This document shows, piece after piece, positions 1 through 64,000 of a stretch of DNA of 64,000 nucleotides. The position numbers and the translations under genes were made by a program. Under the pieces are notes generated by a model. The model saw only the letters and a list, made by a program, of their open reading frames with translations, ran no database searches and was not told the DNA's origin. The DNA lies in the NCBI RefSeq assembly GCF_035084215.1, contig NC_090340.1:14136001-14200000 (forward strand). Direction: 5' to 3'. This DNA comes from Heptranchias perlo (lineage: Eukaryota). The first letter of the stretch is position 1; each line of letters opens with the position of its first letter.

Positions 1-731
1 ACCACCTGGGGTGCATGTAATTACAGTGCAGCCACTACCTGCTATTATTTTCACTCAATTCTGTGGACTGTGCGAGCAGCCTCATCTATAAACATTAACA
101 GCACTTCTTCCCTTCCATACCCCTCCCCCAATACAAAATCGTTCTTGGATTGTGCTGCACAGATTTAAAGGGGCAGAATGTTTACACTCTGGAACTTATC
201 ATCATCAATCTAGAAATCATGAAGAAACCACTCCAATTTGCACTACCCAGTATTGCAGCAAGACAGCCACGGTTTGTGGGGGGGGCAGTGGTGGAGGAGG
301 AGGAGAAATATAAAGTGGTCACAATTCCAAGCACTTAATTTTACGAAGCTACTCGGACAGAATTGCCTACTTGACAGCTTGCAAACAGTAGGCTCGCACC
401 CAAAGGGCAATGCAGCACAGCAGCTCTAACGTGGTGATAATTCACCTGGTAATAATCACCAATCCGTCGCTGAGTGTTTGTGCATTCATCCTCTTCTGAA
501 GTCACAGACATGGGCACAGCCGGCCCTCTCGTCTAACAACCTCCCCTTGCCTCTCTTCATATGTGGGCCTAGACAGTAAATGTTGCCAGGCTATTTGGCT
601 TGGGGTCGTGACAGCAGAGCACAATCCCATTCTCAAATGAGGCCCACATATGTACTCCTTCCAGCGGTGATCACTGGACAACAATCAGGAGAGAGAATCT
701 GGCTGATTCTCCTCCCTACCTGAGGGAGCAG

Positions 732-1195
732 TGTCAGCCGTGGTGCAGTGGTAGCACTCTTGCCTCTGCGTCCAAAGGTTGTGGGTTCAAGCCCCACTCC
801 AGAGATTCAAGCACATAATCTAGCCTGACACTCCAGTGCAGTACTGCAGGAGTGCTGCACAGTCGGAGGTGCCATCTTTCAGTTGAGACGTTAAAGCAAA
901 ATCCCGTCTGCCCTCTCAGGTGGACGGAATAGATCCCATGGCACTATTTCGAAGGAGAGCAGGGAAATTCTCCCCGGTGTCCTGGCCAATATTTATCCCT
1001 CAACCAACACCGCTAAAACAGATCACCTGATCAGTATCTCATTGCGGTTTGTGGGACCTTGCTGTGCACAAATTGGCTGCCACGTTTCCTACATTACAAC
1101 AGTGACTACGCTTTATAGGGTCTTCATTGATTGCGAAGCACTTTAGGACGTCCTGAAGTTGTGAAAGGCGCTAAAGGAAGTTCTGTCTTCCTTCT
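732..1195 (+). mobile_element. tRNA-derived Deu-domain SINE (SacSINE1-like)
   Basis: tRNA-like head (gtgcagtggtagcac...ggttcaagccc), Deu-like core (gtcggaggtgccatctttcag...ctctcaggtggac) and an ...aaggcgct... tail; recurs many times in the window. Confidence 0.8.
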
Positions 1196-4100
1196 GAGGG
1201 GCACGGAGATCAATTGTAGCACTGCCTCGAGTGAGATTAGCTGCTCAAGAGACTGGGAATCAATCCCGCGGTCAGACTAAACGTTCTATTTGCCACTGAG
1301 CCAAATGGGGAGCTTGGCTAATTAAGGTCTTATATAAACACAAAGTGATCTTTGTCATATGAATCCCAGGCTGATTTTCACCCTGAAGCTGACAACAAGG
1401 AGATTCGCAGGTGTGGAGACAAAAATCACAGAGCACAGCACACATTCTTCAGCAATCAGTATGAACAGGTGCCCCCACCCCATGTAAAGTGGAGAGGGTT
1501 GGTGGGGGGGGTGGAGGGATGACTGTTCAGAATATAATTAGAGAGAAGCATCAGCGGCCAGCCATCCCATGACTACTTCTAAATCCAGTTAAGTATTTAC
1601 TTCAAATTCTGTTAGACTGTGGTCTCTTATAGCCCAACTAAAGTAGAGCCTGATTGGATCAGCAGTTTGTAAGGGACTGCATGGCCTTAGAAAGACGTAC
1701 ATTCTCCCACAGCTTAGGAGCTCCACAGAGTAAGAGACTTCAGGAGATACACTTCGCATAAAATCTCCACTACTCTTCACTTTGTAAATGAGCATCATGC
1801 AGTGGAAATCAGCTTCCTCTCTTCACCCTCCCCCCACTCCCAACACGCTGTATTCTTTCCACTCGCTATATAAACAAAAACAAACTGATGCTTTTAATTT
1901 ACGATTGAACACACAAAGCATTAAACACTGTTGCTCACGTAGTGCACATATATGCAAAGCAGAAAATCACACCCCATTAATAAATACTAAAAGAAAAGAA
2001 AAACAAAGCTTAACAAACGAGGTTTCATTTGCACTATTGCCAAATCGTCACCACCTACCTGCAGCATGTCTAGTAAAACGAGTTCTCTCACACTGGCTAG
2101 ATTTTACAGGAGGACACTGACCGGTTCCCTTTCCCTTCCCCTTCCCTCCCCTGAAAGAAGACAAATGCGCGTGCAAGAAATTAGGACAATTCTGACCTTT
2201 CTACTGAAGTGCCGTATCGTAACTGAGAGCAGCACTGAAACCACAGGCCGCTGCACGAGCCTTGCTCAGATTCCCAATTTCACACTGCGAGTCCCTCCAC
2301 TTTATAGTACCGTGGCTGAAAAGCTTTCCCTATAAATGCAGATTAGTCAACCAGACCTGTCTCATCAGATTATGAGAGCACAAGAGAGTCAAACAATGTC
2401 TGAAAACCCCAGATAAAGTTTCTGCCATAAACAGTCACGCAATGTTAGGCAACCACACACTCACCTCACTCGTCGGCTTTGATTGTAGATTACAGGAGGA
2501 ATTGCAAGTAGAGTTTTATTTTAAATCTTTCGGAAGGTATTTACTCTTTAATTTCTCTCCCCTACGGCCTCCCCGGGGGTCTCAAAGCTGAGACGCTGAA
2601 TAACCTGCCCAGCAGCCTCTGCCAATGCTGCTCTCCAGAGAGAACTCTTAAGAAAAGCCAACACACATGCTAACCACCTGCATTTTAGAAAGCCAGCCAG
2701 CCTCCGGAGACACTGTCCATGGTCACAGACAAAAATCAGCCTGGACAAGGCCCCTTCTGAGTTTAGCGCTTTTAATGCAAGCGTTTGGTGTCCTTACTTA
2801 TTGCAGGCGAATATTCTCACGAGATTCCCTTCTGTCCCTTTACACTTGGAATTAGTCTTGCCGCTTGTTTGTGCTCGCTCTCCAATGCTCGATTATATTT
2901 TCCTCCCCCCTGACTTTTTCTTTCCTTCTGTAGGAGGTACTCAGTCTTTGCTCATAAGCTCCCCACAGTAAAAAGTGGGATAGAGTGGGGGGGCATGGGG
3001 AGGTTTCGAGGAGATGCAGGACAGGGGAACCTTACATTTCACCGCTCCTAGTGACTGAGCGCAAAATTTCTCATTTCCCCACACGAACCACAATCCTTCG
3101 CAAGAATCCCCGAGTAAGGATCTTCACTTTGAAATTGTTAACTTTTTTTCACCCTGGAATGTTTTGCATTAGAAGAGGAGATTCCTCAGTGCCTCCATGT
3201 TGGAGGGATGGGAGTTCTTATTAAAAAAGGTACAGGAGTGAGTCAGTCAATGTGAGGCAAACCCTGTACTAAAACATGCTCAAATGCCAAAATTAACCTG
3301 TTACTTAGGCCAAGAGGGCAGGCGAATGGTTTTTTCCCTTCCCCGTGATTTAGCGCTTATAATGCACTGCAGCAAATGATAGCCCTGTGCGTTACACACC
3401 TGCCAGCCTCACCGCATGTCTGCGGACCGTGCGGGTAGAAATATAGAAACTAAACAGACAGGCAGAAACACAAGGCTCACTTTCTCTCATTTTCCCCAAG
3501 GTTCCCCCCCACACTCCTGAAAACACTGACCATTGACACAGTCGGGCCCCCATTGGCTTTGGGAGCTTTCCAGCACCTCCCAAAGTGGCCATTCTACATA
3601 GACCGGAAACATTTTCCTTAAACCTCGAGAAGTGCCTCGGGATGTTCTTCCACATTAAAAAGGTGCTACGCAGAAGCAAGTTGCTGTTAGCAGTTTATTT
3701 AACCCTGGCAGGCATCACAGCCAGGCCTGATTCTCTCCTTACTTGGTATCCCCATACCTACCCTTCTAACTGGAGTCAATGAGAAACTCTGGCTGATTTT
3801 ATTGTCCACCCCCTTCACCCTAGCTTGAGGTGGCTGAGGTCCATTGCAGTGCCCTCCAACTCAACATAGCCCAGAGATCGAACCTGGGACCACCCTGATC
3901 TGTACGGCTCAGTAGCAATCCAGATAGTGCATTGATCCACTGCGCTACTTAACTGCTTCCAAAGCTCCCTTTCAAATAAGGAAACATGGTCTTTTCTCGT
4001 CGAGCAATTTCCAAGCTCCAACTGGTTCGCATTCGACCATCCTGGTAGCCACATGATGCAACGATAATGGAGTTGTTGACTAATCTCTATCAATTAGTCT

Positions 4101-5029
4101 AAACTGACCCAAAAATGACACGAGGAAAACCCCAGTGGTGGAGAGCTTTGGGAATCATAGGCCCAAAGTCGCCGTTTTCTTTCTAATCCTGCACTTACCA
4201 CACGTCAAGTCTCAAACACACAGCAGTTAAAACACATTTTTCTTTTGCATATGCTCAGTTATTGGAAATAATTTCAGGAAGTCAGACTTGTTAGTAGAAG
4301 TCAGAAATGTGGAGTTACCAGTTATACACAGCAGTGTGTTGAAACTAATCTGGAAGTTACAAAACGGGTCCTCGGTCCTCAAAGGGTTAACCCCCGTCCT
4401 CTGACACTGTGGTATTTTGTACAAAACATGGCTGAGGACAGAGGAAGGAACTGCACCGCGGTCACAAAGCACTGAAGGTCAGGGTGGAATGTGCAGCTTG
4501 AAAACAAGAAAATGCACGTTACATCCAGCAGCAACCTAGAGTACAGTTGGGAATATGGCGCCATTTGTTTCAAGGGTTTGGAATTGTGTATCCAAGTGAC
4601 TGGGCCAATAAGATGTTAACGCCAGGTTAAGGTGTTTCGGGTCATAGTCAAAACAGACCACCATGAGATCGATGCTTCCTGCTGATATAACCACATCAGT
4701 TTGCAAGGCAAGTCACTGGCTGGGAGCAGCAGTACTGCTCGGCCCCAGTGCAAATTGGTGATCCCTGGATACTTCAGTGGGTAAATACATGCACAATGTG
4801 TTAACTCAGGCTGACCAGAAAGATTCTCAAACCAATCCTTCATTTGTACTGACCTAACTGATCTTGGCTGTGGTGATGGTCGAGACATTACTGTTGTGTT
4901 CAGCAGCTGAACTATGGGGAGAGGGGGTTAGAAAATTCAGCCAATGACTGATGTCAATTGTTGCTGGAAAGCACATATAAATGAACAATACTTGTATTTA
5001 GAGAGCACTTTATCATCATGTATAAAAGA

Positions 5030-5925
5030 CTGCGCAATTTCAAAATTTGCAGATAACACAAAACTTGGAAGGGTAGTAAACAGTGAGGAGGATAGTGATA
5101 AGAAGATATACAGGCATGGGCGGACACGTGGCAGATGAAATTTAATGCAGAAAAATGCGAAGTGATACATTTCAGTAGGAAGAACGAGGAGAGGCAATAT
5201 AAACTAGAGGGCACAGAAACAGAGCGATCTGAGGGTATATGTGCACAAATCGTTGAAGGTGGTAGGGCAGGTTGAGAAAGCAGTTAAAAAAGCATACGGG
5301 ATCCTGGGCTTTATAAATAGAGGCACACAGTACAAAAGCATGGAAGTCATGATGACCCTATATAAAGAACTGGTTCGGCCACAACTGGAGTATTGTGTCC
5401 AGTTCTGGGCACTGCACTTCAGGAAAGATGTGAAGGCCTTAGAGAGGGTGCAGAAGAGATTTACTAGAATGATTCCAGGGATGTGGGGCATTAGTTACTT
5501 GGATAGACTGGAGAAGCTGGGGTTGTTCTCCTTGGAACAGAAACGGTTGTGAGGAGATTTGATAGAGGTATTCAAAATCATGAAGGGTCTAGACAGAGTA
5601 GATAGAGAGAAACTGTTCTCACTGGCGGAAGGGTCAAGGACCAGAGAACATAGATTTAAGGTGATTGGCGAAAGAACCAAAGGTGACATGAGGAAAAACT
5701 TTTTTTTTTATATACACACAGCGAGTGGTTAGGATCTGGAATGCACTGCCCGAGGCAGATTCAATCATGGCCTTCAAAAGGGAACTGGATAAGTACTTGA
5801 AAGTAAAAAATTTGCAGGTCTACGGGGTTAGGGCAGGGGACTGGGACTAGCTGGATTGCTCTTGCATAGAGCCAGCGTGGACTTGATGGACTTTCCTCCC
5901 TGCTATAACCTTTCTATGATTCGGA
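5030..5925 (+). mobile_element. CR1 LINE 3' fragment (RT C-terminus and 3' UTR)
   Basis: ORF pieces KFADNTKLG and LVRPQLEYCVQFW followed by a typical CR1 tail. Confidence 0.9.
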
Positions 5926-6004
5926 GCTTCACACAATGAATTACTTGGAAGTGCAACAACTGTTATGTAGATAAACAGGTAACCATTCAGTGCCAGCAAG
6001 GTCC

Positions 6005-6362
6005 TGTACTGAGGGAGTGCTGCACTGTTGGAAGTGCCATCTTTCAGATGAGATATTAAACCGAGGCCCCGTTTGCCCTCTCAGGTGGATGTAGAAGATC
6101 CCATAGCACTATTCGAAGAATTGCAGTGGAGTTCTCCCCGGTGTCCTGGACAACATTTATCCCACAACCAGCATCACTAAAACAGATTATCTGGCCATTT
6201 ATCTTATCTGGTTTTGGGTCCTTGTTGTGCACAAACTGGCTGCTGCTTTTGCCTATATAATAACAGTAGCTACACTTCGAAAGTACTTCATTGGTTGTGA
6301 ATCGCTTTGGGACATTCTGAAGTCGTAAAAGGCGCTATAGAAATCCAAGTTCTTTCTTCTTC
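6005..6362 (+). mobile_element. Deu-domain SINE, 5'-truncated
   Basis: Similar to the core and tail of 732-1195. Confidence 0.75.
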
Positions 6363-6729
6363 TCAGCGACAGTCAGTGTAGCGCCCTGGCTAGATTTTCT
6401 CTCCCTAGCCAGGGTACTAAAGCCAATTGGTAACATCGTTACTGCTCAAGTAACTCAGCACTAGGGATCAAGCCTGGGAGTTTCCTAGTCTATGTGGTTC
6501 AGTAATATTCAATCCTTTTCTGCCCACGGTCAGTTCATTTACAGTAGTATAGAGGTTATCTTGATGCTGCAACCAGAAAATTATTTTAGCTTAAAAAGGA
6601 AGCCCTGGGTTACAGCGCAATCAAGACGTATAGAGTGTAACAGATCTCCAACAGAGCAAGAAAATAGCCACTTCCTGTTGTCTGGTTTCTAAAAGGAGCT
6701 GCACCTGTTGCAAACTGCTTTCTCACTAT

Positions 6730-6932
6730 TAAAAACAGAAAATGCTGGCAACATACAGGTCGGTTAGCATCTGAAAAGCAAAAACACAGGTTAACGTTTC
6801 CAGGAGAGACCCTTTGTTAGAACCCTGATAAATTCTGGCAAAAGGGTCTCTATTGCAAACACTAACCCGTCCTTTCTCTTGTCAGATACTGATGGATCTG
6901 CTGTGTATTTCCAGTATTCATTGTTTTTATTC
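6730..6932. repeat. Old palindromic Penelope-derived repeat
   Basis: Imperfect inverted arms (aaaaacagaaaatgctgg ... ccagtattcattgttttt); related to 8505-8800. Confidence 0.55.
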
Positions 6933-7024
6933 CTTTTTTCTCCCCCCTCTATAGAAATTACTGGTGGTCATTCAGCCCGTCCCACCTCTGCTCTTCAACT
7001 GAAGCTAATCGCATTTTCTTTCCC

Positions 7025-7520
7025 TGTATCATAAAATCATAGAATGATACAACATAGATGGAGGCCATCTGGCCCATCATGCCCGTGCTAGCTCTTTGAA
7101 AGTATCCTTTTATATTCTTCCTTTTCAAACAATTATCCAATTCCCTTAATGTTATAGGCTCTATCCCCATAGCCAGTCATTTCATGCTCTAATAACCTTT
7201 GAGGGGGGAAAAAAATGCTTCTAGCTTCCCCCCATTGTCCTTCTAATGATAATCCCAAGTCTGCCAACCAGCAGAATCAATTTTTCACTATTTATTTACT
7301 TTCTCAATAGCCTTTATAATCTTGAAATTATTAGATTGCCCACTTAACCTTCTCTGTTTCAGGGAAAAAAAGGCCTGTTTTTTTTCTTCATTACTACAAC
7401 CTCTTATCCCTGGTATCATACCAGTGAATCTTTGCTGTACTCTTTCCACAGCTCTAATATCCTGCCCATTGTAAGGTGCTAATAACTGCACGTAGTACTC
7501 CAACTGCAGCCTAACCAATA
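7025..7520 (-). mobile_element. Degraded CR1 3' fragment
   Basis: Minus-strand ORF LVRLQLEYYVQL...RVQQRFT; CR1 tail at about 7030. Confidence 0.8.
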
Positions 7521-8504
7521 TATTTTCTTTGCTTTGTCCTCCGAGACAGATAAAGATTGAGTGTAAGCTGAGCAAGCAGCACATCAAGCACGAATTATTG
7601 AAAGGTTTTGGAACAGTGCCAGGACAGGTTTTAATTTCCTGACACGAGGCACGCAATGGAAGACCTCAGAAAGGGGAGGTTTCTTTAAAAGGAACGAATC
7701 AGACACTCAGTCGGGGCTCTTTAATAGACACCGCCCTGTTCCAGCAGTGGAGTCCAACGCCAACAAGCCACATCCCCAGCTGAAACACAGCTCAGGAAAT
7801 GCTGGCAAAAATCTCACCAGCAGCTTGCACCAGGGCTTAACTCATATCTCCGTGCCCTCTTACAATGTGTGGTAACTCAAAAGAAGTTCAGGAAAAGGGC
7901 TCAGAACATAGTACTCAGAACACAAACTTAAATGTATCGTTCAGTTACCTGCACCAAAATTTGATTTAATAATTTCCCTTTGGGAGCAATCCCCCTTCCC
8001 CTTTTGCAAATTCCCACTTGGGCCGGCAGGAGGAAGAGTTACCTACTCACAGGGCTTTGACAATCTCCGTTCTGCAACAGCTCAGAGTCTCGGGTGCACT
8101 GATCAGTAAGGACCCATGTGGACAACATATATCCAGCCACTCTTTCCCTTGCTGGCTGCTATCCGGCATAACCACAATCAGTATTCTGATCATCCCTGCA
8201 TGGAGATGTGCATCAAAGGTTCGGCACCGGTCTGGGTGCCGAGTCTCCCATTTAAGATTCAACACCAGGGTTGGGATCAAGCAGCAGGAAGCATGTCGAT
8301 CACAGCTTCCCCCAGTAGCAGTCTGCTGAAGAGAGGCCCATCAATATTCCACTTGAGCGGGTATCTTCCAGTTGAGTGATCTGATCGTGCAGGTCTCCAC
8401 AAGCTGCTCTCTGACCCGCAGTGACATAGATACCTCCTCTCTTGGGGGACAGGTTTTAAACTTATCTTTTCTAACAGGATTTATCAGGGATAATTTACTT
8501 TTAA

Positions 8505-8800
8505 ATTGAAACAAAAAAGTGCTGGAAACACTCAGCAGGTCAGGCAGCATAATGTATCAGGTCTCTTTCCATAGATGCTGCCTGACCTGCTGAGTGTTTC
8601 CAACATTTTCTGTTTTTATTTCAGATTTCCAGCAGCCGCAGTATTTTGCTTTTGTTTTAAGTGTTTAATTACACTGTGACGAAGTTCTACTCCTCTCTTC
8701 GATGAGGAGTTCTGATCAAAAGGTCATTGACCTGAAACGTTAACTCTGTTTCTCTCTCCACGGATGCTGCCTGACCCAAGTGTTTCCAGCATTTCCTCCT
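8505..8800. repeat. Penelope-derived repeat with inverted arms and a degenerate hammerhead-like core
   Basis: Inverted pair ggaaacactcagcaggtcaggcagcat / atgctgcctgacctgctgagtgtttcc; core gagtt-ctgatca-aaaggtcattgacct-gaaa-cgtt-aactc near 8706-8746. Confidence 0.6.
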
Positions 8801-9421
8801 GTTGCCCTCAGAGTGACATTTTCCTTTAAGACTTCAAGTTCTTCTAAAGCAACCTATAGAATACAAGTAAATGACCAAGCACCAGGTATATATAATACGC
8901 AACCAGCTTCACCACCTGCCATGTGTGGTTTTTTTTAAAAAAGCTGCCACTATTATTTAGCCCACAGAGGTATTCTCTTACCATACAATATTTTCACCGA
9001 TTGTTCCTGGAACACCTTCCGCCCTCAAGACACACCAGGTTTCACAAAATGCCAATTCCCACCAGAAACGCTATGCACAACTGTAAACAAAAGTTGCTAC
9101 TGATACGAAGATGGAGGAGCATGGTGTTAATGGGACTGGCTTTTAACCAAGGATGAATGCAAGTTACAGCATAGCTCAGTGTGGATAACACGTTTACATC
9201 AACAGTGCAGCTGAGGCCAAGTGTTTCCCCCGCTTCCCCCAAGAAACAAGGAATAAAACCCACACGTGCCTACCTCAAGGCAAATCACAAAATTATGCAA
9301 GCTCACAGAGAGAAAGCATTCCAACTTGGTAAAAATTAACCCATTTGTATTTTCATGGTCCACAGCACGGCCAGCAGACAATAAAGCCACCCATCAGGAT
9401 AGGGCTCTGTGCGCGCATGTG

Positions 9422-9424
<3 letters not shown>

Positions 9425-9457
<33 letters not shown>
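9425..9457. repeat. (CA)n/(TG)n microsatellite
   Basis: Seen directly; about 16 units. Confidence 0.98.
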
Positions 9458-9459
<2 letters not shown>

Positions 9460-9464
9460 CTTAC

Positions 9465-9649
9465 CTTCGAAGAAGCTCTTGGCTCTCAGGTAGCTGACGC
9501 TCAGCCGGAGCACAGACAGTTTGTCCAGTTTGTTGATCACCTCCTTGGGGAATGGCAGCATTCCAGCCAGCCGTTCCAGCTCGGCATTCAGTCGCTCCCT
9601 GTGTCTCTTGGACGGATTGGACTTCACCCCTTCAGGGGTCACCGGTTTA
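9465..9649 (-). CDS. AHR: Aryl hydrocarbon receptor paralogue, coding exon 2 (bHLH domain)
   Basis: Encodes [61 protein letters not shown], the AHR bHLH. Bounded by acceptor ctccag and donor gtaag; phase 2 in, phase 1 out, as in the vertebrate AHR bHLH exon. Confidence 0.96.
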
Positions 9650-9654
9650 CTGGA

Positions 9655-10100
9655 GAGAAAGAACTTGCATTTATATAGTGCCTTTCACGACCTCAGGACG
9701 TCCCAAAGCGCTTTACAGCCAATTAAGTACTTTTGACGTGTAGTCATGGTTGTAATGTAGGAAATGCAGCAGCCAATTTGCATACACCAGGGTCCCACAA
9801 ACAGCAAATGAGATAATGACCAGATCATCTGTTTTAGGCATAGGTTGAGGGATAAATATTGGTCAGAATACCGGGGAAAACTCCTCTGCTCTTCTTAGAA
9901 ATAATGCCCTGGGATCTTCTACGTCCACCTGAGGCGGAAGACAGGAGCTGGGTTTAACATCTCATCTGAAATATGGCACCTCCGTCGGTGCAGCTCTCCC
10001 TCAGTACTAGATTTTGTGCTCAAGTCTCTGGAGTGGAACTTGAACCCACAACCTTCAGGCTCAGAGGCGAGAGTGCTCCCACTGAGTCACCGCTGACACT
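9655..10100 (-). mobile_element. Full-length Deu-domain SINE abutting the AHR exon acceptor
   Basis: Reverse complement of the 732-1195 family; its tail ...ctatataaatgcaagttctttc runs into the acceptor. Confidence 0.85.
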
Positions 10101-11289
10101 TGAGAGCAACTCACAAAAGAAGTAATTGACAGATGCATTTTTGGCAGAATAACTGATTTTATCAAACGCTTCACTTTATGAAAATGAAGAATTAAAATAC
10201 TTGATTTTGGAATAGTTATGCTCGTATCCCAAGAGCCAACCAAACCCTCTGATCTCACTTTTGGCTGATAATTTCACCTCCCCCAAAGTGACCAAGACTA
10301 CAATCTCAAAAATTAAACACTTTCCCTAAGATCAGCTGCGATGCAAAATGCTTCAGCATGAGCCAACCCCCTGTACCTCCCCTCCCCGACAGACAGACAG
10401 ACACCACCCCCACACCCAGCTTCACATTTGCATCCAGATCAAAAATAACTTCAAAAGCTTGAAGGGGCCTGAAAACAAAGACCTGTGCCACTAAATAAAG
10501 GAGGAACGGAAGCAGCAGAGTGCGCGAGATCCAGCTCGGGATAATGAATCATATGTAATCGCCTCTACAGATGCTTCGTAAATCCACCTCTGCCTGGGCT
10601 GTGGTCAGAAAGGACATCCCCTCCTCATATTCAGCCATCTGGGCAGCAGTATAGGAAGCCACAAAGAACACAATGAGGTTGCAAATTCCTGCAGAACCAG
10701 GCATGTCCACAGGAGAACAAGAACCTCTGCAAGATTCAAGGTTAGATGGAGTCCTTCCCCCCCAGCCCCCCCACCCATAATTAAATGCAACCCTCCCCAT
10801 AACAAACGTGGAGGAAACAACTGCAAGACAAGCATCAATCAGAATGGGTAATGCACAGACTCTGTCTGAAGCTCTGGAAGTATTAAGCAGTGTGCTGCTC
10901 TTTTATTTTCTGAAAGCCCACACCCCAGACTCTTCCTCCAAGGATCAACTTGGAACATGGTCACAAGCCAATGAGGATTCTCTTCCCACTTGATACCCCA
11001 ACAGGGCAACAACCCAATCTTGCAAGAGTCCTCCATATTTAGGCAGGATGTGCACTTTGCAGCAGGAGTCACTAGACCTCGATTAAGAGCAGGAACCCCA
11101 GCTGATTTCTTCCCTCTCTGGAATCCGAGGATGCTTGATCTTCCACAGCTGTGCAGGTCAAGAACAGCTAACTCAGCACAACTGGGGACTGAAGTTGGTT
11201 CTTTCCTGGGCTGTCTGGCTCAGCAGCACATCATGCAGCATACTTACTGATCCACTCAGGAGGCTAAGAAAACAAGAACTCGAAGTTTA

Positions 11290-12040
11290 CAGCACAAAAT
11301 GAAACAATTCAGCTTACTGTGAACGTACTGGAGCAATCCAGAACTAATCCCACTGTCATGTTCTCTCCTCGTAGCCTTGTACCTTCCTCTGCTTCAAATA
11401 TTTATCAATTTTTTTGTGTGCAATAATTTCTGCTTCAATGACTCCCTGTGACAAAGCATTCCACGCTCCAACTACCCACTGAGTAAAAAAGTTTCTCCTA
11501 ACCTCTCCGCTCACTCGATCATTTTTAAATTGATGACCCCTCGTCCCTCACTACCCAACTGGTAAAAAGTTTTTCCCTATTCACCCGATCAAAAACCTTC
11601 ATAACTTTAAAAACATCCATTAGGTCTCCTCTTAACCTTCTCTTCTCCAGTGGAAGTAGTCCCAATATCTCAAGTCCCTCCTCATGGTTTCCCATCCCTC
11701 GTATCATCCTAGTGAATCTACACTGTATGGTCTCTATGACTTTAATGTCCTTTCTACAATTACGCACCCAAAATGGCACACAGTATTTTAATTGTGGGCT
11801 AACCATCATTACCACTGTGCTCTTGTACTCTCTGCCCCTATTTATAAAATCCAAAATGCTGTTGGCCTTTTTAATGGCTTTATCTACTTACATTCGCACT
11901 TTCAGGGAATTATGTATTGAACCCCTGGGTTCTTGTAAACCCTTCAGTGTTTATACCTTGAGTGTACACTCCAGTTCCTTCTTTTTCTTCCCAAACTACA
12001 TTGCCTCACACATTAAATTGCTTCTGCCATCTGTCTATAT
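11290..12040 (-). mobile_element. Degraded CR1 3' fragment
   Basis: Minus-strand ORF PQLKYCVPFW...KRRLRGDL. Confidence 0.85.
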
Positions 12041-12324
12041 CCTCAAAGTATTTTATAGTCCTCACGGCTTTAAAATAAGCAATATTGGATTAAATTTTCT
12101 TTTTTGCAAGAATGAATGTTCCTATAGTAGGTGTACATTCGCTCATTTTGATTTCCACAAGGGAACGAACAGAGGCAAGGGTAATTCTCCGAAATTAGAC
12201 GAATTACACATTTGTGGCTGACTGCAACAAGATAAGGATCAAATGTGGTCTGATGGTGCCTCTCTGCAAGTTCACACTGCTGCTCATTCACTAGATCATT
12301 GTCGGTCTTTGGTTGAATCCTTAC

Positions 12325-12380
12325 ATTTTCTGCATGGGTCTCCTCCTCTTCCTCACTGCGTAAAGACCTGAATTTAACAT
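12325..12380 (-). CDS. AHR: AHR first coding exon (MLNSGLYAVRKRRRPMQK, basic region/NLS)
   Basis: ATG at 12380; YAxRKRRxP motif typical of the AHR N-terminus. The phase-2 donor at|gtaagg joins exon 9465-9649 in frame. An upstream acceptor cctttcag at 12408 implies an untranslated exon further upstream. Confidence 0.9.
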
Positions 12381-12639
12381 GATTCCAACGTAGATGACTG
12401 TTTACAGCTGAAAGGAAGACAGGAGGATGTCAGTTCAGCTAGAATCACACACCACGCAAACATGTTGAGAATTAATTACCAACAGAAAACAAAAACAATT
12501 TTAGCAAAGGCAGAATTTTCTTTGCTTTCTCTATCCTGGAACTCCCTCCTCTCCTTAAAAGCAGTGAATCGTGTGGAGATACATGTCCCAAAGCCCCACC
12601 TAACTGGCCATTCATGGAACATGCATGATCATGGGCTCT

Positions 12640-13247
12640 ATAAATAGAGTCAGAGTAGAAAAGCAAGGAAGTTATGATGAACCTTTATAAAACACTGGTT
12701 CAGCCGCAACTGGAGTATTGTGTCCAATTCTGAGCACCGCACTTTAGGAAAGATGTGAAGGCCTTAGAGAGGGTACAGAAAAGATTTACTAGAATGGTTC
12801 CAGAGATGAGGGACTTCAGTTACATTGATAGACTGGAGAAGCTGTGATTGTTCTCCTTAGTGCAGAGAAGGTTAAGAGGAGATTTGATAGATAGGTTCAA
12901 AATCATGAAGTAAATAAAGAGAAACTGTTACCAGTGGCGGAAGGATCGAGAACCAGAGGTCACAGATTTAAGGTGATTGGCAAAAGAACCAAAGGCGATC
13001 TGAGGAAAAACTTTTTCATGCAGCGAGTAGTTATGATCGGGAATGTACTGCCTGAAAGGGTGGTGGAAGCAGATTCAATCATGGCTTTCAAAAAGGAATT
13101 GGATAAGCACTTGAAGGGAAAAAATATGCAGGGCCACGGGGAAAGAGCGGGGGAATGGGACTAACCAGATTGCTCTTACAAAGAGCCAGCATGGGCTTGA
13201 TGGGCCGAATGGCCTCTTCTGTGCTGTAACCATCCTACGATTCTATG
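12640..13247 (+). mobile_element. CR1 3' fragment
   Basis: TRGHRFKVIGKRTKGDLRKNFF motif followed by the 3' UTR. Confidence 0.9.
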
Positions 13248-13641
13248 TTGGACAGCTGGCTACTCAATTGCAGTGAGGGAGGCATCACAGCAGGACCCGC
13301 TCCTACCCTCAGTTGACAGCCACATGCATTCACATTCCAGTAGGGGTCAGTGGATAGTGACAGTGAGCAGGGATCTTGCCTGCTTTTCCCCACTGCAACG
13401 GAGGCCAGCTCAGTAGTACACTTGCTAAGATCAGTTGACCACAGACCAAGGGTTGAACTTGGGATGCTTATGGATTATCCCACTTTAAGCTATGGAATCT
13501 CCCACTAGCACATTGGAGTCGGGGCTAGAGCAGACTACAATAATTTGCGATTTAGTATTTCTCAGACAGTACATCAAATGCGATGCACTAAATTGAGCCC
13601 ATCAGTTCCAGTGAGTCACCAAGTCTCTTGTCAACTTAATT

Positions 13642-13843
13642 ACAAATGTAAGGAATCTTACAACATCAGGTTATAGTCCAACAAATTTATTTTAAAATCA
13701 CAAGCTTTCGGAGATTATCCCCTTCGTCAGGTGACCTCCGAAAGCTTGTGATTTTAAAATAAATTTGTTGGACTATAACCTGGTGTTGTAAGATTCCTTA
13801 CATTTGTCCACCCCAGTCCATCACCGGCATCTCCACATCATGG
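13642..13843. mobile_element. Young Penelope-like terminal-repeat insertion arranged as a 72-bp inverted repeat
   Basis: Arms 13642-13713 and 13736-13807 with one mismatch; flanking direct repeat caacttaattaca at 13632-13644 and 13844-13856; related to the Penelope end near 36270. Confidence 0.8.
13698..13734 (-). ncRNA. Minimal type I hammerhead ribozyme motif (Penelope-type)
   Basis: Minus strand reads UCAC-CUGACGA-A-GGGGA-UAA-UCUCC-GAAA-GC-UU-GUGA, giving stem I, the catalytic core, stem II and a palindromic stem III. Confidence 0.7.
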
Positions 13844-14544
13844 CAACTTAATTACACGTTACGAAATCTCTTGTGGTGCTGCTCACAGCAACTCAGAGGA
13901 TGTCCCATTTTATAAGGGCATGACCACTGCAGCATATAGAACACAAATGAACTATTCGGATACCAAGATGGAGTTATAAATCCCTTAAAGGCTACAAACT
14001 CTAACTGATGTTAATTGACTTGTGTATGACCTTACTTAAGAGCTTGCAGATATTATGGCACTGGTATTTTCTACTGCCGTAGAAAAGACAGTACAGCACT
14101 CTCTCAGAAGGGCTCACCGTTATTTCAAGTCAAATGGAAGAGCAAGTTCCAGAGTGCGTACATGCGCGGTCAAATGCGGAAATCCAGAAATCGCTCTACC
14201 ATTTGCCCTGCTCGTTTGAAAGCTTCACGTTAAAGAAATCTCGCTGAGTGAATGAATGGACCAGCACGAACTTGCTAAACTGCCCAGCTGGAAACAATCT
14301 AATCTCTCCTTAAAAAAGGTACATTTGGTTTTTTTTAAGGTCTAAACTAACTTTTGACAGCGTGGTAAGTATTAATGACTACCAAACCGCCTCTCTGGCA
14401 CTGAAATTTAACTTTTAAAAATGTGGAGTCTCATTCCTCCCGATATTAATTGTTTTTGGGGACATTTTTTAAAAATTATTTTCCTTTAAAATTGTTACTT
14501 TTTAAAAACTTATTCTTTCTGTCACTTTTATTTCTGTCGTTTAA

Positions 14545-17500
14545 GAACATAAGTAGATAAGAAATAGGAGCAGGAATAGGCCATTTGGCCCCTTGAGCCT
14601 ACTTATTGAATGTTGGAGATCATGGCTGATCTTCGACCTCAACTCCACTTTCCCGTCTGATCCCCATATCCCTTGATTCCCCTAGAGCCCAAAAATCTAT
14701 CCATCTCAGCCTTGAATGTACTCAATGACTCAACATCCACAGCCCTTTGGGGTAGAGAATTCCAAAGATTCACAACCCTCTGCGTGAAGACATTCCTCCT
14801 CGTCTCAGTCTTAAATGGCCGACCCCTTAACTTGAGACTATGACCCGTAGTTCTTGACTCTCCAGTCAGGGGAAACAACCTCTCAGCATCTACCCTGTCC
14901 AGCGCCCCTCAGAATCTTATATGTTTCAATGTGATCACCTCTCATTCTTCTAAACTCCAGGGAGCATAGGCCCATTCTACTCAATCTCTCCTCATATGAC
15001 AACTCTCTCATCCCAGGAATCAATCTAGTAAACCTTCACTGCACTGCCTCTAAGGCAAGTATATATCCAAAACTGTGCATAGTACTCCAGGTGAGGTCTC
15101 ACCAAAGCCCTGTACAATTGTAGCAAGACTCCCTTACTCTTGCATTCCAACCCCTTGCAATAAAGGCCAATATGCCATTTGCCTTCCTAATTGCTTGTTG
15201 TACTATGCTAACTCTGAGTTTTTTCTATGAGGACATCCAAAATCTCTCTGAACACTAACATTTAATAGTTTCTCACCATTTCAAAAATATTCTGTTTTTC
15301 TATTTTTTCCAACCAAAGTGAATAACCTCACATTTCCCCACATTATACTCCATTTGCCATCTTCTTGCCCACTCACTTAACCTGTCTATATCCTTTTGCA
15401 GACTCTGTGTTCTCCTCACAGCTTACTTTCCCACCTAGCTTTGTACCGTCAGCAAACTTGGATGCATTACACTCAGTCCCTTCATCTAAGTCATTAATAT
15501 AGATTGTATATAGCTGAGGCCAAAGCACTGATTCTTGCATTAGTTACAGCCTGCCAACCTGAGAATGACTTGTTTATCCCTACTCTCTGTTGTCTGTCCT
15601 TTAACCAATCCTCTATCCACGCTAATATATTACCCCCAACCCCATGAGCCCTTACCTTGTGTAACAACCTTTTTTGTGGCGCCTTGTCGAATACCTTTTG
15701 AAAATCCAAATATACTACATCTACTGGTTCCCTTCATCTACCCTGCTAGTTACATCCTCAAAAAACTAATACATTTATCAAACACGATTTCCCTTCCATA
15801 AAACCATGTTGACTCTGCCTAATCATATGATTTTCTAAGTGCCCTGTTACCACTTCCTTAATAACGGATTCCAGCATTTTCCTGACAACTGATGTCAGGC
15901 TAACTGGCCTGTAGTTCTGTTTGCTCTCTCCCTCCTTTCTTGAATAGCGGGATCACATTTGCTACCTTCCAATCCACTGGGTCCGTTCCAGAATCTAGGG
16001 AATTTTGGAAGATCACAACCAATGCATCCACTATCTCTGCAGCCACCTCTTTTAGAACCCTGGGATGTAGGCCATCGGGTCCCAGGGATTTGTCCCATTA
16101 ATTTCTCTAGTACTTCTTCTCTACTGATAATTACTTTCTCTCATTAGTCCCTTGGTTCCCCACTATTTTTGGTAAGCATTTTGTGTCTTCTACTGTGAAG
16201 ACAGGTACAAAATATTTGCTTAACGTCTCTGCCATTTCCTTATTCCCCATTATAATTTCTCCTGGCTCAGCCTTTAAGGGACCAACATTTACTTTTGCTA
16301 CTCACTCCCTTTTTACATACTTGTAGAAGCTCTTACAAGCTGTTTTTATATTTCTTGCTAGTTTACTCTCTCATTCTATTTTCTCCCTCATCAATTTTTG
16401 GTCATCCTTTGCTGAATTTTAAAACTCTCCCAATCCTCAGGCTTACTACTCTTCTTGGCAACATTATAAGCCTCTTCTTTTAATCCAATACTATCCTTAA
16501 CTTCTTTAGTTAGCCACAGATAGATCACTTTTCCCGTGGAGTTTATTTCTCAATGGAACGTATGTTTGTTGAGAATATTGAAATATTTCTTTAAATGTTT
16601 GCCATTGCTTTTCAACCGTCATACCCTTTAATTTAATTTCCCAATCTACCTTAGCCAACTCACCTCTCACACCTGTGTAAACGGCTTTATTTAAGTTTAA
16701 GACTCTAGTTTCTGATTTCAATACCTCACTCTCAAACTCATTGTGAAATTCTATCATATTATGATCACTCTTCCCCAGAGAAAGACTATGAGATTACGAA
16801 TTAGTCAGATTACTAATCAACCCTGTCTCATTACACAAGGTCTAAATTACCTGTTCCCTGGTTGGTTCCGTAATGTACTGTTCTAGGAAACTGTCTCGAA
16901 TGCATTCCATGGACTCATCCTCCAGACTACCTTTGCCAATTTGATTTGCCCAGTCTATTTGAAGATTAAAGTCCCCCATGATTACTGCATTACCTTTGTT
17001 ACGAGCTCCTATTACTTCATGATTAATACTCTGTCCAATGGTATAGCTACTCCCACCAGTGTTTTCTGCCCTTTGTTATTTCTTATTTCCACCCAGACTG
17101 ATTCTACTTCCTGATCATCTGAGCCAAGGTCCTTTCTCACCACTGTCCTTATGTCACCCTTTATTATCAGGGCTTCCCCCCTCCTTTTCCATTCAGCCTG
17201 TCTTTTCGAAACATCAAGTACCCTGGAATATTTATTTACCAACCTTGTTCACCTTGCAACCACGTTTCTGTAATGGCTATAGATCAAACCCATTTATCTC
17301 TATTTGTGCCACTAATTCGTCGATCTTGTTACAAATGCTTCATGCATTCAGATAAAGAGCCTTTAATTTTAACTTTTTAACCATTACTTCCTGCTTTGAC
17401 CTTATTCGTTGATGCACTATTTCCATTAAACTCTCTGTCCTTTCCTGTCACACTCTGCTTATCTTATCTTTACCCAAATTGTTGCACTGCTCTATTGCCT

Positions 17501-18080
17501 TGTCTTCTCTCTTTAGATTTCTAAATTTCCCTTCACCTGACCCCTCTCCCCACCCTTTTTAGTTTAAAAGCCCTATCTGCAGCTCTAGTTATTCAATTCC
17601 TCCCACACCACTCTTTGAGCCACGCATTTAACTCTCTGATCTGTTTGTCCCTATGCCAATTTGCGCGCGGCTCAGGTGGTAATTCAGAGATTATCACCTT
17701 TGAGGTTCTGCTTATTAAATTTAGATTCTAGCTCCTCAAACTCCCTCAGCAGAACCTCATTCTTAGTTCTACCTACGCGTTGGTTCCTACGTGGACAATG
17801 ACAACTGGATCCTCCCCCTCATGCTCCAAGTTCTTTGCCAGCCGCAAGGAGATATCCTTAACCCTGGCACTGGGCAGGTAACACAGCCTTCGGGACTCCC
17901 GCTTGCAGCTGCAGAGAACAGTATCTATCTTTCTGGCTATACTATCCCCATCACTACCACATTCCTTTTTACTCCCCCCACTTGAATGGCCCCCGGTGCC
18001 ATGGTCAGTTTGCCCATCCTCCCTGCAGTCCTTGTTCTCATCCATACAGGTCGCAAGTACCTCGTACCGGTTGGACAAGG
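14545..18080 (-). mobile_element. Long degraded CR1 LINE (ORF2 fragments plus an ORF1 esterase-like fragment)
   Basis: Fragments MDFQKVFDKAP, ESVWVEIRN and VVNLWNSLPQ; ORF1-like GDSIARKID...VHVGTN at 17773-18078. Confidence 0.9.
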
Positions 18081-21000
18081 TCTTTTTAATCTTGCCCTCT
18101 TTTTATTTTGCTTTCTTTAACTGATTTTATAGTGAATTTACTAATCTGTCTGATACTTCCTGGTTCTTAGTCTGCGTGGCTTGTGAAGGAGGCTTCGAGC
18201 TGATTGGTCGAGGGGAGCGAGAGCTCCTTTCCTTGCTCTCACAGCTCAGAGTAGCCTGGGAATGAACGCTGCACTTCTTGCAGGTCTCCATTGAGGCACG
18301 TTGGCATCCAGAAACTCGCGAAAGATTTGTGGGTGTGTTAATTACTTATGAGTGGCAGGCGACGTTCGTTCGCCGCTCAGCGCAATTTCCGGGCCATTGT
18401 GTCCAAGTTTCTGGAGTGGGACTTGAACCCACAACTTTCTGACTCAGAGGCAAGGCCACCACCTTCGATAAATAGTTGAAGCATTACAGCATATTAAAAA
18501 AAAATAGCCCCTGTAAAAATATGTTGGTACTCCATATATCCAGCACTTAAACCAATTAACTCCTTAGAAATGCTTCAGCAGACACTGATTTGAGTCAATC
18601 ACTCATCGTGCCCAGTTTTTGCTGGCGTATGAGCATGTAATCACAAATTAATAACACATTTATAGTCGCAGGAGGCTAACAGACTGAGTGAGGTTCAGGA
18701 ACAGAAAAATGATTTGACTCTGACTACAAAAATCAATTGCAATGATTCTCACAGATGACTGTACTTTAAATGCAAGTAGAGTTTTCTCTTGCCATTGTTC
18801 CCAATACATTGGCAGAGCAATTGGAAGATGTCCATCTTCCATTTTCAGGACCGTATACTGGTATTCGTTGGCACTGTAAAGGCTGATTTTTTTTTTTTAC
18901 AAGACCAGATGTCAACCAATCAATTTTATGTAGGCAATTACTGATTCAAGCAACCAACAGCCGAGACTGAGGCCATCTTCATCCGATATGCACAAACACT
19001 TTACAGCAGCAATCACCAGACAGCGACAGCGATCAGGAGCAGGATCCCTGGTCAGTTTTACACTTGGTAAACGAGAGACATAGAGGCCAATTGTTGTACA
19101 CCTTCATCCCCTGCCCAAACAGCAAACTCAACACAGACATAGGATCGGACCAGAGACCTTCCCGGCTGTGTGGGTCAGCTACCCACTTCAACTCAGAGCT
19201 GGGGAAGTGGGGAGGTTTCCCTGGAACTTGTTTTGTTTTTAAAATGCACAATTGGAAATTGAGCCAATTTCCAGTTCTCATTTCGAACAGAAAACTTTCA
19301 GAGGGACGTTTCATATGATTGCTGATCTCGATGGTTATTGAGTCTCCCAGGTTTATACAGGCTCTCAGGAAGTTTAAAATCTATAAACTTAATCATACCC
19401 CTCCCCATTTTGAATAGACATAAGTAAAACAAAGATAAGCAGGAAAGAATATAGAGCTACCCTCCAACTTTACAGAATTCAGGAGGAAAAATAGGAGTTA
19501 AAAAACTGAGAATTTAGACCTGGTTACCCCATTCGACTTTCAAAAAACATTGAAAGAGAGAGATGTAATTTTTTTTAAAAAATAAGTCTGATTTTTTTGT
19601 CCTCCCAAACCTTACATATAAAAACATTTTATTAAACCACTGGACACTTCTGAATGCACAGTGCACACAACCGGATAGTACAATGGGCACGTTGCTACGA
19701 CTGTACACACAGTGGAAGCAATGTTTTAGATTCACAAGTCTGCATTTTAACCCACTACTTCTTAAAGAAAAAGAGTTATGTCGTAGAGATAAATAATTTT
19801 AAGATAATTGACAAGACTAATGTAAACTTGTTCATCTTACAACACAAGATAACCTGCATAGTTTGACAATTGAAGATGCAGTATTTAAGGGATTAAAAGA
19901 CTAAGAAGTACAGCAAGGGTTTAAAGGCTAGGAAATATTTTAAAAATTTACTTTAATGTTGCATGATTTCTAACACTTAAACACCCATATAAGATTTTAA
20001 AATACAGTACAGATAAGCCCAAAGAGTATTTTTTAAATGTTTTTTTAAACATTACTAGCTGATTTCCCGAGGCAATGCTCAGAGATAGTCTGGAGCACGG
20101 TCATGATGTTTAGCTGTTAAGATGGAGCTGTGTTTAACCTGGCCTGTCTTTAAGGGCACGACTCAGATACTCCCTGTGGGAAATTAGGATAATTGATAAG
20201 GGGAGTTTCTGCATATTTATAGTTGCTTGTAAATCTCCAGCTTCTGCCTTTGAGGAGAGGCTAAGTTGTCAAGGTCAGAAAGATCAGCGGGAAATGGTTG
20301 ACTCCCTATGTCCATTTTGAAAATGATATTTTGTTAAAGTGTGACATACAAAGTGTGTTGGACGTGTGTTAGATGAACTGTGGGGGGGAAAAAAAGACTG
20401 AGCAGCGCAATTACAGATTATGTCTTTCCAAATTTGGGTTGTGTCTGGAAAGAACTTTTTGAGCAATACAACACAAAAGTGAAGTATTGGTGGCTATAGA
20501 TCCACCACAGGCAGTAGGAATGGGCTCCTTATGGGAAGAGAGAGAGAGAGAGAAGAATGGATATTACCTACAACCTGAGGGGCATATTTGGTCCACAAGC
20601 CTAGGCACAGCACCGGTGTCCACTCAGTTTCTCTGATTTTTTAATCTTATGCTGCACGGTTCAGTTCGTCTGCTTGAATTTGGCAGGGCTGGCAATTTGA
20701 ACAGGTCTGTTCTCAGCACTCATAGGTTGGTTCAGGATTTATCTACCAATGAAGATGCAGCGCAAAGAACAGCACTTTCAACTTGCCAGTCCTACCAAAT
20801 TCCAGCAGTTGAACCCTGCAGCACTGAAAAAAGGAAATCAAAAACAAAGCAGCAAATTCAAACAGTTACTTTGCAACTTACCTTTGGGTGTGGGCTTTTA
20901 TATGCTCTTAACTACAATTGGTTAATTTAAGTCCAATGTCAAGAAGCTGGGGAGGATGAGTACCTTTGTGTGTATTTCACAATCACATAAAATTTTAATT

Positions 21001-21537
21001 TAGCTAAAGATGGTTAGCAACGGCTTTAGAACCAGATCACAAGATCATTACAGATGAGGAGGGCCAGCCAGATTGACCCTATGGCAGGATCAACAATGAT
21101 GCAGGCAACGAAAACAAAAAGAAAATCTAGGCCTTCCTGCAATGAAGACCTACATTCATATTTAAAAAGTTTGGGGGGGGGTACATAAAAAAATTACCCT
21201 GCACACAATATGCCAAAATACACAATAATAAAAATGATCCATTTCCCCATCCACAAAAAAGTTACTGTCACTTTATCGTGAAGCCAGGCCTCCCTTTAAT
21301 CCTGTAATTCAGGTGCATTATCAGCTCCACTTCTCCATTTTGTTTTGCAAAATCTACACAGAACCATTAACTAAGAGCAGGTGAATGCAATCCAGCATTG
21401 CTGAGTGTGGAATCCCATGCCAATGTATAGATTCGCATTAAAGGCAGAGGCAAAGGTGTTTTCACATAAATACACGCATCAACTCCTGAAAAACAAATCA
21501 GATTTTTGTTTTAAAACTATAAAAGTATTTCGCTTAC

Positions 21538-21960
21538 CTGTTCAGACTTCAGTCCCTAAAGTGTTATTCCCAAGTCAACTATGCGTTGAAAGAGGTGATC
21601 CGTCCAATCTATTCCTTCAGTGCGATTCTAACTCATGGTTGCATTACTGCACGGCAAAGGCTTCAAATCCTTCAAACGAAGACCCAAAGTTTAGTTTATA
21701 TTCACCCGGAGATCCTACAAACTGGTAGAACCAGCAACAATTCCCCAGGCTCTGAGAGAGAAAGCACTCTGACACCATCCCATCCGGGTTATCAACACAC
21801 CTGAGCCAGGTAAATGATCAGATTGTCCACAGACTGAAGGACAAGCTTTACCCGTAATAAATAAAGCTAAATCCCAAATACTTTGTGTCACTGCAATTTT
21901 TGTTTGTATGCTTTTCACTTGTGCAAACTCAACTCAACTCAAATCCCCCTTTATCCGGCA
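21538..21960 (-). other. Candidate untranslated first exon of AHR
   Basis: Strong donor cag|gtaagc at 21537, just downstream of the CpG island on the minus strand; the 5' end is uncertain. Confidence 0.5.
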
Positions 21961-22500
21961 AACTCCGCTCCATCGCATCCGAAGCGCCTGTCCGCCGCCC
22001 CTGAGTCTTTCTTGTCAATCAACCAGGTTCACAGGTTCCGATTGGCTGCAGCTTGGCCTTGGATCCCGCCCCCTCGCTAGGCTCCTCCCCCCTCCCACAC
22101 AGTGCTGGCGCCCAGTTACAGCGCCACGCCGCGGCCGTTAGTGAAATAGCAGGGGTAGCGCGCAAAGCCTTCCGGGTAGTGTAGTTCTCGCCGAACCTTC
22201 CTGGAAAGAAGCGCCTCCCGCCGAACTGCAACTCCCAGAGTACACTGGGGGGGGGGGCGCTAAGCGCATGCGCGTAAAGAATCCCTTTTCAAATCGATGG
22301 CGGCGAGGTAGGTGCTGAGGAACCTGAGGTGTGCGAGGGTCGGAAAGAGTAGTGACCGTGGCTCCGCGCCCGGGAGTTCTGTCTAACGGCTTGTTTCGAG
22401 GGTGTAGTCGGGCCGGGGCCCGGTACTGGTTACCGGGGAGCTGTGTGAGGCCGCTCGCTCGCGCCAATCAGTAGCCTCAGGCAGAGCCCGCGCAAGGTTG
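21950..22500. promoter_or_regulatory. CpG-island promoter, probably bidirectional
   Basis: CpG-dense. Reverse CCAAT 22041, GC box 22065, ETS-like cttccgg 22169, ZNF143-like aactgcaactcccaga 22224, NRF1 palindrome gcgcatgcgc 22264-22273, pyrimidine initiator cccttttc 22283, YY1-like gatggcgg 22296, CCAAT near 22463. Confidence 0.85.
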
Positions 22501-23040
22501 AGCCTTCATGAGGAGCAATGTGCTGGGCCTGGGGCTTCCTCAGGGAAAATTCACTGCGAATGTTGTCATTCAGCAGAAGTAGCACCACTGCAGTTGTAGG
22601 TGCACCTTTCTTAATCCGTGCCGGGGGAGAGATGGGGGGGGGGGTGAAAAACTACCAGAGTCGGTCAGTTCAATGGGTCGATTGCATTGCCCAGCGTGGA
22701 GTATGAGCCGTTCAGATTACAACGGTCTCGGGTTCCATCCCTGATTGTGCCGAGCTAATTGCTCTCATCTGGGGAAGCGGTAGGAGAGTTACAATTGGCC
22801 TCAGCACAACCAGATTCAGAAAGGGGGGAATATCAGGCACCCGATCACTGTCCAGGGGACCCTGCTGGAAGGCTGTATGTGTGGGCATCCAATGAGGACA
22901 GGAGGGTTGCTTGTGGAACCGAACCCATAATTTTGCTGAAAGACCGATCAGGAGCTTTGAAGCTTGTTTTTGAGGGATGGGGGAAGCATGTTAACCAGGG
23001 GAGGGAGAATTCACAGGCACATGCAATGATGGTTGGAGGT

Positions 23041-23215
23041 ACATAGGAACAGGAGTAGGCCATTCAGCCCCTAGTGCCTGCTCCGCCATTAGATAAGATC
23101 ATGGCTGATCTGTGATCTAACTCCATATACCCGCCTTTGGCCCATATCCCTTAATACCTTTGATTGCCAAAAAGCTATCCATCTCAGATTTAAATTTAGC
23201 AATTGAGCTGGTATC
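23041..23215 (-). mobile_element. CR1 3' tail fragment
   Basis: acataggaacaggagtaggccattcagccc is the reverse complement of the CR1 3' end seen near 56740. Confidence 0.75.
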
Positions 23216-23459
23216 AATGGCTGGAAATTAATGTTGAGCAGAATTTTGGGATCACAGCAAAAATACTAATTTATAAGAATAAATGACTTTCTTGGGCAAA
23301 ATATTTTTAATTTTTTGGTATTAATTTTGTACACACTGGAAGCAATTTTTCAACCTCGGAGTAAAATTCCTGTCTGCTATTTTGTTTATATGCTGAATTT
23401 TAACTAATTCATTGGAGACAGAAGTTTCATCTCTTGGAAATATCCTTTTTTCTTCCCTG

Positions 23460-23535
23460 CTTCTGTGATGAGTAATGTTTGGCATGTATTATCTGAACAG
23501 CCAGTGAAGAGCATTAAAATGATTACTCTGAGAGC
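23460..23535 (+). ncRNA. Box C/D snoRNA, SNORD45-like, copy 1
   Basis: C box GTGATGA 23465; D' CTGA preceded by TTGGCATGTATTA, antisense to 18S UAAUACAUGCC; C'-like GTGAAGA; D box CTGA 23528; terminal stem gctt/gagc. Confidence 0.85.
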
Positions 23536-23844
23536 TTGGGATATTCCTTTCCATTTTGTTGAATCTGTTCACAGGTAGTTTATCTGAGCAGTAAGTGTTT
23601 AAGCACTACAAGTACATGTTTCTTGCTGATGTTTTGTTTTGTCGCTGGGTCAAAATCCTGGAACTCCCTACCTAACAGCACTGTGGGAGAACCTTCACCA
23701 CATGGACTGCAGCGGTTCAAGAAGGCGGCTCACCACCATCTTCTCAAGGGCAATTAGGGATGAGCAATAAATGTTGGCCTTGCCAGCGATGCCCACATCC
23801 AACGAATAAAAAAAATATAGAAATGTAGAATTTTACAGCACAAA

Positions 23845-24290
23845 AAAGAAAGAAACTTGAATTTATATAGCGCCTTTCACGATCTCAGGGCGTCCCAAAG
23901 CACTTAACACATGCTCACTGTTATAATAGATGTAGGAAACTGGGCAGCCAATTTGTGCACCGCAAGGTCCCACAAACGGCAATGAGGTAAACGACCAGAT
24001 CATCTATTTTAGATGTTGGTTGAGGGATAAATGTTGGCCAGGACACCGAGAGAACTTCCCTGCTCTTCGAATAGTGCCATGGGCTCTTTTACATCCTCCT
24101 GAGAGGGCAGAAGACCCCCTTGGTTTTATGTCTTATCTGAAAGACGATACCTCCGGTAGTGCAGCACTCCCTCAGTATTGCAATGGAGCGCCAGCCTACA
24201 TTACGTACTCAAGTCTCTGGAGTGGGGCTTGAACCCTCAACTTTTTGACTCCAAGGCAAACATGCTACCACTGAGCCAAAGCTGACACTG
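23845..24290 (-). mobile_element. Deu-domain SINE
   Basis: Reverse complement of the 732-1195 family. Confidence 0.8.
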
Positions 24291-24789
24291 CAGAACGAGG
24301 CCTTTCCCCCACTGTGCCTGCCCAGGCTCTCTGAAAGAGCTTTCTGTTCAGTCCCTGCCCTTTTCCCATACCCTTTAAAATTTGCCTTTTTCAAATATTT
24401 ACCAGTAACTGTTTAAAAGCAATTATGGATTCTATGCTGCTGCTGTTTCTGGTGGGGCATTCCATATCTTAATGCTCTACACAAAGAAATTCCCCATACC
24501 TCCTCCTTTTGTTCTTTTGGTGATGACCTTAAATTTATGCCATCTAGTTACTGACTGTGCAGTGGAAATCTTAGCAAAGCTCCTCATAATTACTTGCTGC
24601 CTATTTTATGAATGTACTGAAGAAATATTTAAAAGCTTTCAAAATGTAGTACAGGTTTCTATTTTTCTTAACCTTTACCCAATTGAATATATGGGGCTTT
24701 GTAGGATTGAGTGTATCAAGTACTGTGATATGTTTAATGGGGGATTGTCAACCAATTTAGGGCAGGATAGGGCTCAGTGTTATTTTTGC

Positions 24790-25185
24790 TGGTGATCACA
24801 TCACTCCTCTCACCTCTGAATCAGAAGGTTGTATTCTAGGACTGGAGCACATAATCTAGACAGGCACTCGGTGCAGTACTGAGTAAGCGCTGCATTTCTG
24901 GAGGTGAGACATTAAACTGAGGCCGTATCTGCCTGTTCAAGTGGCTCAGATGGACATTAAAGATCCCGTGACATTATTCAAAAAAGTGCGGGGAGTTATC
25001 CTGGTGTCTGGCCGTCAAAACGGATCAACAATCCATTCATTTCATTAGTATTTGAGACCTTGCTGTGTCAAAATATCTGCAATATTTGCTTTCATAAAAA
25101 CAATCACTGCTTTTCAAGGTAATTGATTGTACGTCGAGCACACAGAGACGTCTGAGACATGAGGCGTTGTGTGAATGTAAGTCAC
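24790..25185 (+). mobile_element. Old Deu-domain SINE duplicated with the tandem unit (other copies about 28310-28630 and 31850-32170)
   Basis: SINE head and tail occur at the same place in all three units. Confidence 0.7.
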
Positions 25186-25827
25186 GCACCATTTCAGCAT
25201 ACCATTTATGATGTGAAGGCTGTCATTGTGTTGATACACAGAGAGATCAAAACCTTTCCCAGTAACTTTCCATGGGTGTTTGATGTTCTTTTAAAGAAGG
25301 TTTCACTAACAGTACCCTTCCAGCCCAAACATCGGACTATTCCTAAGATGTCTCACTAACCTTTAATATCCTTTTATTGTTCTGAACAGTGGGCAGTGGT
25401 GACCTCATTTAAGAGAACGGTTGGGAGAAGTTACTTAGTCTCACCATGTGAAGATGCTTGTTTGAAATAAAGAATCAGTGGATAATCGTGATATCTATTG
25501 ATGTTTAAGGAGTGAGGAGAGACACACAGTGACAAGGTACAATACTGTCTGTATTCTTGGAACTTTATGTTGAGCAACAGTTGGCAATCTTGACAAACCA
25601 GAATAAATAGCCGTAGTTATTTCGTACACATAACATGATGGGGTTTAACTTCCGAGATACACTGATTAATTGCTTCAAAATACTTGTTAAAAAACACTTG
25701 ACAGGTTAATGACTGCATTAAAATACGACACAAAGGAAAATGTAATTATTTAAATGTTGAATTTTTTTGCTGTTTGCGTAAAGCTTTTAAATCTGAACCC
25801 TGGAAGTACTCTCTTTCTCCACCCCCC

Positions 25828-25904
25828 GCTCCTGTGATGAGTAATGTTTGGCATGTATTATCTGAACAGCCATTGAAGAGCATTAAACAGATTACTCTGA
25901 GAGC
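25828..25904 (+). ncRNA. Box C/D snoRNA, SNORD45-like, copy 2
   Basis: C box 25834, intact Um172 guide, D box 25897, terminal stem gctc/gagc. Confidence 0.85.
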
Positions 25905-27113
25905 TTGGGATGTTATTTTACATTTCTTTGAATCGGTTCTGATCTACAGTCTAAGAGTAGTCTGTGTGTCCATGTAGCTGTAGTTAGAAGTTTTTAATAC
26001 CTGTGGTAGCCACTTTGTTAGCCCACTTGACCATGTAACTGAAAGCTCTCAATTCACCAACTCACACCATAAGTGTCAGCTTTACAACAGTGAGTACTTT
26101 AAGTGGGTCATCGCCTGTTTGGAGCAGGGTGATTTTTTTTGTTAAATCTTGGGTACGGTAGCGTAATGGTTATGTTACTGGACTAGTAATCCAGAGGCCT
26201 GAATTAATAATAATAATTAATAATAATCAAATCCCACCAGGGCAGTTTGAGAATTTGAATTTAGTTTTTTAAAAAGCTGGTACCAGTAAAAGTGACCATG
26301 AAGTTATTGGTTCACTAATGTTCTTTAGGGAAGGAAACCAGCCGTTCTTACCCGGTCTGGCCTACATGTGACTCCAGCCCCACACCAATAAGGTTGACTC
26401 TCAATTGCCCTCTGAAGTGGCCTAGCAAGCCACTCGGGGCAACTTGGGATCGACAATGAATTCCAGCCTTGCCAGAAATGCCCACATCCTGAGAATAATT
26501 TTTTTTAAATTATGGCATTGCTGGCAAGTGTCAGTGTTTTTCTGGAGCTTTGTTTGTGTTGCTAGTGTTGTCATTTTTGATAAGGAACTGGATAAAAACA
26601 TTCCGAATAACTCACTGTAGATGTTTATTTCCTTTAAAGGTGTTTTGCCAACACTGTTCTTTCTATATAAAAATATCAGACTAATCGTTTAACTTTCACA
26701 TCCTTTTGTTTTATTCCTGTCTCTCTTTGATCAGTGTGTGCTGATGACATCGTTGAGGGATGAGCCAGGATAATACTGAGGCCAATCACGGGAAGATGAC
26801 GACTTTAAATCAAATGCCCACAGTTAAAAACGACATCAGTTTCTGTTTACGGAGCAATGTTTGAGGCACGTTCAGCCCACGGAGGCAGCGATTTGCGGAG
26901 GTACGTTGTGTCCAAGTTTGGAACTTAATGTTAAGCAGCTGGTACAATCATGGCAAATTATTAGATTGCATAATTAAATTAGTGAACTTTTTTTTACAAA
27001 TAATATGCAATGTTTTTTTATAATAAACAAGATAGAATCATTCTCGTGGCTATTTCTAATTATATAAACTGCACAATTTTCAGTTTGATTGCTGGAAATG
27101 TCCTCTTCCCTCA

Positions 27114-27191
27114 GGTTCTGTGATGAGTAATGTGTGGCAAGTAGAATCTGAGTGGCCAGTGAAGGTTATTAAAGTCTTTACTCTCAGAACT
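27114..27191 (+). ncRNA. Divergent C/D snoRNA copy 3 (altered guide, D box CTCA)
   Basis: C box 27120, guide TGTGGCAAGTAGAAT before D' CTGA, CTCA at the D-box position 27183. Confidence 0.6.
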
Positions 27192-27906
27192 TGGGATATT
27201 CCTGTACATTTGCTGAATCAGTTCACTGATCCTCATATTTGGACAGTGGAAGTTTTTATAATGATGGAAATACTTGATCCTGATACTTGTACTAGCCTAC
27301 TTTGTTAACTCTGCCACATAACTTACAGCTGTACAAATGACGGAAGTTTCAGGGTTTTCTGTTCACCTTTTCCCTGCTGAATATACAGCCCCACAGGGTT
27401 GAATATAGCAGGTGTCACCAACTTGGAGCAGGAAAGAATCTTTAAAAAACCCAACGTCCTTTTCATTGGTGAATCATACAAGTCTCGGTACAATATTTTT
27501 CTAATGCTGTGATATTTGAGACCTGAATGGTGTCACCGAGAGGCTCTCCAAAGAAAGGGTTTGCACAGCAATATCCCTTGTGTCAAAATCCAACTGAACA
27601 AATTCTCACACAACTTCAACTTCTTTTGGTTTGAACAGTGCCCTCTGGCGATGTCATTGGAGATCACCGTGTGAAGATATCCAGTGAAATGAAGCATCAA
27701 AGGTTAAGAATTACATTGATTAGTGTTAAAGGAAGCATAAAGAGCCTAAAGGGAATGATGGGCACAAGCAGTGACTGTAGATTTGAAACCAGCGCTGAAC
27801 AACGTTTAAAACCATGGCAAGACTAACAAGCGCAGGTATTTTACTTGTTTAAAAAAATGTATTTTTTCATAGCTTGTTGTAAAAATGATGTTCATTTCTC
27901 CAACCT

Positions 27907-27983
27907 GGTTTTTTGATGAGTAATGTTTGGCATGTATTAACTGAACAGCCAGTGAAGGGCATTAAATTTATTATTCTGAGACC
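27907..27983 (+). ncRNA. Box C/D snoRNA, SNORD45-like, copy 4
   Basis: C box TTGATGA 27913, intact guide, D box 27976, terminal stem ggtt/gacc. Confidence 0.8.
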
Positions 27984-29365
27984 ATCGGATGTTTCCTTCC
28001 ATTTTGTAGAATCTGTTAACAGGCCGTATTATCCTGGACAGTAAATGTATTTATAACGCTGCAAGTACAGTGTGTCTAATAACGTTGTAAGTGGAGGGTT
28101 TTATTATGATTAGTGCCCATTTTGTTAATTTACTAAAAATAAATTCTAAAAGCTTTCAAATGTACCAAAGCGTTCTGTTTCTCTTAACCATCACCCTATG
28201 GAGCATATGGGGCTTCGTTGAAATTGAGCACACGAAAAATTGTAATGTGTTCTTTAAAGGGGAATTGTCAACAGTTTAGATCAGGATAGGGCCCAATGTC
28301 ATTTTTGTTGGTGATCTCATCACTCCTCTCATCTGAGGCAGAAGGTTGTGGGTTCTAGCTCCATTCCAAGACTGGAGCACATAATCTAGACTGACGCTTC
28401 AGTGCAGCACTGAGGAGTGATCTTGGTGTTTGGCCACACTGGTCTCTCAATGGGTGCTGTTAAAAAAGATCAACTGGCCAATCATATCGTTGGTGTTTGA
28501 GATCTTCCTGTGTCAAAAGGGCTGCCCTATTTGCCTACATAACAGTCACTGTTCTTCAAAGTAATTGATTGTACGTCGAGCACATGGACACGTCTCTGAG
28601 ACATGTGGCGTTGTGTAAATGTGAGTCATGCATCATTTCAGCATACTAGTTATGATGTGATGGCTGTCATTGTGTTGATACACAGATGGGTCAAAACCTG
28701 TCCCAAAAACTTTCCATGGGTGTTTTGTGTTACTTTAAAGAAGGAGTTTTGCTAACAGTATCCCTCCAGCCCAACAATCAGGACTAATCCAAAGACATCT
28801 CACTAATCTTTAATGTCTTTTAAGTCTCTGAACAGTGCACCATGCCGATCTCATTTAAGGGACTGCTTGGAAGGAGTTATTTAATCCCACTGTGAAGGTG
28901 GTGAAAATGCTTGTTTGAAATGAAGAATCGATGGATAATCATGGGGCCCATTGATGTCTAAGGAGCGAAGAGAGGGTACACACAGTGACTTGAGGTACAA
29001 TGCTGTCTGTATTCTTGGAACTTTATGTTGAGCAACAGTTTACAATCTTGGCAAAACCGTAACCTGCCAGAATAAATAGCTGTAATTATTTCATGTGCAC
29101 AACATGATGGGGTTTAACTTCTGTGATACACTGGATAACATGTTTGTGTACAATTCCAATGTGTGCTATCTTAGAGTAACCAATTTGCTGGTTAACTGCT
29201 TCAAAATACCTGTTAAAATGCACTTGACAGTTTAATGACTGCATTAAAATACTACACAAAGAAAAATGTAATTATATGAATCTTGATTTTTTTTTTTTGC
29301 TGCTTGTGTAAAACTAGGTTTTTAAATCTGATCCCTGGAAGTGCTCTCTTTCTCCTCCTCTCCCT

Positions 29366-29442
29366 GCTTCTGTGATGAGTAACATTTGGCATGTATTATC
29401 TGAACAGCCATTGAAGAGCATTAAACTGATTACTCTGAGAGC
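29366..29442 (+). ncRNA. Box C/D snoRNA, SNORD45-like, copy 5
   Basis: C box 29372, intact guide, D box 29435. Confidence 0.85.
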
Positions 29443-30642
29443 TTGGGATATTATTCTACATTTTGCTGAATCGGTTCTGATCTACAGTCTAAGGGTAGTC
29501 TTATGTGTCCACATAGCTGTAGGTAGAAGTTTTTAACACCTGTGGTGGCCATTTTGTTAGCCCACTTGCCCATGTAACTGAAAGCTCTCAACTCACAGTT
29601 TTACAATAGCTGCATTGGTGAGTATTTTAAGTGGGTCATCGACTACTTGGAGCGGGATGATTTTTGTTAAATCTTGGGTATAGTAGCATAGAGGTTATGT
29701 TAATGGACTAGTAATCCAGAGGCCTGGATTAATAATAATAATGAGTTAAGATCCCACCAGAGCAGTTTGAGAATTTGAATTTAGTTTTTTTTTTAAATCT
29801 GGAAATAAAGTGCTGGTACCTGCAAAAGTGACCATGAAGCTCTCCTATAGTGAACCCGCCATCTTTACCCGGTCGGGCCTATAATGACTCCAGCCCCACA
29901 CCAATGCGGTTGACACTCAACTGCCCTCTGAAGTGGCCTAGCAAGCCACTCAGGGCAACAAGGGATAGACAATGGATGCTGGCCTTGCCAGAAATGCCCA
30001 CACCCCGAGAATGAATAATTTTTTTCAAAAATTGTGATATTGCTGGCAAGCACAGTGTGATATTTTTCTGGAGCTTTGTTTGTGTTGCTAGTGTTGTCAT
30101 TTTTGATAAGGAACTGGATAAAAGCATTCCGAATAACTCAATGTCTATGTTTATTTCCTTATAAAGGTGTTTTGCCAACACTGTTCTTTATAAAAATATC
30201 AGACTAATCGTTTAACTTTCATATCCTTTTGTTTTATTCCTGTCTCTCTTTGATCAGTGTGTGCTGATGACATCGTTGAGGGATGAGCCAGGATAATACT
30301 GAGGCCAATCACGGGAAGATGACGACTTTAAATCAAATGCCCACAGTTAAAAACGACATCAGTTTCTGTTTACGGAGCAATGTTTGAGGCACGTTCAGCC
30401 CACGGAGGCAGCGATTTGCGGAGGTACGTTGTGTCCAAGTTTGGAACTTAATGTTAAGCAGCTGGTACAATCATGGCAAATTGTTAGCTTGCATAATTAA
30501 TTAGTGAACCATTTTTTTTTACAAGTAATGTGCAATATTTTTCTTTATAATTAACAAGATAGAATCATTCTCGTGGCTATTTCTAATTATATAAACTATG
30601 CACAATTTTCAATTTGATTGCTGGAAATGTCCTCTTCCCTCA

Positions 30643-30720
30643 GGTTCTGTGATGAGTAATGTGTGGCAAGTAGAATCTGAGTGGCCAGTGAAGGTTATTA
30701 AAGTCTTTACTCTCAGAACT
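30643..30720 (+). ncRNA. Divergent C/D snoRNA copy 6 (same as copy 3)
   Basis: C box 30649, altered guide, CTCA at 30712. Confidence 0.6.
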
Positions 30721-31460
30721 TGGGTATTCCTGTACATTTGCTGAATCAGTTCACTGATCCTCATATTGGACAGTGGAAGTTTTTATAATGATGGAAATAC
30801 TTGGTTCTGATACCTGTGCTAGTCTACTTTGTTAACTCTGCCACATAACTGAAAGTTTTAGGGTTTTCTTTTGGCCTTTTATCCTGCTGAGTATACAGCC
30901 CTAAAGGGTTGAGTGTGGTAGATATTGGTACATGTCACCAAATTGGAGCAGGAAAGAACCTTTAAAAAGCCCCAGTGTCCTTTTCATTGGTGAATCATAC
31001 AAGTCTCGGTACAATATTTTTCTAATGCTGTGATATTTGAGACCTGAATGGTGTCACCGAGAGGCTCTCCAAAGAAAGGGTTTGCACAGCAATATCCCTT
31101 GTGTCAAAATCCAACTGAACAAATTCTCACACAACTTCAACTTCTTTTGGTTTGAACAGTGCCCTCTGGCGACGTCATTGGAGATTGGTTGGGAGGAGGT
31201 TCTGAAGATACCCTGTGAAGAAAACCAGTTGAAATGAAGCATCAAAAGTTACATTGATTAGTGTTAAAGGAACCATGTGAGAAGCATAAAAAGACTAGAG
31301 TGAATGATGGGCGGTGACTGTAGATTTGAAACTAGTGCTGAACAATGTTTAAAACCATGGCAAGACTAACAAGCGCAGGTATTTTACTTGTTTAAAAAAA
31401 ACAATGTATTTTTTCATAGCTTGTTGCAAAAATGATGTTCATTTCTCCAATCTGATTCCT

Positions 31461-31537
31461 GGTTCTGTGATGAGTAATGTTTGGCATGTATTAACTGAAC
31501 AGCCAGTGAAGTGCATTAAATTGATTATTCTGAGACC
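31461..31537 (+). ncRNA. Box C/D snoRNA, SNORD45-like, copy 7
   Basis: C box 31467, intact guide, D box 31530, terminal stem ggtt/gacc. Confidence 0.85.
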
Positions 31538-32894
31538 GTAGGATGTTACCTTCCGTTTTGTAGAATCTGTTCACTGGTCGTATTATCCTAGACAGTAAAT
31601 GTATTTATAATGCTGCAAGTACAATGTGTCTAATAACATTGTATGTGGAGGTATTTAATATTTATACTGCCTATTTTGTTAATATACTAAAAAGAGTTAA
31701 AAGCTCTCAAGTGTAGTATAGCTTTCTGTTTCTCTTAACCTTCACCCTACTGACACTTTGTTGAAATTGAGCACACGAAAAATTGTAATGTGTTCTTTAA
31801 AGGGGAATTGTCAACAATTTAGATCAGGATAGGGCCCAATGTCATTTTTGTTGGTGATCTCATCACTCCTCTCATCTGAGGCAGAAGGTTGTGGGTTCCA
31901 GCTCCATTCCAGGACTGGAGCACATAATCTAGACTGACGCTTCAGTGCAGCACTGAGGAGTGATCTTGGTGTTTGGCCACACTGGTCTCTCAGTGGGTGC
32001 CGTTAAAAAAGATCAATAGGCCAATCATATCGTTGGTGTTTGAGATCTTCCTGTGTCAAAAGGGCTGCCCTATTTGCCTACATAACAGTCACTGTTCTTC
32101 AAAGTAATTGATTGTATGTCGAGCACATGGACACGTCTCTGAGACATGTGGCGTTGTGTAAATGTGAGTCATGCATCATTTCAGCATACTAGTTATGATG
32201 TGATGGCTGTCATTGTGTTGATACACAGATGGGTCAAAACCTGTCCCAAAAACTTTCCATGGGTGTTTTATGTTCCTTTAAAGAAGGAGTTTTGCTAACA
32301 GTACCCCTCCAGCCCAACAATCGGGACTAATCCAAAGATGTCTTGCTAATCTTTAATGTCCTGTTATATCTCTGAACAGTGTACCATGCCGATCTCGTTA
32401 AGAGACTGCTTGGGAGGAGTTACTTAGTTCCCACCGTGTGACAGTGGTGAAGATGCTTGTTTGAAATGAAGAATCGATGGATGGTAATGGGACCCATTGC
32501 TGATTAAGGAGCTAATGTGAGACGCGCACACAGAGACTTGAGGTACAATACTGTCTGTATTCTTGGAACTTTATATTGAGCAACAGTTTGCAATCTTGGC
32601 AAAGCAATAACCTGCCAGAATAACTAGCAGTAGTTATTTCGTGTACACATTACATGGGTTAATTACTTCAGTTATTGCACTAGTTAACGCATTCAAGAAG
32701 TTATGCAGTTAACAGGCTAATTGCATTAAATACCTGTTGACGAGTAATGACTATTAAAATACTGTACAAAGGATTTTGGTCTACTGCGCTTTTTAGGAAT
32801 GATTATATCTATTTAGATATAATTGTTGCTTTTTGTGTAAAACTAGATTTTATCTATCCTGGGAAGTGCCCTCTTTTCCCCTCCCCTGTGCCCT

Positions 32895-32972
32895 GGTTCG
32901 GTGATGAGTAATGTTTGGCATGTATTATCTGAACAACCAGTGAGGAACATTTAAAATAACTACTCTGAGAGC
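32895..32972 (+). ncRNA. Box C/D snoRNA, SNORD45-like, copy 8
   Basis: C box 32901, intact guide, D box 32965. Confidence 0.8.
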
Positions 32973-35196
32973 TTGGGATCTTCCTTTACGTTTTGCTGAT
33001 TCCATTTACATGTCATCATGTATGGGCAGGGAAGGTGTTTATAATACCCTTATAGTGGTTCTTAAATATCTGCAGCTCCATTTCCTCAGCCTGCTTGACC
33101 ACATAACCATAATGTGCTGTAGGTCTTGGTTTTCAACCTATAGTCTGCTGGATATATAAAACCTTCATGGGGTTGAGCAATGTCGCTGTGGCTCTTTTGT
33201 GAAGCTGATTGGCACAGTGGGTGAGACATTCATCTCTGGACCTCTGTATTGAAGACAGTTGGTGTTGATTGCATTTACATTAAACAGTGGTGTCAGTGAA
33301 AAGGGGCTTGTTTTTGATTGTGCTCACATGTTGGAATGCAAACCTGGAGTCTCCGCAGCAGGGAGCCTCATTCCACTTCTCTGCAGCAAGAGCTTGGGCC
33401 CTGAATCCAGGATTTACATAGCAACTTCTTTGTGTTGACGTGAAGTTAAACTGCTTTGCACTGATGCTACAGAAGCAGAGTAAATGGAGCCACTAATGCA
33501 GGAAAGCTTTCCTCCTAGCTCTCCTATAGCTTTATGGGCCCAGGTGAAATGGCTTTGGGCAGTTTTGAATCCGGTCTTTTGAATGTGTATTCATAGTGTA
33601 AAGCTACATTGGAGCCACCCCCACCCCCGACCCCCCCCCCCCCGATCAGCTGAAATTTTACAGGATGGTGTCTCATAGCACAGATTTTGTTTGTATTTGT
33701 TCATCTTTTCTTGGTGAATTAACTAACAATGTTTTGTAATTTTTTTGTATTCCTGTACTGAGGGTATTGCTGGACTGTGTGTGTAAGACCAAAATTTGAG
33801 GTCTGAATTATCCAGCAGTTTCCATTGTCCACCCATGGGGAGTGGGCTTTAGATGACAGATAATGGATGTTCAGTCCTACCCATAAATGCAGAAGAAACT
33901 TCCACTAAATTGATCTTGTTCGGAGAGGTCGTCTTTGTTGAATCAAGTTGTTGGGGCAAATTAAGGGATTGTGTGTCAGGTTGACTGTCTGAATTGGTGG
34001 AACTTATTTCTAACACTGTACCATGCCATCTCCACTTCATGGTGCTTTCACCAGCTGACAGTACCCAGCTTGCCTCCAGTACATAGGGCAGGAACGAATG
34101 GGTACAAATACACTTGAGGCCAGTCATCGGATAACTGCGCTGTGTGATTTGGCACTAAGCCACACAGACCTAGAATATCCTGGGATTGACCCCTGGACTG
34201 TGCGGAGTCCAGCTGGACAAATAGTTTATCTTCCTGGCAGCTTGGTAGAGAACAATTCAGCCATTTAAGTATTTTGCAATTTGGCACAGGAACTCTTGCC
34301 TATTTTCTGGGGGGAGAAAGAGTACATGTTCAGAATATTCGCATTTTCATTTGACAGGATACTTTACTTATTGTGAAATTTGTTTCAGCTGCTGAGGATC
34401 TCAGAACCTGCCACTCACAAGCAAGGCCGTCACTCACTGTCTTCAGATACAACATTCTGTCCCAACTCCAGATGTTTTCCACACCCTGCGACCAGGGTCC
34501 ACAGGTCTGAAGAGGCTTCCGGTCCCATTATAGAGCAGGAACATGGGTTAAGCAATCCACGCGCTGACTCAGTCACCTGAAAGACTGCCCCGCTGACTAA
34601 TGTTTGGTAGGCTGCTGAGAGGAAAGATCTGAAAAAGAAGCCCCTTGGTGGCTCTACAGAATATGTCTGACCCGAAATCCTTGGAGTAAATGTCAGTGTT
34701 GTCTCGCTACGCGAGAGGCCTCCTGCTGGGAGGAGTTTTGTGGGTTACTTTTAGGTCCTGTGGGCCCATTGCTCAAGGAAAATGTTGTGACTGTTAAACA
34801 AACACTGTGAGACCCAGATATCCACGATACATATATGAAGGTTTATTAAGCATAAGCCAACGTGAACAATAGCACAATAACAAGCGATCAAAGAGGTACA
34901 TTTACAATCGAGACGTCTGAAGAGATTCTAGAGGCACCATGCGGACAACCAGTGCACCCATGTGGGTGAATCCTCAAACGGAGGCCCAAAAAAAGCCCAA
35001 GGTTGGATTTATAATCTGGCTGCAAGCCAATTAGAGCATGCATGTGCTGCACCTCTCTGACTTTCTCAATTTTGCTGGGTTCGTGCCCACAACCTTCTGA
35101 CCTTCCCAACTCTTGTCTGTGTCCCAATCTAGAATCTTAATTACATTTAGACCATGTGAGAAAGTAGTAACTGATAATATTGTGTAATGTATGTAA

Positions 35197-35206
35197 AATA
35201 AATAAA
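35197..35206 (+). terminator. Candidate polyadenylation signal of the host gene
   Basis: Overlapping AATAAATAAA followed by GT-rich sequence. Confidence 0.5.
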
Positions 35207-35635
35207 TTTATATCTGTTAAAACTGACTTGTGTTGAAGATGTAGCATCAGAGTCTGCCTGACCTTAGCAGTCTCTCCCTTCGAAAGGAATCATGCCACAG
35301 GATACTGATTTCACAAAACAGCTTCTCACTTACCCGAGATTAAAAATCTCTAGCCATGCGATTTGAATTGTTGGGAGACCAGCAGTTTTTTGTGTCAGTC
35401 CCAGAGAGCTCTTAAAATTGCTCAGAGCTTTGAAGCAGGGAAATGGTGAGTTCGCTCTGAGAAGTCTGAAATGTAACGCTGCACAGAGTGGTCACAGCCT
35501 CTAGACATCTTTAGTATTCTAGTTTGACTGAGTTGCACATACTCTGCATTACAAGTGTATGCTAATGGAGGTAACCAGCCAGTTGCAGGCCCCTTCCACT
35601 TTTTTTTTTAAGAGGGAACAGTACAATATACATAA

Positions 35636-36065
35636 TTGTCAGCCTTGACTCAGTGGGTATCACTCTCACCTCTGAGTGAGACGGTCACAGGCTCAAGTCC
35701 TACTCCAGAGACTTGAGTGCATGGTGCAGTACTGAGAGCGTGCTGGCCTGTTGGAGGTGCCATCTTTTAGATGAGGCGTTAAACTGAGGCCCTGTCTGTC
35801 CCCTCAGGTGGACGTAAAAGATCCCACTGCACTATTTCAAAGAAGAGCAGGGAGTTCTCCCTGGTATCCTGGCCAATGTTTATTGCTCAACCAACATCAC
35901 TAAAACAGATTATCTGCTCATTTATTTCATTGCTGTTTGTGGTACTTTGACTGCCGCATTTTGCTACGTTACAGCAGTGACTACACTTCAAAGGTACTTC
36001 ATTGGAAGTGCATTAGAATGTCCTGCGGATGTGAAAGACACTATAGAAATGCAGGTTCCCTTTCA
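35636..36065 (+). mobile_element. Deu-domain SINE
   Basis: Similar to 732-1195. Confidence 0.8.
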
Positions 36066-36255
36066 TATAAGCCAAAAATGGAAAAGTTACTAAAAAATGC
36101 ACTGCTCAGTCCTTGGATAGGCCCAGTGCACTACCTTTCCACCCTCCTTTCCCCAGCAATCCCCTCATCTCCAGCGGGCAGAATTCAGCTTTGGTTCTGA
36201 ACTAGTGTCCAGAATAAGCTTCTTTATCACTAACCCTTTCACAGGATGATTCAGT

Positions 36256-36940
36256 GTGTTGTAAACAATTTTACAACAACAAGTTATAGTCCAACAACTT
36301 TATTTGAAAATCACAAGCTTTCGGAGGCTTCCTCCTTCCTCCAGTGAATGTGGAAATGAAATCCTCGAACCTTTCGCATTTATAAATCACAGAACAATAC
36401 CTGGTGATTACAGATAGTCTTTCCAACTGCCCGTTGCCAAGGCAATCAGAGTGTTCAGACAGGTGTTACCTACAGGGCCACCGAATATACAAACAACCAA
36501 AAAAAAAGAGAGGTAGAAACATCCGGAAGGAAGAGAAAGACAACAAATGACCCGTTATATTAAAAACAGATAACTTTTGTTCGCTGGTGGGGTTACGTGT
36601 AGCGTGACATGAACCCAAGATCCCGGTTGAGGCCGTCCTCATGGGTGCGGAACTTGGCTATCAATTTCTGCTCGACGATTTTGCGTTGTCGTGCGTCTCG
36701 AAGGCCGTCTTGGAGTACGCTTACCCGAAGGTCGGTGGCTGAATGTCCTTGACTGCTGAAGTGTTCCCCGACTGGGAGGGAACCCTCCTGTCTGGCGATT
36801 GTTGCGCGGTGTCCGTTCATCCTGTAGGTAATACCTCTCTGAACACTCTGATTGCCTTGGCAACGGGCAGTTGGAAAGACTATCTGTAATCACCAGGTAT
36901 TGTTCTGTGATTTATAAATGCGAAAGGTTTGAGGATTTCA
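36256..36940 (-). mobile_element. Penelope-like element fragment (C-terminal part of the GIY-YIG endonuclease) with a 120-bp inverted repeat
   Basis: ORF 36593-36820 reads MNGHR...PVGEHF...GH...EQKLIAKF...GLNRD; arms at 36357-36476 and 36821-36940. Confidence 0.85.
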
Positions 36941-39332
36941 CGTGCATCCAGGAGAGCTTTTTGAGCCAGCATGTAGAAAGTCCTACAAGAGAGGGGGCGG
37001 TACTGGACCTAATTCTAGGGAATGTGGCCGGCCAAGTGGAAGAAGTGCTAGTAGGTGAGCACTTTGGTGACAGTGACCATAATTCGGTGAGATTTAAGGT
37101 GGTCATGGAAAAGGACAGGGAGGGGCCGGAAATAAAGGTTCTAAATTGGGGGAAGGCCGATTTTAATAGGATAAGGCAGGATCTGGCCAAAATGGACTGG
37201 GATCAGCTGCTTGTAGGAAAATCCGCATCGGAGCAATGGGAGTCTTTCAGAAGGGAGATTGAGACCATACAATGGCAACATGTTCCCGTAAAGGTCAAGG
37301 GTGGTTCCAAGAACTCCAGGGAACCTTGGATGTCAGGGGATATACGAGAATGGATTAGGAAAAAAAAGAGGGCTTTTGGCAGATACAAAAGGCTAAAGAC
37401 GGAGGAAGCCCTGGAGGAGTACAAAAAGTGCAGGGGGATACTTAAAAAAGAAATTAGGAGATCAAGGAGGGGCCATGAAATAACACTGGCGAGCAAAATA
37501 AAGGAAAATCCTAAGATGTTTTATAAGTATATTAAGGGTAAGAGGATGACTAGGGGAAAAATAGGGCCCATTAGGGACAAAAATGGCAATCTGTGTGTGG
37601 AGCCGGCAGATGTAGGAGGGGTTCTAAATGAATTTTTTGCATCTGTTTTCACTATGGAGAAGGACGATGTAGACATAGAAATACGGCAGGGGGACTGTGA
37701 TATACTCGAACATATTAACATCGAGCGGGAGGAGGTATTGGCGGTTTTAGCAGGCCTAAAAATGGATAAATACCCAGGCCCGGACGAAATGTATCCCAGG
37801 CTACTGTGTGAGGCAAAGGAGGAGATTGCGGGGGCTCTGACACATATATTCAGAACCTCTCTGGCCACAGGGGATGTGCCAGAGGACTGGAGAACCGCTA
37901 ATGTAATACCATTATTCAAGAAGGGGAGTAGGGAAAAACCGGGGAACTACAGGCCAGTGAGCCTAACATCAGTGGTAGGAAAATTATTGGAAAAAATTCT
38001 GAAGGACAAAATTAGTCTCCACTTGGAGAAGCAAGGATTAATCAGGGATAGTCAACATGGCTTTGTCAAGGGAAGATCATGTCTGACTAATTTGATTGAA
38101 TTTTTTGAGGGGGTGACTAGGCGTGTGGATGAGGGTAACGCAGTGGATGTGGTATACATGGATTTCAGTAAGGCCTTCGATAAAGTCCCCCACAGGAGAC
38201 TGGTCAAGAAGGTACGAGCCCATGGAATCCAGGGTGCCTTGGCACTTTGGATACAAAACTGGCTTAGTGGCAGAAGGCAGAGGGTGATGGTCGAAGGTTG
38301 TTTTTGTGACTGGAAGCCTGTGGCCAGTGGGGTACCACAGGGATCGGTGCTGGGTCCCTTGCTGTTTGTGGTCTACATTAATGACTTGGATATGAATGTA
38401 AAAGGTATGATCAGTAAGTTCGCTGATGATACAAAAATTGGTAGGGTGGTAAATAGCGAGGAGGATAGCCTCAGTCTGCAGGACGATATAGATGGGTTGG
38501 TCAGATGGGCGGAACAGTGGCAAATGGAATTTAACCCGGAAAAGTGCGAGGTGATGCACTTTGGAGGGACTAACAAGGCAAGGGAATACACAATGAATGG
38601 GAGGACCCTAGGCAAGACAGAGGGTCAGAGGGATCTTGGTGTGCAAGTTCACAGATCCCTGAAGGCGGCGGAACAGGTAGATAAGGTAGTAAAGAAGGCA
38701 TATGGGATACTTGCCTTTATTAGCCGAGGCATAGAATATAAGAGCAAGGAGGTTATGATGGAGCTGTATAAAATACTGGTTAGGCCACAGCTGGAGTACT
38801 GTGTGCAGTTCTGGTCGCCACACTACAGGAAGGATGTGATCGCTTTGGAGAGGGTGCAGAGGAGATTCACCAGGATGTTACCAGGGCTGGAGCGCTTCAG
38901 CTATGAAGAGAGACTGGGAAGATTGGGTTTGTTTTCCTTGGAGCAGAGGAGGCTGAGGGGGGACATGATTGAGGTGTACAAAATTATGAGGGGCACAGAT
39001 AGGATGGATACTAAGGAGCTTTTTCCCTTCGTTGAGGGTTCTATAACAAGGGGACATAGATTCAAGGTAAAAGGCGGGAGGTTTAGAGGGGATTTGAGAA
39101 AGAACTTTTTCACCCAGAGGGTGGTTGGAGTCTGGAACTCACTGCCTGAAAGGGTTGTGGAGGCAGGAACCCTCACAACATTCAAGAAGCATTTGGATGA
39201 GCATTTGGATGAGCACTTGAAATGCCATAGCATACAAGGCTGGAATATGGGATTAGAGTAGACAGGGCTGATGGCCGGCGCGGACACGATGGGCCGAAGG
39301 GCCTCTATCCGTGCTGTATAACTCTATGACTC
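36941..39332 (+). mobile_element. Young 5'-truncated CR1 LINE with an uninterrupted ORF2 (partial endonuclease, complete RT)
   Basis: ORF 36871-39261 contains SDHN, YRPVSLTS, DFSKAFD, GVPQGSVLGP and FADD motifs; tail actctatgactcta. Confidence 0.95.
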
Positions 39333-39599
39333 TAAATATGTTTTGTGACACTTAGTTCCTGCTTTTTCCTTTTTTAACACTTTACCTTTTACTCCATACC
39401 TTCTGTCCCTTCCTGACACACTTTCCTCTGTCTCCCTGCTCAGGTTCCCAACCCCCTGCCACAGCTTTGATGCTGGGTTAATTGCCTTACGCCTTCTAGT
39501 TTTTATTTTTTCTGTCGTGCCTAAAGTACACAGTAAAGTGCCTAAAGGACGCCCCAAAAGTACTTCACAGCTAATGAATTGCTTTTCAAATATAGTCAC

Positions 39600-41960
39600 C
39601 GTTATGTAGGCAAACACAACTTGCGTTTATATAGAAAAATGTCCCATGACGCTTCATAGAAGCGTAACAAAATAAAAATCGATGCCGAGCCAAAGAGGGT
39701 ACAGTAAGAGGGTTGACCAAAAGCAAGGTCAAAGAGGTGGGTTTTAAGGAAGGTGTTAAAGCAGGAGAGGAAGGTGGAGAAATATAGGGAAGGAATTCCA
39801 AAGCATAGGGCTTAGACGGCTGCAAATAGTGGGGCAAAGGGAGGGAGAGTTGGATGAACACAGCCTTGGAGGGTTGTGGAGCTGGAGGCGATTATAGGGA
39901 CAGGGAGGGGCAAGGCCATGAAGGGATTTAAATACGATGAGAATTTTAAATTTGAGGCTGTGGAGGACCCGGCCCAGGGATGATGGGTATGTGGGAGAAG
40001 GTGTAGGCAGTTTAATTTTAGATAAGCTGATGAATTAGGGAGGCCGGCTATAACAGCAACTTGCATTTATGTAGCGCCTTTAACATAGTAAACATCCCCA
40101 GGCACTTCACAGGAGCGTTATCAAGCAAAATTTGACACCAAGCCACATAAGGAGGTATTAGGACAGGAAACCTTGGTCAAAGCACGGTGGAGCGATTTAA
40201 AATCGGGGATGTGCACGAGGCAAGAATTGGAGGAGCGCAGAGATCTCAGGGTTGTAGGGCTAGAGGAGGTTACAGAGATAGGGAGGGGAAAGGCCATGAA
40301 GGGATTTGAAAACAAGGATGAGAATTTTAAAATCGAGGTGTTCCTGGACCGGGAGCCAATGTAGCTCAGCGATCACAGGGTGATGGGAGAACGGGATTTG
40401 GTGTGAGTTAGGATACGGGCAGCAGAGTTTTGGATGCGCTGAAATTTGTGGGGGATGGAAAATGGGAGGCAACCAGGAGAGCACTGGAATAGTCCAATCT
40501 GGAGGTAACAAAAGGCATGGATAAGGGTTTCAGCAGCAGATGAACTGAAGCAGGGTGTAGATGGCCGATGTTACAGAGGTGGAAGTAGGCAGTCTTGGTG
40601 ATGGAGCGGGTATGTGGTCAGAAGCTCATCTCAGGGTCAAATATGACACCAAGTTTGCGAATGGTCTGGTTCAGCCTCAGACAGTGACCAGGGAGAGGGA
40701 TGGAGTCGGTGGCTGGGAAACGGACTGTGCAGCGGGGCCCAAAGACAATGGCTTCGGTCTTCCCAATATTCATTTGGAGGAAATTTTTGCTATGTCGGAC
40801 AAACAATGTGACAAATCAGAGACAGTGGACGGGTCGAGGGAGCTGGTTGTGAGGTAGAGCTGGATGTCGTCAGCGTACATGTGGAATCTGAAGTGTTTTT
40901 GGATGATGTTGCCAAGGGGCAGCATGTAGATGAGAAATAGAAGGGGGCTAAGGATAGGTCCTTGCGAGAGTGGGAAGAGAAGCCGCTAGGAGAGCTTTGG
41001 TGTTGTTCAGTCTGGAGGTGATAAAGGCATGGATGAGGATTTAAGCAGCAGAGGGCTCAGGTGGTTTTGTGATGAAGAGGTTATTAGATTGGAAAGGATG
41101 GCTATGGTCTTCCCAATGTTTAATGGGGGGGAAATTGGAGCACAGATGTTGGATAAGCAGTCTGACAACTCAGGCAGTGGAGGGGTTGAAAGAGGTAGAG
41201 CTGGGTGGTGTCAGTTTACATATGGAACCTGACCCCATGTCTTTGGATGATGTTGCCAAGGGGCAGCATTTAGATGAGGAAAAGGAGGAGACAAATTATA
41301 GATACTTGGGGAGACTCTTGAGGTAACTGGTGGGAAGAGCAGATCCTCTGGCTACAATTGTCTAGGTAAGAATGGAACCAAGGGAAGGTGTGGTTGACCT
41401 TGGAGGAATCATGAACCAAAGTCACAAGTTGCCATTTGTGATTGATTAGGACTGTTTCAGTGCTGTGGCAGGGGTGGAAACCTGAGGAGAGGGAACCATT
41501 TACAACGTGGGCTAACCTGGAAACCAGGAAGGGAAGTTGGTGATCAGCAGTTTAATGGGAATGGGTTCAATGGAGCAGGACATGGGTTTTATAGACAAGG
41601 GGAGCTTGGAATGGGCATGAGGGGAGATTGGAAAGAAACTAAAGAAAGACCCAGTTTTAGGGCAGTGGGGAGGTTTAGCTTGGGGAATGCGGCAGAGGTA
41701 ACGTTTTTGATGGTTTGAATCTTCGTGACAAAGAAGTCCATAAGCTCCTCACACTTGTGGGTGAGGGTACAGCAGGCAGGGGAGTGAAGTTTTAAGGAGA
41801 TGATCTTTGAGTAATGAGCAGCTTTGGCAGAGGAGAGCAAAGTTTGATAGTGCTGCTGTGGTCCAGTCAGATCTGGCAATGGATGGTTAAATCAGTGGTG
41901 CACCAGATACACTCATGTCTGCACCCCTTGAACTTGAGGGAGCGAACATGGGGAGTGACA
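39600..41960 (-). mobile_element. Cluster of degraded L2 LINE fragments
   Basis: L2-type motifs LHWLPV...FKILILVFKSLHGL and QMNIGKTEAIVFG on the minus strand. Confidence 0.75.
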
Positions 41961-42089
41961 GGGTGGGAACAGTAAGGGTTTTTACTATGGACAAGGGCAT
42001 CAAAAAGTGGAGGTAAGGGAGTTGTTGAGCAGTTGGGCTACTGCAGAAGTATCATCATAAATGGAAGGCCGAAGGCTAATCAGTTGGGA

Positions 42090-43795
42090 GTTTGAAAATG
42101 CAGTTATAAGTGACTCGGGGGCAAGTTTATTCCAGGGTTGGATGCAGAACGAAGTGCTGTGCGAGCCCCTTGCCCGTATTTTTAATAGCTCACTGCACTC
42201 TGGGACGGTTCCTGTAGACTGGTAGCAGGCTAATGTAGTCCCCGTCTTTAAAAAAGGAGACAAGACCCAGGTAACTATAGGCCCATTAGTTTGACATCAG
42301 TAATAGGAAAGCTGCTTGAAGGAATCATTAGGAAAGTAATATATGATTACTTGGATAGAGAGGGACATACTGGGGACGCCCAACATGGCTTCAAAAAAAG
42401 ATCATGTCAAACAAATTTGATAATATTTTTTGACGAAGTCACCAAGGTGGTAGATGAGGGAAGCCCAGTAGACATTGTCTACTTAGACTTCCAAAATACT
42501 TTCGACAAGGTACCGCACAAGAGGCTTCTGTATAAGATAGAAGACTTTGGTATTAGTGGTAATTTCTAGAGCTGGATTGTGAACTGGCTGGAAGGTTGTA
42601 GGCAGAAAGTAGTTATAGATGGATTTGGATCGGTTTGGAGACCAGTCACCAGTGGTATCCCGCAGGGATTGGTGTTGGGACCGTTGCTCTTTACTATTTT
42701 TATTAATAATCTAGATGTAGTGTTGGGGGCACAATCTGAAAATTTACAGATGATACCAAGATCTATGTGAGTGTCAGGACTGCTTCAGGCAGATCTTGAT
42801 GTGTTGGGGGATTGGGCTCATGACTGAATAATGATGTTTAATTTGGAGAAATGCAGTGGGCAGGACAAATGATGAAAAAACATACGCCCTTCAGTAAAAA
42901 GCATTAAAGCAGGAGGAGAAAGAAAGAGATCTGGGCATTCTAGTGCATAGATCTCTAAAGGTTCATGAGCAATGCCGTGAAGCGATAACTGGAGCGAATA
43001 GGGTGTTGGGGTGCATTTATAGGACAATTGACTATATGACAAAGCAGACTATTTTGTTGTTGTACAGGTCCTTGGTCAAGCCTCAGTTGGAATACTGTGT
43101 CCAGTTTTGGTCTCCTTACATGTTGGGTGATACTGAGTCTTTGGAAAGGGTGCAAAGGGACGGCCACTAGATTAATTCCCAGCTTAAAGCATCTTAGTTA
43201 TAAGATAGGCTAAAAGAGCTGAGACTCTACACTTTAGAGAAGCGTAGACTTAGGGGTGATCTGATTGAGGTTTATAAGATGATGAAAGGAAATAGACTGT
43301 GTTCCAGTTGACAGTTTGTTCCAATTAAATAGGTTAGAGAGGACCAGGGGTCACAATTTGAAGTTGTACAAGGCCAGATCGAGGTTAGATGTCAGGAAGT
43401 GGTTCTTTTCCCTGAGAATAGTGGACCTTTGGAACAGGCTGCTGGCTCGTGCGGTGGACGCCGATTCGCTGACTTCGTTCAAGCAAGAGCGAGACCTGTA
43501 ACTGGCTGGGGTGGAGATCACCTCTTACGAAAGGCAGGTAATGTAATGCATAGAATTATCAGGGCCAATCCTGGACTAGTTTCGATCGCCAAAGGGGTCG
43601 GAGAGGAGTTTCCCAAATGTTTTCCCCCCAAATTGGCCTGGGTTTTTATTTGGTTTTTCGCCTCTCCCAATGGATCACATGGTTTTGGGTGGGGAGTGTA
43701 TATATTGTGATACACAAGGTATCACGATTGTGTGGGACAGGCTGGATGGACCAGAGGGTCTTTTCCTGCCTGTCATTGTTCGTATGTTTGTATGT
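42090..43795 (+). mobile_element. Degraded CR1 LINE
   Basis: RT fragments [22 protein letters not shown] and PQLEYCVQFWSP. Confidence 0.9.
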
Positions 43796-43819
43796 GGGTG
43801 ATGATGGATAAAAGGAAGT

Positions 43820-44147
43820 GGTTGGAGATGAAACACAGCTGCCAGTTTGCACACAGCAAGGTCCTACAAACAGCAATGAGATACACCACCAGTCTTTTAG
43901 TTGGCTAGGACACCTCCCCTATTCCTCTTCCAAAAGTGCCATGGGATTTTTTATGTCCATGGAACAGGCAGGCAGGGCCTCGATTTAATGTTTCGTCTGG
44001 AAGATGGCATCTTCAATAATGCAGCACTCCTTCAGCACTGCACTGAAGTGTCAGCCTAGATTATGTGCTCAAAGTACTGGAGTGGGGCTTGAACCTATGA
44101 CATTCTGGCTTGGAGTCAAGTGCCAGCACTGAGCAAAGGCTGACACT
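43820..44147 (-). mobile_element. Deu-domain SINE
   Basis: Reverse complement of the SINE head and core. Confidence 0.7.
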
Positions 44148-44759
44148 AGGCTAGTTAAGGCAATGAAGAAGGTTGATCCGGAATATTACTTTAAATTGTC
44201 AGATGAGGTCAAGGGGACCTCGGTTCAAACTAATAAAGGGCAAATTTCGGACTGATGTCAGGAAATTCTTCACACAAAGAGTGATTAACAAATAGAAGAG
44301 TAGTGGAGATGCAAATGTTGGAATCTTTTAAGAAACAATTGGAGGCTGAAATTGGAATTAAAGATCTCTGGATGAATTAATTAATTATGAAATGGCTTTC
44401 TCATTCATAATTATCTTGTGAGAAACTACATTTTTCATGGCGCAACTTGAATTGCTGGTTACTCTGTTAAATTATTTGAGAGTTCTTACAGATACATTCC
44501 CAACACATAACCCCCACCCGTCGTCCTTAAGTAAGACATTGTAAGTGGGGATTGGTTCACTTTGTATATCTGGCACCCTTAGTCATCAAGCATTTGCAGG
44601 TCAAGTATAGCATAGCTAGATGCACAGTGCAGCTCCTTTTGTCCCAATCTCAGAAGAGCACTCATGTGACATAGTTCCCAGCCATACCGTGGCATGAGTT
44701 GCCAGTTTAGTGCCAAACTGGGGGCTATCTTGTGCTGTGGATTTAAGACTAATTAGAAT

Positions 44760-46850
44760 TACAAACATACAAAATTGACGGGCAGGAAAAGATCAGTTGA
44801 TCCATCAAGCCTGCCCCACACTATGATGGCTGGACCATCATGACTAAACACTTCTTCCCCCCCCACCCATCTCCCACCCACCCCCGCAGCCATGTAATTT
44901 CCTGGGAGAGGCAAAAAACCAGAGGAAAAACCCAGGGCTGATAAGGGAAAAAATACTCCGGAAAATTCCTCTCTGACCCCCTCAGGGTAACGAAACCAGT
45001 CCAGGAGATCACATGGACCAAGTGTCATCTAAGACACTTACCTTCTATATGATGCGATCTCTGCCCCAGGGATCCCGTCCCGCTCCATCCTGAAGCCAGA
45101 GAGTCAGCACCCACCACACCAGCGGCAATGTATTCCAGAGGCTCACCACACTCTGGGAAAAGAAGAACCGCCCAACATCCAGTCTATTCCTACTCTTGCA
45201 TAGTTTAAACTTGTGTCCCCTGGTCCTCCCTAATCTGTTAAACTGGAATAATCTATCAATAGGAATGCTATCCAGCCCTTTAATTATTTTATAGACCTCT
45301 ATCAGGTCACCTCAAAGTCTATGCTGCTCTAAATTAAATAGACCAAGGTCCTTGAGCCTACCTAAGTAGCTGAGGTTCTTTAAACTAGGAATCATTCTTG
45401 TAGCTCTCCTCTGGACCTTTTCCAAAGCCGCTGGATCACCCACCATGTGGGGGAACAAAACTGGGCCCAGTACACTCGATGCGGTCTGACCAGCAACTTG
45501 TATGGTGTCAAAATGGTTGATTTATACTGAATTGATCTATTAATACAACTCAATACCCTGTTAGCTTTAGCTACAGTTTCTCTACATTGGTCATGAACCT
45601 TCAGTGATCTGTGCACAATAACATCTAGACATGTGTCTCAACCTCTTTCAGTATCATTCCCTGCAATGATATGTATATTCTGTATTGGCCCTACCAACAC
45701 GCATAACACAACATTTATCTAAATTAAATGCCTTTTGCCAATGTGTGGCCCACTCCCCAGCACATCTAAATCTTTTTAAATCTTAACCCTTGCACAGATT
45801 TTGTTGTCATCTCAAACTTGCTTACCATACTCCGAACACCACTGTCCAGGTCATTAATAAAGACCATGAAGAGTAGCGGGCCTAGGACCAATCCCTGGGG
45901 ACACCACTACTACATTGTGAGGTAACCTAGTGTGACTTACCTTATCAAAGGCTTTCTGAAAGTCCAGGTAGACAATGTCTACCCTAGTGACTTGCTCAAA
46001 AAACTCTTAACACATTTGTTAGGCATAACCTATTTTTTCAGAAGCCATGTTGTGAATTTCTAAAGACCCCTTGCCTTTCCCAGTGATCATAAAGGGCATC
46101 TCTTACTATCCCTTCTAATCTTCCCAATAATGGAGGTCAGGCTGCTAGACCTGTCGTTCTCTGGCTCTGATTTAGCCCCTTTTTTGAGAATAGGAGCTAC
46201 ATGAGCTAGCTTCCAGTCTAAGGGAACTGACCCTGACTTTAAACTATTAAAGATACAGACAAGGGACTCACAGAGCACCTGTCCCATCTCTTTAATCACC
46301 CTTGGATGGATATTATCTGGACCTGGAGCCCTATCAATTTTGAGCTTTCCTAATCTATCCAAGATGACATTACTATCTATTTTAATATTAATAATGCTAT
46401 TTAATACAGAGCATTCCCCATCTCGAACATAAGCATATTACAGGAGTATGGACTGATGCAAAATAGCAGTTCTGCCATAACCTGAGAATCAGTTTCAATC
46501 TGCCCATAAGTGTCCTTTAGTGGCCCTATATGGTCCTTAATGGTGACTTCTGATTTGGGACAATGATAGCTGAATAAGCTTTTGCTATTACTGCCACAAT
46601 TACGCACCATCTTCTGTTCCAGAGATCTCTTGGCTACTCTATGGCTGCTTTTGTCTCCCTTAATTGCATGTGATACCTTTCCCTTTTCTCCTGTGAGTTA
46701 AATGCCTTAAGTGTGTAGAACGCCTTCTGTTTCAATCCAAATTGCCTCTGCACATTCCTTGTCAACCGTAATGGTTTTGTTTTGCCATGTGCCCTTTTAA
46801 CCATTGGGATTACATGGCTTCATTCTGTTTGAGAATGGTTTTAAGTAGAA
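44760..46850 (-). mobile_element. Degraded CR1 LINE related to 42090-43795
   Basis: APGPDNIHPRV and HRSLKVHDQC motifs; similar long 3' UTR. Confidence 0.85.
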
Positions 46851-47599
46851 CTCATTTGTCCTCAGTACTTGATTGCCTATCTAATTGAGTTAACATTGAC
46901 CAAACTCATTTCACATAGGACATCTACAACCAGAGAAGATTTTAATCCCATCCATCTGAACTGGATTTAAACACAGGTCACAAAAGTAAAAGTACAGCCC
47001 ACAGTTTTCAAAGGAAAGCAGCATTTCTCCACTTCCAACCAGCCAATGCCCCTCCACAAGAGGGAGGGCCCATTGTGCTATGCATCAATTTGAATGTCCA
47101 GTCATACAATTTGAATGTGGTCGGCTGCAATTTTACCCTCCACAGCTCCCTTAATCTTATTCTGTGCACAGGGGTCCCTAGTATAGGGATTCAGGAACGC
47201 CTGTTTCATTTGCGTTATCAGCGTGCCATTGAAATTTTATGGGCGGCATTATATTCATCATGGGATTGTTCACCTTACCAAGTAATGGGAGGGGAGGGAG
47301 AACTTCCTACCTCTTTCTAATCCCCAACATATTAGCATCTAGCAAGGAATGTAGGTTTGGGACAATGATTATTTGGCATCTCCCTTAGGAGCTCAGGTAA
47401 GATCATCGACCATAACCTTATTGTACCAGCACCTCCTATTTAATGGATCACTTTCTCTAATTAATTTTGTGCCCTGATTTCAGTCCATAATCCCAAATTG
47501 AAGTCAGATGGGAAGAGGGAAGAATCATGAGTTCTGCATCAGCTGTAATAGGTCGTCCACATATAATCAGATCTTGTACTGATTAGCCCTTGTAAGCCT

Positions 47600-48010
47600 G
47601 GTGGGGAGAGGGTGGGGGGAATTGCACATATGGGTGGAGTTGAAAGATTGAAGGATGTGGGAGCGGATGTAAGGCTGAAGGAGGTTGTAGAGACAGATAG
47701 GCCAAGGTCAAGGAGCGATTTGAAGCAAATTATTTTAGGGGACTGGCAAACAGGATCAGTGAGGATAGGGGTGATGAGCGAGTGGGACTTAGTGCGGGAC
47801 AGGACACATTTGGCAGAGTTTGGACAAGTTTGTGGAGGATGGGAGGCCAGCAAGGAAGACATTGCAGAAATTGAGTCTAGAGTTTACAAAAGCGCAGCAA
47901 AGGGTTTAAGCGATGGAGGGATAAAACAAGTGATGTGCTGAGATGGAAATAATCGGCTCTGGTGACGGATAGGGTGTGGGGTTAGAAACTCAGCCCTGGG
48001 TTGAATAAGG
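47600..48010 (-). mobile_element. L2 LINE 3' fragment
   Basis: SRTKSHSLITPIL motif; similar to the 40300-40650 fragment. Confidence 0.6.
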
Positions 48011-48179
48011 AAATTCACTCAAGTCACTGTAAACGCGGCATTACCAGCCAGGCCCTGCAGCCTTGGCCATGGAAGTGCCAATCACTGTGTCTCTGGCTTC
48101 CACATGCTTGGGGATCGCGGAATTTGAAACACTGCAACCGATTAAAGGGGCATGTATTTTTTTGGCCGGGAACAACAGA

Positions 48180-48900
48180 ACTGTAAATGAGGAAGGAGCA
48201 GCATTCCGTGGGGTTGTGGTCAGCAGAGGAAGGGCTCCCAGATTTACTGATACTTCAGTGGGTGGCCCAGCAGAAATACAAGGTCCAGAAGAGAAGGTCT
48301 CCTGGGGACTGACGGCAGGAAGCCCCATGAGAGGGTGGTCCATATTTTATTGAGGGAGGTGACAGAGGCAGTAAATGCAACCTCCATCACCCCACAAACT
48401 GCCATAAATGCAGGAAGAGATTTAACGACCTCACAAGGTTGACCAATGTAAATGAAGGCACTGACCCTCTGCAGGAATGATAGAGAGGCATGACACACCT
48501 CCTTACCTCTCATGCCCTCCCGGTCTTATTATCTGGGTGACAGGAAAACTGACCTATTCACAGGGAATCTCTGGAAACAACAATGCACCATTAGCTCCAA
48601 ACCATTGGAAGAACTCACATTGCCTGCTTAGAAGGAGAGGGGTTTAAAAGGAGCCCACACCTGCAAGTCTGATCACAATGGTATGCATGTGGACATATGA
48701 GTGATAAAAAGTGTCCTTGCTGGTTAACTCTGCATTATTCCCTTGCAAAGATAAGGTAGCGCATAACCAGCGCCAAAGAACTGCAACTAGGGAAGCAACA
48801 CCAATTTTGAAAATGTTTAAGTCTGCACAAAGAGGAAGCTTTGCAGCTCCTGGGAAGCAAATCAGGAGATGAGGAAGTAGGAGGCAAGTTCCAAGATCAG
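48180..48900 (+). mobile_element. Degenerate PIF/Harbinger-type Myb/SANT-like ORF remnant
   Basis: Frameshifted pieces RAPRF(T)D, EVTEAVNATS...KCRKRFNDL and KVAHNQRQRTAT. Confidence 0.6.
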
Positions 48901-49749
48901 GCTGGTAAAGACAGAGTAAGAGGGATCACAGCTCTATGTGGATTGTCAAAGTATAACAACGGCCCTGCATCCTGAAGCTATTTCTTCAAGGAGTCATGCA
49001 AGTGCTTATACAGATAAACCAGCATTTGTAGTCATAGGGGATGAGTTAGAGGAAGAGATCAGCTGCTCAGATGAACAGCCAAGTTCATCAAGATCCACAA
49101 TTCTTGCCCCGTCCTCAGTGACTCTGTCATGGCATCTTACCTGTCCCAGATCAGCCCAGATATACCCATTTAGGAGGCAGTAGTTACTGAGTTAGAAGGG
49201 TTTTCACTGGATGAAGCATCGAGCACAAGTTAGCACGAGGACCTGGGAGTGGAAAAAGGGGGTTGGGGAGGGGTGGAGAGGGTTGCTCCTCCATCATGAC
49301 CACCCTCGGGGAGGAGCTTAAGGGACCCAGATCTGAAGGTACATCTTCAAAAGGATGATTCAGAGCACAGATATTGTGTAGGCGTTGGAGATAATTTCCG
49401 TGCATATGTTGAGATAATGAAGTAGGAGGAGTCCACAATAGACATCTGCAATACATTGCAGGAAGTTTCTCATGACAGTACAACCTGGAATGACAGACAG
49501 TCCAAGAGATTTCTGCAGCAACAAGATGCCTGGAGGATTTCTAAAGTCATCAGTGGGCTTCTGGAGTGGCAGCTACAACTACATTAATGGATGCTCTAAA
49601 GATTAGCCTGAAAACGACACTTTCACAGGGTTTCCAAGATTTATATTGAGGCCATTCGGTCTGTACTGACACCGACCAGTAGAGCATCTGAGCCTGAGCC
49701 CTGCACCAGTGATCTGAAAGGTGTGGTCACCGATGTTGCTGTCTCTAAT

Positions 49750-52045
49750 CATAGTACAATAGTAGGCACAGCACAGGAGGAGGCCATTCAGCCCATCGTG
49801 CCTATGCCGGCTCTTTGAAAGAGCTATCCAATTAGTCCCATTCCCCTGCTCTTTCTCCATAGCCTTGTAAATTTTTTCCTTCAAATATTTATCTAATTCC
49901 CTTTTGAAAGTTACTATTGAATCTGCTTCCACTGCCCTTTCAGGCAGTGCATTCCAGATCATCACAACTCATTGGGTAAAAAAAAGTTTCCTCGTTACCT
50001 CTGGCTCTTTTGCCAATCACCATAAATCTGTGAGCTCTGGTTACCAACCCTTCTGCCACTGGAAACAATTTCTCCTTATCTACTCTAACAAAACTGTTCA
50101 CAATTTTGAACACCTCTATCAAATGTCTCCTTAACCTTCTCTCTTCTGAGGAGAACAACCCCAGCTTCTCCAATCTCTCCACAGAACTGAAATCCCTCAT
50201 CCCTGGAACCAGTCTAGTAAATCTCTTCTGCACCCTCTCTGAGGCCTTGACGTCCTTCTGAAAGTGTGGTGCCCTGAATTGAACACAATACTCCAGCTGA
50301 GGCCTAACCAGTTTATAAAGGTCTAGCATAACTTCCTTGCTCTATGCCTCTGTTAATAAAGCCCAGAATTCCATATGCTTTTTTAACAGCCTTCTCAACT
50401 TGTCCTGCCACCTTCAAAGATTTGTGTATGTGTACCCCCAGGTCTCTCTGTTCTTGCACCCCCTTTAAAATTGTACCATTTAGTTTATATTGCCTCTCCT
50501 CATTCTTCCTACCAAAATGCATCACTTCACACGTCTCTGCGTTAAATTTCATCTGCCATGTGTCTGCACATTTCACCATTCTGCCTATGTCCCCCTGAAG
50601 TCTGTTACTATCCTCCCAATTATTTATTACATTTCCGAGTTTTGTGTCCTTTGCAAACTTTGAAATTATACCCTCTACACCCAAGTCCAGGTCATTAATA
50701 TATATCAAAAAGAGCAGTGGTCCTAATACTGACCCCTGGGGAACACCACCGTATACTTCCCTCCAGTCTGAAAAACAACCGTTTACTGTTACTCTCTGCT
50801 TTCTGTCCCTTAGCCAATTTTGTATCCATGCTGCCATTGTCCCTTTAATCCCATGGGCCTCAATTTTGCTAAGTCTATTATTTCGTACTTTATTAAATGC
50901 CTTTTCAAAGTCCATATAGACAACATCAACCGCACTACTCTCATCAACCCTCTCCGTCACTTCATCAAAGAACTCAATCAAGTTAGTCAAACACGATTTT
51001 CCTTTAACAAATCTGTGCTGACTTTCATTTATTAGCCCATACTTTTCCAAGTGCCAATTAATTTTGTCCTGAATTATTGTCTCAAAGTTTCCCCACCACC
51101 GACGTTAGACTGACTGGCCTGTAATTACCAGGTTTTGAACAGGGGTGTGACATTTACAATCCTCCAGTACCACCCCCATATCTAAGGAGGATTGGAAGAT
51201 TGCGGCCAGAGCCTCCGGAATTTCCACCCTTACTTCCCTCAGTAACCTAGGATGCATCCCATCTGGACCGGGTGACTTTTCTACTTTGAGTACTGCTTAT
51301 CTTTTAAGTACCTCCTCTTCATCTATTTTTATCCTATTCAATATCACTATTACCGAGAAGCATAGAATGGTTACAGCAATCTAGTTAGTCCCATTCCCCC
51401 ACTCAATCCCCGTAGCCCTGAAAATTTTTTCCCTTCAAGTATTTATCCAATTCGTTTTTGAAAGCCGCGATTGAATCTGCTTCCACCACCCTTTTAGGCA
51501 GCGCATTCCAAATCATAACAACGGGCTGCGTAAAAAAGTTTTTCCTCAAGTTTGCCTGTGGCTCTTTTGCCATCCACCTTAAATTGTGTCCTTTGGTTCT
51601 CGACCCTATGGCCAGCACTTCTGCAATTTCCACCCTTACTTCCCTCAGCAACCTAGGATGCATCCCATCCGGACCGGGTGACTTATCTACTTTAAGTACA
51701 GCTAGCCTTTCTAGTACCTCCTCTTTATCAATTTTTAGCCCATTCAGTATCTCAACTATATCTTCCTATACTGACACTCTGGCACCATCTTCTTTCTTGG
51801 TAAAGACAGATGCAAAGTATTCATTTAGTACCTCGGCCACCCCCTCTCCATGCATAGGTCTCCTTTTTGGTTCCTAATCGGCCTCACCCCTCCTCTTACT
51901 ACCCGTTTACTATTTATATGTCTATTGAAGACTTTTGGGTTCCCTTTTATGTTAGCCGCCAGTCTATTCTCATACTCTCTCTTTGCCCGTCTTATTTCGT
52001 TTTTTAGATCTCCTCCGTATTCTCTGCATTCAGCCTGGTTCTCAC
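49750..52045 (-). mobile_element. CR1 LINE ORF2 fragment with a nested CR1 3' piece (about 51360-51605)
   Basis: ORFs 49940-51050 carry RT motifs; a second CR1 tail starts near 51360. Confidence 0.9.
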
Positions 52046-52164
52046 GGCTAGTGGCAGTGCACCTACTTCTATAAGGCTCCCTCCAGTGCCAACACCTGAG
52101 GGAGCTTCAAACCAGGGCCCCTGCCCCTCAACAAGGCAGTGACACGGGGCACCCTGACAAATTT

Positions 52165-54183
52165 TTTTTTTATTCATTCATGGGATGTGGGCATCACTGG
52201 CGAGGCCAGCATTTATTGCCCATCCCTAATTGCCCTTGAGAAGGTGGTGGTGAGCCGCCTTCTTGAACCGCTGCAGTCCATGTGGTGAAGATTCTCCCAC
52301 GTGCTGTTAGGAAGGGAGTTCCAGGATTTTGACCCAGCAACGATGAAGGAATGGCAATATATTTCCAAGTCGGGATGGTGTGTGACTTGGAGGGGAATAT
52401 GCAGGCGGTGTTGTTCCCATGTGCCTGCTGCTCTTGTCCTTCTAGGTGGTAGAGGTCACGGGTTTGGGAGGTGCTGTCGAAGAAGCCTTGGCGAGTTGCT
52501 GCAGTGCATCCTGTGGATGGTACACATTGCAGCCACAGTGCGCCGGCGATGAAGGGGGTGAATGTTTAGGGTGGTGGATGAGGTGCCAATCAAGCAGGCT
52601 GTTTTGTCCCGGATGGTGTCGAGCTTCTTGAGTGTTGTTGGAGCTGCACTCATCCAGGCAAGTGGAGAGTATTCCCTCACACTCCTGATTTGTGCCTTGT
52701 CGACGGTGGAGAGGCTTTGTGGAGTCAGGAGGTGAGTCACTCGCCGCAGAATACCCAGCCTCTGACCTGCTCTTGTAGCCATAGTATTTATGTGGCTGGT
52801 CCAGTTAAGTTTCTGGTCAATGGTGACCCCCAGGATGTTGATGGTGGGGGATTCGGCGATGGTAATGCCGTTGAATGTCAAGGGGCGGTGGTTAGACTAT
52901 CTCTTGTTGGAGATGGTCATTGCCTGGCACTTGTCTGGTGCGAATGTTAATTGCCACTGATCAGCCCAAGCCTGGATGTCGTCCAGGACTCGCTGCATGC
53001 GGGCTCGGACTGCTTCATTTTCTGAGGGGTTGCAAATGCAACTGCACACTGTGCAATCATCAGCGAACATCCCCATTTCTGACCTTATGATGGAGGGAAA
53101 GTCATTGATGAAGCAGCTGAAGATGGTTGGGCCTAGGACACTGCCCTGAGGAACTCCTGGGGCTGAGAAGATTGACCTCCAACAACCACTACCATCTTCC
53201 TTTGTGCTAGATATGACTCCAGCCACTGGAGAGTTTTCCCCCTGATTCCCATTGACTTCAATTTTACTAGGGCTCCTTGGTGCCACACTCGGTCAAATGC
53301 TGCCTTGATGTCAAGGGCAGTCACTCTCACCTCACCTCTGGAATTCAGCTCCTGCTTTTTGTGGACAGGACATACCTGGGCAATTTTCCACATTATCAGG
53401 TAGATGCCAATGTTGTAGCTGTAATGGGACAGCTTGGCTAGAGGCGCAGCTAGTTCTGGAGCACAAGGCTTCAGCACTACAGCCGGGATGTTGTTGGGGC
53501 CCATAGCCTTTGCTGTATCCAGTGCACTCAGCCATTTCTTGATATCATGTGGAGTGAATCGAATTGGCTGAAGACTGGCTTCTGTGATGGTGGGGATATC
53601 GGGAGGAGGCTGAGATGGATCATCCACACGGCACTTCTGGCTGAAGATGGTTGCAAACGCTTCAGCCTTGTCTTTTGCTGGACTCCGCCATCATTGAAGA
53701 TGGGGATGTTTACAGAGCCTCCTCCTCCCGTTAGTTGTTTAATTGTCCACCACCATTCACGACCGGATGTGGCAGGACTGCAGAGCTTTGATCTGATCCA
53801 TTGGTTGTGGAATTGTTTAACTCTGTCTATAGCATGCATGTAGTCCTGAGTTGTAGCTTCACCAGGTTGGCACCTCATTTTTAGCTACGCCTGGTGCCGT
53901 TCCTGGCATGCTCTTCTACACTCCTCATTGCACCAGGGTTGATCCCCTGGCTTGTTGGTAATGGTAGAGTGAGGAATATGCCGGGCCATGAGGTTACAGA
54001 TTGTGCTGGAATACAATTCTGCTGCTGTTGATGGCCCACAGTGCCTCATGGATGCCCAGTTTTGAGCTGCTAGATCAGTTCTGAATCTATCCCATTAAAC
54101 ACGGTGATAGTGCCACACAACATGTTGGATGATATCCTCAGTGCAAAGACGGGACTTCGTCTCCACGAGGACTGTGCGGTGCT
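52165..54183 (-). mobile_element. Distinct shark LINE family (RT plus poly(A)-like tail), degraded
   Basis: DIKAAFDRVWH, GVPQGSVLGP, FADD and LGVTIDQKLNW motifs; the same tail occurs near 23640, 26300 and 60770. Confidence 0.85.
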
Positions 54184-54184
54184 C

Positions 54185-56768
54185 AATAAAAAATTGAGGG
54201 TGGCAGTGAAGATCAGGATGTCGAATCAGTATGGGTGGAAATAGGAAACAACAAGGGGAAGAAAACACTGGTGGGAGTAGTTTATAGGCCCCCTAATAGT
54301 AGCAATACCGTTGGATAGAGTATTAATCAAGAAATAATAGGAATTCATAACAAACATGATGCAGTAATCGTGGGGGACTTTAATCTTCATATAGACTGGG
54401 CAAATCAAATTGGCAAAGGTAGTTTGGAGGATGAGTTCATGGAATGCATTTGAGATGGTTTCCTAGAGCAATATGTCATGGAACCAACCAGGGAACAGGC
54501 TATTTTAGATCTTGTATTATGTAATGAGATAGGGTTAATTAGTAATCTCACAGTAAGAGATCCTCTGGGGAAGAGTGATCATAATATGATAGAATTTTGC
54601 ATTGAGTTTGAGAGTGACATACTTAAGTCAGAAACTAGAGTCTTGATCTTAAATAAAGCCAATAGGTATGAGAGGCAAGTGGCTAAGGTAGATTGGGAAA
54701 CCAAATTAAAGGGTATAACAGTTGAAAAGCAATGGCAAACATTTAAAGAAATATTTCAATATTCTCAACAAATATACATTCAATTGAGGAATATAAACAC
54801 CGCGGGAAAAGTGATCCACCCGTGGCTAACTAAAGAAGTTAAGGATAGTATTAGATTAAAAGAAGAGGCCAATAATGTTGCCAAGAAGAGTAGTAAGCCT
54901 GAGGATTGGGAGAGTTTTAGAAACCAACAAAGGACGACCAAAAAATTGACAAAAAGAGAGAAAATAGAATATGAATGTAAACTGGCAAGAAATATAAAAA
55001 CGGATTGTAAGAGCTTCTACAAGTATGTAAAAAGAGAGAGTAGCAAAAGTAAACGTGGGCCCCTTGAAGGCTGAGGGAGGAAAAATTACAATGGGGAATC
55101 AGGAAATGGCAGATGCGTTAAACAAATATTTTATATCTGTCTTCACAGTCGAAGACACAAAACACATACCAGAAATAGTGGGGAACAAAGAGACTAATGA
55201 GAGTGAGGAACTTAAAGTAATTAATATCGCTAGACAAAAAGTACTTACGAAACTAATGGGACTAAAAGCTGATAAATCCCCTGGACCTGATGGCCTACAT
55301 TCTAAGGTTCTAAAAGAGGTGGATGCATTGGTTATGATCTTCCAAAATTCCCTAGATTCTCGAACAGTCCCAGCGGATTGGAAGGTAACAAATGTGACCC
55401 CGCTATTCAAGAAAGTAGGGAGAGTGAAAACAAGGAATTACAGGCCAGTTAGCCTGATATCAGTCGTCAGGAAAATGCTGGAATCGATTATTAAGGAAGT
55501 GGTAACAGGGCACATAGAAAATCATAATATGATTAGGCAGAGTCAACATGGTTTTATGAAAAGGAAATCGTGTTTAACAAGTTTATTAGAGTTTTTTGAG
55601 GCTGTAACTAGCAGGGTAGATAAAGGGGAACCAGTGGATGTAGTATATTTGGTTGTTACACAGGGTAAGGGCTCACGGGGTTGGGGGTAACATATTAGCA
55701 TGGATAGAGGATTGGTTAACAGACAGAAAACAGAGAGTAGGGATAAACAGGCCATTTTCAGGTTGGCAGGCTGTAACTAGTGGGGTGCCGCAAGGATCGG
55801 TGCTTGGGCCTCAGCTATTTACAATCTACATTAATGACTTAGATGAAGGGACCGAGCGTAATGTATCCAAGTTTGCTGACGATGCTAAGCTAGGTGGGAA
55901 AGTAAGCTGTAAGGAGGACACAAAGAGTCTGCAAAGAGATATCGACAGGTTAAATGAGTGGGCAAGAAGGTGGCAGACGGAGTATAATGTGGGGAAATGT
56001 GAGGTTATTCACTTTGGTAGGAAGAATAGAAAAACAGAATATTTTTTAAATGGTGAGAGACACTTGGGTGTCCTCATACAAGAAACACAAAAAATTAGCA
56101 TGCAGGTACAGCAAGCAATTAGGAAAACAAATGGAACATTGGTCTTTATTGCAAGGGGGTTGGAGTACAAAAGTAAGGAAGCCTTACTACAACTGTACAG
56201 GACTTTGGTGAGACCACACCTGGAGTACTGTGTACCATTTTGGTCATCTTATCCAAGGAAGGATATATTTGCCTTAGAGGCAGTGCAGCGAAGGTTCACT
56301 AGATTAATTCCTGGGATGAGAGGGTTGTCCTATGAGGCGAGGTTGAGTAGAATGGGCCTATATTCTCTGGAGTTTAGAAGAATGAGAGGTGATCTAATTT
56401 AAACATATAAGATTATGAAGGGGCTTGACATGGTAGATGTTGAGAGGTTGTTTCCCATGGCTGGAGAGTCTAGAACTAGGGGATATAGTTGCAGGATAAG
56501 GGGTCGGTCATTTAAGTCTGAAATGAGGAGGAATTTCTTCACTCAGAGGGTTGTGAATCTTTGGAATTCTCTACCCCAGAGGGCTGTGGATGCTGAGTCA
56601 TTGAATATATTCAAGGCTGAAAGAGAGAGATTTCTGGACTCCAGGGATATGGGGATCCGGCAGGAAAGTGGAGTTGAGGTTGAAGATCAGCCATGATCTG
56701 ATTGAATGGTGGAGCAGGCTCGAGGGGCTACGTGGCCTATTCCTGCTCCTATTACTTATGTTCTTATG
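54185..56768 (+). mobile_element. CR1 LINE ORF2, frameshifted
   Basis: Successive ORFs 54478-56696 carry endonuclease and RT motifs; CR1 tail ttatgttcttatg. Confidence 0.92.
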
Positions 56769-59276
56769 TTGTGGAGTTTGCCTGGAGTTCAGTTTGCAGC
56801 ATGCAATACAACCCAGTTACACCTCGTGAAGCAAAACCAAGGAGATGCAGTTCCTTAGGCAAATCCAGGTTAAATGCACTTCTGTCGACAGATACAAGTT
56901 GGAAGATCGTGGTGTGTACAGTAAGTCTACCTCTGGTGCAATCTCATGTGCCAGTTACTGCTCCTTGTTCTTTCTCCAGAAGGATTCCCATTGGAAACCC
57001 ATGCAATTGGTTTAAAAGGTGCCATAAACCAGCGACTGTCAAAATCTTTAGCACAAAATGTAACCTAAGTGGCACCAAAAAACAGCAACCTCCTCCCACA
57101 ATAGACTTGTACTGCAAATAACTATAAATCCAAACCTGTCACTACAGCTTTAAATCCACTTTCAGGAACGAATCCCACAACCCTGAACACCTGTTTTGTA
57201 CGGGTGTGACAAAGGCACATCGTATTCCTAGAATAAAACAGGAGAAGTTGCACATTTTCAGCATAATGCATTTAAACTTAATTCTAATAAATATTTAGAT
57301 ACAAGACTTCCCAACTGTCTTTTTGGCAAGATCTTCCTGCTACTAAGTGGTCACCTAACCAAAAGATGTGTCGTGCATTATGGGCAAAGAAACAAACACA
57401 AACTGTACCCAGACTTCTGAACCCCTTTCCCTACAAGCCATTTTACATTAGCACTGGCAGCATAAATTGTTGAAAAAGGTGCCACCATTTGTGCTGTAAG
57501 CTATTGGAAAACTCTTGACATGTCAGCATCAGCAATTCCCATTCATCACAGGCACTGTGTGTCGCTGTTCATTTACCAGACATGCTGACATTGGAGTTTG
57601 TTCTAATTTTTTTGATTGACAGTTCTGTAGGCAGAGACAACTCACATTGGGAAATAAATAGACGCTTTCACTAGTTTGTTTGGTCACTTTTGTTTCTTTG
57701 TATGTATGGGTCACTAGTGGAGCAGGACTCTGCACAAGTATACACATAAAAAGCTCAAAAGGATTTATTTTGGTGTCAAAGTTTCAAAAGTGCTAGCAAA
57801 AAATTCAACATTGCATTACTATTTTCCATCTGATTTGTTTGCTTTTGTGTATTAAGCTTAATTGATGCTTTTAGTCTGAACGTTATGGTTGATCAGTGGG
57901 ATGTTTTCCACCACTATGAGGTCATGTTATTTGCAGTGACTGTCAATGGTAGAAGAGTTTGTTGTTTGCTCCATGGCAATAATAACCCAGAAAGTTTGCA
58001 CACAAGGCAGTTTGGTTTACAGGAAACGAAGGGTGACCTACGCAATCTGACTTTTACAGAGAGCACGAATAAAGCCCAAACTGAACAGAATTCCCCAGCG
58101 TCCTGGCTATAACATCACCAAAAAAATGATCAGCTGGTCAGCCATGTCATTTCTGTTTATGGGATATTGCTGGATGCAAAAATGACTGCCCTCTTCATCT
58201 TCAGAATGCACTTCAAAAAGCAACTCTTTGTATGAGGTGGTTGGGAGATTTGAGAAGTGATAACACACAATATAAATTCATGTTCATTCTTTTACCTCCA
58301 GCAATACCAGCCTCATCTTGGACAGGAAGTTTTTTTTTGTAGTTTGTGTGGAGATCAGAGCCAGGAGATTCACACCGACTACACAGCTCTTTGGAGCTCA
58401 GGCACCTTTGTGGGAAGGAGCCAGCACAGACACATAGGGCCAGATGACCACATTCTGTGCTGTCAACTTCTATGGTTCAAAGTATGGGGCATTGGATCTT
58501 GGTTTGGGGGGTTCCTGACAAACCAAATTTTATTGAGGCCCATGTGGAGCACCCCCACTCTTGTTAGGGTAAATAGCCCTCACTCCGTGCACAGCAGTTG
58601 GGTCAACCAACGTCATCTTAGCTGGATACAGCACTCCTGGCTCTGGCTCAGAGTAGGGGTTTAAAGGGCACACTGGGTAATATTAAAGGATTGCTGCAAT
58701 GTTGGAGGTGCACACTTTCAGGAGATGCTAATCCATCTGACTGTTTAGGTGAACATTAAAGCTCACATTGCACTATATGAAGAGCTGGGATCTGTCCAAG
58801 ATACCTCCCATAACCAATAACGTAAAAACATTTAATTCATCTATTTGCTGGTGTAGATTGTTATTTAGGCAAACACCATAGCCAATCATTGCATTAATTC
58901 CAGTTATGTTATGGGGTTTTTGAAATCTGCATGAACCAGTTTAAAAAAAGACAGCAGCACCACCAAGTATTGCATTCTCCCAAAATTGATGTTCACGACC
59001 AAAAATCTTACCACAAGAGACTGTGCTAGGCTACTAAGTAAATACATTGGGTAAGATTTTTTAGCTTCTGAGAAATGCAAAGTGGAAATTAAAATTGGCT
59101 TTAAATGGAGAGTGAGCACACAAACAGAATTATTTAAATATTTATTCTTCAAAACTTTAGAATTACATTAGTTTTACTTCTAGTAGAATACAACAGGACA
59201 GTTAATAAAATTATGCAAGTTGTAGTGACAGGATAGAAAAAAATCATAGAAGTTCATTACACAAGGATTACCAATA

Positions 59277-59282
59277 TTTATT
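59277..59282 (-). terminator. Candidate polyadenylation signal of the anillin-like gene
   Basis: AATAAA on the minus strand about 1 kb after the stop codon; a second one near 59141. Confidence 0.55.
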
Positions 59283-60288
59283 GTATTACATTAGATTATA
59301 TGCAAAATTAGTTACTTGTAATCTTGCATTGATAAAAGTGCAGAAAATATCTGGCCTTAGTAAAGGGTGGTTATACAGACATTTTGAACTATTTTCTCCT
59401 TTCCCTACTCAGTCAATTGAAACCAGAGCAGCATTGGAGCAAGTCCACTTTTTGGGGACTGACAACAAATGCTGACACAGGTACCAGCTCAAATTGCAGG
59501 CCGCATCCTCAAAAGTTGTTCAGAGTGAATGAAAACAGTGACCAGATTGGCCCCAAGAACAGCAATCTCTTCAACATAAAGACAAATGAAAAATTCCTCC
59601 TTATCCCCTCCATCATTTTGAGTAAATGGACCATCTGTTGTGGATACCAGGAAGGTTCAGCTTTGATCCCCAATTTGTGTTTGCTGATTTCAGCTAGGAC
59701 AGCAGGAGATAAAACAAGGCTCCCAATGCTGATCACTACACAGCAGTTACTGCTGGAAGTGTGGGAGAGGACAATCAGGCTTGGTTATGGCACCGTCCTC
59801 AATCACAGGGTCTGCCAACACTCAATGTCTGGGCTCTCGCATGAAGAACAGCCAACTGTGAGATACCAGAGCGCTGCCAGCATCCAAAGTTCAGGGAGAG
59901 TTTCCTCTTTGGCACTCCCAGGGGCACATATTCAGAAGATGGCACCCGATTTTCCATTAAAAGGAATGAGTGGAATATCATGGGCTGGAGGTGTGGAAGC
60001 AGAAAGTATCCCATATTCCAGCACAAGTCAACACTTTCAGAAGAGTTAAAATGGGGGGGATTGAGGGAAGAATTAAGTTAAAGTAAAGAGGGGTCAAATG
60101 TATTTCATTATTCTTTGGATTAATCTTGGTTAGCAATGGTTTTCTTAGCAGCAAAGTTCTTTCCTAGAGACCATTAAAAATTCTAAAATAATTCAAAGTG
60201 GTTGTGTATGTCGGCAACTTAAATATCAAACACCTCCCCCTTGTGGCAAGAAGCTGCTCTCACACGATGGACCACCACAAAACCAGCT

Positions 60289-60415
60289 TCAGATTCCATC
60301 CTTGGACACTAAGGAGTCTGGTGTCAGTTGCCATGTTCTAAGGTTTATCAGAACCTGGTTCAGTTTCTCCATCCATTGGTTTCTCTCTTCTTTCGTGTCA
60401 GCTGACAGCCAGTTC
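60289..60415 (-). CDS. ANLN: Anillin-like protein, terminal coding exon (end of the PH domain)
   Basis: Encodes [41 protein letters not shown]; acceptor ttttgcag; phase matches the upstream exon. Confidence 0.9.
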
Positions 60416-60664
60416 CTGCAAAAGAATTCATAACAAGCACCAGGTTAACAGTTGGATTGTTACTCCCTATTCTATTTATACTGAAATCTTAATATTCTCC
60501 ATTTGAGTTTCTATCCAAGGTAAAACAAGTCAGTGTTTCATACAAGTATCTGAGGCTCATGCCCCAATATGTATCTTACTGTCTGAATCAAGGACACCCC
60601 ACGACAAGTTTGTTTTTAGATCCTAAAGTTGAAATGCTGCATCCTGTCAGCATTATTTGGGTGT

Positions 60665-61645
60665 TAGAATCATAGAATCTTACAGCACAGGCGGCTGCCA
60701 TTCGGTCAGTCATGCCTATGCTGGCTCTTTGAAAGAGCTTTTTCCCCATAACACTGCAAATTTTTTTTTAAAAATTCGTTCATGGGATGTGAGCGTCACT
60801 GGCAAGGCCAGCATTTATTGCCCATCCCTAATTGCCTTCAAGAAGGTGGTGGTGAGCCGCCTTCTTGAACCGCTGCAGTCCATGTGGTGAAGGTTCTCCC
60901 ACAGTGCTGTTAGGAAGGGAGTTCCAGGATTTTGACCCAGCGATGATGAAGGAACGACAATATATTTCCAAGTTGGGATGGTGTGTGACTTGGAGGGGAA
61001 CGTGCAGGTGGTGTTGTCCCCATGTGCCTGCTGCCCTCGTCTTTCTAGGTGGTAGAGGTTGCGGGTTTGGGAGGTGCTGTCGGAGAAGCCTTGGTGAGTT
61101 GCTGCAGTACATCCTCTTCAAGTACGTGTCCGATTGCCTTTTGAAAGTTCCTATGGAATCTGATTCGACCACTCTTTCAGGTAGTGCGTTCCAGATCTTT
61201 AAAAAATTCTCATTTCCCCTCTAGTTCTTTTGCCAATTATTTTAAATCAATGACCTCGGTTTCCTCTGGCAAATGGGTCGGTAACCAGTTTCCTCCTACT
61301 TGCTTTATCAAAACCCCTGAATTTTGAATACCTCTATTAAATCTACCCTTAATCTTCTCTGCTTTAAAAAGGGGAACAATCCCAGCTTCTCCAATCTCTC
61401 CACATAACTGAAGTCCCTCATCCCTGGTAATCCTCCTCTGTACCCTCTCTAAGGCCTTGATATCCTTCCTAAAGTGTGGTGCCCAGAATTGTATGCAGTA
61501 TTCCAGCTGAGGCCCAACCAGTGATTTGTAAAGGTTTAGCATGACTTCCTTGTTTTTGTATTCAATGCCCCTATTTACAAATCCAAGTATCCCATATGCT
61601 TTCTTAACCACATCATCAATTTGCTCTGCCACCTTCAAAGATTTG
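60665..61645 (-). mobile_element. CR1 3' fragment interrupted by the tail of another LINE (about 60770-61108)
   Basis: PQLEYCIQFWAPH motif; the nested tail matches 52170-52510. Confidence 0.85.
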
Positions 61646-62102
61646 TGAATACTCACCCCCCTGGTCACCTGCCGTATATGTACCTTAAGTGAAATAGCAA
61701 CAGGTGTCAACACTTGGCCATTGGGATTTAATTCATCAGAAAAATAAATGAAGCCAGACAGTCTATTTCTTACAACATGCACTCGCTTGGTAGGTGCGCA
61801 CAATTTAGGTAAGAATTTGCAGGCGTGCAACTTGGAATTTTGTGCGGACCACATGTACCCATGTCAGTCACAAAAAAGATGCTGTCAGTGAAAGAAAACC
61901 TGTAAGTGGGGAAATAAAGTGTGGTTTCATGAAAGCTTTGGTTTGACCCTGCAGCTGCAACAAATGAAGGGAAAGGAAGGTTCTACTGATGTCAGAACTA
62001 CTTTGTACTCATGGACAAGAGGATATATGGACAGATTAGTGATGGGATGAAGAGGAAGAGAAAACTATTGCTGTAAGTCAGCACAATACCCACAACATTC
62101 AC

Positions 62103-62470
62103 TTTATAGAATCATGCAGCACAGGAGGTCGTCATCTGGTCAATCGTGTCCGTGCCAGCTCTTTAAAAGCTATCCAATTAATCCCACTCCCACTCTTTCC
62201 CTACAGCCCTGTAAATTTTTCCTTTAAGTATTTATCCAATTTCCTTTTGAAAATTACTACTGAATCTGCTTCCACCACCTTTTCAGGCAGTGCATTCAGA
62301 TCATAACTTGCTGCGTAAAAAAATTCTCATCTCCTCTCTGGTTACTGATGCACCCGCCAGTGGAAACAGTTTCACCTCATTTACTCTATCAAAACCTCTT
62401 AATTTTGAACACTATCAAATCTCTCCTTAACCTTACCTGCTCTGAGAACAATCTCTAGTCTCTCCAACAA
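62103..62470 (-). mobile_element. CR1 3' tail
   Basis: Similar to 49760-50170. Confidence 0.75.
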
Positions 62471-62864
62471 TAATTTGATGAAATATCCTGATGCATTTGT
62501 TTTGTGTTTTTTTAAAAATAAGTGCAGACTATGCACAAGATTAAGAAAAAACAATAGTAAAAGGGTCAGCTGGGCTCAATTTATAGTAATGTTGCACCTG
62601 GGTCAAAAGATTGTGTATGAAATCCTACTCTAGGACTTGGGCACTATGAAGGCTTGGACTTAGTGCAATACCTAGTTCCTTCTGTCTGTTTCAGGCATTC
62701 AAATGGATGTTAAAGATCTGATAGGACTGTTTGAACAGAGGATTCTCAGATCTTGGCTAACAACCCCCTAAAAAAGATTCACCAAGATCTAATAAGTTGA
62801 ATGACTAGTTAAATTATAGCAGTCATTTTATGCACTAAACAGTAATTGCACTTCCAAATATAAA

Positions 62865-63300
62865 AAAGGAACTTGGGTTTATATCTTTGTGGTGTCCTAA
62901 AGCGCTTCACAGCCAATGAATTATTTTTGAAATGTAGTCACTTGTTTTGCAGGTAAATGTGGCAGCTAATTTTGCACAGCCAGGTCCCATAAAGAAAAAG
63001 AAATGAGAAAAATGACTAGATAATCTGTATTTTTGGTGGTGTAGACCGAGGGATGAACTTTATCCTCGGACACTCAGTGAACTCTTTACTTTTCTTCAAA
63101 TAGTACTATTAGGTTTTTATCATCCAGCCGAGCAGGCAGATGGAGCCTTGGTTTAACATCTCATCTCTTGACAATGTAGTACTCCTCAGTACTGCACTGT
63201 AATGTCAGCCCAGATTATGTGCGCAAGTCCTGGAGTGGAGTTTGAGCCCCACAACCTCTAACTCAGGAGACAAGAGTGCTACCACCTGAGCCAAGCAGAT
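62865..63300 (-). mobile_element. Deu-domain SINE
   Basis: Reverse complement of the SINE family. Confidence 0.7.
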
Positions 63301-63716
63301 CCTCGTCAACAAAAGTAATTCACGGAAATGTTAAAGACACAAGGTGTCAGAAACATACAAGTCTTTTCTTTCTTCCATTACCAGAAAACGCAATGGAGTT
63401 GAAATTCAGAACCAGATACCAATGAAAGAAGCCTAATGAATCACATCAGCACTGCACCATTTACACAGCCCATATCGAATCAAAGTGCTTGCAGAGTTTA
63501 GAAAGTTGGAGGGGGGTGGGGGAGGGTGGAAAGAGTCAACCTGAGCCAGTGTTACTTCTCTCCAAAATCACCAGGTCAGTTTAAGGGGCTTCAAAACATT
63601 TTTTTTTGGTGGTTAGGGAAAGAGAGAGCAAAACATACAAGAAACCTTAAAATAATTAAACATAATCTACGTTTTAATACCAATTTAAAAAAGCACCTAA
63701 GGCTAACAAGACTTAC

Positions 63717-63889
63717 TTGGTAAAGCACAGTTTGTTTCTACACTGAACGATGAGGGTTTCACGATCATCTTTGCACTGTGGTCGTGCTGTAATCAGCTCA
63801 AATGTTTTGGGCCGAGAACAGAACTCACGGCTGGCAGGTTCAATCTTGTCCTTGGTGCAGTTGACCAAGTTAATACAGCCAATAGGTTC
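63717..63889 (-). CDS. ANLN: Anillin-like protein, penultimate coding exon (PH domain)
   Basis: Encodes [57 protein letters not shown](K); boundaries ccag| and |gtaagt. Confidence 0.92.
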
Positions 63890-64000
63890 CTGGGCAAAAT
63901 CAAATGTGTTAGTGCCTTAATATGTTTCTAAAATGGTTAAAATCCACGTACACAACTGGTATTTTAAAAAACTGAATTGCGCTATGTATACTATACAATT

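Follow-up and report, generated by a model that had tools for sequence, protein, structure and literature searches.

A predicted spliced host gene without a long ORF carries eight SNORD45-like C/D cassettes, two of them probably dead, in a shark

Mammalian SNORD45 is hosted in introns of RABGGTB, and the imprinted, brain-expressed SNORD115/116 arrays consist of repeated exon–intron units with one snoRNA each, as does the array described here. The SNORD115/116 arrays are presented in PMC3349704 as eutherian-only, with 30–50 copies, and SNORD116 is treated there as lacking a known target. In zebrafish, the lncRNA FP101887 is described as an apparently non-coding multi-exon host in which 9 of 10 intronic SNORDs form one related family, and SNORD45 is assigned to another host, si:dkey-239h2.3 (PMC7668251). 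In chicken, GGgCD5 (SNORD45) is placed in RABGGTB introns 1 and 2 (PMC2653536).

In the window (the whole 64,000-nt stretch of shark DNA analysed), eight C/D cassettes lie between positions 22283 and 35225, all where the original prediction had put them (Table 1). We consider it very probable that a spliced host without a long ORF carries one SNORD45-like cassette in each modelled intron, and that six of these likely guide methylation of 18S U169 while two are likely dead.

Table 1. Positions in the window of the array, its host gene and the neighbouring genes.
Feature	Position	Strand	Remarks
CpG island	22001..22750	.	GC 0.59–0.62, CpG obs/exp 0.82–0.87; likely bidirectional promoter, also serving the minus-strand AHR gene
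Exon 1, predicted	22283..22307	+	pyrimidine start (TCT/5'TOP-like), ATG of 7-codon ORF, donor GTAGGT
Cassette 1	23465..23531	+	D' guide 23479–23491, D' 23493, D 23528; C box, C'-like box; 28.3 bits Rfam
Exon 2, predicted	25390..25536	+	splice signals, homology; family E2/E5/E8
Tandem block duplication	25390..32542	+	E2..E5 vs E5..E8, 92.8% identical, 3498 aligned bases
Cassette 2	25834..25900	+	intact guide
Exon 3	26735..26900	+	contig depths; identical to exon 6
Cassette 3	27120..27186	+	guide 9/13, D box CTCA; probable pseudogene
Exon 4	27639..27835	+	family E4/E7; 212-nt contig in X1 and X2 equals predicted unitig
Cassette 4	27913..27979	+	intact guide; C box TTGATGA
Exon 5	28825..28994	+	229-nt contig with 2 gap letters vs 227 predicted
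Cassette 5	29372..29438	+	intact guide
Exon 6	30258..30423	+	identical to exon 3; contigs
Cassette 6	30649..30715	+	core identical to cassette 3 core; probable pseudogene
Exon 7	31160..31378	+	234-nt contig in X1 and X2
Cassette 7	31467..31533	+	intact guide
Exon 8	32380..32542	+	190 loose letters of last-exon contig equal E7+E8 in length
Cassette 8	32901..32968	+	intact guide
Last exon (exon 9)	34389..35215	+	AATAAA 35197–35202; 3' end approximate
AHR-family gene	9462..21848	-	head-to-head with host; ATG exon 12407–12325, bHLH exon about 9649–9462
AHR gene, putative 5' UTR exon	21848–21538	-	minus-strand contig; predicted link to coding exons
Anillin-like gene, PH-domain exon	63719..63889	-	neighbour on other side of host

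Box C/D RNAs carry RUGAUGA (C) and CUGA (D) at their ends, an antisense element of 10–21 nt upstream of D or D', and a short terminal stem; they accumulate as small RNAs in complex with the core proteins and direct methylation. Measured from box C (TGATGA) through the last letter of box D, the cassettes span 66–67 nt; boxes C and D are canonical in copies 1, 2, 5, 7 and 8, copy 4 departs only in its first C-box letter, and copies 3 and 6 fail at box D (CTCA). The 18-mer of guide plus CTGA occurs six times with 0 mismatches, against a chance expectation of 0.23 even at ≤3 mismatches. A covariance model built from six of the eight cassettes recovers exactly these eight (69–121 bits), no other match in the 393 kb searched exceeding 19 bits; together with the exon model, in which each of eight introns holds one cassette, it bears out the predicted layout. 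A genome-wide DNA search with the cassettes returns eight matches, all of them the array itself, and neither this search nor sequence patterns find further copies in the genome; dispersed, strongly diverged copies elsewhere are possible, the genome-wide coverage being by DNA and pattern search only.

The terminal stem is paired in 90.5% of cells, compared with 17–69% when the register is slid. The compensatory change claimed for it, gct/agc to ggt/acc, does exist, but it concerns one of seven pairs and counts as a single event because copies 4 and 7 are sisters; covariation is not significant, an equal score arising in 103 of 500 shuffles, and copy 8 places two Gs opposite each other in this register. 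An extended outer stem is unsupported as a general feature, beating shuffles in three of eight copies, two of which are the presumed dead ones. Also counting against the main reading, the distance between cassette and first-pass 3' splice site is 445–1859 nt, above the median of 247 nt for snoRNAs in human lncRNA hosts.

The original prediction assigned the guide to all eight copies and its target to 18S U172 (human numbering). The target stands, and so does the guide in six copies, in which the D' element pairs 13/13 with 18S 166–178 of the shark's own genome, in both rDNA units read. Specifically, the +5 position of these guides is 18S U169, which corresponds to human U172 (A156/U169 in shark 18S equal A159/U172 in human), and the zebrafish SSU_172 entry lists an identical target string (PMC7668251). 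The six guide-intact cassettes thus likely direct 2'-O-methylation of U169. Three other exact guide matches in the genome (L044–L046) have no C box, and two of them lie inside an AT-rich tandem repeat. Of the A159 guide of amniote SNORD45, only 3–6 contiguous pairs are left in the array copies; pattern searches of the genome reveal neither a perfect intact A159 guide elsewhere (5 matches vs 12 in the control) nor a zebrafish-type D-box guide. Because the D-side guide has decayed, A156 would be expected either to lack methylation or to rely on a guide encoded at another place, and shark 18S is predicted to carry Um169 without Am156. In Xenopus, both methylations are absent and the RNA is not expressed, so the U172 site is dispensable in some vertebrates.

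In the 13 between-lineage pairs of guide-intact copies, cores are 85–96% and flanks 62–86% identical, which indicates from sequence comparison that these cores are under purifying selection. The expectation that all eight copies function fails for copies 3 and 6, which look decayed. With four guide changes, 9/13 pairs and the CTCA D box, both are probably dead, and in the 12 pairs that they form with the other six copies their cores are 74–79% identical, like their flanks. We think it unlikely that these copies are alive, as retargeted guides or as non-guide RNAs under selection. Both have kept box C, the following 7 nt and D' without change, their terminal and outer stems are the strongest of the array (z −3.1 and −2.5), and a contig of a second organism crosses copy 6; the altered D box and the equal identity in core and flanks nevertheless argue for decay. 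Additionally, the best rRNA pairing score of copies 3 and 6 is 7.4 compared with 13 for intact guides, leaving no target in rRNA, and of the 27 other, dispersed genomic sites that carry a perfect complement of 14 nt, none lies inside an Rfam family at gathering score; the comparison covers rRNA and perfect genomic complements.

SNORD45 (RF00279) is the top Rfam family for six of the eight cassettes, which score 22.1–28.3 bits against a gathering score of 42 bits; copies 3 and 6 give no match, and Rfam at gathering score returns none in the window. Pipelines that use this cut-off would therefore miss the array copies. Weak matches to SNORA12, SNORD64, SNORD50 and snoR117 (E 0.4–9) are taken as chance. 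A genome-wide RF00279 search, in which 69 of about 494,000 candidates were scored, gives six matches among them; copy 4 accounts for one, and the remaining five are without C box plus D box. In the best match among the candidates scored (L009, 32.8 bits) the guide is disrupted.

The SNORD45 identity originally proposed thus holds for the type of D' guide and the U172 target but not for the Rfam threshold or the A159 guide, and the array RNAs are best called SNORD45-like single-guide RNAs. The low score and the different host gene would also fit an independent Um172 guide that converged on the common target, and the zebrafish Um172 guide, placed at the D box in another layout, tells that alternative guides do arise. 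We find such convergence improbable, since the shark guide sits at D', the position that it has in chicken and in the Rfam consensus, and the D-side ATTAC-N-CTGA-GA of that consensus is retained exactly in copies 1, 2 and 5, where a stub pairing with 18S 153–158, around A156, is unexplained by a Um172 target alone.

The putative start, CCCTTTTC at 22283, has a TCT/5'TOP-like motif and lies inside the CpG island, where the pyrimidine initiator had been placed; the island also holds motifs that we take to be NRF1-, ZNF143- and YY1-like. Splice evidence comes from contigs of two runs of one sample, presumed to be RNA. Four of seven predicted unitigs are matched in length and loose ends among the contigs listed in X1, with contigs of 212, 229, 234 and 996 nt against 212, 227, 234 and 996 nt in the spliced model, and X2 shows the same four, the last one ending earlier on its 3' side. 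The contigs favour the exon 5 acceptor at 28825 over 28836, and only 28825 also yields the 996-nt contig. Last-exon contigs cover 34387–35192 (X1) and 34405–35174 (X4 and X5). This length arithmetic supports splicing at the exon 3 to exon 9 junctions; exons 1 and 2 have no match among the contigs listed, and none of the 15 joints listed (443 more exist) is a host GT..AG junction. The longest ATG ORF in the 2078-nt spliced model is 45 aa, so that a spliced non-coding host, as originally proposed, is borne out. Its short exons fall into repeated families, again as anticipated; both genome matches of exon 3/6, considered as a dispersed repeat, are this locus.

Growth of the array by exon–intron duplication is supported by the exon families, the block identity and a tree of cassettes that pairs c2/c5, c3/c6 and c4/c7 with support 100/100. 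Exon 2, together with the 3' portion of intron 1, represents an older copy, at 81% identity. Single exon–intron duplications produced several cassette lineages before a three-intron block was duplicated, and these events copied live and dead cassettes alike. It is barely credible that the assembly created the 3.5-kb block by placing two haplotypes in tandem, with about five real cassettes. Although patches are 98–100% identical, exons 3 and 6 are the same, and contigs cannot phase across identical exons, the block is 92.8% identical overall with stretches of 84–90%, and contigs of organism A show 0–5 letter differences per 170–800 against the assembly. Moreover, a single run contains exons 4, 5, 7 and 8, all with comparable depths (48–91), and organism B likewise carries a duplicated intron segment in two versions.

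We propose that Pol II starts at the pyrimidine initiator in the CpG island. The pre-mRNA is spliced, as supported for exon 3 to exon 9. By established C/D biogenesis, the introns would then be debranched and trimmed to RNAs of about 75–80 nt guarded by C/D core proteins. On the +5 rule, fibrillarin would act on the nucleotide that faces position −5 of box D' in the duplex. The spliced transcript, with a first ORF of 7 codons in the model, may be an NMD-prone by-product.

The array had been called relocated, and SNORD45 is indeed not present in the shark's own RABGGTB (on C9), covered from CpG island to last exon by patterns and covariance model. A direction of movement is unsupported, because SNORD45 lies in RABGGTB in chicken and in a third host in zebrafish, while Xenopus does not express the RNA. 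The lineage specificity originally proposed is conjectural, the comparison covering partial contigs of a second organism. On the far side of the array, all eight relatives of the anillin-like exon are shark proteins, which bears out the shark assignment. We hold it very unlikely that the following are jointly true: that the snoRNA-only shark host with its AHR bidirectional promoter is ancestral and was lost in bony vertebrates, the RABGGTB site of birds and mammals being derived; that a six-fold dose is tied to AHR-locus activity; and that copy 3/6 is a newly retargeted RNA. The locus adds a cartilaginous-fish data point on snoRNA host turnover, with a U172 guide in three hosts (shark, zebrafish and chicken) and unexpressed in Xenopus, and snoRNA birth, the duplication of a block, the loss of guides and the decay of copies can all be read from one 13-kb stretch.

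No mechanism involved is new, and the arrangement is already known from zebrafish. With SNORD45/U45 the array shares the D' guide for U172, the box layout and the ATTAC-N-CTGA-GA 3' end; it differs in lying below the Rfam cut-off, in an A159 guide of at most 6 contiguous pairs, in a non-coding host beside AHR rather than RABGGTB, and in having 8 copies rather than 2–3. Zebrafish SNORD45, as listed in PMC7668251, likewise targets 18S U172 from outside RABGGTB, with A159 unmethylated, but guides from box D instead of D', has one copy in the minimal list and uses another host. Hosts of the gas5-like/SNHG type are also non-coding and spliced, with intronic C/D RNAs, and cis-duplication is described as driving expansion (PMC2653536); gas5 carries many snoRNA families there, whereas the array host carries one. 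SNORD115/116, to whose architecture the array had been likened, is not the nearest model: it differs in having tens of copies, not 8, and no known rRNA target, where the array has a canonical, perfect 18S target. On this comparison we judge the closest precedent to be FP101887, which, as described, has related rRNA-guiding SNORDs in its introns, some with one degenerate guide, and was missed by annotation. FP101887 carries SNORD52/202 with 28S targets and mostly double guides, whereas in the shark array a block of three introns has visibly been duplicated and two copies are probable pseudogenes.

As the original prediction had placed them, eight related SNORD45-like C/D cassettes (c1 to c8) lie on the plus strand, each measuring 66–67 nt when counted from the TGATGA of box C through box D; the D′ box is located 27 nt past the start of this TGATGA. 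The array in its non-coding host is real and probably functional. Specifically, the predicted 18-letter pattern of guide plus D′, for which 0.23 matches are expected by chance with three mismatches allowed, is exact in six of the eight copies but not in c3 and c6, which share one core letter for letter, with four guide changes and a D box reading CTCA. A covariance model trained on the six intact copies recovers all eight cassettes at 69–121 bits and gives no other match above 19 bits in the 393 kb scanned, which include 100 kb on either side and the RABGGTB region. Additionally, a whole-genome DNA search with the cassettes returned no copies beyond the eight.

Coordinates of the array, its surroundings and related places in the shark genome (G000; C, its contigs; L, excerpts from it; plain numbers are window positions)
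Feature	Position	Strand	Remark
AHR-family gene, ATG	12380	minus	in an internal exon
AHR-family gene, transcribed piece	21848-21538	minus	left of the CpG island
CpG island, probable promoter	22001-22750		ZNF143-, NRF1- and YY1-like motifs
Host gene, exon 1 to last exon	22283-35215	plus	exon model
Eight cassettes	23465-32968	plus	
Exon 3 variants	26786, 26799		collapsed contig letters differ from the assembly
Exon 5 acceptors	28823-28836		two, 11 nt apart; contigs favour the upstream one
Exon 6 variants	30309, 30322		collapsed contig letters differ from the assembly
Anillin-like gene	right of host		8/8 relatives of one exon are shark proteins
Open frame, 809 codons	36832-39261	plus	resembles LINE reverse transcriptase (translation judged by eye)
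Tandem repeat in AHR gene region (L052)	G000:C18 ~14,089,700-14,091,000		perfect 28-nt unit, ~1.3 kb; scores as a CpG island
RABGGTB	G000:C9:1322000-1347800		covered from CpG island to last exon
Inverted repeats in RABGGTB introns	L035:5293-5441, 7114-7215		two, long, near-perfect; probably transposon-derived hairpins
Best RF00279 score genome-wide	L009:1501-1566 (G000:C3)		32.8 bits, best of the 69 candidates scored
AT-rich tandem repeats on small contigs	L045 (G000:C186), L046 (G000:C878)		one exact guide+CTGA word each; no box C

In Rfam the cassettes have no match at the gathering score; at a relaxed threshold SNORD45 is the top family for six of the eight, which score 22–28 bits where the cut-off is 42. 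The D′ guide forms 13 of 13 pairs with the shark's own 18S rRNA (positions 166–178, identical in both rDNA units read). By the +5 rule the predicted target is U169, in agreement with the proposed human U172: in a Xenopus table, A156/U169 correspond to human A159/U172 (PMC6984369), and zebrafish U172 has the same target string as the shark (PMC7668251). The D side of amniote SNORD45 guides A159 (PMC2653536), a site at which just 3–6 contiguous pairs are left in the cassettes. The ATTAC-N-CTGA-GA of the Rfam SNORD45 consensus is kept in c1, c2 and c5, and this D-side remnant is probably a vestige and the main sign that the cassettes truly descend from SNORD45. When the genome was searched by pattern for an A159 guide still intact, 5 places matched versus 12 for a reversed control; none of the 5 has the perfect form and none belongs to an Rfam family. 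The sequence with the best RF00279 score is similar to amniote SNORD45 in its D′ half, letters after D′ included; its guide is broken, it has neither C box nor D box, and it is either a chance match or an old pseudogene.

The guide is unchanged across four independent guide-intact lineages (c1, c2/5, c4/7 and c8), whose 13 between-lineage pairs are 85–96% identical in the core and 62–86% in the flanks, whereas c3/6 compared with the other six copies (12 pairs) are 74–79% identical in the core and 61–79% in the flanks. Such figures fit six copies under purifying selection and two in decay. Contrary to decay, however, c3/6 retain D′ as well as box C with the 7 nt behind it, and their outer stems are the best of the eight. 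In the terminal stem 90.5% of cells are paired; the compensatory change claimed for it is present, but it amounts to a single pair, equalled by 103 of 500 shuffles.

The proposed growth by exon-intron duplication is upheld by exon families, block identities and a tree. Exons 2/5/8 and exons 4/7 form two homologous families that are mutually related, the assembly gives exon 3 the same sequence as exon 6, E2 to E5 is 92.8% identical to E5 to E8, and intron 4 with exon 5 is matched at 81% by exon 2 together with the 3′ part of intron 1. In the tree, c2 joins c5, c3 joins c6 and c4 joins c7, each at 100/100, with deeper branching not resolved. We therefore infer that single exon-intron duplications preceded those of blocks. 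A haplotype artefact is disfavoured by the 7% overall divergence, versus 0–5 differences per organism A contig. The variant positions in exons 3 and 6 are the same in organism A and in organism B of a second study, with no contig carrying the assembly letter, a hint that one exon copy has recently converted the other.

Transcript evidence comes from four of the eight runs listed, used as contigs, which we guess to be RNA although none is recorded as such. Among the 15 joints listed, which interspersed repeats dominate, none is a host junction. The geometry of the contigs is more telling: we compared them with the seven pieces expected from 31-mer unitigs of the predicted spliced RNA. Four of these pieces (212, 227, 234 and 996 nt) correspond to listed contigs of run X1 that are 212, 229 (2 of them gap letters), 234 and 996 nt long and have loose ends (15, 27+30, 15 and 190 letters) where intron would have aligned. 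X2, a second run of that sample, repeats the three short contigs and has a last-exon contig of 912 nt bearing the same 190 loose letters. The match depends on placing the exon 5 acceptor at 28825 instead of 28836, a post hoc choice made after the data were seen, which also corrects the last predicted piece from 995 to 996 nt; exons 2 and 8, paralogs of exon 5, are modelled at the downstream acceptor position. The other three pieces (198, 181 and 33 nt) are absent among the contigs listed, so that exons 1–2 are predictions only. In organism B, exon-covering contigs have depths of 46–143 versus 5–23 for intronic ones, among the contigs listed, and contigs span the sites of c5, c6 and c8. The model RNA of 2078 nt has a first ORF of 7 codons and a longest of 45, which agrees with a non-coding host.

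The AHR-family gene apparently stands head-to-head with the snoRNA host, and many shorter LINE-reverse-transcriptase-like fragments are scattered across the window. RABGGTB of this genome is without SNORD45 by Rfam, fuzzy pattern and the six-copy covariance model, and its introns contain no Rfam snoRNA at E up to 2. In contrast, chicken RABGGTB carries U45, complete with both guides, in introns 1 and 2 (PMC2653536). In Xenopus tropicalis, SNORD45 is not expressed and both methylations are absent according to the supplement of PMC6984369, with no mention found in its main text. In zebrafish, a D-box guide in si:dkey-239h2.3 directs U172 methylation and Am159 is absent (PMC7668251), and one SNORD45 is predicted on chromosome 4 (PMC11880993).

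Cis-duplication is the usual route to snoRNA paralogs (PMC2653536), host turnover is frequent across vertebrates (PMC13736004), and C/D copies tend to be more numerous in non-mammalian vertebrates (PMC3349704). Most expressed C/D RNAs depend on terminal stems and lie at a greater distance from the branchpoint than is assumed to be optimal (PMC10234308). Three supplements of PMC3349704 contain no SNORD45 entry; its gene list and Makarova and Kramerov 2009 may cover other fish hosts. Our literature search turned up no paper that describes a SNORD45 locus in a shark. Every ingredient of the array has precedent, and the shark array is new in its locus, its host and its single-guide state; a close architectural match is the zebrafish lncRNA host FP101887, which carries ten SNORDs, nine of them related (PMC7668251).
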